A DNA stretch of 64,000 bases from Lepidodermella squamata (lineage: Eukaryota > Animalia > Gastrotricha), in contig JBLDXI010000058.1 of assembly GCA_047495785.1 (NCBI GenBank), forward strand, positions 310,001 through 374,000. The letters are read 5' to 3'. Position 1 is the first letter of the stretch, and every line of letters starts with the position of its first letter. This document shows, piece after piece, positions 1-64,000 of the stretch. A model generated the notes under the pieces. It saw only the letters and a list, made by a program, of their open reading frames with translations. It made no database searches and was not told where the DNA came from. The position numbers and the translations under genes were made by a program.

Positions 1-1999
1 CAACATCGAATATCATTCGCCTTTGTTGATTGGCCCTCTCTTCGCAACTGGCGGTGCCGCTCTTGCCGCTGCTGTTCATCACTTGGATATGGTCCAACTC
101 GCTACAGGGGTGAATAACCCTCAAACTACGGCGAATCGGCGTCTCTACCCGAATTTTTACCGAACTCGAATAACAGGAGAGCTCGTTGCTTATGCTCAGA
201 TGCGTTTCATCCGTGATGTCGGAAAGTGGAATCGGTTCGGGATCTTGACTTCAGTTAACAGCGCTTTCGACCTAGCCCTTGCTACATTTCTATACAAGGT
301 CGCCAATGACAATGGTTTCAACATCTCCTATTTCGGTACAGTAACTGATGTCGCGGACGAAACAATCGAAGCATTGAAAGCATCTGACACGCGCATTCTC
401 GTAATTGATAGTGGGGTTGCTATATTCGTGAACAAGGCCCTGTGTATGGCTCACATGGCCGGACTAACGGGCCCGCGGTATGCATTCATCATTCCAACTG
501 GTTCATACTCAGAGCCTAGGAATCTACCGCAAAGCATCGCTAATGCCCCAGGTTGCACGCGAGAAATGCTTCTCGATCAGTTCAAGGCAACAATATGGAT
601 ATCGTGGGCGAACGGACCTGCTAATGAATATGCCGATCCGTGGCTGAAAACTTCAAGTGGGACAACGCTGCAGGATTTTGAAATTCGATATCAGAACGTG
701 ACAGGCGACAGGACCCCGCTTGATGCCATTCGCCGTTACCATTGCTATGACACGGGGCTTGAAGCTGCTATGATCCTTGACTCAGCCGAGCGAAAATTGC
801 GCGAGAAAAACTTGTCCTTGACAGATTTCGAAACGAATTCAAGAGAAGTCATGTTGGCTGTCAATGAATCTACTCTCAACGTGAAATTCTTCGGGTTGAG
901 AATTGGCAAGTTCGAGTACTCTGCTAGAGGGGAGCCTGACTCTGATGCTCAAGGAGTTATTCAATGGACACCTCAAACTGGCTTGAGAGATCTCTCAGTG
1001 ATCAGTGCAGCGGCTAATTCTTCGATTTACAACTTCTCAAGCTATGCGATGAAAGAGTACCGCAAGCCGAAGTGGTTTACGCCCGATGGCAAGCCTCCTA
1101 GAGATGGGCCAATCGTTGAAGTCGTAGCCCAGCGTATTCCTGACGAACTCTCTTGGACCATTCTGTCTACAAGTGGTGCAATTTCGATTTGGCATACGTA
1201 CCTGTATGTCAAGCCGGTAATGAAAAGCAGCAGCGAAAAAATCGCTTGGATGACTCCATGCCGATCTATTCTTTTCTTCGGTTGTTTGTCTATCGACTTC
1301 GCCTGTGGCCTCTTCGCTTTTTCTTACCCTGTTGGATCTATCGTGTTATGTATCCTTCAAGTAATCGCCCCAGCCCTAGGAGTCGGCATTATAATTGGTT
1401 TCTGCTTCGCTCGTCTTGAAAAAGCAAGACGAAAACCAAATATTCGTGAACGTAAAAAATCGGTAAGGCTTTCATCAAAAAGATCGACAAACGCAGGGCC
1501 ATGCAACGACGAAGTGAGATCAATGAGAAGTGGCGTTTCATCGGTTTCTTATGTGAAAGAAATTACTGATTATAAATTCGAAATGGTTAGCTTATTGACG
1601 ATATTATTGATGCTTTCACCGGTGTTAGTTGCCTGGTGTACCTCGGAGAAACCTGCCTTCGAAACAAGCACTTTATTCGAGTCTTACGATGCGGGAAGTG
1701 ACACTTTCATTGTCATCAAGGCAGGTCAGTGCACGTCTGGAAATCAAGTAGAATGGGTGTCCGCTTTGTTGATCAGCTACATAGTTATGCTACTATGGTC
1801 TGCTTTTTCAGCTTACGTAACTCGAAAAAGTCCCGAACTCAAGTATGAGCGCATCGCTGTTTTAAATGTAATCGTCATGATTATGGCAGCGGTGTTAATC
1901 AGTGTTACTCTTGCCTCGCCTGATGGAAGAATGATTTGCTTTGCAATTGTTAGTGTCATTATATCACTCGGCTCTGGGACACTTTTGATTCCCGAGTAG
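1..1999 (+). CDS. GABA-B-like class C GPCR (VFT + 7TM), 5'-partial; paralog G1
   Basis: The frame is open from position 2 (NIEYHSPLLIGP...). It has a VFT-type ectodomain (LYPNFYRT, W-N-R-F-G-I, CYD, PP.D), no Cys-rich domain and seven hydrophobic segments. It ends LLIPE*. The ectodomain is nearly identical to that of 30484-32751. Confidence 0.85.
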   Translation, partial: NIEYHSPLLIGPLFATGGAALAAAVHHLDMVQLATGVNNPQTTANRRLYPNFYRTRITGELVAYAQMRFIRDVGKWNRFGILTSVNSAFDLALATFLYKVANDNGFNISYFGTVTDVADETIEALKASDTRILVIDSGVAIFVNKALCMAHMAGLTGPRYAFIIPTGSYSEPRNLPQSIANAPGCTREMLLDQFKATIWISWANGPANEYADPWLKTSSGTTLQDFEIRYQNVTGDRTPLDAIRRYHCYDTGLEAAMILDSAERKLREKNLSLTDFETNSREVMLAVNESTLNVKFFGLRIGKFEYSARGEPDSDAQGVIQWTPQTGLRDLSVISAAANSSIYNFSSYAMKEYRKPKWFTPDGKPPRDGPIVEVVAQRIPDELSWTILSTSGAISIWHTYLYVKPVMKSSSEKIAWMTPCRSILFFGCLSIDFACGLFAFSYPVGSIVLCILQVIAPALGVGIIIGFCFARLEKARRKPNIRERKKSVRLSSKRSTNAGPCNDEVRSMRSGVSSVSYVKEITDYKFEMVSLLTILLMLSPVLVAWCTSEKPAFETSTLFESYDAGSDTFIVIKAGQCTSGNQVEWVSALLISYIVMLLWSAFSAYVTRKSPELKYERIAVLNVIVMIMAAVLISVTLASPDGRMICFAIVSVIISLGSGTLLIPE

Positions 2000-3617
2000 C
2001 AAAAGGTGTATTTCTTGACAACCTTGGTGTTTACGATACTCAGTTTGCTGGTTCTTTTTTATCGTAATGGTTTATGGTTTATCAGTAAGGTGTTATGGTT
2101 TTTGTTGTAGATTGTTCAGGCTATTTTACAAAAGTCCAACTATGAATGATTTTCAAAAGCTAACATCGTTTGAAGAGAAAGGCAGAAACTGGTGTAGGTA
2201 CGTTGTTGAAAGTGTTCAGTAAAAATTCATCTCAGTAACATTAATATATATTTTAACGTTCGGCATGATAGAACTCAACATTAACATAGCAGCCACTTGT
2301 CGGGGAAAATAGCACAGTGAATTCGCCTGCTCACAATGGAAACGAACATGCGTACATAATTTTGATTTTTGAAATGAAAGATGTTCCAGCGCTTTACTAT
2401 TATGTCTCAGCCTACGTGCGTGAGAAACATGAAGTAAGGGTTAGAGTAGGTATTTTATTGGCTTCCAGAAGATTAATTGCGTTGAAGGAAATGCGATATT
2501 ATCATATATTAGCCAAAAACTCAGACATCGCCAAACCCCCTCGACTTTCGGGTTAAAGTGCATAAGGTACACCTATTAGCAATTTAATGAAATAAATACT
2601 TCGCCGGCTTCGCGCCTCCTTCGACAACCGACATTCCTTGCATCTATAATTTGAGAAATTGCAGATAGTTTTCACATTAGAATCTATAATCTATCCCTGG
2701 CACTGCTCAGTTTTATTTTATGGGCGCATGGCTTTCATCACAATGGGCTAAATAACTTCAGGTTAGTTTTCAGGTGAAAGGTTACAATTAGTCAAACGTC
2801 TTTGTTTTTGCCGTTTTATTTACGTAAAAAGGCATACAACGTTCCAGCAGCCTTCTTAAAGGTAGCTTGGATAGGCATTAGACAATTCAAGTTGAACTCT
2901 AAACGCTAGCATTGTTAGTGATCTTTCAGATTTTAGATGTTACTGCCGCAGACAACAAGCATCCGATCAGCATCTGATTCGGCGAAAGCGAAAGTTTGAC
3001 TATTCGATCGTTTGCGGGAAAACATGTTATTGACATGCTGTAGATTGTTTGCAATCACGCGCAAGCTTTTCTCAAGTTAACGTTGTGCCATGTGAGAACG
3101 GAAACAGATATATTAAACTATTAAGGTCAGCTCGGCCTCCGTGCTACTTTCCGCGCTACTTGTCTGGGAATTTTCTATGAAAAGGAACTTTCGCATTTTT
3201 AGTATATTATTTGCATTGTTCAGAGAGTTCAACATCTCGAATCAGAAGAATTCATTTGAAGGAACATGTCTGAAAACGTGGGCGAAACGGAAGAATCGGC
3301 GTACTCCTCGGATACTATAGTGGCGTGAAATATTACTTGCGCTATCATAGTTCGAGGACAACTAAAGGTTACATAGTCATAGTTTTATTTTGCAAATTGC
3401 ACGTTTGAAGTTAACGATTTTTAGTGTTAGCACACCTATATCATATTATTGAGAACGTCCAGGTACATGTGTTATGAGCCTAATGATCCTAATCAGCCTA
3501 ATCACCAGAGCTTAGAGCTGAGAGGCGGTTTGAAATCAGAAAGTACTAGGCAGAGAAGGCTATGTATTGCCGCTTGCAGTTCTCTATTTGTAATTTTTAG
3601 AGGCAGCTTTGTTTGAA

Positions 3618-5881
3618 ATGAAGGTTGCTCTGTTACTGGCGTTATCAGCGATTTCGAATACAGAGGCTAACAAGAAAGACACACTAGGTGTAGCAGTGCT
3701 CATTCCAAGGACTGGCAACGAGCCGCAAAATGGCGATGGATGCCGTTTCGGTATACAAGTCGCATTTGAAAGCGTGAATAACAATACCAGCATTTTGCCT
3801 GATTACCGAATTGAACCAATTTTTATCGACGAAGGACCCGTTGGGACGCTTTCTCCACGCCACGTCACGCAATTTCGGCGCGACTTCACACATGTTTATC
3901 AATCACCAGTAGTGGTTGGGCCACTGTACGGAACAGGGGGCGTCGCTTTAGCTGGGATGATCCATCATCTCGACATGGTTCTTCTCACCCATGGTGTAAA
4001 TGTGCCTCAGGTCAACGGGAATCGTCGGTTGTATCCAAACATCTATCGAACCCGTATTAGTGGTGAATTAGTCGGTTTTGCCCAACTGCGCTTTATGCGT
4101 GACATTGGCAAATGGAACAGGTTCGGAATTATAACAAATGTAGCCAATTCCTTTGACACAGCTACGGCCCTGTTCTTGTATAAAGCTGCGAATGACAACG
4201 ATTTCGAGGTGTCGTACTTTGGGATAGTTGGCGATATCACCGAAGAAACAGTGAACTCTATCAAATCTTCCGACATGCGTATCATCGTGGTCGCAGCTGG
4301 CACGCCAACTTTCGCCAGCAGGTTCCTGTGCCTGGCATACTTCGCAGGATTGAATGGTTCTCGTTATGCTTTTGTAATCCATGCTGGTTCATACGCCGAA
4401 CCGAGAAGCTTACCTCCGAGAATAGCCTCGGCCCCAGGTTGTACAAGGGAGATGCTTTTAGAACAATTCAAAATTACAATATGGATAGCATGGTCTAACG
4501 GACCTGCGAACGAGTTTTCTGACCCGAAATTCAAAACCACCGGCGGAATAACTCTGCGAGAATTCGAAGCACGGTACCAAGAGCTAACCAACGGAACCAC
4601 GCCATTAGACTTCATACGAAGGTTTCAATGCTACGATCCAGGACTCGCGGCTGCTCTAGCTCTCGACGCAGCAGAACGAAAACTTCAATTACAGAACAGT
4701 TCACTGAAGGATTTTAAATATGATCAAAGAGGAGTGATGTTTGCAGTGAACGAATCAATCGTGAAGCTAGAGTTCTTCGGTCTTAGAAACGGCAGGTTCA
4801 AGTATTCGTCTCGGGGTGAGCCAGATTTCGATTCGCAATCAGCCATGCAGTGGACACCGGAAAACGGCTTGCAAGAGCTGTATGGAATAAGTTATATAGA
4901 AAATTCTTCGATTTACGCATTCCCCGGTTACGTGATGAAAGAGTTAAGGAAACCCTCCTGGCTTACTGGCGACAGAAAACCACCTCGAGATCGGCCTATA
5001 ATCTTGATTAGCACAAGGCGCATTCCCATGGAGTTTTCCTGGACTCTTATGTCAGGATCCGGTGCGATTGCGATTTGGCATACGTATTTGTTCACGAAGT
5101 CATTTTTGAAAAGCGGCAAAACAATTGCCTGGCTGATTCCGAGTCGAGTGATCCTGCTGATTGGCTGTTTGCTGATCGACTTGGCGTCTAGTCTCTTCGC
5201 TTTCTCATACAAAGATAGTTCATCCGCGCTTTGTATTCTCCAAAGTATTGCGCCATCACTGGGAATCGGGATTACCATTTCATACTGTTTCGCCCGCCTC
5301 GACAAGGCGAGACGACAATTACAGAAAAGTAAAGGTAGAAGAAATGGGGCATTGTACGCGACAGCTATGACTACATACCATGAAGACGTGAAATCAATGA
5401 AGAGTAATGCATCTTCTGTTGCTGAACTAGGGAAATCTTCTAATTTCAAATTTGAAACAGCGTGCATGCTGACCTTCTTGATCACCGCTTCAATTTGTTT
5501 GGTTGTTTGGAACGTATCGGAAAAGCCAACTTACATCATAAATACTCTGTCCGAGTCTTACAACGCAGGAACTGATATCTTCTTGGTCATCAAGGCAGGT
5601 CGATGCTTGTCGGGAAATCAAGTCAAATGGGTATCCGCTTTGTTGATTGCTTACGTTTTCATGCTTTTGATTTCCACTTTCGCTGCATACGTCACGCGCA
5701 ACGTCCTGATCTCAAGTACGAACGCTTCACTGTGTTAAATTTGCTGGCGATGATCATTGCTGCAGTTCTAATCTGCGTTACTTTGGACTCTCCAGATGGC
5801 ATAATGATATGCTTCGCGTTCGCTGGCCTAATTATTTCACTCAACTCCGGGACCCTCCTGCTCATGCCGAAACGAGTGTAA
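3618..5881 (+). CDS. GABA-B-like class C GPCR G2 with a 1-bp frameshift at ~5700 (pseudogene or assembly error)
   Basis: Signal peptide MKVALLLAL..., VFT and TM1-5 are in one frame; TM6-7 (PDLKYERFTVLN...LLMPKRV*) lie in ORF 5603-5881. Adding one A at 5700-5701 restores VTRKRPDLKYER, matching paralogs (VTRKSPELKYER, VTRKRRELRYER). Confidence 0.85.
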
Positions 5882-6016
5882 ACGAATGTATTAGCCGCAC
5901 AGCTAATTTGAGGAATGTTTAAGCTAAACTATGTCCGCTGTTTTCTATTCATTGTTCTATTCATTGTCTGTCTTTGCCAGAAGATGGACACTTTGCCGAA
6001 AGGTGGATATAGGTAA

Positions 6017-6160
6017 GGGTCCCCCGTCCCCCCTTATATCGCTAAAGTTTCCGCAGGTGCCAGGGAAAAAAGCATAAGGGTCCCCCCTGTGGTCAAGCTT
6101 CGAGCCCTCGGGCTCGAAGCAGGGACAATCCCCCCCGTCCCCCCGCCATCTTCGACACTG
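6017..6160. repeat. C-rich repeat/MITE-like fragment with a perfect 11-bp hairpin
   Basis: cccc(c)gtcccccc occurs twice, the hairpin gcttcgagccc-tc-gggctcgaagc is present, and the stretch ends in cactg. No matching second TIR was found. Confidence 0.35.
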
Positions 6161-6470
6161 AGCTCAAAAAAGCTGGCCAAGCTGGAAATATTTTTTGACG
6201 ATCGTTCACATACATTTATTTGCGCAAAGTTTGATAACATACATATTATCTAAGCGTCGTTTATTAGTCTTAATACGGCGTGATGTTGTTTCCGGGATCG
6301 TCCACGCCTGATAATTGTAATTTATTGCAATAATATTTATAGTGCGGCATTATTAATAAATAATTAGGTAGTACGAAAGGGAAAAACAGCGTGACTGCCT
6401 ACACCAGGCGTTACCTTTGACAAACATTGATTCGTCCATATTCAACCACCGGGGGTATTTTGACATATAT

Positions 6471-8963
6471 TTAATGATGTTCGAACATACGCTTCAGGGT
6501 CTTATAGCACAAGCTCAGGCAGCAAGTCGCTGACAAGATGATGCAAACGGAAGAAACAGCCATATACTGCTCAATTTGATTGTCGAGTGTTAACAGAATA
6601 AGTATCGTACAGAGCAGCAGGGAAAAGGTGTTCAGCCCTCCTATCATCACGCCTGTGATTTCCGAACAAACGACGTCGACCTGCGATTTCAATCCCTGTT
6701 TACAATGATAAGCCTGATACGTGCCGTATGCTAACATAAGTACGTGGATCATAGCCAGGCAAATCATCCAAAGCATACTATTCTCCGTTGAACAAACGAC
6801 TTCAGAAATTTCGTAAAAAGTATCGCTTATCGCGTCGTAGTTCTCATTTATGGGGGCATGATATATCGAGCAGGAGAATGCGCCAAAAACTAGCCAGCAT
6901 GCAAGTAACACTCCATTGAGTGCCACAAAAATAAAGGTGGAGAAAATGACTTTCTTTTCAATGCCAAGCTCATGCTCTTTCGTTGGAAGAACAGGTTGTT
7001 GAATAGATGAGGCTATCATCAGAGAATGACTTGATGCCGTTTTTACAACAGTCAAATTCAAACTATGAGAAGAAGGCCTTTTAATATTCGCATCTAAGCC
7101 TACCGATTTAACTTTGACTAATTGTTGATGATTCAACTGTGGAGAAGGGCTTCTACTTGGGGCTTCGCAGTTGGAAGCTCGGGCGATGTTAACTTTCGGC
7201 TTTGATTTTGCACTTTTGCCATGGCGAAAAGCTTTAAACATTCTAGAATGAGAGGGCAATCTTCCCGCCAAAGCAGTCGCTCGAAATGCCATAACACCAC
7301 TTATGATCGACACGGAAAACATTAGCAGGGCGATCCTAACTACTGCGACTGCAAATGCGTCCTGGCTGGTTTTCAAGGTAAAAGCTATTGCAGCTGCATT
7401 CAGAGCTAAGCAGCCTAGACAGCCAATCACCTTGATTTTCGGCGAAACGGCCTTTTCCCGATGTCTAATTGTCATGGCTAGAAGGGTAATCTCAAAGAAG
7501 GAAATGATTCCAACTATAATTCTGATAGCAAGGGCAGCATAATCCGGAAATTCCTTTTTCATTGACACCGTGAATGCTCGATCTCTAGGGGGACGACCTT
7601 TATTTTTCCAAGCTGACCAGTCCATGGGTTCCACCTTCAGAACTTTGTATCGACCGTAGAACATGTAATCTTTAGTTGAGTCGACTTCGACTGACAAATA
7701 TTTTGTCCGATAGCCGTCCTGGCCGAGGTAAGCGTACTGTATAGGGCCATTTTCGCTATAGCCACGTTTGCTAAACCTCATTTGACCCCTCAGACCGGAC
7801 ACATTTACATTTAGAACAGATTCGTTGACGATTTTCATGACGAAGGTCGGATTGGTGTTCATATCTCGAAGTGACATGTTATACTCAAACTTTAGCCGAT
7901 TATTAGCGTTATGCATCGCATATATAGCGACAAGTGTTGCGTCATGGCAAATGTATTTTAATGAGCCAGCCGTTGCCGATCTTGGTTTCTGTAACATGCC
8001 AGTCAATCGCTCCTCGAAAGCAGTCGTATCGTAACCTAGTTCACTCTTCCAGCTGTCGTCAATCACCTGAGTCATAGAACCGTAAAAAATTGTGTATCGG
8101 ATTTGCTCACGGATGATGTTTTTGTTGCACCAAGGATCCACAATGTTGCTAGGATTAATGTTGTTAGGTTCCCCCGCGAGATTGTTACTCAGAAAAAACA
8201 GATATCTCGGTCCAGTTATGCCAGCTAAGTAACATTTACAAAGGAATGTCCAAAGAATAGTCTCTTGCGAGATTAACACAGCTATTATCCTTATGTCATG
8301 GAAAAGTATCTCGTTTAGCGAATCGTCTGTAATGTCGAGGACAATGCTGAAAGATGGCACGAAAATTCCGCTTCGAGTTGCATATCTCTCAGTGTAAACC
8401 GCCGTTAAATAATCGTTAGGAAACGCTGCTAGTGTTATTATCCCGATTCTTGACCATTTCCCGACATCTTTCAAGAAATGAATCAACGATATTGCGAATA
8501 ATTCACCATTAGACTGGACCGGGTACAAATTCGGGTAAGCAACGTGGTCGGCAAAATTTGGAGCAGTGCAACCTATCGCAAGTCCAACAACGTCGAAGTA
8601 TTTCAGAGGTTTGCCTAGAGGTTTACATCCAATCGAAAAGAAAGGACCGAGGAAGACCGGGGATCGAATGTTGATACCGTCATCTACTCGATTTTCCCAC
8701 GCGCGGCCATAGCTGACGAGTTCGCGAATCGGGGTGTATCCCAGCCAGTATCCTTCCTCGTCACGGTAGTCGGGTACAATATTGTAGTCGGATAAAATAT
8801 CAGATCGACTGTTCACATTATCGATGGCGATTTTGACAGCTTCCGAGCATCCTGGGTGAGGGATTGGAAATACCTGAAGCATCGACAGGTTGTACTTTTT
8901 CGACAATTGAAAGCTTGTTGGGCAGAGAATAGATAGAAAAAAGACTGACCCAAGCAATTTCAT
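6471..8963 (-). CDS. Divergent GABA-B-like class C GPCR G3
   Basis: The likely start is MKLLGSVFFL (signal peptide). VFT motifs: AID.VNSRSDILSDY, LGPFFS..C, YPNLY, WSRIGII, PPRD. It has 7 TM with a very long Ser/Lys-rich loop after TM3 and is intronless. Confidence 0.85.
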   Translation of the reverse strand: MKLLGSVFFLSILCPTSFQLSKKYNLSMLQVFPIPHPGCSEAVKIAIDNVNSRSDILSDYNIVPDYRDEEGYWLGYTPIRELVSYGRAWENRVDDGINIRSPVFLGPFFSIGCKPLGKPLKYFDVVGLAIGCTAPNFADHVAYPNLYPVQSNGELFAISLIHFLKDVGKWSRIGIITLAAFPNDYLTAVYTERYATRSGIFVPSFSIVLDITDDSLNEILFHDIRIIAVLISQETILWTFLCKCYLAGITGPRYLFFLSNNLAGEPNNINPSNIVDPWCNKNIIREQIRYTIFYGSMTQVIDDSWKSELGYDTTAFEERLTGMLQKPRSATAGSLKYICHDATLVAIYAMHNANNRLKFEYNMSLRDMNTNPTFVMKIVNESVLNVNVSGLRGQMRFSKRGYSENGPIQYAYLGQDGYRTKYLSVEVDSTKDYMFYGRYKVLKVEPMDWSAWKNKGRPPRDRAFTVSMKKEFPDYAALAIRIIVGIISFFEITLLAMTIRHREKAVSPKIKVIGCLGCLALNAAAIAFTLKTSQDAFAVAVVRIALLMFSVSIISGVMAFRATALAGRLPSHSRMFKAFRHGKSAKSKPKVNIARASNCEAPSRSPSPQLNHQQLVKVKSVGLDANIKRPSSHSLNLTVVKTASSHSLMIASSIQQPVLPTKEHELGIEKKVIFSTFIFVALNGVLLACWLVFGAFSCSIYHAPINENYDAISDTFYEISEVVCSTENSMLWMICLAMIHVLMLAYGTYQAYHCKQGLKSQVDVVCSEITGVMIGGLNTFSLLLCTILILLTLDNQIEQYMAVSSVCIILSATCCLSLCYKTLKRMFEHH

Positions 8964-10726
8964 AGCTTGTGAAAATTCAGAGAAGGCGATTATTTTCTTC
9001 GGAAAATATTGAGACAGATTTGCTGTTATTAACTCTCCGAAAGAAGACACTTTCATGAGATAATAAATTCTCACGTTTTTTTTTATTATCGCGCATCTTT
9101 TTTACGATATAATTAACCACGTCGGACGTCAGCAGCAATTTAGTCGCAAAATTTGTTACTTGACAAAACTGAATAATTATGGCGATTAGCTAATTTACTT
9201 CTGATTAGCTAATCGCTGCTGTCTACGCATAAAATTTGAAATTGAATCCCGATCAAGACAGGTTCTTATCACGCAACCCTGCTCAGCCCGCAGACATGCA
9301 AAGGGAAAGCGTCGACTGCGTGAACAAGATGCTAATGAAAGAAAGATAAGGGTTGTGTTACGTAGCTGATGTTCTTAACTGTGCGTGAAAACGTTCATCA
9401 GGTGATAAATTTACAAACCTCGTGTGTACGTGTTGTAAATTCAGTGGGTTTGGATTATTTGACCGAAAAATTTACGAACCAGCAGTTTCAAGTTAAAAGC
9501 CACAAAACATATCGGGTTTTTTCGGTATGGACGGATGGAATGTGCCATCTATCTCTTGCTCTTTATTAACAACATCTGCAAAATGCAGAATGATTTACGA
9601 AGTGGGCATTTTCACTGATCCATCGTTTTCACCGCGAAAAGATTAATGAATGATTTGTTAGTGAGCAACGAGATTCAATTGTCTTTACACCGATTTAATT
9701 TTTAAATGCCATTGAAGTGAGAATCAGGGATATAATTTGCGCCTTGAAGCTGAATTAAGAATCCGGACAGAAAGAAGACGTTCGTATTTCGTATACAATC
9801 AGTTCGCCAACCTCGCGTCACACTCAAATCAATCGGCTTGACAATCCTGTTCATATGGCTAAAGGCTAAAATGATGTAGAATATAGTTGAATGGAGAATG
9901 CGCTGAAATCGCTATAATCAGCCGTGTTTCCCACAGTTCCCGCAAAATCCAAGACCGATGAAGCTCAAACGACGATGAAGTGAGTTATAGTAACTCAAAT
10001 AACTATAGAGCCTCCTGGCCACACGAAATCTGAAAAGCTTTTCTAGTGCAAGTTCATGATTGGAAGGTTAATCTATGATGTTTCGGGCAGCCAATTTATC
10101 GGCTCCTTTTTCTTTAGTCATCATCACTATAATTATTTGCTAAAATGGGAACCAGGTAACTCGATTGTTCTGGCGAAAGCAACTGGATGCTGTATGGGTG
10201 CTTTTTTGCAATATTGCCAATCGCCTTATATGGTCAGTAAACTAGGTCTAGCTGAGTCAACGAAGTAAAAGCTCTTCCGGGTGGAGTGCACTCGAAGTTA
10301 AGCACTAACGCCTTCTCTTCGTTCGAAGTTCGTTCCCGCGCATTTCCCTTTTAAGACTTCCGAAATTGTGCGGTAGAAACATTATCCCGGATGGGTGGCA
10401 ATCGCAACATGAACTCTGTTGACTACAAAATAATCAGTTGACAGACGCGTGTGAAAGCAGAGGAAGAGTCGCGGCTGAGTGGGCTGGCTTTCATGAAGCG
10501 TTTAATTGTGAATAGAAGAAGCGAATTGGCTAACTTATATTTATATCCTCCATCAGACCCATCTTAAGATTCGAACTCATATCAGTACTTGGAGAAAGTT
10601 TAATGGATACACAGTCCTAGGATCCCAACGGAAGCTACACTGCACCACAATTGTCCGAGGATGTAGGGAAGATAAATAAGTTGATCCTTAGCGCCGAAGT
10701 TTCCATTCATTATTGCTGATGTTGAA

Positions 10727-13033
10727 ATGAAATCTTCATCGTTGAATTTGATCTCCTCTGTTGTAGTTTCAGAGTTGTTAGCGTTGCTGTCCCTTGCCGA
10801 GGCTAGGAAGAGTGACACACTTGCCGTGTTAGTCCTTATTCCGAAAACAGGCAACGAGCCGCAAAATGGCGATGGATGCCGTTACGGTATACAAGTGGCA
10901 TTCGACAGCATCAACAGCAATGCCAGTATTTTGCCCAGTTATCACCTCGAACCCATTTTTGTCGATGAAGGACCAGCTGGAATGTATTCGCCACGCCAAG
11001 CAACCCAATTCCGACGAGACTTCTCCGGAACTTATCAATCGCCGCTCGTAATCGGTCCTTTATTTGGGACTGGGGGTGTTGGATTGGCAGGCATGATTCA
11101 TCATCTCGACATGTTACATCTTGCTACAGGCGTCAACTTGCCACAGATTACTGGAAATCGCCGTTTGTACCCCAACATTTATCGGACTCGAATAACTGGA
11201 GAATTAGTTGGATTTGCTCAAATGCGATTCATGCGCAACATAGGAAGATGGAACAGGTTCGGAATCATAACCAACGTGGTCAATACGTTCGATACTGCTA
11301 TGGCGATGTTTCTCTACAAATCCGCGGGTGAAAATGGATTTGAAGTGCCGTACTTCGGTATAGTTACTGATATCACTGACGAAGCAGTTAAATCGGTGAA
11401 AGTATCTGATACTCGAATTGTTGTCGTTGCCACAGGAACGCCGATGTTCGCTACTAAATTCCTGTGTATGGCATACTTCGCAGGACTGAATGGTCCTCGA
11501 TATGCCTTCGTTATACACGCTGGTTCGTACTCCGAGCCGAAAAGCCTACCACCATGGATCGCAATAGCCCCCGGTTGTACCAGGGAGATGCTTTTAGAAC
11601 AATTCAAAATAACGATGTGGATCGCGTGGGCTAACGGACCAGCGAATGAATTTTCGGACCCGAGATTCGTGACCACAGGTGGGATGAATTTACCCGATTT
11701 TGAGAGGCGATACCAAGACGTAACAAGTGACACTCCGCCGCTTGATTACATCCGTAGGTTTCAGTGCTACGATCCCGGCCTCGCGACTGGTCTAGCTCTC
11801 GAGGCAGCTGAGCAAAAACTCCGAGTTCGAAATGTTTCTCTCAGAGATTTCAAATATAAACCAAGGGAAGTAATGCTGGCAGTCAACGAATCGCTGCTCA
11901 AGGTTGATTATGTAGGGCTTAGAATCGGTAGGTTCAAATACTCTGCTCGAGGCGAGCCAGATTTCGATTCTCAAGCTGCTATGCAGTGGACGCCGGAATC
12001 AGGCTTGCGAGAGCTTTACGTAATAAACGCGATGGAAAACTCGTCAATCTATGAATTCTCTAGCTACATCATGAAGGAGTTTCGAAAGCCCACTTGGTTC
12101 ACTGTTGACGGGTTGCCACCCCGGGATCGGCCTGTGACAATCATCAGTAGGCAACGCATCCCAGATGCTCTTTCACTCCCGACTTTAGCCGTTTCAGGGG
12201 TCATTGCAACTTGGCACAGCTTTTCTTACTACAAAGGGTATCGAAAGCGTCCAAAATTAGACGCACAATTTTGGAAAAGGTCTGCGCTTTTACTCGGATG
12301 TCTTTTGCTAGACATCTCAGCTGCTCTTTTCGCTTTTTCCTATCCAGACGGTACCATCGTATTGTGCGTCCTACAGCGAGTCGCCCCTACGGTGGGCTTA
12401 GCCACAATAATCGCTTGCATTCTCGTTCGACTCGAGAAACGGCGCCGTCAGGTTGACGTGATGCGAAGCGCTAACCAGTCGAACAACGGTCAACGTATAA
12501 CGAAAGGTTCGAGGGGTTCAAGAGTTAGCGTACCATCACATTCGCTAAGTGTTAGATCGAAGCCCAGTGTAACCTCACCCGAAGAAAGTGTACGACATAA
12601 AAAATTATCAAAAGCAACGATTGCAGCCTTGACTTTCCTAGGAGTCTCAATCGCTTGCTACCTGGTTGCATGGAATGTCGCGGAGACGCCTGTATACACA
12701 AGCAAAGTTATATCTGAGGAATACGCGATAGAATCGGATATATATTCTGTCATCGAAGCTGGTCGCTGTCGGTCAAATAACGAAACTGCATGGATTTTTA
12801 CCATTATCGCTCTTTTCATATTAATGCTTCTATGGGGGGCATTCGCTGCTTACGTCACTCGACGGCAACGCGAGGCAAAATACGAACGTTTGGCTGTGCT
12901 GAATAATCTGGTGATGATAATCGCAGGTGTTCTAATAACGATAATTCTAAACTCACCCATCGCCCAAGCTATTTGCCACTCTGTCGTCTCTATGATAATT
13001 GCACTTGGTTCTGGAACTCTGTTAATCCGCTGA
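10727..13033 (+). CDS. GABA-B-like class C GPCR G4
   Basis: 768-aa intronless ORF with a signal peptide, a VFT closest to G2 and 7 TM. It stops immediately after TM7 (GTLLIR*). Confidence 0.88.
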   Translation: MKSSSLNLISSVVVSELLALLSLAEARKSDTLAVLVLIPKTGNEPQNGDGCRYGIQVAFDSINSNASILPSYHLEPIFVDEGPAGMYSPRQATQFRRDFSGTYQSPLVIGPLFGTGGVGLAGMIHHLDMLHLATGVNLPQITGNRRLYPNIYRTRITGELVGFAQMRFMRNIGRWNRFGIITNVVNTFDTAMAMFLYKSAGENGFEVPYFGIVTDITDEAVKSVKVSDTRIVVVATGTPMFATKFLCMAYFAGLNGPRYAFVIHAGSYSEPKSLPPWIAIAPGCTREMLLEQFKITMWIAWANGPANEFSDPRFVTTGGMNLPDFERRYQDVTSDTPPLDYIRRFQCYDPGLATGLALEAAEQKLRVRNVSLRDFKYKPREVMLAVNESLLKVDYVGLRIGRFKYSARGEPDFDSQAAMQWTPESGLRELYVINAMENSSIYEFSSYIMKEFRKPTWFTVDGLPPRDRPVTIISRQRIPDALSLPTLAVSGVIATWHSFSYYKGYRKRPKLDAQFWKRSALLLGCLLLDISAALFAFSYPDGTIVLCVLQRVAPTVGLATIIACILVRLEKRRRQVDVMRSANQSNNGQRITKGSRGSRVSVPSHSLSVRSKPSVTSPEESVRHKKLSKATIAALTFLGVSIACYLVAWNVAETPVYTSKVISEEYAIESDIYSVIEAGRCRSNNETAWIFTIIALFILMLLWGAFAAYVTRRQREAKYERLAVLNNLVMIIAGVLITIILNSPIAQAICHSVVSMIIALGSGTLLIR

Positions 13034-13099
13034 ACCCGTGAAATTTACTTGCGAAAATTTGTTGAAGTCAGTTATTGCACTTAAATATTCAATAAAAAG

Positions 13100-13807
13100 T
13101 CACGCTGTTGGAAAATCGTGTTTGACAACCGGGGGTGTGTTGAATTGAGTAATTTTGCGGTCGAAATTTTTCCGCCAATATTCGCCGTAATTTGTCGTCG
13201 CAAAGTGAGAGTAGCACAACAAGATGCTGATCAGCAAAAGAATCGTCACGCTAATTCCCATGTAGACCTCAGCGTCGTACAGAACTCGATAGAACCTACT
13301 AGCTTCATTCTCGCTAATGTACAGTGACTCACTTCTCGGGTCGAGGATAGCGCGTCGGAGAATTGCGAGCTGTGAAACAGCGATTATTCCGAAAAGAGCC
13401 GTCGATATGAAAATGACAGTCGTTGCGAAGAAGCAGCAGTCGACAAAGCTGAATTTTGGCCGATACCAGTCTCTGATAGGTTTAATTTTCCGTTGCACCT
13501 GTATTTGGTAGTTCTGATTGCAGAGCTCACACAGCGGGAGCCCGCGCTCGTCGAATTTCGCGTTCGGTGCTGATATGACCATTTCAAGGCACTTCTTATG
13601 AGCGTAACCGATAGAACCGCGGCAGGAACAAAAGTTTGAGTAAAGAGCATTGTTGTCGCCATCGCCGTGGCCCATGTGGCAAATACGGCACTCGTGATCA
13701 CCCGATGCCATGTTTGCACTGCTGATTATGCTAATGCCCTGTGGCGTTGTGTTAGCTTCGGCTCGAGAAGCCGATGATGATGGTCTTTCATTTATAGCTG
13801 ATGACAT
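13100..13807 (-). CDS. MARCH-like RING-CH (C4HC3) membrane E3 ligase M1
   Basis: CRIC...FCSCRGSIGYAHKKCL...CELC followed by two TM helices. Intronless; ATG at 13807. Confidence 0.85.
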   Translation of the reverse strand: MSSAINERPSSSASRAEANTTPQGISIISSANMASGDHECRICHMGHGDGDNNALYSNFCSCRGSIGYAHKKCLEMVISAPNAKFDERGLPLCELCNQNYQIQVQRKIKPIRDWYRPKFSFVDCCFFATTVIFISTALFGIIAVSQLAILRRAILDPRSESLYISENEASRFYRVLYDAEVYMGISVTILLLISILLCYSHFATTNYGEYWRKNFDRKITQFNTPPVVKHDFPTA

Positions 13808-14200
13808 TATCACGCTAAAGCAAATTGACCTGTCGCAATTTCAGCCATGCTGCTGGAAACTATATCGCAATATGTATATGTGTGCGTGTGAAAAAAGCAG
13901 ATACAAACTTGGTAGTTTTTTCTGCGCAGGCGGTCGATGCAGCAATGGACATTGATCGTTATATAATCGATTGCTTTTCCACCGAGAATTGTGCAATTAA
14001 TATTGTATTAGCACTAACAAAGCCCCAGAAATCGTTTTTTGTCCTTTATATAAATCAGAGAGGTTTCTACCGATTTGCTAGCCTTTATTTTCTTTTGGAG
14101 AAACTAATATGAAATTATGCTCCTGATCGCTCCGAAATTAGTCTCAACAATTGTTGGCAGTGGATCATTTTATTACATCTTTCTGTGATTGCGAGAATGA

Positions 14201-16278
14201 TCACACGAAAATGTTAGCTATCTTGCGCAAAATCCTGATAATTCTTGCTCGAACTTCAGAATGAACCCGAGAGTGGCACATTTTGGCTGCGGCAAGAGCA
14301 CAAAGAATTGATGACCTATCCCTTTTGGAGGATACCTCTAGCAAGAATTCAACGATCTCGACATTGCCAAAAAATGCTGAAATCACCAGCGGCGTGTCTC
14401 CTCGTTTATTTTTTACCCCTACGTTGGCCCCAAAGGTTTGAATAAGTAGCCGCACAATTTCGAGATGCCCGTTCTGAGCTGCGACGAAAAGTGGACGAGC
14501 GCCATCTTTCTGCTTTGTTTCAATATCTGCTTCGAACTCTCCAGCCAAAGCCCTGACTGCCTCTATGTGTCCCGTCTCAGCTGCAATGTAAAGCGGAGAT
14601 ACCCCGTTGATATTAACCAACTCAACGTTAGCTTTAAATCGTCCGGCTAGCAGGCGAATGACTTCAACCTGCCCCTCCTGCGCTGCTATGTACAATGGAG
14701 TGGCATTTTTACAGTTGGTTGCGTTGACGTCGGCCCCGAATCTGTCAACTAATAGCTCACAAACTATCACGTGTCCATTCTGCGCTGCGATGTGAAGTGG
14801 AGTCCAGCCATCTTTCTCCTTAACTTGAACATCGACGCAAAACTTTTCGGCGAGAAGTTCGACCAGCCAAGATTTCCCGGATTCTGCAGCAAGGTGAATA
14901 GGTGTTGACCCATTATTTCTGGCAACCCTGGGATCAGCTCCGTGTTCAAGCAGCAACCTTGTGATCTCATCATGGTTGCAGATAATCGCTAGAGTTAGGG
15001 GTGTATCGCCATCTGAGTCGTTTGCTTTTGTGGTCGAATCGATTTCCCCAAGGCTTAGCAATTCTTTGAGTCGATGAAGCCTGCCGTGCCTTACTGCATC
15101 AATCAATTCAGCGGATTTTCCCACTGAAATTGGGTCACTTGATTTAAATTGGCATTCTTTGAGGAAGGAATCTTCGATTAGTTGCGCAACTGTAGGCCTT
15201 TCGCTTGGCTGCTTTCGCAGGAGAGTTATGAAGTAATTGTAACAATTTGGGCTATAGCAAGACTTTCGGCAGCGAGTGTCTGGCTCTTTGCTGTTCAAAT
15301 TCGAAGATTTTAAATTTTTAGCTTTATTCACCGTTTAACTTACTTGACAATCTCGAAAATCACAGCCGCGCCTCGACCCGAAAACTGATATGAGAAATGG
15401 TGTATTTTTGCATTCGAGAAGTGTAATGGCTTACGGGTAGTTTTCGGTGCATTACTTCGAAAAACGTAACACCTATCGACCAGACATCACAGGCCTTTGT
15501 AAAAGGCTGCCCAGTGCAGACTTCGGGTGATGCATAGGCAAAAGTTGCAACGTTCGTAGGGCATTGATCTTCTGCTGCCCTGAAATATCATCATGTAATA
15601 GGGAAAACAGCAATTTGAGGGAAACACTTTTTAATGCATCTCGCTAGTCCGAAATCGCTCAGTTTCAAATGACTGTAATCATTGCAAAGGAGGATGTTCT
15701 CAGGTTTTATATCTCGGTGAACGAAATCGTTTTCGTGGAGGTATGCCACTGCCGAAAGAAGTTGCCTCGCCCAAGAAATAACCTGTCCCTCAGGAAACGA
15801 ACTTGTTTTGCTGTTGTAAATCAAATGCTTCAGATCGCCGCCGCTGCAGTACTCCATGGCTAGATGATAAATATCTGGACATTCCTTGGTATTATCTAAC
15901 AGCCTCTCTAATAAAAGCAGTTAAATGAGATTAATTTGTATTCCTTTGATAAGCTTGCCTTGGAACGCTCCGAAAACTTGAACGATATTTGGATGGCGAA
16001 ATCGCTCAAGCCTCGAATGCTATACAATTGAAATGAGAATTGCCTGTAGTTAAGTGTTATGCTATTTTTACCTCCTTCACGCACATTTCGACAATCTTTT
16101 TAGCTAATTGGGTGCCACCGCAAGGTTCAGCTGACAAGCTGGTTGAAATGAGCGATAAATTGACCTCTTTAACGACAAACAGCGAAAAATCTCCTCTCCG
16201 CTGGCACAGGTGAACTGTAGAAAATCCTCCCCGGCCAAGGCAGCGAATCTTGTTGAAATCTCTGCTCGACTTGATCAT
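14201..16278 (-). CDS. NEK-like Ser/Thr kinase fused to C-terminal ankyrin repeats (multi-exon)
   Basis: Exons encode GRGGFSTV, VVKEV, MEYCSGGDL, HRDIKPENIL, DFGLA, YASPE and DVWSIG. The last exon has about 8 ankyrin repeats (G.TPLH.AA..G). Short GT-AG introns join the frames. Confidence 0.85.
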
Positions 16279-16785
16279 TGAGCAACTTTTAAGAAAGGCT
16301 CTGATGTTAGCGCATTACTATTTTTGCCCTAAGAGCCCTAAAATCTAGGTTCAGGCTTATATTTCCGATCATCTATTATTTAGTACTCAACAACATCCGG
16401 TATACAACTCGAGCGCTTTCTTTTCTTACATTAAATCAAGTTCAAGGCGATTTTATTTGGTCTATTCACAAAAATAGGTCGGTAATGAGATTTTTAATCA
16501 CATCCGCTTAGCTTTGAAATCTCGAAAATGCTAAAAGGTTGTGACTATCGAGGTTTAACAAATTATTAGCAGAGGCATGTTAACCTTATTATCTGTATTA
16601 AATGAATTGGAACAGGTTCTGCTCAAAATCTCCCTCGGTTTTCGATAACGAAAGGTACACAAACTACAGACAATTTATCAGCAGTCCATGGGTTAAGGAT
16701 GTGGGTTGTTTTACTGATCACCGATGCGTGGATTGAGCTATATTTATAGGTTCCCGGGTTTTTGTCAGGTACGTTATTCGAAGAA

Positions 16786-17187
16786 ATGTTCCGAGTTTGG
16801 ACAATTTTCGCTCTTCTTCATCTTTTACTTAGCAGCTGTTGGGGCCAGGCTGCAGACGATTTGCTGGCGCCAGATTTTGACCTTTCCGATTCAGTCACTG
16901 AGAATGAACTAATCAAAGCAGAACGAGAACTTCGCAAGGCCTCAAAGCGCCTTCTGATCGACGACACACAGGATTTTCTGAGCATTGTCTGCCCGGACGA
17001 ATCTAAGCATTCAGATTGCTTGATCCGGTTCAAGCTGATAACAAGGTTCTTGACCCTGACGAATATAGTCATAGAGCATTCTTACCGACGTCGGCGTTTA
17101 ATTTTTCACTGCAACCGCCTCCTCAAACAAGTTTTTGAACAACACATAACAGTCGACAGATTCATACTTTCATGTGCAAACGTTTAA
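16786..17187 (+). CDS. Secreted 4-Cys protein, unknown family A, copy A1
   Basis: Signal peptide MFRVWTIFALLHLLLSSCWG, then C-x8-C, SYRRRR and C-x20-C-ANV*. Three paralogs are in the window. Confidence 0.8.
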   Translation: MFRVWTIFALLHLLLSSCWGQAADDLLAPDFDLSDSVTENELIKAERELRKASKRLLIDDTQDFLSIVCPDESKHSDCLIRFKLITRFLTLTNIVIEHSYRRRRLIFHCNRLLKQVFEQHITVDRFILSCANV

Positions 17188-17291
17188 TTCAAATTTAACT
17201 GTTAGTTCAACTAACATTTAACTAGATTTGCTAATAACTAATAGTTTTACTAAATTGTATCGAAAGTCTAACGGCACTCGAATAAAGATAT

Positions 17292-17780
17292 TCAAGAGTC
17301 TATTTTGCCGTCCATGATATTTTTTGCGATAATTTTCGCCCAGACGTAAAAGGGTCCATTTTGACTGCAAATCGCTATAGATCTGAACCTCTCCATGCAC
17401 GCCTCGCGACGTTTAGCCGTTTCGAGCTCATCCTGCCGTTGTTTGTCCATAATAGCCTGAGCTAGCATTGATTCGTAGTAGACAACAAGCGCTTTGCAGG
17501 CCTCAGGCATCCCCATTTGCATTTCAATGCGCTGCAGTCGGCACCTTTCGATGTAAGCTTTGAATTCGTTGTGCTTGATGGCTAAATTACGAAAAACATT
17601 GTACTATTCGGAGCGTTTTGCTGATAAAGTGTTAGATTTACCTTTCAGATTCGTAGATTGATTCGGCAAACCAAGTTTTGTAGCCTCGAAATCGCTCGAA
17701 ATTCCATCGGCAGATGATACGGCGACAATTAACAAGGCACATAACTTCCCTAGGGCAATGGCGAGCTTATTGGAAATCAT
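17292..17780 (-). CDS. Secreted 4-Cys protein, unknown family B, copy B1 (2 exons: 17780-17642, 17581-17292)
   Basis: Exon 1 encodes MISNKLAIALGKLCALLIVAVSSADG... (signal peptide). A 60-nt phase-1 GT-AG intron follows. C-terminus: CMERFRSIAICSQNGPFYVWAKIIAKNIMDGKIDS. Confidence 0.78.
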
Positions 17781-17984
17781 TTTTTGATTTTAAATTCGCC
17801 GTATTGTTCCTACAGGCCGGTATTGTGTCCGTTAAAGGGTCAAAACCCCGCGTTTATGAGTGGAAAACACCTCTCAGCAGCCTGCGCATGACCTAAAGCG
17901 CTAATCGTGCGTAAAGTCCCGATTTTGGTTGAGCGGTTTTTCGATGACTCATCATATTTATTTTATTGAAAAATTACTTAATTA

Positions 17985-18725
17985 TCACAATGCACTGGTG
18001 TTCAATCGCCGTTGCTGAATCATCACAACCGGTGGCATATTGAAGCCAGCTATTCTCGGTTCGTAATTGTCGCGGATGAGGTAGACACTTAAAACCAGGG
18101 CACTGAAGAGCATCACTCCACCTGAAATGTGGCAGACAAGGAGGGTAAGCGCCCAGACAAGCTGGCGAACATCTTCAGATAATAATCGACTCCTATCATT
18201 ATAGCCAGATTTCGGGAGTTGAGGCTTCGATATTACTCGAGATGAGTTGCTGGTAACAATAAGGTGGAACAGCAGCGATGGAACATTGTGGCTGGAATTC
18301 GTCGAGAAATCTAGGTCATCATTGTAATAACCTGGGTTGTCCAGTGACAAATCGGCGTAGTAGATTTCAACTGCACCCCAGACACTGAGCGCAAAGGCGA
18401 TGAAAGACATCAGGATTGCAATGAGGTGGTTCTTCGCATGCCGTGGCCATCGCTTAACAGCTTTCGTACGGCGTTGTAGTCGAAATTCGAAAGGCTGGTG
18501 GCATATTTCGCAAATCATTTGCTTGTAATAGCCGCTGTGGAATCGATTGTGGCCGAATCGAGAGAGTACGAATGTTTCAAGGCATTTCAAATGAGCGCAT
18601 CCGACTGAGCCACGGCATGAGCAGAACCCGGAAAATAACGCCTCTGACTCATCGCCATCACCCCCAGCCATGCTGCAGATTCGGCATTCGTAACTTGAAA
18701 TTTCTTCAAGATTTTCTTCCGACAT
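17985..18725 (-). CDS. MARCH-like RING-CH membrane E3 ligase M2
   Basis: CRIC...FCSCRGSVGCAHLKCL...CEIC and two TM helices separated by a long luminal loop. Ends with FNMPPVV. Confidence 0.85.
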   Translation of the reverse strand: MSEENLEEISSYECRICSMAGGDGDESEALFSGFCSCRGSVGCAHLKCLETFVLSRFGHNRFHSGYYKQMICEICHQPFEFRLQRRTKAVKRWPRHAKNHLIAILMSFIAFALSVWGAVEIYYADLSLDNPGYYNDDLDFSTNSSHNVPSLLFHLIVTSNSSRVISKPQLPKSGYNDRSRLLSEDVRQLVWALTLLVCHISGGVMLFSALVLSVYLIRDNYEPRIAGFNMPPVVMIQQRRLNTSAL

Positions 18726-19788
18726 CACGTGTGATAAAGCGAATTAGCTTTTTATGACCATAATAATTTAACATTGGTCACGGTTTTTAGAGGCCTAGCT
18801 GGTACCTGGGCTCTTTTTACGTATTCCTAGCGCTCGTCTATCGATCAGTACCGGCTATATGAGAGCGAGACTGGTGAATTAATTATTGATATTGATAACG
18901 ATTTTTCATCACGCCTCGAAGCTGGAACTCGCTTTGACTAATGCACAGCACGGTATGCACCGAGATTATCCTCGCGGCTAGCGGTCATTCATGCGTGACC
19001 GATCGGTATATTATGGCTGCTTGAATATTAGCAGAGACACGTAAATACCTGCGGGCAAAGTGTTAATTTTTCACGTGCGATCTCAAAATTTATGGGCCAA
19101 GAAGTGTTGAGTGGACCTGCAGAAACCTTTTAGCGATTTAAATACCATTTTAAATGCGAGTTTGCGGATTACGAAAAATCCACCTTAATAATTTTATTTT
19201 CATTGAGCGCACAAAATTATTTTCCCTTCGTTATTTTCTTATTTTTTGGTATCCATTTTATTCAAAAATCTTATATGGGCTAAATAGAATAGCCTGATAT
19301 GAAGTTTTCAGGATACATCTGGATAAAACAGTCTAAATAGGATAGATAACATTAAAACTCACGCTTCATTAATTCCAACCGCTTTTTCTCATGCCCGTAG
19401 GAAAATTATCTGAGAAAATAAGCAATGAAAAACAACAGCCAAAGTCTGTGCGTGAATCATCACGATAAACTTCATTTCAAGCGCTAATAGGTCAAAATTT
19501 ATGAACTAGTACCCAATGCGAAATTGCGATGAAAAAATGCGAAGAGGAAGATCCGTGTCCAAAATGACTAGCCAATTCGCTCCGAGTGGGTACATAAACA
19601 CCACGCTTCATTGAACAGATTAATTAAGCCTCTGACAACTTTCGTTTATTCTGTTAAAATTGCTATTCTATTTGAGATATTTTGCGACCTCCTTGTCCAG
19701 TCTAGAGATTTGCGTTTGCAAATATTACATCATTTTACAAAATTTTAAAAGAACAACAACATTTCAAAATTATAAGTCTACGAGTTTT

Positions 19789-20261
19789 TCAAGTTCGACG
19801 CCCATGCATGATATCTTTAGCGAGAATTTTAGCCCAAAGGTAAAACGACGTCTGGCTTCCTTCACCGGCATCGTCGCAGAAAGTTCGCGATTTCAGCAGT
19901 GACATGCATTGGTCGTAACGCTGGCGATATTTCACGGCCTGAAGTAGCGCGAAAAGTTTAGATAATCGAGTCTCGCTGTCTTCGACGCATTTAGGCGTGG
20001 TGCAGGCTGATCGATGCTGCAGCGCCTGTTTTATCGTCCGCTCGACGTTTTCCAAAAATTTCTCGCTATACATAGTCTCTATAAAATTAATCAAAATGAA
20101 AAAATTGAACGAGGGTAAATTTTCTTACGTTTCATGACGCTGATATCAGGCACAGTGGCTGATTTGTTGGCCAACTTGCTGCTTGCAATGCTTTCGACGC
20201 GAATGCAATCGGCTTGAAATGCGAACATTGCAAGAATTGGCAGAACAACAATAACTGCCAT
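19789..20261 (-). CDS. Secreted family B copy B2 (2 exons: 20261-20129, 20078-19789)
   Basis: Exon 1 encodes the signal peptide MAVIVVLPILAMFAFQADC. A 50-nt phase-1 intron (gtaaga...tatag) follows. C-terminus: CMSLLKSRTFC...FYLWAKILAKDIMHG. Confidence 0.78.
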
Positions 20262-20786
20262 TTTTATTTATAGAAATAAAATTGCTATATTAATGGCGCG
20301 TCAATAAATTTTTATTCGGACTGCGCGCACCAACGCGAATGCGGGGTGGAATAATAAAGGAAATTCTGTCAAGATGAGAGATTTTTACGATAATTTATGC
20401 AGTGATTGCTAAAAATGAGTATGAAGTTACTGGCAAGCCGAACTATTGATCAAAGGCCATTACTTTCAATTGGGCCCTAGATAATTTTTCATCTCTAAAA
20501 ATGAAGGCTTGAACTTCATCCTAAAAAATTATTTCTAGCTAGTTTTTTCTCTAACAAATTGATCACCAAATGACGTGGATTACCTGTATAAAAATAGAAC
20601 GCGTGCTGTAAAATGAAGGTTTCACCGGAAGCCGGTGAAAGAACAAATAGTGCGGAAATTTCGAAAATTATTACTACACAATTTTAGCGTACTCCGCGCG
20701 AATCAATTATAGTCCACTACGGGCCTCTTTCGGTGAGTAGGAGTGCGAAAGCCCCGCAGAAAATGGCTCACGTCAGAAAATAGCCA

Positions 20787-22435
20787 CCCAGGCGAACGCC
20801 GGTCATATTACTGTCATATTAAAATACGCTTAAATTCATATTAATGATGTCTTACAATACATATTACATTCATATAGTAAAATGTCCTGAATGTAATATG
20901 AATTTCGGGAAAAATTCATATGAATTTGCCGCGAAATTCACATGACTTTCATATTAATCACGCCATTAGAATCATATTAACCAAAAAATCGAATTTCATA
21001 CGGTTGTCATATGAATAATCAAAAGAAGTGCTCGCCACCTGGGCCACGCTAAGGGACACCTACCTGGGGGCTCCAAGGTGACACCCATGTCATCAGGAGG
21101 TGAAGGGAATCTTGAGATGGGTTCCAGGTGGCTCAGAACTAAATATGAATAAATCGAAAGGGATAATTTACTTACGTCGTCGGTCGGAGTCGAACCCGGG
21201 TCGCCTTGGCTTTAAGTGCGACGCGCTACCACTAGACCAGGTCGTCGCTATTATACGGTGGATGTCAATAGGGGTATATATAAGATTCAAGATTTTTTCC
21301 AGTTTTCAAACTTCAGAGGGCAAATCATGTAGCTTGCACTGCTCATAGAGCAGTTGGAACGGGTCTCCGGTCATCCATGGTACTCACAGGGGGCGCCTAG
21401 TATCTATGGTTCCCAGTTCCCATTATCGTTCATTGTATGTTCTGTTTTATTTATTGCGTTGTATTTATTGGATGCTACTTATAGAGTCTTACTTTTACCG
21501 GAACAAAATTTTGAAATATTCAAGGGGCCTAAAGCCACTCATGGAAAATTTCAAAAATGTAGTGATCAATCAGCATAATTTTCAATAGATTAAATAAATC
21601 AGCTTTAAATTCAATGTAAAATTTTGTTTAAGACGCATTCCTCACTATAAGATGCATTCAATTCCTGAATTTCGAAGAAATATTCGAAAAGCGACCTTTA
21701 GCTTATCTAAAATTAGGTTCCGCAACAGGCAAATTTGGTTATGCTACAAGATATTCTTATATTTATCAGTCTTTTTGTGTTAATTGTATTCATTCAGAAT
21801 CGTTCAAATATTAGTTTGGTGTAAAAAATCGCCTAAATAATCAAAACGAGCATTTAGAAATTAGTGCATGCGCTGCGAAAATTGCGACTTGGCGCACACA
21901 AAAGAAATTTCGAATACTCGAGTTTAATGGCGAAATGAGGCATAGGCGAACCTCTTTATTTCACACCCACTGGACCTAATAGCAGGACTCATGATCCCAG
22001 AGGTTTATCTCACTACTACCAGAAAATGTGTAAAAACTTAAGCATCTTTTTAATATGAAGAGAAGCATCTTCTTTCATATGAAATTTCATATGAATTACA
22101 AGCGGCTATGCTCAGATCTTCTAAGAATAGCCGATCATATTAAATTAATATTACCGTAGAAGCAACATTTCATATAGTTGCTAGTAATACGACATTCATA
22201 TGACCGCTACTCCAACATTTCACACTAATTCGTATGTCAGGACAAGAATCAGGACAATATGAAATTCATATGAATGTAGCTTACAAAATTAATATTAATT
22301 TTAGCCAACTTTTATACTAATATGATATTCATATGAAAATTACAGTATTTTTCATACCAGATATCAATTCATATGGCAACCTTATGAAATACGTATGAAT
22401 TTGCCTTGAAAACATATGAACGGCGTTCGTCTGGG
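20787..22435. mobile_element. Non-autonomous DNA transposon, EnSpm/CACTA(CMC)-like with CCCAG termini
   Basis: TIR cccaggcgaacgccggtcatat versus reverse-complemented right end cccagacgaacgccgttcatat (20/22). A 2-bp TSD 'CA' lies at 20785-86 and 22436-37. Many subterminal (t)tcatat(g/t)aa repeats occur at both ends. No transposase ORF. Confidence 0.8.
21175..21246 (-). ncRNA. Degenerate tRNA-like sequence / tRNA-derived SINE head inside the transposon
   Basis: The minus strand reads GACGACC TGGTCTAGTGG...CTTAAAG...GGTTCGACTCC, giving intact Pol III A and B boxes at tRNA spacing. The acceptor, anticodon and T stems do not pair properly. Confidence 0.55.
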
Positions 22436-22659
22436 CATAATAAAACATAGCTTGGCGCATTGCGAGTGAATCAGCCACAACAACATCCAGCGTTTTTTCA
22501 TTTTTTGTACCAGAGAGATCGATTTTACGATCCGCTAATTTGTCTAATTTGGTCAGTGTTTTTCTGCATCGTGTAATCTAGGTTATTATTTTCGGCAAGA
22601 GTCGCAACATCATAGAAATCTGAGATGGTTATTTTATTCATAATAATATTTTCATTAAA

Positions 22660-24094
22660 TCAAATTGCACAGCCTCTTAGATTTTGAAAAATAAACCACG
22701 GCCGCGAGACAGGCCGGTTCGCTAATTTACGGCCCCTGTGACATTGGTCATCCGGAAATGACTCATATTCAATCAATTTCCAACACTCGCCTAGTAGCTG
22801 ATAACGCTTTGGTCCGTAAAATCGATGTAAATTATGAAGCAGACAGTCGCCGGATGTTGGCTTCGCAATGAACAGGAGGCCGCCAGGTTTAACGATACAG
22901 CTAACCTTAGCCATGGCCATTAAATCACCGTCGGGATTGAGAGGCTCGCCATATCGGCCGAGACCATTTTGAGAAATCGTCGAATAAGTCACTGCAAAGT
23001 CGAATTTACCAATTAAATCCCCATTTGTAAACAAATTAGCCGCTTCATTCGTAGGCATGAAGGCGAGATGAGGATGTTTAGCCGGTAAAAATTCCGAATA
23101 ATTCAACGCATCAATCGACGTCACGTGACCAGCTCCAGATCGTAGAATTTCAAATTCAAGCCACGGATATGACGTCCCGATAACGACTCCATTTTTGTCG
23201 CGAATTAAATCGCCATATTTAGCCAGCAATGCCCGTAAAGGTAGTACGGTTGTCTCGAAATCGACCGGGTAGAAAATATCACGAGCGTGGGAAAAATCGA
23301 GATAACTGCGGTTTGTTAAATTTACGACGTAATTCCATTCGTCCATCACGTTTTGCTTCGTATTCACGGGCTCGTCTTGTGTTAATTGATGTTCGATTAT
23401 TTTATACCAAGATTGGCTGTGGTTAATAAATCGCTCCCGGATATTTTGATGAGACCAGGTGAAGTTGAGACCCCCTGTTGGGGACATCGGTAATTCGTGT
23501 TTTAAGTTTGTAAAACAAATAGGCTGGTCGGTATCAAGTCGCCAGTAATCGGTAAAATTCGATAAATCATATTCGATTAAGCCGTGATTTTTTAGATACC
23601 GGAAAACATGGTAATTTTTCTTCTTCGAATCAAGTTTGTCGACGAGTTCTTCAGGTGAGTTTGCCAGTATCGACTCGTGATTTTCCGCGTCGATTGCGAG
23701 GTAGGGGAAGGTTGAGCTGTAAACGGCCCAAGGTTCAAACCAGCTTGAAACTCGACTGGCTGATGATTGATCGATGTTGTTCGACCATAGACGAGATTCG
23801 ATAATTGGGCAATACGTCATTGTTTGAGCTTCGCGTGGCAAATTTTGCTCGCAACGAACGCAAAATGCCGGCAATTTGCTGCTGGAAAAATCATTTTTTT
23901 GTAGTCCAAAACAATTTTTAAATGGCAATTAAAATTATTCACCTAATTCGCAACAGGGCTGTTTTATTGACTGACCGTTTAACCGAAGCATTTGACGATT
24001 TTTGGTGAAAAGTGAAATAAAATAAACAACCGATAACTACTACAACGAGAAATCCCGTAAATTTTGAACGATCACAGGCAACCATTTCTACCAT
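22660..24094 (-). CDS. DUF268-like (putative SAM-methyltransferase fold) type II membrane protein, 2 exons
   Basis: FDFAVTYSTISQNGLGRYGEPLNPDGDL...KPGGLLF...HRFYG matches the DUF268 signature. The upstream exon (ATG 24094) encodes a TM anchor FLVVVVIGCLFYF and is spliced AG|gtgaat...ccag. Confidence 0.8.
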
Positions 24095-24294
24095 AAGCAA
24101 GTTGCTGACAAAAATAATTCAAAGTTTTGAATAGTTGCTCGTAATTTGGCACGCGATTCTAAATCAAGCGCCTTCCGTCAGCTCGTCAGCTCGCCATTCA
24201 TATTGACACCTTTTTCCAGCTGAAATTGTACGCTGGAAACGAACAAAATCAAGTTCGATATTCTGAATCGCGCAAAAATATTAGGGCAAAATTT

Positions 24295-24342
24295 CCCCGA
24301 TTATTGGCCGATTATTCCGATTATCCCCCGATTATTGGCCGA
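24295..24342. repeat. Short tandem repeat (ccgattat-based)
   Basis: ccccgattattggccgattattccgattatcccccgattattggccga. Confidence 0.6.
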
Positions 24343-24357
24343 AAAAGCCGCATAAAT

Positions 24358-24441
24358 TTAATGAGGAGTTTCAAGAAATCGAGGAGTTTCTTCGGCAAAA
24401 GAATGCTTGAAATTCTTCAACTTCTTAAAACTCCTCATTAA
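24358..24441. repeat. 20-bp inverted repeat with TTAA ends
   Basis: ttaatgaggagtttcaagaa ... ttcttaaaactcctcattaa (19/20 complementary). Confidence 0.65.
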
Positions 24442-24947
24442 TTAAATTGATGCGCATCGAATTTCCGTTCGGCGGCTTTTTTGGCCACCCTGTAGCACAA
24501 GGACATTTTTTATCGCGGTTAAAATCGACAGCAAATTATTCGAATAGAATTGTCTCTCTGCTCGCCTCATTTTTGCTTGCTCCTGTGTTTTTATTTTATT
24601 ATCAAAATTTAGTGAATTTCTATTTTCATCTACCTATATGTTTTTGGCTGATTAAAATTAGACACCCAAACGAATTCGGTTCCACTTTGATTTTTGCGTC
24701 AAATAAATCAAAACAAATAGGTTTCCCTGAAATTGCTTCTCGGACTATTTTAGCCCTTTTTATTTTATCTAATAAACATGACCTAGGTCAAAGACGGTTT
24801 ATGCACCCTCTCTGCATAGATAAAGCAGCACGTGTTCCAGCATAATAATACACACACTTACAACAGCAAAACAAGCTCGTATCAGCTCATATGCGGTTTT
24901 CATAGGATTTTTATGAGGAATAACTCCGAATTTTTTGAAATTTTAGA

Positions 24948-25889
24948 ATGACGTTTTTTGCTGAAATCGGCGTAGCGGTCACGGCTTATTTCTCCCTGCG
25001 AGGTGCTTATCGAGTGGCTAAATTTTACCAAGCTCATTTCACCCGTAGTAAAATCGACTTTTCAAAACTTCAAACCGCTGTTATAACAGGCCCAACTGAC
25101 GGCATTGGCAAGGCTTATGCTTTCGAACTGGCTCGACTTGGCCTGAAACAGCTTGTTTTAATCGGTCGAAGCCCCGAGAAGCTAGCATCGACATCGGCTG
25201 CGATCGCTGCGAAATACCCAAAGGTCCAGATTCGAACAATTCAAGCTGATTTTCAAGAAATCGACATCTACCCGAAAATCGAGGAGCAACTCAGCGATCT
25301 ACGCGATATCGACGTGCTGGTTAACAACGTTGGCGCGAATATCAATGTTCAAAGACTAGTCCATGACACTTCGAGAACGAATCTATTCAAAATGATTAAT
25401 ATCAACATTGTGTCTACGGTGATGATGAGTCAGATGATTTTGAAGAAAATGGTTGAAAATCAACGACGGGGTGTTGTTATCAGCATGTCGTCATGCGCTG
25501 CTAATTTCCCGGCTACTGCACCCGTATACACGGCGGCTAAAAAGTTTGTTACGAGGTTTAGCGAAGGTCTTGGGATTCAGTATGACAATCAAAAGTTCGG
25601 CATAACGGTTCAAGTTGTCGAGCCTCAAGTCGTTCGCACGAAGATGTCGAGGTACCTCACAGGGCCGTTTGCGATGGAACCGGATGCCTACGCTAGGGAG
25701 GCCTTGGCAACAGTTGGCCATTACGACCGAACTGCGGGTGGGACGAGGCATGATTTCCAGGAGTTTTTGCAATCTCTACTGCCGCGGCAAGCGGTGATCT
25801 TTTACATGAAAATATTTCAGCGGGAAATCTCGAAAGCTGCAGCTGAGCAAGGTAACAATTCCAATCTGCTGAGTAATAAAACTGGCTGA
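24948..25889 (+). CDS. Short-chain dehydrogenase, HSD17B12/very-long-chain 3-oxoacyl-CoA reductase-like
   Basis: TGPTDGIGKAYAFELA, LVNNVG and catalytic YTAAK. Intronless CDS. Confidence 0.88.
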   Translation: MTFFAEIGVAVTAYFSLRGAYRVAKFYQAHFTRSKIDFSKLQTAVITGPTDGIGKAYAFELARLGLKQLVLIGRSPEKLASTSAAIAAKYPKVQIRTIQADFQEIDIYPKIEEQLSDLRDIDVLVNNVGANINVQRLVHDTSRTNLFKMININIVSTVMMSQMILKKMVENQRRGVVISMSSCAANFPATAPVYTAAKKFVTRFSEGLGIQYDNQKFGITVQVVEPQVVRTKMSRYLTGPFAMEPDAYAREALATVGHYDRTAGGTRHDFQEFLQSLLPRQAVIFYMKIFQREISKAAAEQGNNSNLLSNKTG

Positions 25890-26109
25890 TAAATGATTTT
25901 TTTTGTACAATAAAACCTCCTTTTACCTGTAACAACATGGTCTTGTTTTCGGAAAATTCGTGTTTTTTACTTGTTTATCAAGTTTCAAGGTGAATGAACG
26001 CACTTGCACTAAGAATAGCTTATTATAGAAATACAGTATGTCCCATAAGTAACACAAGCAAAGAAAATACGCTGAAAAGGGTTCAGCAACTCTAAAATGA
26101 GAAGTCCTA

Positions 26110-26608
26110 GGGTGTATTTCACCGCCTTGAAAATATATACATTTTCATTGTGAAATTCCATTTTTATTTAATTTAGGAGCGTATCGGGGTCGAAAAACTA
26201 GAGCCAAAAGCATCATATTTTCAGGATCTTTGTTGTTCTCGGACGCAGGGATTAGAATATTCGTCCGAAAATTCATTTTTTGCCCGTGTCGCCATCCACC
26301 CCCGACACGTTCGGAGAGGCTGCAAAAATGGTATGGCACCGCGTGCATCGCTACTTAATCCACATGTCCGTCTCTTTTGGGCACCATCCACCCGCAAGAC
26401 AACCCAGAAGCCGCCCTGAGCGCGGCTTAAAAATGCGTCAGATGTGCATCGAAGCGCATCAACAGAGAAATTGGGGGCTGCCTAATACCGGGTGGTGCCC
26501 GTTTGGCAAGAATTAAGACGCGAAAAAACAGCTTGGCAGAATTTAAACAAGTGTGTCGATCGTATTTCACCATTTTTTATATAATTTTTAAGGCGGTGAA
26601 ATACACCC
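26110..26608. mobile_element. MITE, PIF/Harbinger-like
   Basis: Perfect 19-bp TIR gggtgtatttcaccgcctt and 3-bp TSD CTA (26107-09, 26609-11). 499 bp, no transposase. Confidence 0.82.
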
Positions 26609-27866
26609 CTATCTCATGGCCAGAAAAATGTTGGAAAATTTCAAAAAATCCCGAGAATATTAATCAAGTATGTCACTTGTTAATCGGATTAAACAAGTCC
26701 GGAGAGATTTGGTCCAACCAGGTAAAATACCGAAAAGTACCGAACCAGTTAGCATTGAGGTTTTCCGGGTTTTCCTCCGGGTAAATTTGTTCATTTCTTC
26801 GGTAAAATCGCCGATAAAGGAATTCTATCGTTATGTTTAATTCGAAAAAATTCATTGAATTTCATACAAAAAGTTGCCAAATTAAAAAATGGTTGCGCAA
26901 CTTCTGGGGCACCCGGTATACCTTTTCAAAGTTCACTTTTCAGTGAATTAGAAATTAATTGAAAAAATTATATTATTAATAAATTAACTAAAAATGTAAT
27001 AGTTAAAAATTGACATGTTTAGGGTTCGAAATCTAACAGATTATAAAACTGATTCTTAAATCTAAATTCTTTTCTTGGTCTTGGAATCTAAGTCCTGCCT
27101 CGAGCAAGACATAGATTTTATTTGATTTGTGGTATTTTTCGTCGATTTCAAGCTATTTTGAGCCAAATTTATTAGAATAATGTCACGAATGAGGTCAAAA
27201 AGTGAAAAGCAGGAGAATCAATTTTCGCTCGGTTTTTATTTAAAATTTGCCCCATAGTAAATTTTCAAATTAAGTTTGGCCGAAAACAGCGAATATTTAA
27301 TAATTTTGGGTAAATTATAATAAATTCAGACGAATAATACATTTTTTGCTTCGATCACATCCCCCCTAGGCATGGACAGCAATTGATTAATTTTTTAATT
27401 AATTTATGGAATTTTGAGGCTTTCCGAAATTTGACAAGATGACATTTTCTTTCGAACTCATCACATGTGGAAAAGCGTAGGTTCAAATTGTGTTTCATGT
27501 ATTCAATTCGCAGCAAAAAATACAATCACTTGGAAAATGTGACGAGAAATTTTAAAAGCCAAGAGTTTACGGAATTTTCCCGTCAAAAATCAGACCAGCT
27601 TAAAGGTTCCATAAAATCGCCGCAATTTGCAGATCAATCAGAATTCCGGAATCATCCTCCAATTGTGCTCCGAAATATCAAACTTTTGAGCTTCAAGCTG
27701 ACAAATTTCAGGACTGAAATCCATACTAGGGTAACATAGATAACTTATTTATTGATTAAAGTTCGACATGCCTGAGATAGTTTTATTGGGATATAATTTC
27801 ACGAGGTTAAAACCAACTCGTCTGCTGCGTTCAAAGGTCAGAAAGGTCAGTTCAAAGGTTCATCTT

Positions 27867-28283
27867 TTAAAGGTCAGCGCAAGTGACGAGAAATAGATCG
27901 ATCGAAAGCCGATGTTCAACAACTTCTTTGATCAGACGATTGCAGCGATTTAGGCGCCGTTGTCGTGACGAATTACCTGAAATTGTGTACGATCTCTCCA
28001 CGAACCGCTTGATCAAAAACGAACGTAGCAAACATGCAGCCAGCCAGTCATCAATAGCATCGGAATGATTCGAGCATACTTGGCTCAGAAGACTTCGAGC
28101 ATAGAGCAGCAGCCGAGCGGTTACTTTCGCGAGCTTTTGTTCTGTAATAGTCGCTCTTGTACCTTCAATCAGGCCATCCGTAACCTTGGCTCCGCCTTCC
28201 GCTGCGTCTTGCGAAGATAAACAGTAGCCGAGATTCATTGCTTGGAGCAATACCAAACATGGTAATGCGAATATCATCTCCAT
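27867..28283 (-). CDS. Secreted family A copy A2
   Basis: Signal peptide, C-x13-CLLRSFLIKRF, RQRR and C-x20-C-ADL*. Confidence 0.8.
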   Translation of the reverse strand: MEMIFALPCLVLLQAMNLGYCLSSQDAAEGGAKVTDGLIEGTRATITEQKLAKVTARLLLYARSLLSQVCSNHSDAIDDWLAACLLRSFLIKRFVERSYTISGNSSRQRRLNRCNRLIKEVVEHRLSIDLFLVTCADL

Positions 28284-28593
28284 GCTGTAGAATTTTTATA
28301 AACTAGCAATGCTTACACCTGGGCTGAGCTATCCACCTATCGAGGTGAGTAATATGACAAGGTGAATCAATTTTAAGCCCGCAGACACATACACTGACTT
28401 CTGAAAGACAATTCCTCATACTGAAAAGAGGTACAATGTTATACGTATATACGTAGAGGTACGTCCTATACATGTTCCTAGAAAAACTAAAAAAACAGTA
28501 TAATTTATAGGAATTACAATTATAAATAAATTAACGACACTAGAAAAAATCACGGTATAGTAATGCTACACGGTAATTTTTGGAGACAATTGA

Positions 28594-29190
28594 TCAGCAT
28601 TTTATTTCAATCACTGGGGGCATTTTAAAGACTAGATTTTCAGTATTTCTCGACGCTTGGAAGATCCAGCGTCTTAATTTGAGTCTTGAACAGCTAGAGC
28701 TAACTTTAATAGTCAAATAAATCACTAAGGTGAATATCAAAAATAGCCCGAAAGAACAGAGTATTGAGTTCAAAATTACAGCCCATTTGGATTTCACGTA
28801 ATCACTCGAAATTATCCACCATGTCAGAATGCCGGCTAGCAGGACGATAGAAATCACTAGGCAGGCGAAGAACTTGCAAAATGACCACTTAAGAGTTACA
28901 TCAGGAAGGCGCCACAGCCAGAATGGTTTGACGGATGTAGATTCGATGGCATAGGGCTGTTCGCAAATTTCGCAACAAGGCTGGCCAGCGAAGTTGAACC
29001 GGGCTGTCTGAGATGAAATCGAGGAGTCGAGACATTTCTTGTGCACGTAAGCCAGAGACCCACGGCATGCGCAGAATTCTGTGAAAAGAGCCGGCGGGTT
29101 GTCCAATGCATCTTCAGCCAGGCTTCCGAGACATATTCGGCATTGGATATAGGGTATCTGCAGTGAACTTTTGGAAGCTGAGCTTTGCAT
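28594..29190 (-). CDS. MARCH-like RING-CH membrane E3 ligase M3
   Basis: CRIC...FCACRGSLAYVHKKCL...CEIC and two TM helices. Ends with FKMPPVI. Confidence 0.85.
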   Translation of the reverse strand: MQSSASKSSLQIPYIQCRICLGSLAEDALDNPPALFTEFCACRGSLAYVHKKCLDSSISSQTARFNFAGQPCCEICEQPYAIESTSVKPFWLWRLPDVTLKWSFCKFFACLVISIVLLAGILTWWIISSDYVKSKWAVILNSILCSFGLFLIFTLVIYLTIKVSSSCSRLKLRRWIFQASRNTENLVFKMPPVIEIKC

Positions 29191-29448
29191 AGATTGTCAA
29201 TGGCTAGGTGGTAGTGGAATGGGAATACTATCGAGTGCGTTTCAGGGTTATCATTATAGCTCTACCATATCGTCTAGTGATAACAATGTTGTTACTCCGT
29301 ATTTTGATAGGAATGTCCTATATAGTGTACCCTTAAACTGGTGACCTCTAAATGAGTATGAGTGAGCACATTATTTTTATTTAGTTTAAAGGCTATCAAC
29401 AAAATTGCCTCTTTATAAGAGAAATCCACAAAGAATGAGCTGTTTCCG

Positions 29449-29856
29449 CTAGGCATTAGCACAATGAAGAATGAATCGGTCAAGGGTAATTCGCTGTTCG
29501 ATCACTTCCTTAATGAGATGATAGCAGTGGCTGATGAGACGCCGCCGTCGGTAAGAATAAACCGGGACAATGTGAGTTCGTTTGACAAATCGTTTGATCA
29601 TGTTAGATCGAATCAGGCATCCAGCCTTGTCGTGATCTTCGGAGCAAGCCTCACTCAATATGCCACGGGCATCGATCTGTAGCTGTTTTGTGGCTTTGGA
29701 CAGCTCCAGCTCCGTCTCTTGAATCTCACTCTCGAGGTTGTTGCCGATAGCTGTTAGATCCGAATCGCCATCTTCTACTGGCAGAACATTGGCCATCGTA
29801 GTTTCAAGGCGAAGTACAACGAGCCCAAGAGTTACGATCAAACAGATTGATACCAT
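29449..29856 (-). CDS. Secreted family A copy A3
   Basis: ATG 29856 (MVSICLIVTLGLVVL), C-x8-CLIRSNMIKRF, SYRRRR and C-x20-C-ANA*. Confidence 0.8.
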   Translation of the reverse strand: MVSICLIVTLGLVVLRLETTMANVLPVEDGDSDLTAIGNNLESEIQETELELSKATKQLQIDARGILSEACSEDHDKAGCLIRSNMIKRFVKRTHIVPVYSYRRRRLISHCYHLIKEVIEQRITLDRFILHCANA

Positions 29857-30483
29857 TTCCAAGTTAGAAATTGATTTGGGATCGAAAATGTAATGCTTAG
29901 ATATCAAGAAACTTCACCATTTTATAGCAACGACTGGCGTAGAGTCTCCTTCCTGTAGTTAATTAAATTGATTTCTTCTATTTTTTAATTGGGTCGGAAT
30001 GGCTTTCAGAACATCTTCATTGACATATCGGCTAACAATCTTCGTCACCCATGCGCTAAATTTCGTTACAGCTAAACACATTTAATTGCGTTATGCTGTC
30101 ATAAACATTCTTGTCCGAGCGAGAAGCAACACTCTAAGCAAAGACTGGCTTGCCATTCATCCGAAACTATGCAAACACTGACAAGCGTTTTAGGACGTCG
30201 AGGGACTTCAAGTAACTTCATTGATGAATGTTTTGAATCCGATGGAATAGCTTGATTAATCACATTATCCCTTCTGTGCCTTGGCGTACTTCACCTGTCA
30301 AGTGTCCAATTAATTTGAACTTTGAGAATTGAAATGATCCTGATGAGACGAGAAGAAATTTCCGTCGTAGACATGTTTATTTCCAAAGCTGTCAGACTGA
30401 ACATTCATAGGAATGTCACGAATGATAAATACAGTTATGAAATACAACATCGAGAACAAGTATAATTGGAGATTCCAATGAGA

Positions 30484-32751
30484 TTATTGTGAACGCAGCA
30501 GATTCCCCGAAACAATAGCGATGATTGCGCAAACTACAGCGAAGCAAATCATTCGACCATCAGGTGATGCTATAATGAAGGAGATCAAAGCAGCTGCAAT
30601 GATCATCACGAGTAGATTGAGTACAGTGACACGTTCGTACCTGAGCTCACGTCGCTTGCGTGTGACGTAGGCGGTAAATATGGACCAAAGCAGCAGAATG
30701 ACGAAGCTAATTAACAGCGCAGATACCCAGTGAACCTGGTTTCTTGACAAGCAACCTCCCGCCTTTGTAACCAAGAATGTGTCACTTGCTGCATCGTAGT
30801 TCTCGGATATTTTGCTCTCTTCGAAGACAGGAATTTCTGAAGTATTCCAAGCGGCCAAATAGATAGACAATATAGCACAGAAAATTAGCATGCAAACGGT
30901 TGTGAATTTGAAATCGGAAGCTTTCAGGCGGTCATTTGTAGTCATAAGAGTAGGGCTTTTAGGAAACCTTGCCTCATAGAAGTTTTTTACACTTTTTGTT
31001 GAGATATCCGTTGATTTGTTACGCTTAATATAATCCGACTGCCGCCTGGCTTTTTCGAGACGTGCAAAACAGTATGCAATAACGATACCGATACCTAATG
31101 TGGGAGCAAGAGTTTGGAGAATACAAAGTGCTGAGGATCCGTCCGGGTATGAAAAAGAAAAGAGCCCAGCCGCGAAGTCGATTAACAAACAACCGACGTA
31201 AAATGTAGAATGACATGGAATAAGCCAGGCGATTTGTTCGCTACTGCTTTTCATTGCCGACTTGACATACAGGTACGTATGCCAAATCGCAATTGCACCA
31301 CTTGTAGACAGTAGGGTCCACGAGAGTTCATTAGGAATACGCTGAGCTACAACTACGACGATTGGGCCATCTCGAGGAGGTTTACCATCAACCGTAAACC
31401 ACGTCGGTTTGCGGTACTCTTTCATCGCATAGCTTGAGAAGTAGTAAATCGATGAGTTAGTCGCTGCACTGATTACCGATAGGTCTCTCAAGCCATTTTG
31501 AGGCGTCCATTGAATGACTCCTTGGGCATCCGAGTCAGGCTCACCTCGTGCAGAGTACTCGAACTTGCCAATTCTCAACCCGAAGAATTTCACGTTGAGA
31601 GTCGATTCATTGACAGCCAGCATAACTTCTTTCGGATTCGTTTCGAAATCTGTCAAAGACATGTTCTTTGCACGTAGCTTTCGCTCGGCAGAGTCGAGGA
31701 CCATAGCAGCTTCAAGCCCTGTGTCATAGCAATGATAACGGCGTATAGCATCAAGCGGGGCCCTGCCGCCAGTCACGTTCTGATACCGAATTTCGAATTC
31801 CTGCAGCGTAGTCCCACTTGAGGTTTTCAGACCTGAGTCTGAACCATATTCATTAGCAGGTCCGTTCGCCCATGAAATCCAAATCGAAGCCTTGAATTGA
31901 TTGAGGAGCATTTCTCGCGTGCAGCCTGGAGCATTTGCGATAACTGGCGGTAGATTTTTCGGTTCCGAGTATGAACCCGTTAGAATTATGAAAGCATAAC
32001 GTGGTCCAGTTAAACCGGCCATGTGGGCCATACAAAGAGCCTTGTTCACAAAAATAGCCGCTCCACTGTCAATGACAAGAATACGGGTATCTGATTGTTT
32101 GATAGCAGCTATTGTTTCGTCTGTTACATCGGTAACAGTGCCAAAATACGATACGTGGAAGCTATTCTCATTCGCGACCTTATATAGAAATGTAGCAAGA
32201 GCCAGATCGAATGCACTGTTAACAGAAGTCAATATCCCGAATCTATTCCATTTGCCAACATCACGGATGAAACGCATCTGAGCATACGCAACGAGTTCTC
32301 CTGTTATTCGAGTTCTGTAAAAGTTCGGGTAGAGGCGTCGATTCGCCGTAGTTTGAGGGTTATTCACCCCTGTAGCGAGTTGGACCATATCCAAGTGATG
32401 AACAGCAGCTGCAAGAGCTGCACCGCCAGTTGCGAAGAGAGGTCCAATGAGGAGAGGCGACTGATATTCGTTGTCGCTGTTGTTCCGGCGAAACTGAATT
32501 GCAGTTCGAGTGGCCAATATTCCGCCCGGCCCTTCATCCGCAAAACTTGCTTTGATCTGAAAACCCAGCAAAATATCCTTATTTTCGTTTACAGTATCGA
32601 ACGCCACTTGAACTGCGTATCGACATCCATCTCCGTTCTGAGGCTCATTGCCCGTCTGAGGTATCAGGACCAGTACAGAAAGGGTGTTCCGCTCTGCAGC
32701 CTGGATAATTGGAAAGCTGCTGATTGCCAACAGAAAGAATAGTACAATCAT
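30484..32751 (-). CDS. GABA-B-like class C GPCR G5
   Basis: Signal peptide MIVLFFLLAISS, VFT nearly identical to G1 and 7 TM. Ends LLRSQ*. Intronless. Confidence 0.88.
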   Translation of the reverse strand: MIVLFFLLAISSFPIIQAAERNTLSVLVLIPQTGNEPQNGDGCRYAVQVAFDTVNENKDILLGFQIKASFADEGPGGILATRTAIQFRRNNSDNEYQSPLLIGPLFATGGAALAAAVHHLDMVQLATGVNNPQTTANRRLYPNFYRTRITGELVAYAQMRFIRDVGKWNRFGILTSVNSAFDLALATFLYKVANENSFHVSYFGTVTDVTDETIAAIKQSDTRILVIDSGAAIFVNKALCMAHMAGLTGPRYAFIILTGSYSEPKNLPPVIANAPGCTREMLLNQFKASIWISWANGPANEYGSDSGLKTSSGTTLQEFEIRYQNVTGGRAPLDAIRRYHCYDTGLEAAMVLDSAERKLRAKNMSLTDFETNPKEVMLAVNESTLNVKFFGLRIGKFEYSARGEPDSDAQGVIQWTPQNGLRDLSVISAATNSSIYYFSSYAMKEYRKPTWFTVDGKPPRDGPIVVVVAQRIPNELSWTLLSTSGAIAIWHTYLYVKSAMKSSSEQIAWLIPCHSTFYVGCLLIDFAAGLFSFSYPDGSSALCILQTLAPTLGIGIVIAYCFARLEKARRQSDYIKRNKSTDISTKSVKNFYEARFPKSPTLMTTNDRLKASDFKFTTVCMLIFCAILSIYLAAWNTSEIPVFEESKISENYDAASDTFLVTKAGGCLSRNQVHWVSALLISFVILLLWSIFTAYVTRKRRELRYERVTVLNLLVMIIAAALISFIIASPDGRMICFAVVCAIIAIVSGNLLRSQ

Positions 32752-33729
32752 TTTCAAAAATCGACTATAGAAATATTAGATAACGTTTGTCAAATGAAGA
32801 GCGCACACTCGAAAAACGCTTTCATCGCATTTTAATAGCTCACGTTGAAGAGAAGCACGTTCTAATACAGCTTATTTAGCTACTCTGCCCAGAACTTTCG
32901 AAGTCTGGCTAATTTGTAGGTTTTGGCGTAGATAATTATCGACGGCAAGCGAAGATGATTATACTCGTGCGCAGAGATTATAGATTATATTAAAACACGG
33001 ACTCAGAACTGAGGAGCGTCGCATTTTTTTAGCCTTGGAAAAATTAGTGCCATGCTCCAGTAGGGCTGAAGCTGGTGTCTTTTATTCTAAATATCAGCTA
33101 TTCAAAATATGTCGAAAATTCTTAACGTTCGTCTAAAAACCACCGCGGAAGAAATATTTTGACCATTTTTGACAGGTTTGTTTTGCATGCCCGCCGACGT
33201 TTCCTGCCTGAGTTCGCTTTGCCTCACGAAATTGGTACTTATCCGCTCAATTTTTTACCTGAAGTACGCGTCTCGAATGCTGACCAGGAAGAAAAGTAAA
33301 TGCAATCCATGCTCGTCTTTCAGTTAGTCTCGGCGGAGAAGTTTCCTTTTCCTTGACGCTGGAAATTTGAACTAGAGAATACATCAAATCTCTTGTTTGC
33401 TCTGAGGTACTCAACCCTCATCAATGCAAAAATCATATGCGAAAGCAAAACTGTCACTCGGAAGTTTTCAGTCTGCTTAGTTTTGGCGCAGCCTTTGGCA
33501 AGAAACCTTCCTCTCAAAACCCAAACAACGCCTACTCAAGTATTGAATGCACTGTAAAGAAATCAGAAGCCGCCCGATGAAGACGCGGGTTATTCATTAA
33601 ATACGCGGTTTCTTGTCCCTTCCTTGCACAAGAGTTTTACATGCCTGGCATTTTATTGATGAATACAATGTAGCATGCTAAATCTACGGAAAAATCAACC
33701 AGCTCTGCCGATTCTTTGGTTTCAATGTG

Positions 33730-34182
33730 TTATACGTTAGCACAAAGCAGAAGAAAGCGATCCAGTGAGAAATGTTGCTCAACCACTTCTTTAATTAGGC
33801 GGTAGCAGTGGTTGATTCGACGGCGCCTCCTGTAGGAATATATTGGGATGAGATGAGTGCGCTTGACGAATCGTTTTATCATCATAGATCGTAGCAGACA
33901 GCCATTCTTCTCGTGGTCTTCTGTGATGGCTTTGCAAGCATCGCTTAGTATACCCCGCGCATCGACTAGAAGCTGCTTTGTCGCTTTAGAAAGCTCTAGC
34001 TCGGTTTCAATCACCTCGTTTTCAAGGCTGTTGTTGTTGTTGTTGTTTGAAGCTGCCGTGTTGTTCGAAGCGGCTGCCGGATCTAGCATGCCATCATCAA
34101 CTGGTACGATGTTAGCCATACAAGTTGCTAACAAAACTTGCAAAAGTGCAACTACTTTTAAGTTATCGCGGGTGAAAATCAT
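33730..34182 (-). CDS. Secreted family A copy A4
   Basis: Signal peptide, poly-Asn (AAC)n tract, C-x11-CLLRSMMIKRF, SYRRRRR and C-x20-C-ANV*. Closest to A3. Confidence 0.8.
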   Translation of the reverse strand: MIFTRDNLKVVALLQVLLATCMANIVPVDDGMLDPAAASNNTAASNNNNNNSLENEVIETELELSKATKQLLVDARGILSDACKAITEDHEKNGCLLRSMMIKRFVKRTHLIPIYSYRRRRRINHCYRLIKEVVEQHFSLDRFLLLCANV

Positions 34183-35161
34183 GTTTTCAATACAGATCTG
34201 AACAGAAACGGAGGCCTTTTAAGGCTACGAAAGCGCGAAAACAGAATACTTGTTGGGTTAAGAACTATTAATTGGTTTCTTCGCTGTTCAAGATCCGTAT
34301 CCTAATTTCAAAAATCAAAATTGGGATAGGTCACAGACAATCGGATAATTTCACCGCGGTAACGCTGCACCCGTGATTTGATGTCGCATTATTGATTTGG
34401 TTGTTCACAGACGAAGCACTTTTTCCGTGATCGTGGCACATGATCTGTCCTAAGTGTCATCCCAGATTCGGACTGACAGACGCCGTCTGGTCGACTGTAA
34501 CCGAGCAAATTTGAAGATCCGTTGTACAGGCGAGGGTTTAATTTGGATATAAAAATAAATATATGCCCTATTTTTTAATTGGGTGACTTTCGGTTGTGAC
34601 TTTTATTGTCTTACCTGTCGTATTCATTAACAGATTGTCAGAGACGTGGAGCCATCCTGACAGCTTTTCAAGTTAATCAGCGTAAAAATTTCCACGCAAC
34701 ATTCTGGAATAGCACACACAAAAAATGAACCGTAGCGCTGGCTAATTCTGAACTAGGTTACTTTGAACACTTTCGGTAATTTTGCACTGCAAAAAATGTG
34801 GCTGCACGGAACTGTACAATGTGATCACAGTTTAGCATATTTGATCGGAAAAATTATGGAATAGCGGACGAGCTATACGGTCGTGAACATATCTATTACA
34901 GAATAAACCAGATTTCCACTGTTGAGACGGTTGAGTAAAAAATTAAATGTCTCAAAATTATTGTTATCGCAGATCTGAGCGTTATCATTGGCACTAAGCA
35001 ACATATCAGCGCACATAATCCAAAAAGCTTAGATAAGGCCATTATCAGTCACATTATTAGCTGATATTGCTGCCAAATGTTATCAATAGTAAAACACATT
35101 CCATACAAATGTATTCACCCCTCACTTTGCTCTGCCAGTGTTTTATACGACTTGTTTAACA

Positions 35162-35902
35162 ATGGCCTATTCACGATCACGAAAATCTCAGCCAGTGATC
35201 GAACTAGTACCCAAAACATGGGCGCTAGTTTTCTCAGTGTTCACATTTGCTACTCTTTTCATTGCCTATGTTTCGCCATATTGGTACATGTCCTGGCCGC
35301 GAATTCATGCTCAATTTACGAGGATAGGCCTTCTTGAGGTGTGCTTCACCGGCTTCACTCACCCTGGCGACCTGGAGATGAAAGTCTACTACGGTTGTTG
35401 GTGGTTGATGTCGAGCGAGTTCAACCACTTGAGATTCCGTCTTTTCCCGCCATGGTTCGTGGCATGCCAGATTTTTGGTCACATTGCTTTTGCAACTAGC
35501 ATATTGCAAGTTGCTATACACATATGGCAAGTCAGGAGACGGGACAATAAGCCTAAAGACATAAAAATCGCAAGGGCCGCTATCACTCTATCAGCTGTCA
35601 CAGGTAATTATTTGAGGAAATCGAATAAAACCGTCCACTTTGAGTTTTTATTATTAGGAATTGTTCAGACGTTTTTAGTCCTCATTTTTGGAATAGCAGC
35701 GACAAAAGACTGGAACTGGATGCCGACAAATCAGTTCAGCTACCTAGGATGGGCCTATGCGTTTGGAGTTGTGGCGGCTGCAATGTCCTTCATCACGACG
35801 GCAATCGACTATTTTCATATGCATGAGTTGCAGCACCTGGCTCCGTCTAAAATCTACGAGCAGAGTTCATCTGTCGCGAGTCCGTTTATTCGAAAAATCT
35901 AG
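35162..35902 (+). CDS. Claudin/PMP22-family protein, pickel/megatrachea-like (intron 35604-35657)
   Basis: SPYW..SWPR...RIGL.EVCF.GF...YYGCWW...LFPPWF.ACQ with 4 TM. A 54-nt GT-AG intron lies in frame. Confidence 0.82.
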   Translation: MAYSRSRKSQPVIELVPKTWALVFSVFTFATLFIAYVSPYWYMSWPRIHAQFTRIGLLEVCFTGFTHPGDLEMKVYYGCWWLMSSEFNHLRFRLFPPWFVACQIFGHIAFATSILQVAIHIWQVRRRDNKPKDIKIARAAITLSAVTGNYLRKSNKTVHFEFLLLGIVQTFLVLIFGIAATKDWNWMPTNQFSYLGWAYAFGVVAAAMSFITTAIDYFHMHELQHLAPSKIYEQSSSVASPFIRKI

Positions 35903-36084
35903 GTGTCGCATTTCGAACACTTTTGCCATCGCTTTGTCCAATTTTATTACATCGAAAACAAGATTTCAGCAAATAAATCAAGTTTATATATAAGTATAAT
36001 AGTAGTTGAAATCTGGACGTATATATTTTCCTGTATTTTATTTTAACATTTTCAAAAGCAATAATTGTGTTCAAGTTGAAATAC

Positions 36085-38430
36085 CTATTGCTCATATGCT
36101 AGGATTTTAATTATCGGATTTCGTTTCTTGGTAATGGCATAAGCTACACCAATGAAAGGGCTTTTAGTTGTAGGCAATCGCGAAGTCTCATCTTCTCTTC
36201 TAAATGAGAGGACGAGGCACGCCATCGAGCAGGATTGCGTCAGCAAGCCGATAGAAATAGCGATTTCTGATCCACTAGACGAATTGCTGCTCAAGATGTA
36301 AGAGATCACGGTAGTCGCCAGGAACAAAGTGACCGTCACCACGATTATAACCAGCCAGCGTTTACTACATTGTAATTGAGCCAAGCCGGGGTGAGATTTT
36401 ATTTTAAAAGCAATAGCAGCGGCGAATAGAAGAGCCGCGAGGTTTGTTGAAATCAGAACGGGAACCCAGTAGTGTGAGAAATGCGCCCCGCAGGAGACAG
36501 TAGTGAAAGTCACAACGGTATCGGTGCTTTCAATGTATTCTTTGTGAGAGAGAACTCGAAATACTGCCTGCATCGGGTCTGATGCCAGCGATGCCGCAAC
36601 TAAAATTATATTAAGAAGTATAAACACTCCAGCAGCGAAAATTATCCGCCGTTGATCCAATTTAGGAACGATAATGCTAACAGCTTTTCTCGATCTCGCT
36701 GGTGAACTATTAGGTGAAACTCTCAACTGCCGAGATGTCGCATGCAAGCGAGCTGATAGAAGTCCGAATAGAGATGAAATTCCGATGTAAAGAAGACAAA
36801 AGGCGACATTACATGACTCGCTACTTCTGAATTTCGGGGGCGTGACCACGGCGATAGAAGCCGCATTCAAAGTAATCAAGCTGACCGTCAAAGCCGAATT
36901 CCAAACTACTTCGTGCTTCTCGTAGAACTGTTTTGCCGCAAGGATTACTTGGGCTATAGAAATAATGACTGATAAGGTTATTATAATTATGAAAAATGTC
37001 TCCGTAACACCTGCTGACCGAATTTCGAAGACTGAAGAGTCTTTCGGAAAAAGTGTGGCTGGCAGAGCTTCGATGGATGCGGTCGAATAAGAGTTCAAAT
37101 CGGAGATATCAGACGCATTTTGGCTAAGTATTATTTCATATAAAATAACCAAGCCACGGCCTTCCGCCCATCTAGTAACTAGCTGCGGTTCAGAATCCCA
37201 CTCCCCGCGTTCAGAGTAGCTGAAATCTCCGAATCTCAGACTACGATACTTTATTTGCATAGCAGTTTCGTTCGTGATTAGCATGACTTCTCGTGGGTAC
37301 TTCTGATAATCTCGAAGGGTCATATTGTACTCCGCCAATTTGCGCTCTGTCCTATCCAGGAGAATCACTGCATGAACAGCTCTATCATAGCAGAGGTGCC
37401 TAAGCCCATCGCCACCGTTAGTTGTGAAGTTGGTCCGAATGCGCCAGAGTTGCTCAAATTCGTCAAATGTTAGCCCCAATTCGCTCTTACCAGCCGGTGG
37501 GGTAAGGGCCGGAAAAGATGTGCCTATGAAAAGCGAGCGATCGAGCTGCTCAAGAAGGATTCTGCTCGAACACCCCTCAGGAAAGAGATCCTTCGAAAAA
37601 GTTGTTGGATCCGGGAAAGAGAACAGCTGAAAGAAAAACATATACCGCTCGCCTCGGATATCGTTTAGATAAGCGCGACAAAGAAAAAGAACTACTGACA
37701 CTGGCTCGACCACTTCGAAGTTGAACACGCGTATATTCCTCTCGCGGAGATATTGCATGAACTGGTCGTTGAAATCCGTGCTAGCGTCGTAGACAGCAAC
37801 ATCAAGCCCTGCCGCGGTCGCTGCTCGATACACAAAGCTTGAGCTCTCGAGGCCGTATGTGTTGAGATTCATGTGGGTAATGACAGCAATTCTTCGAATT
37901 TTCGTTGTCTTGGTAATGAAACTTATTCGGCTGAGTAGGGCAATCTCGCCAGCAGATCGCACTCTATACATGTTAGGATAGAGATTTCGCCTGGCTGACT
38001 GTGATGGGGCTGTGCAAGACCCGGCGATGGAAACGAGGTTAAGATGACCGACAGTTGCTCCCATCGCTTTGCATCCAGTATTGAAGAAGCCACTGAGTAT
38101 GACTGGAGAGACGGATACATTTTGTCGCTGAGCGTCATTATGCTCCCACATGTAGCGTACAGTTTTCTGAGTAGTCTGAGAGCTAACAGGACCTTCGTCA
38201 AGGTAATCCATTTCAACCTTGTAATCTGGAAGTATATCCTCGCGGCTATTCACGATATCAAGAACAATGTCATGCGCGATTTTGCACCGATCGAACTGAT
38301 ACCCTGGATTACCAGTAAATGGCAGTTGGGCCAAAACCTTTAGCTGCTGCGTTTTCTTCAAACAAACGATTTGCCCGAAGGAAACCACAACGATGAATGC
38401 TGTGTAGCTAAAAATGAGGTCAAATATCAT
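36085..38430 (-). CDS. Divergent GABA-B-like class C GPCR G6
   Basis: VNSREDILPDY, DEGP, LYPNMYR, CYD and YSERGE are shared with the other paralogs. It has 7 TM and a short C-tail, and is intronless. Confidence 0.85.
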   Translation of the reverse strand: MIFDLIFSYTAFIVVVSFGQIVCLKKTQQLKVLAQLPFTGNPGYQFDRCKIAHDIVLDIVNSREDILPDYKVEMDYLDEGPVSSQTTQKTVRYMWEHNDAQRQNVSVSPVILSGFFNTGCKAMGATVGHLNLVSIAGSCTAPSQSARRNLYPNMYRVRSAGEIALLSRISFITKTTKIRRIAVITHMNLNTYGLESSSFVYRAATAAGLDVAVYDASTDFNDQFMQYLRERNIRVFNFEVVEPVSVVLFLCRAYLNDIRGERYMFFFQLFSFPDPTTFSKDLFPEGCSSRILLEQLDRSLFIGTSFPALTPPAGKSELGLTFDEFEQLWRIRTNFTTNGGDGLRHLCYDRAVHAVILLDRTERKLAEYNMTLRDYQKYPREVMLITNETAMQIKYRSLRFGDFSYSERGEWDSEPQLVTRWAEGRGLVILYEIILSQNASDISDLNSYSTASIEALPATLFPKDSSVFEIRSAGVTETFFIIIITLSVIISIAQVILAAKQFYEKHEVVWNSALTVSLITLNAASIAVVTPPKFRSSESCNVAFCLLYIGISSLFGLLSARLHATSRQLRVSPNSSPARSRKAVSIIVPKLDQRRIIFAAGVFILLNIILVAASLASDPMQAVFRVLSHKEYIESTDTVVTFTTVSCGAHFSHYWVPVLISTNLAALLFAAAIAFKIKSHPGLAQLQCSKRWLVIIVVTVTLFLATTVISYILSSNSSSGSEIAISIGLLTQSCSMACLVLSFRREDETSRLPTTKSPFIGVAYAITKKRNPIIKILAYEQ

Positions 38431-39061
38431 GACTATAATCTGGATGTTCTGATTCTTCAAATCGCGAATTCTCTTGTAGTTTTATACTAATCAAATGTGT
38501 GTGGTCATATTTAATGAATCACACCCCTGCATAATCGTAGGCAGTCGGCAGTCTCACGGCGTAAACTTCACTTTATTACCAGTATTGCTTACACAAACCA
38601 TAAACAACACCGGACTGAATGGCCAGCAAATGACCTCGAAATATGCAGTAATGACGCGGAGGCTGGAAGATATGTCCTGTTAAATGTAGACGTAGCTAAT
38701 TAAAATCAGCTTCTCGAAAGTTGGATTTCCAACAGGAATGCTGCGGATGGTTGAAAGAGCAATAAGAATACGGCGTGCCAACATTTCTTATAAGTGTACT
38801 GAAAAAATCACCTGGCTGGAGCGTTCCAAGTTATGAGATAGAGTTTTCGGCCAGCTTCATTTTATTACAACAACTCATCAATAAAACACGACGATAGCTA
38901 AGATAGTGATTATCGGATATTATATATTTGAGATAATGGATGCGGATTTCTAAGATTTAGTTTCTACCTCTTTTGACGTCTCGTTCTTCGTTGTTTTGTC
39001 TTTGCTTCGAGGTTCTCTCCGGGAAGTTTTCTTCTCTTTCAAGGCAACTGGCTCAGATTCC

Positions 39062-39944
39062 TTAATTGAAGGCTCGTGATATAGCGATTGCTGCGATTTT
39101 CCCAGCATTATTGAGGCGGTGTCTGAATTCTTCTTGATTACATGCTGTAATAAAAGCTTAGAATGACTAGAAATTTTGATATTTTGAAATTTACCTTCAG
39201 ATCCTCCAAATTTTTAAACTTGCGAAAATGCAGACCTTTGGCGTGAAGTTTCTGTTAAAGCAATCCAATTTAGCTTAGATTGGGCAATTTATGATGTAGC
39301 TACCTCATAGGATTCGTTATATTCATCGACAGTTGCCCAAGGCCTTGCGGCTTTTATCCGGTTCTCAAGGAACGAGTTTTCCTTGCTAATCTTCTTTTGG
39401 AAAATGTAACGACCGAATTCATACCGCTTCTTGATCGATTTTTCAACATATTCCGAGAAAGCGTCTCGTTTTACATCCAAATCAGTCGAGGCTTTTTTAA
39501 CGCGTTCGTAAATTTCTTCATTTCTCTGCTCCAGCTGGCGTTTTTGGAATTGAGATTGTGCCTTTTTAATGCGCCGCCTGAATTTCATGTATCTCTGGTG
39601 AACATCGGTCATTCCATCGTTATCGATATGCTGCTTCACTATTAGTGAATATCGATTAAAGACAAAATAATTATTAGGAAGATTTTCTTACTTTCTCCGA
39701 TTCTTTTGCGGTGTTTAAGCCAATAGTTGTAGTCTGAGTTCAAGTCAGTGTTCCAGAAACCCCCATCGCAAACTTTATAGCGGCCACTGACGTAGTAGTA
39801 GTTGATGGGAGGAAGCGGTTTAAGCTCTTGCACAGCCTCCCTGCCAGATTTGTTTGACCGAGGCGTTGTCTCAGGAGCATGCTCGCTATCACCTCTATTC
39901 TCCTTATTCGCCTTAATCGGTGGTAAAACAGACTTGTCTTTCAT
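39062..39944 (-). CDS. CFAP97/hemingway-domain-like protein C1 (multi-exon; 3' end approximate)
   Basis: W..HR.RI...HIDN...KKAQ...RNEEI.ERV...KKISKEN..LENRI...P matches the CFAP97D1/D2-type pattern. Short introns. Confidence 0.65.
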
Positions 39945-40072
39945 TACAAATTTACGATTATTACAGGTGCAAATATTATTTTAGCAGCCCTGTCTGGTGT
40001 GTTGAAAAAACAGCGAAATACCTACGGCTGATGAGTAGTAGTTTTTTGTGAGCGCGCCCTATGACAAGCTTC

Positions 40073-40085
40073 ATTGCCTAGCAAC
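40073..40085 (-). promoter_or_regulatory. RFX X-box-like motif upstream of C1
   Basis: GTTGCTAGGCAAT about 130 bp upstream of ATG 39944. Confidence 0.55.
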
Positions 40086-40312
40086 TCGATATTCCTCGGA
40101 TGGTGCGCTCAATGAGCCGCGTCGTACCGATTACTAAATGCGCCCTATTCACTTGGAAATGCATAAGCTTTCACGAACTGCGATGGGAGGCGTTTCTGTC
40201 ACGGAGCAGAGGACTGCTTTGTTATTCCTGAGTGATTTTTCTCCAATCGATCGACTTTATTTTAACCTCATTTTGACATTGACTTAATGTGAATATAAAA
40301 CAATAAAACTGG

Positions 40313-41189
40313 CTAGTTTTCCGTGTCCTGGGCGGCATTCCCTTCTGACTTTCGCTCGGAAATGGGCGGAAGTCTGAGCGGGCGTCTGATTACTACCGGT
40401 GGCGTGTCAGTGCGAAGCTCTTTTTGCACAGCTATAGGTGTCTGAAAAAATCGAAAAACATCATCGAGAATGAAATGAGAGGAAAATGCTAACCACAAGT
40501 TGAGGTCTGACAATTCGAGCTATCTTTAACGCGTGCTTCCGTGCTTTCTGGTAATCGTCGTCCATTGCCTTGCTGTCGCAGTAGCCGCGGACGGTGGTGT
40601 ACCTTTCCTTTAAAGCTTTGTTTATGCTCCTTCGCCGTTCATCTCGCATCCGGTTCTAAAATTAATTTCTTAATAACTGTTCGAGTGAAAAGTTCTATTA
40701 CAATTTGCTGCCGATACCGCTTGTCATTCTCGATTTTCTCCATGAAAATGCTTGGCAACTTGCTGTCGATTGCTGGTCTTGACTCTGTGAAAGAGAGTTC
40801 GATAAGTAGGACATGAAAGTTCTTTATAAGGGGGAGTTACTTTTTTCAACAGCTTTCCTATGCCTGATCCAGTTTCTCAGGTCTGTGTTTTGTTTTGAGT
40901 CCCAAAACGATTCTGAAGTGAGCTAAGAGAAATAAATTTGTCAGAAAATGTTTGGCAGTAAACGTATGCATTTCGCTAAAACCTTTTTATGATGGGTAAT
41001 TGCAAGGTTAAAGTAGACGGGCTCGCAGAATTTCATTCGCTGTAATTCGGGTACCAACAGTTGCCGACCGGATTCTGGTTGGTGTTTAAAGCGGACTTCT
41101 TTCTGCTGATGCTCGATTTCTGATCGATGGCTCTTAGTTCTAACCGTTTCCTTGATACTGTTCTGCGGAGAGTAATTCGCACCCGCCAT
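40313..41189 (-). CDS. CFAP97/hemingway-like protein C2 (multi-exon)
   Basis: Spliced frames give FWDSKQNTDLRNWIRHRKAV...PAIDS.LP...MDDDYQK.RKH, paralogous to C1/C3/C4. Confidence 0.6.
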
Positions 41190-41337
41190 AATGTCTTGCT
41201 TAAGAGCTTGAAATTTTCTACTATGAGTTAAAGAACATTTTCTCATGAATTGCTATACCCAAGAGAATGACCTTTCATGCCTTCCTTTATGGGACACTTG
41301 AATAAAAAGCAAAAAGGCGAATAGCAAAATCAGCGTC

Positions 41338-41350
41338 AATACCAGGCAAC
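41338..41350 (-). promoter_or_regulatory. RFX X-box-like motif upstream of C2
   Basis: GTTGCCTGGTATT about 150 bp upstream of ATG 41189. Confidence 0.4.
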
Positions 41351-41752
41351 GTAGCAAAAAAACTTCCCTTGATAGCATCCATCAATGTTTATTTTTCACT
41401 TAGGAAAATGTGAACCTTTTGACAAGGCGTGATAAGCCATTTTACCGGTGGTATAATTTTTAGAAGTCACACACAGAATAACGATCGAAAATCGCGATGA
41501 AACCGGAAATTTCAAGAATTATATAAAATTATAAGTTTTCATTTTAATGCTCAAAGTGAGGTGTGGCGTATTGCAGGCCTGAATGCGTAGATGTCAGGCG
41601 AAATTATTAGAAAAATGATTCTTCCCTCTGGACGTTAGCTTGAGTTTCGGAAGTTTCGTTGTGTTTTTGCAATTCGGCGTCCGAATCCTTATTAGATTCT
41701 GCTTGTTGAGTCTCGACATCTTTCGGCAAAGATACAGTGTCTTCCGCTGTTA

Positions 41753-43974
41753 CTATTTCTTGTTACTTGCTGGACGAGGATCGATCGTCTTCTCTTCAGG
41801 GAAATTCGGCTCTTCAGGTAACTGGGGCTCTTCGGGTGATTGGGTCGCAACACGGGTCGGTTCTTTGGGGATTTCGTTCTGTGACTTGATCGTATCACTA
41901 TCAGCTTCCTTAGCCTCCTGTTTGGCTGATTCATTGTCTTTACTGTGACCCGATACAGATGGAGGAGGCTTTTCGCCTTCGCGAGGAACTTCCGTACCAT
42001 CATTAAGACCATCGGCCTCTGTTACCAAATTGTTCGTAGCACCGGGAGATTCAGCGACAGGATTTCCCTCGACAGGCCGTGGCGACACTGATTGTCTCGA
42101 GACATTATTTTCCAGTTGAACAGCGTCTTCATGATGATCAGCATCTATTAAAGCACCAACGGGTTCCGATTCTTTATTGCTACGCCTACTGTCTATCCGA
42201 GACTCAATCGGAGAGTTAACCCTCTTTGATGGGGTATTCCTACTCTCGATTTTCGACGTTTGTTCAGAGGGAGAAGGTGACTTCGGCTTTGAGGTAACAG
42301 ACGCTGCACGGGGCTTGCTTTGGGCTGATACAGTTTTTGCACGAGAGATAGATGGGGAATTTGATTTAATAGCTGGGGATGATGGCTTCGTAACTTCTAG
42401 AGCTTGAGTTTCAGTTGGAGTAGTCCTCGTCGTTTTCTTGAGAATCCCTTCGGCTTGAGATGTTTGTGAGGTGAACGTGATATTTTCCTGCTGAGGCAAC
42501 GCCTCTTCGTCAGCGACCAGAGCAGCATCAGGTTTAGGACTTTCGACATCATCATCTAGCGGTATAGCAAAGTCAGATATCTGGGGCACAGGGGTTCGGC
42601 GGTAGGATTGTCTCGGCAGGGCAACATCGTCGCCATCTTCCTCAGCTTCAGGCGGCGTGGGAGGACCAACTTGGGACTCGGGAAAGTGCACCTTCATGCC
42701 AGTATGAGTTCGCCGCTCGTTTTCGTCTACGAGAGAAGATTTTTTGCGCGCAGACGATGAACTTGAGTTGCGTCGCAGCGTGGAGAAAGGTTTCATATAG
42801 CCGTAAACGTCATTCATTGTTTCATCAGGATGCTTTTTCGGAAGAGCGGGTGACGTAGGCTGAGAGCTGAAATTATTCTGATCAAATTGAATCTCCGTCG
42901 TGAAGTCTTCATTCGGATCCGCCTGCTCTTCCCGCGGATCTTTGATCGGATCACTATGCACAGTTTTGCTTGAAGCGACCAGAGTTGATTTCTTAGAGAA
43001 AAGAGCAGTCTTTTTCGGTTTTGGTAGCGGTCTCGCATTGCTCGGTGGTTTCACTTTCGGCTGTTGATTTCTTGCCATGGGAACTGTGTGGTTTTTATTC
43101 ATTTTCGCTACGTTCACCTTCTCATCAGGAGCGACGTAAGACTTCGACACGTCCTCATTAGACGTAAAATTGCTGTAAATTCTAGGCTGACTCGCTAAAG
43201 TTGGAGGACGGCTTATCTTTTGAAAGACTGTAGTGGAACTCTATAATACATTGGTTCAAAAAAATACCAATTGATTTACTATGTAACTTACGATCGAAGG
43301 TGGTCGGATGACCTTTGAAAGGTGTTGCGACACTGCAGCATGAGCTTGATAGTCGGCCTCCCATTTCTTCACGCTGTAACTGCCTCTGATTTTCGCGATT
43401 CGATTTCGCATTCGCTCATTTTCACTTGACAAATACTGATTCAACCGCTTCATTTTGAACTGCTTGATTTGACCGTTCTTAGCCACTTTATCGACATGAA
43501 CTGTCGGAAGGTTGTTATCTATTGCCTTCTTGGTGGCTGAAAGAAATAAAAATTAGAACAATTTAAGTAGTTTTTTTCAGAATTACCGAAACCGACAATT
43601 CTTCTGTGTTCAACCCAATGCCGGAAGTCGCTGTTTTGCCGTTCTTCCCAATACAAGTGTTCAGGAATCTTGCGACCCTGGCTTATGTGGAAATACATAG
43701 GTTCTGGCATACCAAATGATTGTCGGATTTTTGTGCTGTCTGTTGTAGCGCTGAAATCTGAGTTTTTATTCTTTAGCGCCATCGAAAGAAGCGGCCTACG
43801 ACCGTTATTGATGAAAGGATCTCTACTTCTGGTCACAGTCGATTGGCTTGTAATGTTTGTTTTAATGAAGTCCTTTCTACCCAGCCAAGATGCGTGTGCT
43901 CTATCACCGCTGCTACGGGTAACATCATTATCGGCCAGCTTAGGTCGATAGCCCGCGTTAAAATATTGAGGCAT
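41753..43974 (-). CDS. CFAP97/hemingway-like protein C3 with a ~495-aa low-complexity S/P/E/K tail (3 exons)
   Basis: Exon 1 encodes YWEERQNSDFRHWVEHRRIV. Exon 2 encodes AIDNNLP...ENERM.NRI...W.ADYQ.H. A phase-0 intron at 43291-43241 joins in frame to the 41753-43150 ORF. Confidence 0.68.
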
Positions 43975-44115
43975 TGTTTGCTAAGCTTCTCGTACCAACG
44001 ACGATCACATTGCACCGAGCAGCGGCAGGCGTAAAAATTCGATCGAAGTTTTAACGCCGCAACGTGGATCTTCGCCACTGAATACGAGACACGCAAGCTT
44101 AGTCATTCGAGCGCT

Positions 44116-44128
44116 GTTGCCTGGCAGC
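44116..44128 (+). promoter_or_regulatory. RFX X-box-like motif upstream of C3
   Basis: GTTGCCTGGCAGC about 140 bp upstream of ATG 43974. Confidence 0.5.
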
Positions 44129-44580
44129 AGACCGCGATTGCTTTTGAGCAAACATCAATGATGCGTTTTTTGCGAACGCAATAAATAGGAAGTGCCTCGC
44201 GCGAGTTATCTGATTTTTAATGCTATAATATGTCAAGGCTAAAATACTAAGAATTAGAAAGCGCATGCGCTTTTTTCGGCACGACTCAGGACGGAAATGG
44301 GAAATCAATGTATATACATATATAAAGTTGGCCTAATAACTCGCTGTGGGGATTATCGCTGATTGAAATCTACAACATCGTCGCTGTGGAGACGTTTCCT
44401 CGTAGCCAAGGCTATGTCCAGCTAAGTATAATATTATTTATCACGAGTAATAGGAATGTATTGATACTTAACGAACTCACTAGAAGAAAAATGGTGATGT
44501 AAGGTGTTTGACCAGCTGTCGTAATATTAATTGAAATAACAAGATGCGATATGAAAGATAACAAATTCTCAGATTTTGAA

Positions 44581-46395
44581 ATGAGGTTTAAGTTTTCGTC
44601 AATTTTGCTCGGCTTAGTATTTATTACTAGCCCTTGTAGCTCTGATTATCCGACCGATGAAGAAGTTGCCTATGCTAACAACTGGCTCAACCTCGGTTAT
44701 GGTCACTACTTTTATACAGTCATATTAACTGGAAAGTATTCCGAGAGCATATCAGATCTTGACAAAATCACCGGATGCAGTGAAGCTTTTCAAAGTTATC
44801 TCTCCGAGAACAGGTACAAATTGATAGCAGTTCCTCCGAGCCGACCAACCTTCATAGGAATGGGTGTTTATTTGAGCGTATGTTTTTCAAGAATTTCCAC
44901 AATCATAATCTAAGCATTGTTTAATGCAGAATTTGGACGACGTTTCCGATACTGATCAAACAGTCACACTGACAGCAATTTTCACTATGAAGTGGGCTAG
45001 ATACTAGATATTATGTGTTGTCATTGTTTATGTTGATATTTCTATCAATTTTTCAGGTGGCTTGACACCCGAATTTCATTCAAAGCCGGCCCCGACTGCG
45101 TGAATTATACCTACGTCCTGCCTAATCTTCAGAGCATTTGGTTCAGCCCGATAACCATCGAAAACAGCGCAACCGATCAAGTAATTATGCCAGTTATTTG
45201 GGAAAAATGTATTGGTACTTGGCACTGATTGTGGTTACATCACTAATGTCACTATTTATAGTTCCAGCCTATGTCACCGAGTCCGGTTTCATTGAAAGCC
45301 GATTCGTTCTGAAGCTTCATGTCAGGTTTATTATTTGAGCTGACTTTAAGCTAACCTTAATTGTCCTTTTCAAGCTGTGACATGGACCTGAAGTTATATC
45401 CCCGGGACTGGCAAAACTGCGCAATAAATATGAGGTAAAATTTGATTCGGCCATCATCCAAAGGCGCAATAATTCACTTTTCGACAGGATGCCCTACCTT
45501 ATAAACGAGGTGATAATTTTGCCATACGCTCCAAATACCATGTTGTTTTTCTGGTCGGATGACATCAACCATCCGACTTGGGAAAATACAGCAGGTCCCG
45601 CCGACAGCTGGGATGAAGATCATGTTTCGGATGGAAAGAAAACCAGGATACACCAATTTGTAAAAGAACTTTCTCAGGCTATTTTTGTAAATTGCTATGG
45701 CAATTCGTTCACCCAGGGTAATCATGGCTCCGACTGTAATCATCAGCTTGGGAACGGTAATTTTAAACTTCATTATCAACGCATTCTAAATTAGATGAAT
45801 TCCATTAGATTCTACCGTTTATTGAGCCTCACGATGCCGGAGACAAAGTAAGTTCCTTTTCCAATGCAGCAATGATTTATCTTTTTTTGCCAGATGAGCA
45901 CGATGCTGACTATGCTACTAGCATATTTCCTGGTCCTGCTAACAGTGGTCAGCACCACGCCACAAACTTCAGAGAACATACCACTATTACTGGAATTTTT
46001 CGTCATAATTCTTACAATTGGTAAATTTTCAATGGAATGTATCTGCGTCTTCAAATATTTCATTGTAAGGAATGGCCGGCGCTTTCGCCTGTGCACTCAT
46101 CTGTCGACTTGCTGCCAGTAGCCCTCCGACCAAGAAGAAATCTGGAAGTTATCAATACTACATGTGCCCACCGCTGAACCTTAAAACCCTCAATAACGTC
46201 TGTCTTGTCCTGTAAGATAACTATAAATTTCTACGATCAACTTGCACTATGCTCATATTTAGGTATTGCTTGACTCTTGGATCGGCTTATGTTTACCTCT
46301 TCGCTTCTATGGAAAGCATCAGAAGTTCGATGTTGGCTGAAGAAGCGAAAAAGTACAACTACACTCCTATCTACGTTTCTACTGGAAATGGATAA
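44581..46395 (+). CDS. Divergent Cys-loop ligand-gated ion channel subunit L1 (multi-exon; apparent 1-bp frameshift ~45585)
   Basis: Signal peptide, WLDTRI, IWFSP, Cys-loop CDMDLKLYPRDWQNC, F.MERK before M1, GDK-M2 (MSTMLTMLLAYF), TPQTS..IPL and M4. The frame shifts between NHPTWE and GMKIMFRMERK. Confidence 0.8.
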
Positions 46396-46506
46396 ACGAA
46401 ATGGAGGACGAAATTATTACGCTTTTATTTGCCTTTCAAGTTGAAAGTAACTATGCCGGAGCTCAGCTTCGATGCCGTATAAAAGCTACAAAGATCATTG
46501 AAAAAT

Positions 46507-47134
46507 TCAAGTTATCTTGATTTGCCCGTCCATAATGCCTTTCGCTAGGGTCTGCGCCCAAACGAAGAAAGAACGCCGCTGTTGGCAAATATCAGCAGAT
46601 TTGAACACATTCATGCAAGCATCGAGTCGCTGTTTTTGCTGTAGTCGATAGAAAAATCGGGCCAGGGTGTAGAGGCGTTTGGTCAAAATTGCGCCAATAT
46701 TGCTGCAGCTTATTCTTGGCCTTCGAGGCGCTATTTTCGCCCTCATTAGACCACTGGGGAGAAAATTGTCGCTTGGTAGAACCTCATCGGACGATTTCTC
46801 TGTTTCGACAGGCAAAGGCGGCTCTGGTGATGGAGGTTTTTTCAGTTGCTTCTGACGTTCGCAGTATTGGTTGATTTCGACAGAGCTCATGAATTCATGT
46901 TTCAGCAGGCCTAAAACTGCTTCGTTCACCTTAGCTAAGAGAGAGATTAAAAACGTAATTAGCTAAAGCAAAAGCGAAAGATTCAATTTACTAACCGAGG
47001 GATGCAGGTTGTTCGTTGGTTGATCGAGCCTTTGGGGTTTGAACCAGTTGTGATCTAAGCTTTGTCCTAGCATAGCATGCGGACCATGTTGCCACGACCC
47101 AGAGACCAGCAACAAACGAATTCGTGGGTTTCAT
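46507..47134 (-). CDS. Secreted family B copy B3 (exons 47134-46996, 46934-46507)
   Basis: Signal peptide MKPTNSFVAGLWVVATWSACYA and a 61-nt phase-1 intron. C-terminus: CMNVFKSADICQQRRSFFVWAQTLAKGIMDGQI. Confidence 0.78.
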
Positions 47135-47591
47135 TTTGCTTTAAATCGACTTCGCAGGTAGCTGAAAATTAAAAAAATACAGATCATCAACTGACAACAA
47201 CAACTCTTAAGACAAAATCAAAACGTATTTCTGGTTCTGAATAGCTGCGGGGATGTTATTGTTTTCATTCGAATGCATGTAAAATGCCTCTGCACTTGTA
47301 TGTGATATCTGGGAGGAGTTGAGCGTTGATCAATTTCAGAATTTCAAGTGCTGCTGCTTAAAAGAAAACGTGGCTAACCGCCCACTGAAATTCGAACATA
47401 GTTTCCTGAAATTGATCAAAACAGACTGCCAATAGATAGGAGGTGAAGTGAAAGCTTCCGCCTGAAAACAGCTCGTTACGTGGGATTTGTAACAAAATAA
47501 ACGACTGGAGAAGGGAGGAGCACTTCCGAGCGCTGCGACCTAGGACGTTCGGATAACGTAAGTCTTTATTGCCTCGTAAGGCATAGCTTTA

Positions 47592-49441
47592 TTACAGTAC
47601 TGATGCTATGTATGACTCAGTACTCAGAAGCGGATTGAGTTCATCATCGTTGAAGAGCTGGACTGTCGTATAATTGAATTTCTTTGCGTTTTCCGCTTTC
47701 AGAGCCGCAATGTTGTTTTCCAGACTGACTCCTAAATATATGTAGGCGCAAACCACGGCAATTACGTATCTAATATTTGATAACAAAGGTCAAACAAAAA
47801 AGTCCGAAACGGGAGGAGTTAACTCACAGAATAAGGGTTACGTCATTCAATAGGCTGGCAGTGATGCAAGGAAATAACTGAAGGCAGACATTTTGTTGGA
47901 CCGACCCACGTTTAGCTTTTGCCATTGCTTCCTCGTGGCTATTCAGCCTTAAAATCAGGGCACACAACACGGCGCCAGCCATGCCCACGCCAATGAGGGC
48001 AACGAAGAATATCATAAGTATTGGAATCGAATCGGAAGTTTGCGGGGTTGAATCCATCATCGTAAGCAACACTGTATGGAAAAATGAAAGCAAACTTCAG
48101 CATCTTGAAGAAATTTCCGCTTACTCAAAAAATAGGCCAATAAACTGGTCAACATTGTAGCCATCTGAAAATTGCCAATCAGCATCCATAATTGACAGTT
48201 TAAGATGACTAACCTTTTCTCCAGCGTCTTTGCTGAGGACGAATGTTAAGACCTGTGAATAAATCTTACTAAATGTCTTGAATCTAACTTAGCTACATAC
48301 CGTCGCTAAACTAATAAAACACGTTGGCAGTAGAAGGGTCCAGATAAAAAAACTCGACTTTCTCTCCAAACGGAACCAAAAGCGCAGGCCAGGTGTATTG
48401 GAATCTTTCTTCCAATCAGTTGGCACTGCGGATTGCCCCGTTATGCTCCAGATCGGATGATTGCCACTGTCGTCATCCCAAAGAGTCAGAGCAGTATCGA
48501 ATGACGGGACGAAGTACTGCAGCTGATTCATTCGCAGCCCGTTCGAACGAACCGTTAGATGACAGTTTTGCACGTCGTATGGATAGGCCAGGAGCATCTG
48601 ATAAGTAAAATTTACGCCAACAACTTCTCTAAGGGCAGTTTAACCAACCATGTCACAGCTGAGAAACAGATTTCACGTAAAATTCGCAGGGAATTTGAAG
48701 CTAAATCCTTACTTTAGGACAAGGCGTAAGCCAACACGCCAGATAACCACGCCATTGTAAACCAAGGCAGGAAATCTGAAGTAGAAAACGAGAGTTGACA
48801 AAATTGAGAAAAAATCTAATTCCTAATCGTACTTCTCCCAGGCTTCGTAATATAAGACTCTTTCAGCAGAATTGTCGACCATGAATGATGGAAACCATAT
48901 TGTTCGTAGATCCGGAATTGGAAGACCTATCCAACGGCACGCTTCTCCCCCGCAAGCCTCATCGAGACGGCGATCAATCCACCTGAACTCGATCATGACA
49001 GTTATCGTGACAGTTTGATCTCGGTCGTTCATTCCATTCAAGTTCTGAAGATACATAATATCATTAGCTGTGATAGTCATAGTGTCATTTCTCTATATAT
49101 ACAGTGAGGGCCACCCTGGCAGAAATCCATGCCGGCTGTGTAGGGGGCTGCAGAATGGAATATTTATTCATAGGATCCTGAATCCATGTAAGTAAGGTTG
49201 TTCCGCATCTTTTAGAATTTGTCAGCAACTCGGAGTCATTGTCTGGTATGGTGTAAATTGAAAAGTCATTTGGGAAGAAACCACGATTGAAAAAGTCCAT
49301 GTAGCCTTGAGTTGTGTCAGGACCACCAGAATATGGATCATCGGGAATTGTTATACCGTTCCCGTCATCTATAATAGTCCCGTTATCCAAAACTGTAGCC
49401 GAAACAATTGACAACACGAAAAACCAGGAGAAGATGAGCAT
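47592..49441 (-). CDS. Divergent Cys-loop ligand-gated ion channel subunit L2 (multi-exon)
   Basis: WIDRRL, IWFPS, Cys-loop CDMMLLAYPYDVQNC, FRLERKSSFF-M1, GEK-M2 and TPQTSDSIPI. Paralog of L1. Confidence 0.85.
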
Positions 49442-49937
49442 TTTCGCTCGAATTCATAAAATCTCGAAAATTGACATTAAGGCAACAGCAAGCCTTAAAA
49501 CTGACTTTATTTGATCAGTTGCTAACCCTCCCACCCAATGGAGCCGCAAAACACGATAGCTCATTTCTTGCGCCGCATCTTGTAAGTTTATGCAATATTT
49601 GTTTTGGCTTTAATTCATGGTGTTGTCTTCAGAATGCTCAGAAAACGGTCACTAGATATTTCTCATGCCATCCTCATGTCGTTTAAGCGCGATTGAATGA
49701 ATCACGTTACCCGTGAGCATATTTACATTCCATAGGTACGCTGGTTGAAATTTTATGTCGTGTTTTATTTCTGTATCTCAATATCGCAAGTTGTTAAGCT
49801 GATTGGTTTTTATCAAGTTTCAAGCGTAGACGACTCACGTAAATGAAAAGCGTAGGTTTGAGCAGATACGCGTCTTAAAGAAAGAAAGAGAGAGAAAACT
49901 TAACAGCAGGGTTGCATTTCATTTTTAAATTTATATA

Positions 49938-50509
49938 ATGCTGCTGTTAATACTCGTCTCATTGCCTTTATTTAGCTGCGCTGAAGAGATTAAGGGTTTC
50001 AAGAAACTGCCTGGTATCCTAAGGACAGCCCAATCTTGGTTACCGAAAATATCAGCATTAGAACGTGAGGTTCCTAATTTTATATCAACTTAAACAGTTT
50101 CTTTATTCCAGACGATGATTCTGCCGCAAACATGTTGAAAAAAGAGCTTGCGGCAGCGGGGAATATAATCAAAGTGTGCGGGACGTCAAATCGTTTGGCG
50201 AGTAGGATGGCAAACAGACCGAAGCGACAGCAAACAGACACCGCTAAGGATCCCGTCGTGATATACGAGAAAACAACTTATGATCCAGTCGCGCGTCTAA
50301 CCAAAATGTGCTCGAATATGTCTGCGCTTCTAGGCAGGCGCATGAAGGTGATTTTCAGTCTGATCCAGGGGATTCAACAACGCCAACGTATGGAAAAGTG
50401 CATGGAAATATTCAGTTCCGCGGATATTTGCAATCAGCGCCAATCGTTTTTCGTCTGGGCACAGGTTGTAGCTAAGGATATCCTCAACGGCAATATCGAG
50501 TCGCTCTGA
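49938..50509 (+). CDS. Secreted family B copy B4 (exons 49938-50064, 50112-50509)
   Basis: Signal peptide MLLLILVSLPLFSCAE and a 47-nt phase-1 intron. C-terminus: CMEIFSSADICNQRQSFFVWAQVVAKDILNGNI. Confidence 0.78.
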
Positions 50510-51204
50510 GATACACACGAGTTCACAAAGCTTACTATTTTTTTGGCAATTTTTGACTAATACCTATGCTTTGGTGTTATAGTGGTTAGTGATGACTGCA
50601 AACTAGAATTGCTTCTGAATCTCCCGATTTTACGAGCTAGCCATCTTCGGCTGTAGATTGAAACTTGAAACGTGTATAAGATTTGATTAAGTAAATCGCG
50701 CTTTTTAGTGTCACATCTCATTGAATTGCGTGCATGTGCGTGATGGGCATAAACACGCCCATCAAACATCGAATCTAATTAGGGATCGAAGAATCGGAAC
50801 CGGTTGAACGTCATGTCACTCGCTTTGTTAATTTTTGTCGTTGGATGAAATCATTGATTGCCAGGCCATTGAATACCTGAGTCTGAATTTTTATGACACA
50901 TTTCACGCTCAGTGCGCGTATTGCGGAGGAACGTTCGGCTTGAACGAATTTCACGGTTATTAATGCGCCGAAGTGTGTAGCCGACATTGTAGATCGCACA
51001 GGATGATTTAACTGTGAAAATTATATTTTTCGACTCAAGCAATTTGTCTGATAGAACGCGATATTGTCCGCATCAATGAACCATGTCGCGAATAAATAGC
51101 GCATGTCTCAGTAATTGAGGAAAAGACACTTCAACAGGATATATAAACGCACTTCGTGTTGAGAATCGCAATACATTTCGAATTCTCAGCAAGCTACTAG
51201 AATA

Positions 51205-52046
51205 ATGCACGAGAGGGGCAATTTCACGGACTTGAAGAAAATTGTTGCATCATGCAGGCGAGCATCAGCGGCCCTAATTTCGTCAACTTCCCCTCTTTTA
51301 AGCCGACCAAACGGAAAGTCGAGAAAGCATCCGCATGAGAACCACTTTCACACCTGCGAGGTGCAGATCCTGCGATCAACCTTTGATCACGTGAAGCAAA
51401 TGGAGACTTTCCCTTGGGAGGTTCAAGACAGGTAAGAATAAAATATAGTAGTCCACTTTAAAATCAAAACATCCCTTATTTTGACAGCTTAGCAACTTCA
51501 AATCATGCCGAGATCGTTGCCAAGTGTTACAGATTTCAGAGTCGGCTCGTCGAGCTGCAAATGGATGCGGAAAATATGAATTTAGCAACTATCATGATCA
51601 GCGTCCTCGAGCGATGCTTGGCTAAAATTCACAACCCAGCTAGCCTTGATGATGAAATCAATCAGATAATCACCCTTCATCGAGTTCTGGGCATTCATCC
51701 CAGGCTGACAGCTGCTATTCTCGAGGAAATCAAGCCTGTTGTATCGGCGCATCTAATATATGGCCACCTGTGTATCGTTAAGGAGGAGAGTGAGCGTCGC
51801 CGGTCGTCCTACGCCGGAAAATATGTAGCACGCCAGCCTGTGGGCAGAACCAACTCGAACAACCACGCGAAAGATATATTCAGCAAGATATTGCATTTTC
51901 GTCATCAAGAGAAGCCATCAAGTTGTCCGAACCTTCGCCAAGAATGTCTTACTTGCCGCACGTGGGATCGATTCTTTGAATGCCTTATCAAGCGCTTCAT
52001 AAAACCAACGGCGGAATGCAAAGGCAATAAGCCACTACTCTTTTAA
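51205..52046 (+). CDS. Divergent globin-fold protein (exons 51205-51431, 51488-52046)
   Basis: A-helix-like EVQILRSTFDHVK and E/F-like IMISVLERCLAKIHNPASLDDEINQIITLHRVLGI (proximal His). H-helix-like WDRFFECLI. The phase-2 intron sits at a position equivalent to the ancestral globin B12.2 intron. Confidence 0.6.
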
Positions 52047-52428
52047 AATGACTGAAAACGCACTCGTACTACGTCATTTAGGCTACGATTCTTTCACCTC
52101 TCATTTTTTCATTGAAAGTTCTATTCGTAGAAAGTAGCAATGCTCTATGAGCTATACATGGACCGTTGTAGCACTATAGATGAACCAATAAATCACATTG
52201 ATTTAACGATTGAAGAATTTTAGTAGCCCGGCGGGTCTCGCATTAAATTTGCATCGGATTCGCTCAGTTTCTATCAGACACCTTAGAATAATAAAGAAGG
52301 TCGCATCTATTGGTTACAAGCTCGTTGATCGATTACGCCAGCCTCGCTGTGTTTTTTTCGCCTATTACAAAGAAACTCGCAGAAGGTGAAAAAACGAGCT
52401 GCACTTCGCCTGGCCTAGCAAATAGAAC

Positions 52429-53523
52429 ATGGCTTCCCGCGCCGAGTCCGAGGGCGGAGTAAGTGTCGCTGCGTCAGGTAAACCCCACAGTGAAGCTCCT
52501 TCGAACGTCAGTTCATTGCCTTCAATTGTCAAATCAATACACGGCCCTGGGGTCCGTTATTACTATCTAAGTGGTCAAAAGAAATACGACGATCGATTTT
52601 GGGATACCAAAGCAAATCTCGATCTTTACAACTGGCAGTTTCACAGAAATCGAGTTAAGCTTCGTAAGTTTACTTTTAGAATGAAGTCCACCTTAGCTTT
52701 ATTTTTTTTCAGAGGGTAGTCACGTAGATGCAGATCTTCCAGCAGAATTTGTTAGGCAAGTTGAAATATTGGCTGATAGGGCGAAGCGAAAGAAGGCATT
52801 CGAGGAGAAGGAGATCGAAGAGAAAAATAAACTGCTTGCCGTATACAAACAGGGCGTCTCTCCAGACCCTTACGCTTACAAATTGGAGCCCATAGTAGAG
52901 GCTAGGAGATCTTTCTAGTAAGGATTAATTTCGATAGATTCACCTCTTACCTGTCTCGTTTTTTGTTCTCAGTAAAGAGAATTCAGAAGTCCTACGGCAG
53001 CGGAGATCTGTGGAGCTTAGTGAAGAGAATAAGGTAATAGCTGGGAAGAATAAGAAAGCTATTCGATCGATTCAATTTGACAAAGCGGAATCTTTTTATC
53101 AGGTAAAGCAAGCTTAAGTTCCTGAATTGCTTATTCCTTATTTTTCTGCATGTTGTGATTTTCAAGCACCATCTGAAGCAAATGTATAAACTAACGCGAT
53201 TCCCGGCTATCCAAAGCCAGCTGATAAAGGGTCAGATCTGCTTGCTTGATTTAACGCTGAGGAACCAGGCTAACTGGAGATATAATGTTGCAGGTGAATC
53301 GACTACTCCCCGCGACAGCAAGGCGCCATCGCAACTGGCGACGGACCGGTCATCCAAAGTCGAGAAACTTCCCCGTGACATCGTTAATAAACATCCAGTT
53401 CTTGGTCATGGAGGACACCCTGAGAAGGACAGTGGCAAACGAAAGACTCTGGTTTCAGCAGACCCTCGGCACACTCCGCCGGCGTCGCCCGAAGATGGAG
53501 ATATCAGAAACGCGGCTTTTTAA
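52429..53523 (+). CDS. CFAP97/hemingway-like protein C4 (multi-exon)
   Basis: YYYLSGQKKYDDRFWDTKANLDLYNWQFHRNRV aligns with C1 (YYYVSG...FWNTDLNSDYNYWLKHRKRI). The downstream exon structure is approximate. Confidence 0.58.
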
Positions 53524-53649
53524 CAAAAACCCTGTGCAATAGTAGAAAACCGCGTGCATTTCCCGGTGATCAAAAGTTGCTTTGTTAGTATTTCGACAAG
53601 AAAAATAAATAGTTACGGAGGGATAATTCTTTTTTTATTGAAAAACCAG

Positions 53650-54734
53650 TTACATTAAGCAGATTCTTGTTAATAGGGGCAAATCCGAAGGCTTTGGCGG
53701 CTCTACAGAATTAGCCCCCACTGGCTTTGTAAATTTATGCACTAGTAATGTCCTTAATGCTAAAACAGCGAAGGCCGCCAGGATGATACTCGCACCAACG
53801 ATGCTGTAAGGATGCGGTATTACGCCTACAACAATTATCTCCCAAAAATACTGAAAAATCAACTCAGAGATTGGATCGAGAGCTAAAAATGCTGGAGGGA
53901 GACTTTTTGACGCAAGCATATCCAGCGCAATTCTTCCACTGCCTAAGAGGCCTATGACTATGGTGGCTACTCGAATATGCGTCTCGCAGGGTGGAAGTCG
54001 AATGTCCCATACCAAGAAGATAATCGTCGCGATCCAACCGCTAACAAAACCGTGAATCGTAGAGACGCTAGCTATTGGGATTTCTTTTAGGCACGCGTAA
54101 GTTGAATACATAATTGATCCTAGGAGTATTGAGCCGAACGCCAAGATGCATCCAACAACATCAGGCGGATCGGAGTTGCTGAAAATGAAGTCTGGGCGGA
54201 CAATGAATGCGGCTCCTTAAAATGGAAAAATAAAAAAACCTCCTTAACGAAATTCAATTTCTAACCTGCAACACAAGCGAAAAACAGTGGGAAATCAGTG
54301 AGACGCGGTCGTTGCCGCAAGAATGGCCAACTTATCATCATGGTTAAAAAAGGACCCATCGCTGTGATTGTTGCGAAATCCGGCAAGCGGATCCTTTGAA
54401 CTGCATACAACGCAAGTCCGACCTTTCCTATTGCACTCATGCAGCGCAATGTCAGAAATGTCCACACTCTTTTGTTGTAGCGTCCGAATTCGATGATAGG
54501 CTCGCTTTTGTAGACAGCAATAGGCACTGCAGTGAAAAATACCGTCCATTGCCGGATCATGAGAACAAACGCCCCAGGCAATGGGTCGGCGGCTTCTGAT
54601 GAGGTCACTTTTTGGACGAAGACGTTGTAGACAGCGCCGGAAAGGCCGGCAGAGATCACGCAGATAAAACCGAACCACCATCGTAGGATGACCGAATTCT
54701 CCGGTATAACGTACCGTTTTCGGCGAAGAGTCAT
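53650..54734 (-). CDS. SLC35G/EamA-family drug-metabolite transporter (2 exons)
   Basis: Two hydrophobic EamA-like halves (YAVQRIRLPDF.TI...PF.T...SWPFL; P..YSIVGASII) joined through IVRPDFIF. Confidence 0.75.
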
Positions 54735-55434
54735 AATTTGAAAATCATCATCTGAAAATGAAAACTGTGAAGTGGCCCCATATCGTTGCGAAGTTCATTA
54801 TACAGACATCTCACTGCCGGTCAGTACCTATGGGAGAAATTCTTATCGGGAATTTCTCGCCAATATACAGCCCAGCTTTGCGATAACAAAACGTACTCGT
54901 ATTAAACAATGTCTTTGCGTACTTTTTATTCAGATGACAACGGTAACAAAAAAGTTATAGTATTTAAAATTGCCAAAAACAGTCAAGTTTTTCTTGAGCT
55001 TTTTTACAGGATAATTATCTCGATTTTTCATACAGCTTTCTGAGCTACAAAATAAACTAAAACAAGGCGTACTGCGGTACCCGTCTGGTTGGGGTTTTAA
55101 TTTAACTAAATATGAGAATAATACTATCAGCTACTCACGAAACGATTTTTGCACATTTTGTTCCATGTCATGGCCCTTCCATCAGGATAAAATAGCGAGA
55201 AAAATATGACGGGTCGGAACAAATATAGGTAAAATTAACTTATTATGTAAAAAAATAAAAATAACAAAATTCAATGCGAATATCTGTTAATCGATGCGGA
55301 AACAACTAAATTGCCGTCATTTGATATTTACAGCGTAATTTTTCTAGCTATATTATGTACTCTGTTTTCGAATATCGCAGATGCTATGTATGACAAGGAG
55401 GAAGGATCATATTTTAGGTAAACATGAAGTCTGC

Positions 55435-58400
55435 TCAGGAGCATTCAGAACCGAGCACATGGCTCACGAAGTTGTAAGCAAACGAGTATTGTTCTTGGTT
55501 CGGAATAAATTCTGGCCGAATATTGCGAATCATCCGCACGGTGTTGAATACGTCAACCTCGCCATCGCAGTCGACCTGTTCCTTCAGCAGGATTGTCAGA
55601 AGCGTCAGCCCGGTTCTCGTCGAAGCATCTCTATTCAACAAAATTTGCAAAAATTATGAAAAATCAGACAATTTTTAAATTTCAAAAATTATGAAAAAAT
55701 TACATTTTAATTTTAATTTGATTTCAATCTCAATTTTTTCTTATTTGAAATTGAAATAAAAATCAATTATTAATTTTCAATATTTGAAATTTTTTCCAAT
55801 TTTTTGAATTTCATTTGAATTTGAAAAATAATTAATCAAATTATTTCAACTCACAAGCAGTGAACGATAACTGGTCTGCCATGAGCCGATCGCCGTGTCT
55901 CATCGATACCGATGATAAACTCGGCGAACTGTTCGACCGAGGCCGGGACTCCCTTCACATTAGGCAGCCAGGCGCCAGTGTAGCCAAAGTGCCGCACCTC
56001 ACGATTTGCATCCGTTTTCTTCTGGGTATTATTCACACTTAGCACATCGACGACGTAAGGCCGAGAAGATTCCTCATTACTGCGGCTGCTAACCGCCGTT
56101 CTTCTCAGCGATTTTATCCGAAAAGCGCCGTGGTAGATCGACTCTGTCTCCTCGCTAGGCCCGATTGGGCAGTAGGTAGGGTCGAGGCACGGCTGCGGGT
56201 CCAGGCTAACAACAGCCGCGGCGTTGTAGTCCCAAACAACGGACCAAAAATCTGAAACTGTATGCGGCATCGGAGATTGAGCCGCGATTAACGACCTCGG
56301 TTTTTGATAGCCATCTAGCCAAATCGCTGAGATATAGTCCTGCTTATCATCGCTAGGCGTCAGCAATTGAACGCGGCAAAACGCGGGCGGTAGAATTCGT
56401 TGAACCCGGTTTTTGCCCGCGTTCTTCAAATCCATCGCCAGGTCGAATTCATTACGATTTATCGCCGGCTTCGTGCGTTCTAACACGTCGAATTCGCGCT
56501 GAAGCCGCTCGTTAGACACAGGGCCAACCATCGACAACGGGATGGCGGTTGATTTTACTAAATAGCTTGATAGCGCTTCGTAGACTAGGTCGTAAACGAA
56601 CATGTACTGTTCCAGGTTTTGCACCATTTTGTGCCGTTGTTCACGTAGCGTGTTAATAGTCGCTCTTATGTCGACTTCAACGTCGTGAGGCGAGTGCTTG
56701 GCTAGGGACATTTCAGCGCGTTTGATGGCGATATCAGCCGCTAACAGCGTACCGGTCCGGCCTATACCGGCGCTGCAGTGGACAAGGACTAGAGAACCGC
56801 CGTTCAAAAACTTGCCGCCATCTGCCGCGGTATCGCAATTCTGCGGCCTGCTGCTGAATGGCTGGATTTTGTTGATTTTTCGAAGGAATGTTAACACAGG
56901 CGTTGCGAAGCGCACGACGCGGTGATCTGGCCAGTTGGTGAACTGGAACTGGGTGACTACACGCGAGCATGTCTCGGTGCGTTCGCTAAGCGGGCGAACT
57001 CGAACTCGCAGGGTTCGCTTCACGTAGAAGGCGAAATTTTGCTCGCTGATTGTTTCGACGCTGATACCGTCGAAGACTGCTGATTCTTGCAGTTCTGGCC
57101 AATACTTGTAGCATTTCACTTTGCCTTTTTCGTGAGTCTAAAATGGAAAGAAAAGCCATATTACAAATAAGGTAATTGTATTGAAATCCCCTCATTTTTA
57201 CTTGTATAAGAGGCATTTTTTCCAAGGTCCTAACAATTCAGCCGCACTATACTTTGATTATTTTTTGGAACCATTTTCTAGTTGTAAATGTAAGTTTAGA
57301 AGTGAAAAGTGGGGTTGGACGAATTTTGCAGTAAAATCAAAATTCTTAGATCTAAACAAAATTTGCTAGTAAAATTCCAAATGTTCACATTTTTGGACCA
57401 TTGAATTCCTTATCAATTCAAATAAACGATGACAGATTCGACAAAAAAACAAAAATTAACATTTTTTAGCGCTCATTTTTCGCTGGAAATTTGAAGCTCC
57501 TGTCCTAAGCAACCCTTAGCCTCAATTTTTATATCGTTCGACACCTCGTTCATTGATGTTGAAGTGGCATTAAATCCTAACGATGTCATAAATCTCGCTA
57601 CACCCTACTTTTCAATTTTCAAAGGTCAGTTTCGAAATCTGAATTTTTTTCGATTTCTGAGCAAAATATTACCGGAATATTTTAGTATATCAAACAAATG
57701 AACACGAATTCCGAAGTACCGTAATGATGCAAATCGGACCTTATTGCATTCGGCCGAAAAATCAATTTAAATGTAAAGTTACCCAGTAAAAATCGAACGT
57801 AAAAATATATTTTACTCTACCTGAAAATTCACGTGAGTTGAATAGTTTGACTCTCAAGTACTTCCTAACAATTATTTTCTGAGAATTTATTGAGATGAAT
57901 CACACGAAAATCCTATTGCCACACGTCACTAAGTACCGATGAGTCAAAGCTTCAAGTCAAAGCAGGCCATAAAAATGTAGGTCACCTACAATATAGCCAA
58001 TTAAAGTTGGACAAGAAAAAGGTCAATAGTTTGAAAGGTATCAGGAAATAATTCCCACTAACTAAATCGGTTGATTTTCTGACCTTGTTGGTTGAAATAA
58101 ATTATTAAATTGAAAAATAAGAATTTTAGCAAAAATAGAAATAATATATATTTTCGATTCGTTTCAAGGCCATCTAAAAACTTGAAACCCCAACAAATTC
58201 TCTAGGCATTTTTATGTGAAAACATATTTTTTCTTCAAAAAAACTAACATTAGTAAGCATGACGACTCGGCTGACATTGAGCTGCCAAATCATTTTCCAG
58301 AACTCGCCAACAGTCGACCCACTGGGGCCCTGGGACGCAACGTACTCGCGCTCGCCACTCGCGCCCTTGATGTAACTCGCATTGACGTAAATCGGCTCTT

Positions 58401-61400
58401 TCGCGTTCATCTCATCGTCCAACAGCACGCAATTGAAATCGTAAGGAAACACATCCTTGTAGCGATTTCTCGCCGCGTTCAACTTCGACTTGCCAATGTC
58501 TTGAGTTTTGTCCAGTTTCCGCAACAACGACGCGAATTCCTTACGAAACAACGCGTTATCATCCGCCTTTCGGTCAACAATCGCCTGTTTCAGCCGATCG
58601 ACACGGACCGCGGTACAGGCAGAAGTTCCATTAATAGCACTACCAGCTGATTGTAATGCCGGGCTAGGCCAGGCGTTGGGGTTTGAAATATTCGCAATCT
58701 GACTTGACTGCAACGTCTCGCAAATCGAACCGGCCTTACTGCGTAAAGTTCCGTCCCTCGGCTGCTGCTCCAGGTCGAATTGCCCGGTTGTAGACGTTGG
58801 CGTCGAGTCAGTGGGCGGGGTGTTGAAACCAGCCAGGCCGATGCCCTGGTTCGGGACTTGAGTTTGACTGCTGCAAAACGCGGCTACGTCAGGCAATAGG
58901 CGGCCGTTAATTGAAACGGTGCCGTTGTGATTCGAGGTGAAGTGGGATTGGGTCGACTGATGCAGGGAGTTTTGTTTGATGAAGTAATCTTGGGGACCCA
59001 GGGCGGCAACGTGATCGGAAGCTCCGCTCGATGGCGAGATGTTAAACCGGCTGACTTTGTTGCGAGAAAATAGCTTCTTTTTCCTGAAAAAATTAGAACA
59101 TGAGCACATTATTTTGATCGTAAAAATATGAGAAAAAAATAAATTCCACCTTAACCATTCTAAATGACAATTTTTCCTGCTCATAATTCTTTCTTGGAAT
59201 TTTATTCCCCGTAAACCGACGAGAATTTTTTCAAACAAAATGTCTTTCAGCGGAACCAAGTTACAAAACTTGGCACCAAACGCAAACTAATAAAAAAGGC
59301 CATTTCCGAATAATTTTTATAGATCGCGTGGTCTGAAAATCGCGGAGAATTTCAATGGTGAGAAGGATTTTTGACGCATGAACGTTTCAGAAAATTCAGA
59401 AAAGGCAATTTTGGGCGAATAAATTATTTTAAATTTAAATTCCGCTCCCGGTCAAATTCGGTTCCACAACAGGCAATTTTTTTCCGGTTGCGATGTTCAT
59501 TAGGGAAGAAATTAAAAACAAAGAAAATTCGAAATTTTCAGAGATTTTCAGCAGCAACTATTGCGGAGAAATTGAATGAAAATTGATAAAATAGTTTTTA
59601 TCCGTTTTTTTTTGCAAAATTGCGAAGGAATGATCTCAAGAAACTGGACACTATAGGAACCCTAATACTGAATTTTTCAACTTTTTTAAAAAGCGTTGTA
59701 TTTTTCTGTCCTTGCAATTTGATAAGATTTAACTCACTTCATGAGTAAAATGCAGAGAACAGCCAATGCGCTCGCCACGCAACCGCAGCCAACAACAATG
59801 CCAATAATCATTGTCTGAGTCGGGGTGACCTTCCCATCGCCAGCCTTCGCATTCGCCTCACTGACCATATTCGCACTCGTGGTTGTTGCCGTCATTGGAG
59901 GTGTCGAAGTCGGCTGCGATTTTGACGAAGTCGACGAGGAAGATCTCGCTGGTGTCGGGTGGGTCTCAATCACCTTATCCGTCCAAGATGGAGATGTCGC
60001 CGACGAAAATTCGGGGGTTATAATCAAAGGTGACGACGTCACTTGTTGAGTTGAGGAAGACCTAGCAATGACTGGCGTAGGACGGCCTGTGCTCTGGGGC
60101 GGCCCGATTACGTAGACCTCAGCCGGTTCTGACCAGTCACTAGTCAGACCCCTTGTATTTATAACCCGGGCTTTCACTAGGGCCAGCTTCGAATTTGTCA
60201 TCCAAGACGATAAATCATTAACGCCGAAATCGTAAGTTCGAGCTAGGACATTAGTGATATTTAGGACCATTTGAACTTGAAGGTTAGAAACAACAAGCTG
60301 AGTAAGAGCTAATGGGCAGTTTGAGTCGATTTCCAACTCCCATTGAATTGTGATCGACATTTTCGATTGGCGAATAACCGTCATATTGAAAGGCGCGGAG
60401 GGTACTGAAAATTAAATAAAAAAATTGTTAAAAAAATTAAATTAATAAAATTATCAAAATTATTAAAAAATTATTGAAATTAATACAAATTTTAATTTTT
60501 GAAATTTTTGAAATTATTGAAAAATTGAAAAATTACCGTTGCAAGTCGTTGTAACAGTCAAAGTTTCTGAGCGGTACATTTCCTCCACCTGCGGGCCTTC
60601 ACTCATAGCCATAACAGCGAAGTATTGCTGGTTATTTGGTTTCAAATTCGAAATCACAGTTGAGCATTCCATCTCAGACGCGCCCCTTAGGCACGAAGAA
60701 TTCGTCTCGACCAGCAAAAATTTGATCAAATTTTCGCCATTCACCTGCTCGCTCGACGACGGCATTCGAGCCGAGTAGAGCCAATAAGCCACCTTAAAGC
60801 TGGTCGGGAATTCAGCGGGCGACGGCTCGACGGTCCAGTGAAGCGTGACGGTTGTAGCTGTTGTATCTTTCACGCTGATTTTCAACGGAATCCCCGTCCA
60901 AATTGAGTTGTAAACCGCATCGCCCTCTTCACGCTCGGTATTTTTGTACCAAACAGCTATTGTGTAGTTGGAATCTGCTCGAATGTCGCTGAGCTCAACA
61001 CTCCGCCGCCTGCCAGACATCGAAATTTGCTTATCAGGGATGGCTTGATTCAACTCGTAATAGGATAGTAAGAACTCGCCGGGTTCCGGGCAGTCGGCCG
61101 AGCGGATTGGCGGCTCGAATGAAACTTGAATTTCCGGAACGCCCCGGCGCCATTTTATCACTGACGTCAGCGTAGCGATAGGGCCTGGTTTGCCACACAG
61201 GGTGACTAATGGGTTGATGGACCAACTTATCGTGCCGTTATCGCCGCCTGCCTCGGGCCGAACTGGGATAATTCCGACCAGGTAATGCGACTGGGCGTCT
61301 AAATCGCGTAGTCGGAACTGGCACGAAGTCCGACTGCCGCACGCTCTGTCGTCGATGAGAGCTTGAAATGTTGAATTTATCAATTCCTCGCTGACGTAAC

Positions 61401-62794
61401 TAGGCGGCCGGGTAACTAGAGGCTCCCCGGTATCGAGGGGTAGCACGAAAATTCGGTAGGCGATGACTGGTCCGACGCCGATATCGTCGTTTTGATCCCA
61501 CCGGCTCCAGCGAATTCGGGCTGAATTGTTTGATACATCGTCGAAAATCAGCTTTAACGCTGCGAATCGAGGCAGGGTGAGTGGCCGAATTTCGATGCTT
61601 TGCCGAACTGAGGCGCCGTTCATGTTGGCGGCGAAGCATAGCAAACGGCGGCTGGTGTTTTGAGGGATGCCAGGGACGTTAACCGAGGCTAGATATGCGG
61701 TCGTATTGACTCGGGTGACGTTGATTGGACCCAGCCAGATGGGTGGGTTAATTTCCTAGCAAAATTTAAGTCAAGATTAAAAAATGGATCTGCATGGAAT
61801 TTTCAAATAATTTTCAACTTAAAGATTTCGCGTTTAATTTGAAGTTTTATGGGCAATCATTTTTTCAGAATTTTATACTTTTTAGACCAAATGTCCCAAG
61901 GTGGCTCCGAATTCGAACGCGTCAAATTTCCTCTTTTTATGACGTTTCCTGTTGATATTTTTCGGCCCAGGCGCCAAGATATAAGGAAAGTCAACACTGC
62001 TGCTTGGGAAATATAAATTAAAAAATTAAATCAAGGAAATTAAAAAAAAAATAAAAATTTTATTAAAGAAATTGAAAAAAAATTAAAAAATACTACCAAG
62101 TCCACCCAAAAATAGTTTCCTATCAAGAAAAAACTTACATCACTAAGTTCGATGGAAATCGTTGTAGGTATCGCAGGAGGCAAGCCGTCGACCGTGCAAT
62201 TGGCAGTAGAATTCTGCCCAGGGTTAACGCTATTATACGACATGAGCGTCGTCATAGTTCGTTGCACATCTAAAAAAAAGAACGAGGTCGTAAAAAAAAT
62301 CCACCTCATTCTACAGAATATTTACTTTTCACCAGCATTGTAGCTTCGATTTTTCGACCCACAGGTATAAAATTCGCTGGACATGTCGCGATCGTTTTCA
62401 GCCAGCAACGAGTCACGTTGTCAGCGGTTTGCATGCCACTGTCTAGCAGCAACGGCAAATCTCGCATTCGGACCGCAACCGATTTGCACGCGGGTGCGTT
62501 TGAGCATCTTTTCAGGCAAGCCTCGAGATTCGCAACAGTCAGGCCGTCCTCGGAAACTACGCTCATAAAATTGCCGGGGCAGTTGCCGAGCTGGTTGATG
62601 TAATAATAAGCATCTCCCTTAAAGAGCATCGGAACTTTCCGCTCATTCGGCGGAATCGGCGTCGTAGTCGGCCCGTTTTCGTCAGCTATGACTTCTGCAT
62701 TTTCCGATTCGTAGTAGTCGATGGCATTACCTGCAAGAGCAACACCAGGCAGTAGCATACAAAAAACGAGGCGAAAAATCGTTGAAAAACGCAT
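55435..62794 (-). CDS. Receptor-type protein tyrosine phosphatase: signal peptide, PAN/apple-like domain, FN3 repeats, S/T-rich stalk, TM, tandem D1/D2
   Basis: D1: NRYKDV, QGP, WPDH, VHCSAGIGRTG, QNLEQY. D2: KNR, AQSP, HCL-DASTRTG. FN3 W/Y motifs lie in 60514-61644 and 59734-60384. TM: MIIGIVVGCGCVASALAVLCILL. Confidence 0.9.
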
Positions 62795-64000
62795 CGTTCA
62801 TTTAATCATAATTAAATGGTTTTCTTTTGGTAAAAAACCTCTGCCTATAATAACAAAGTGATCAAGGTTAGATAAACTCATCAGCATCGTCGCGTCCGAA
62901 GCCTGAGGCGTGATATGAACTAGACGACGGGTGATTAAACAGTATAAAACCTAACCCACGACGTGACTCCATGGGTGCCACGGCGCTCTGACCTGTATTA
63001 TTAATATTGTTTTTAGAAATATCTATAAATAACAATAATAGGAACGCGAATATTAATGGCTGTAAAACACTTCCCAGTCTAGGTATCGCAGGACACAAAA
63101 TGATGGTTGGTCTCTGAACAAATGTGAGCCATTGTTGTCGCTCGCGCGCACAACATGCGCACCCTACACGCGACAACAATATTGCCAAAAATATAATGGC
63201 GCGTTTTTAGGCGAGGTGATTTTGCGCCTCTGTATATTACTTATTTAAATATCCCACGTTTTAGGCAACGCAGAGCGCGTAAAGGCTATATACCTGTAGG
63301 CCTATAAATATATCTGGAAACGTGTGTTAAATATATACGATGGAGAGGTGTAAAATAAAATATTACAGACCTTGATAATATATATGTGCGGATCGTTTAC
63401 TTCCGTAGAAGCGGCGTCTCCGAATAACCAACCGCTTGTCTCTACGACTACTACTGTGCGCGAAATACAGAACGACGTGTGCGCATTTAAATGACGCGCA
63501 CACCTTGTGCGCGCGTGTCAAAAATATGCAAATTAAGGTGGGCCGTCGCGCTCGCGCACCACATTTTCCTCAATGAACGAGGCTATAGGTGGCTCTAAGA
63601 GAAAGAATAATATGTTGTATAAAATAGTAGAATTATGATTCACGTCGATAAAATCGCCCGTCATTCAAATCGAGATGACGACCTGGGGTGATATTGTATA
63701 TTCGATATGCTAGCAATATGACAATGAAGCGAGTACACGTTAATGCCGCCGCCTTAACAGACTATATGCGGCTGTAAAAGTGCCCCGCGCAGACTCTATT
63801 AGGCCCCTTATTAGGCGACTTGAGGTCAGTATGCTAATTAATAAATCATGTCGCGAGTGGCTTGGAGGCTGTCGACAATAAGCTTTATTTACAAAATCAG
63901 CTCTGTCTGTGTAAGCCGGACAAGCTTCACGCTGAAAGAATATTCGCCTGGTCAAAAGTGAACAACGAATGGGTTTATTTTCGGGACAATTAAGAGAAGT

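Follow-up and report, generated by a model that had tools for sequence, protein, structure and literature searches.

The precursors of somatostatin, urotensin II, MCH, allatostatin-C and the natriuretic peptides have a common layout, with a signal peptide, a pro-region, a basic site and a C-terminal peptide that is closed into a disulfide ring and ends at the stop codon. The convertase-binding proteins 7B2 and proSAAS are cut at an internal polybasic furin site, which releases a C-terminal peptide of approximately 30 aa. In a 64,000-nucleotide stretch of the genome of the gastrotrich Lepidodermella squamata (here called the window), the first-pass annotation described four copies of a secreted, prohormone-like family and stated that no known neuropeptide family has its layout. 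That statement is too strong, because the somatostatin, urotensin II, MCH, allatostatin-C and natriuretic precursors share the layout, including a di- or polybasic site and a non-amidated, disulfide-cyclised peptide at the stop codon; what sets the family apart is the size of the ring and the conservation of the pro-region. The ring has 20 residues, compared with about 4–15 in the somatostatin-type families, and is predicted to form a helix-turn-helix. Unlike in those precursors, conservation ahead of the site equals that of the peptide, this region is predicted to carry a disulfide of its own, and the genes number 14 tandem paralogues; Pfam and profile searches showed no sequence similarity to those precursors. 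7B2 and proSAAS are likewise small and secreted and have their polybasic site internally, about 30 residues before the C-terminus, but the gastrotrich family has no Pfam match, its terminal piece is a disulfide ring, and gene number and conservation pattern differ.

The window genes and the wider family

Open reading frames (ORFs) are present at all four of the annotated positions, and their products, which we refer to as A1 to A4, are clear paralogues encoded by neighbouring, intronless genes. A1 (16786..17187, plus strand) is a single exon encoding 133 aa with a signal peptide at approximately residues 1–21, cysteines at residues 69, 78, 109 and 130, an RRRR cluster (17086–17097) and a terminal piece of 29 aa (17098–17184); an AATAAA-type signal lies 94 nt 3' of its stop codon. 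The other three are on the minus strand. A2 (27867..28283; 138 aa) has cysteines at residues 70, 84, 114 and 135, a terminal piece of 28 aa (27870–27953), and a basic cluster that reads RQRR in the window (27954–27965) and QQRR in the copy on contig C33, which carries a 96–98% identical copy of the window. A3 (29449..29856) has 135 aa when counted from its first ATG, the listed ORF of 152 aa beginning at an upstream TTG, with cysteines at residues 71, 80, 111 and 132, an RRRR cluster (29539–29550) and a terminal piece of 29 aa (29452–29538), which is the peptide quoted in the first-pass annotation. A4 (33730..34182; 150 aa) has an Asn-rich, low-complexity N-terminal region, cysteines at residues 83, 95, 126 and 147, an RRRRR cluster (33817–33831) and a terminal piece of 28 aa (33733–33816). 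All four share the motif Cys1-x8..13-Cys2 and then CL[IL]R..[LM]I.RF, and in each exactly 20 residues separate the last two cysteines and three follow the final one. Their matches to the family profile (E-values of 1e-54 to 1e-62) reflect homology well beyond chance. The annotation of four secreted paralogues with a signal peptide, a polybasic site and C-x20-C-x3-stop is thus borne out for the window, with every quoted motif found.

The secretion signal is assigned by hydrophobicity: each window ORF has a hydrophobic N-terminus (mean Kyte-Doolittle value of at least 2.3 over the best 12 residues), and a scan of 13 members finds a signal peptide and no later membrane segment. We also considered CaaX prenylation of the C-x3-stop terminus and rejected it, as the protein is directed into the secretory pathway by its signal peptide, N, D or H occupies the a2 position, and four of the 14 members have 5–14 residues after the last cysteine.

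The family is larger than the four copies first described. These four are real, but the whole comprises 14 intact loci and one frameshifted pseudogene (C16:397.8 kb) in three genomic clusters, of which the largest is at C33:809–819 kb; the family expands by tandem duplication. All 14 ORFs are intact with conserved start, signal peptide and stop, and in 12 of 13 genes AATAAA or ATTAAA follows at a distance of 28–269 nt downstream of the stop. The terminal layout, described as invariant, is so in part: C-x20-C is present in 14/14 members and is the sole feature invariant across the family, whereas C-x3-stop is present in 10/14, the exceptions being the divergent members with extended C-termini.

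The paralogues have diverged unevenly along their length. The helix after Cys2, the linker with the basic cluster and the terminal piece have dN/dS values of approximately 0.03–0.15 with dS near saturation, and the helix before the basic site (0.09–0.15) is similar to the terminal piece, in which members B1 and B3 differ by 16 synonymous changes and one non-synonymous change. The N-terminal parts have values of 0.4–0.9, so that constraint is not confined to the terminal peptide and the far N-terminus alone is relaxed, an outcome of the segment-by-segment analysis that the first-pass annotation had proposed. Pooled over the mature core, allelic pairs differ by approximately 18 synonymous changes and 10 non-synonymous ones (omega of about 0.17), and the A1 alleles give an omega of 0.10. 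Because paralogue and allele comparisons both give strong purifying selection, the ORFs are real genes.

Other orphan secreted gene families surround the family genes. Some intronless orphan class C GPCR genes adjoin members both in the window (for example at 30484–32757) and on contig C16 (for example at 366901–369231), and RING-variant genes form a local array. We do not take linkage to either type of gene as functional evidence, as the genome contains 542 first-look class C receptor candidates, the RING-variant genes are a local array, and neither type is found within the 20 kb read at the largest family cluster.

Searches for relatives

The family was annotated as novel, and database searches agree with this. 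Pfam searches with single proteins and with all 13 members at E-values up to 5 gave scattered chance matches, none of them common to the family. Using the family alignment as query, a word-index search of 5.8 billion proteins returned no relative, nor did a profile search covering 1.84 billion representative proteins at E-values up to 0.001, and PDB sequences gave no match to the family profile at E-values up to 10. An ESM Atlas feature search gave no usable match, Foldseek found no fold relative in the PDB (best E-value of 2), the atlas fold search found none (TM of at most 0.45), and a VIA wide fold search returned only generic helical hairpins in a flat list (Z of 7.2–8.5). An exact look-up of the neighbouring SDR and RING proteins showed that these too are absent from the protein collection. 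The genome's own proteins are thus missing from the searched libraries, in which the lineage is barely sampled, and the lack of relatives is therefore partly a matter of sampling. We conclude that the family has no detectable relatives in these libraries and, as judged by sequence, is taxon-restricted. Kinship with a second secreted helical family in the window, characterised by a QPFYLWA motif, was also considered and rejected (hhalign probability of 1%, with only three sequences in one of the alignments).

Predicted fold and disulfide pairing

AlphaFold2 models of A1 and of mature A4 have mean pLDDT values of 80.9 and 81.5, rising to approximately 90 over the C-terminal 90 residues, and predict helices at residues 34–58, 61–68, 72–117 and 123–130 of A1 and at residues 19–60, 65–112 and 116–123 of mature A4. 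The core helices are amphipathic, and the one following Cys2 has the conserved basic motif L[IL]R..M[IV]KRF[LV]K.T. In both models the Arg cluster is within a long helix (pLDDT 87–90). This continuous helix may be over-predicted from the input alignment of 13 sequences, because the linker before the cluster is polar and non-amphipathic, its hydrophobic moment is the lowest within the core, and about a third of the members have a Pro there.

The models place Cys1 and Cys2 on either side of one loop and Cys3 and Cys4 on a terminal hairpin. Both C16 members lack Cys1 and Cys2, as does the C16 pseudogene, and retain Cys3 and Cys4; in the C16 members Cys3 must therefore pair with Cys4. The spacing of Cys1 and Cys2 varies from 8 to 48 residues and that of Cys3 and Cys4 is always 20, and from this difference and the paired loss we infer the pairing Cys1-Cys2 and Cys3-Cys4, in which no disulfide would bridge a cut at the Arg cluster.

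The reading we favour, with middling confidence, is that these taxon-restricted genes encode small proteins that are secreted and, most likely, work uncleaved as a single folded helical unit. Following the signal peptide, the N-terminus, which is variable, in part disordered and for the most part acidic, would serve as a fast-evolving modulator or spacer. On the AlphaFold2 models, a long helix would then run antiparallel to a second long helix, with the Cys1-Cys2 disulfide closing the loop between them, and a short last helix would fold back and be stapled by the invariant Cys3-x20-Cys4 disulfide. The conserved functional part would be the C-terminal approximately 60 residues, with the basic amphipathic helix, the polar linker with its Arg cluster and the stapled helix-turn-helix, and the basic stripe and stapled hairpin could form a binding surface for a putative extracellular partner, perhaps a receptor or a polyanionic surface. 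In size, secretion, all-helical structure, lineage-specific expansion and disulfides between neighbouring cysteines the family resembles the insect chemosensory proteins (which also have four cysteines in neighbouring pairs), Aplysia attractin and the Euplotes pheromones. It differs from them in cysteine spacing, lacks a sequence or fold match to them, and is predicted to be a two-helix hairpin with no evident ligand cavity.

The basic cluster and alternative roles

The foremost alternative is a prohormone, in which a furin- or PC-type convertase would cleave the protein after its Arg cluster during passage through the secretory pathway and free a helix-turn-helix peptide of 28–29 aa. The C-x20-C-cyclised product would be a hormone, neuropeptide or pheromone, and the conserved upstream helix either a second product or an aid to folding or sorting. 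Cleavage of the cluster into such hormone-like ring peptides is possible, if somewhat doubtful as an account of the family. In its favour, all members have a signal peptide, the four window genes have RRRR, RQRR or RRRRR, and the homologous place has a basic pair in nearly all of the 14 members and R-x-R in the others, with one invariant Arg, as a processing site predicts. The character of the linker, polar and often containing Pro, suits it as well, as do the invariant length of the ring, the constraint on the terminal piece, which is the strongest of all (as between B1 and B3), and a C-terminal ring peptide running to the stop codon, which is the classic layout of a processed peptide.

Conservation of the furin motif R-x-[KR]-R across the family was, however, not found. 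The motif occurs only in the window clade (A1, A3, A4 and the window allele of A2); members B1–B4 and C1 have R-R-R-L-[RQ], and the Arg at P4, and with it the full motif, is absent from members B5, B6 and C2 and from the C33 allele of A2, the clusters across the family including degenerate forms such as KLKRFR, QQRRAK, RRQRLR, RQRK and QQRRLK. In most members the cluster is followed directly by Leu, Ile or Phe, which are reportedly unsuitable at the P1' position of furin. A dibasic-specific enzyme would also cut the conserved KR pairs of the upstream IKRF helix, in which 8 of 13 aligned members have KR and 9 of 13 some basic pair; basic pairs in this family are thus also structural. Constraint on the pre-site helix matches that on the peptide, which is not so in ordinary pro-regions, the modelled site lies inside a helix, four divergent members extend beyond the last cysteine, and signals for amidation or other maturation are absent. 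A more elaborate version, a gastrotrich-specific signalling system in which 14 precursors yield disulfide-cyclised alpha-hairpin peptides of 28–29 aa that would constitute a novel class of hormones or pheromones, with receptors among the intronless orphan class C GPCRs, we regard as quite improbable.

It is unlikely, though less so than that system, that the proteins are host-defence or secretory-gland effectors, in which an anionic N-terminal part would mask a cationic amphipathic helical part, as happens in many precursors of antimicrobial peptides, and the basic helices, cleaved or uncleaved, would attack anionic surfaces, microbial or other, or bind to them. The N half has a charge of -10 to +1 and the C half of +6 to +13, the core helices are amphipathic, and the family is taxon-restricted, tandemly duplicating, fast-evolving at the N-terminus and embedded among other orphan secreted families. 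In having an acidic N-part and a basic C-part separated by a basic site, and in being a taxon-restricted tandem family, it resembles host-defence precursors with an anionic propiece and a cationic peptide, such as Hydra arminin and periculin and the cathelicidins. Its positive charge, however, is mostly in the helix after Cys2 and the linker with its basic site, leaving the terminal piece nearly neutral (-1 to +3 over the last 25 aa), some members are almost neutral overall (pI 6.5), the core is under purifying rather than diversifying selection, and Pfam and profile searches show no similarity to known antimicrobial families.

Cleavage at the Arg cluster had also been proposed to give a two-chain, disulfide-linked hormone. 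The family does resemble the insulin/relaxin superfamily, whose members are likewise small, helical and secreted and combine disulfides with basic processing sites, and four cysteines, two on either side of the basic site, would suit such a product. This is very improbable given the joint loss of Cys1 and Cys2 in the C16 members and pseudogene, the variable and fixed spacings, and the local placement of each pair in the models, all of which point away from inter-chain bridges; the insulin pattern of six cysteines with CC-x3-C-x8-C is absent, there being four here (two in the C16 members), and there is no Pfam match. That the ORFs arose by chance or are decaying copies is hardly credible, as against the one frameshifted copy there are 14 intact ORFs in which start, signal peptide and stop are all conserved; dS is saturated and dN/dS stays far below 1, and polyadenylation-type signals follow nearly all of the genes.

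Gastrotrichs are molecularly almost unexplored, and a lineage-restricted family of secreted proteins that is so well defined and strongly constrained offers peptidomics, in situ hybridisation and structural studies something concrete to aim at. Processing of its members would bring in a further class of peptides, one whose helical ring is unusually large; if they are not processed, they would illustrate how a polybasic stretch and a C-terminal cysteine pair can mimic a prohormone layout. The genome has several such orphan families of secreted helical proteins, and together they suggest a large-scale invention of extracellular small proteins beside a very large expansion of class C receptors.

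Family A in the window and across the genome

The four copies of family A, whose products are small, secreted helical proteins with four Cys, are borne out by the ORF list and alignment at the positions proposed in the first-pass annotation, each as a single exon with all of the quoted motifs present: A1 (16786-17187, forward strand), A2 (27867-28283, reverse strand), A3 (29449-29856 from its first ATG, reverse strand) and A4 (33730-34182, reverse strand). A1 shares 34-43% pairwise identity with A2-A4; the basic clusters are RRRR, RQRR, RRRR and RRRRR in A1 to A4 respectively, and the terminal pieces behind them are 29, 28, 29 and 28 aa long, each with C-x20-C-x3-stop. A six-frame profile search of the animal's own genome (121.2 Mb in 151 contigs, in which the window is C58:310001-374000) yielded 17 matches (E 1e-62 to 4e-7), and repeating it with a profile of 13 members yielded 20. 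Read individually, the matches form four groups: the window genes, seven genes clustered in tandem at C33:809-819 kb, two genes at C16:355 kb and C16:365 kb, and a single divergent member at C33:1046 kb. The C16 group also includes a frameshifted pseudogene of a C16-type member at C16:397.8 kb (C16:397854-397991; 1313-1731 in L043, the stretch around it), in which the signal peptide and core are out of frame with each other and the terminal hairpin is destroyed. The family tree separates a core group, with R-R-R and C-x3-stop, from a divergent group (B5, B6, B7 and the C33:1046 kb member) with C-terminal tails and degenerate basic motifs. Of the terminal layout described as invariant, C-x20-C is shared by all 14 members and C-x3-stop by 10 of them. 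The observation of family A is thus confirmed and extended.

Four family A copies at C33:897-913 kb belong to a block spanning C33:885-925 kb and collinear with the window (90-98% nucleotide identity), which is either an uncollapsed haplotype of a parthenogenetic animal or a very recent segmental duplicate with gene conversion. Divergence between the paired segments (window 3916-45989 and C33:885000-924997) is very uneven; the C33 copy of A4 is 100% identical and that of A3 92%, and nothing on C33 matches window 20774-22433 (about 1.7 kb). The GC content of the window is 37-46%; the published Lepidodermella squamata assembly has 43% GC and comprises 157 contigs totalling 122 Mbp (PMC11660948).

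Each of the 13 aligned members opens with Met and a hydrophobic segment and, by hydrophobicity scan, shows no membrane segment further on, in agreement with the proposed signal peptide, and 12 of the 13 have AATAAA or ATTAAA 28-269 nt 3' of the stop. Nei-Gojobori counts for each protein segment show that synonymous change in the C-terminal half is near saturation and replacements there are very few; between B1 and B3, both outside the window, the terminal piece has 16 synonymous changes and one non-synonymous change, and omega is 0.09 in the C2 helix. The signal peptide and N-terminal region have omega of 0.4-0.9 and many indels, and the mature core has omega of about 0.17 in three pooled diverged allelic pairs. 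Because of these starts, poly(A)-type signals, segment counts and allelic values, we regard the ORFs as real genes.

Neighbouring genes

The window also contains six intronless class C GPCR ORFs with ANF_receptor and 7tm_3 domains (23-1999, 3609-5738, 6471-9074, 10727-13033, 30484-32757 and 36085-38460). They belong to a very large orphan receptor expansion in this genome, with 542 first-look candidates; nearly every one of the 150 that were scored matched. Three small MARCH-like RING-variant membrane proteins are encoded on the reverse strand (13100-13813, 17985-18728 and 28594-29190), in a tandem array that extends to C58:299-304 kb and recurs at C33:848-908 kb; more than half of the 39 genome-wide PF12906 matches lie in the window region and its C33 counterpart, and family A genes occupy one end of the array. 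Further window genes encode a short-chain dehydrogenase, an ankyrin protein, a claudin-like protein and a 422 aa DUF268 protein (22660-23928, reverse strand; E 7.5e-30), a family that Pfam describes from Caenorhabditis. Within the 20 kb read around the largest family A cluster, at C33:809-819 kb, there is neither a class C receptor nor a RING-variant gene, and the neighbourhood therefore carries no functional weight.

A second orphan secreted helical family, with the motif [PS]F[YF][VL]WA, is apparently represented in the window (17292-17522 and 19789-20094, reverse strand) and, at C33:804-811 kb, beside the seven-gene cluster (707-1213, 4496-4930 and 6097-6636 in L019, the stretch around that cluster); it is unrelated to family A by hhalign. 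These ORFs end in a C-x9-C ring followed by [PS]F[YF][VL]WA...IM.G, and the window copies seemingly lack a signal-peptide exon. Two small ORFs adjoining the cluster (L019:2905-3381 and L019:3599-4132; C33:806.9-808.1 kb) have signal-peptide-like starts and no Pfam family. The surroundings of the C33 cluster form a hotspot for such orphan genes of secreted proteins.

Protein anatomy, proposed disulfides and predicted structure

The N-terminus behind the signal peptide is variable and mostly acidic, as had been described, with an Asn run in A4. Next come an amphipathic helix and then C1 and C2, which enclose a loop of 8-13 residues (or 48 in the member at C33:1046 kb). Behind C2 lie the motif that is conserved best (L[IL]R..M[IV]KRF[LV]K.T), a polar linker often containing Pro, the basic cluster (S-[YH]-R-R-R-[LR]-R-I-x-H), C3 and C4, with 20 residues between the last two and generally three beyond. 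Full invariance is limited to C3, C4, a single Arg and a single Phe. In the C16 members C1 and C2 are both absent and C3 and C4 remain, the distance from C1 to C2 is elastic where that from C3 to C4 is fixed, and AlphaFold2 models place contacts locally within each pair; we therefore infer C1-C2 and C3-C4 disulfides. With such pairing cleavage would yield two separate pieces, and the two-chain disulfide-linked hormone offered as one product in the first-pass annotation is very unlikely and is rejected.

AlphaFold2 was run twice with the 13-sequence alignment, on full-length A1 (mean pLDDT 80.9) and on mature A4 (81.5), and reached about 90 across the last 90 residues. In both predictions a disordered N-terminus leads into a long helix; past a short C1-C2 loop, a second helix, about 46 residues long, spans the linker, Arg cluster and C3, and a three-residue turn joins it to a short last helix with C4. 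A column-wise hydrophobic-moment scan finds strong amphipathicity in helix 1, as claimed for the helix before C1, and in the C2 and C3 helices, with a trough and phase step over the linker and basic cluster, and Pro occurs at two linker columns (4 of 13 and 1 of 13 members); a continuous helix across the linker and Arg cluster is thus plausible but not secure.

Intact protein or prohormone

Our preferred reading, to which we give an even chance, is that family A acts as an intact, folded protein. Processing at the basic cluster to free a ring peptide is possible but not favoured. In favour of cleavage, every member has a basic pair or R-x-R at the equivalent position, behind a polar, Pro-rich linker, the window clade has complete furin-type motifs, and the layout agrees with that of known C-terminal ring peptides. 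Against it, the complete furin motif is absent outside that clade, and one A2 allele reads QQRR; most members have Leu, Ile or Phe directly behind the cluster, residues disfavoured at P1' under published furin rules, and AlphaFold2 gives the site as helical. Ordinary pro-regions are less constrained than the peptide that they release, but segment-wise dN/dS, although it does show constraint on the C-terminal half, finds the helix before the site no freer than the terminal piece. KR pairs are conserved within this helix too, and the +6 to +13 of positive charge on the C-terminal half sits in it and the cluster, with only -1 to +3 in the terminal 25 residues. A role in host defence or as a gland effector, compatible with either form, is improbable.

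Fold searches with the models returned only generic antiparallel helical hairpins, in a flat list with Z of 7.2-8.5, values that are uninformative for helical models. The proposed novelty of the family is supported. None of the window proteins, including the conserved dehydrogenase, is present in a 15-billion-protein collection, and the missing relatives of family A must be weighed against the near-absence of this lineage from libraries. We conclude that family A is a real, strongly constrained and apparently lineage-restricted group of small secreted four-Cys helical proteins.
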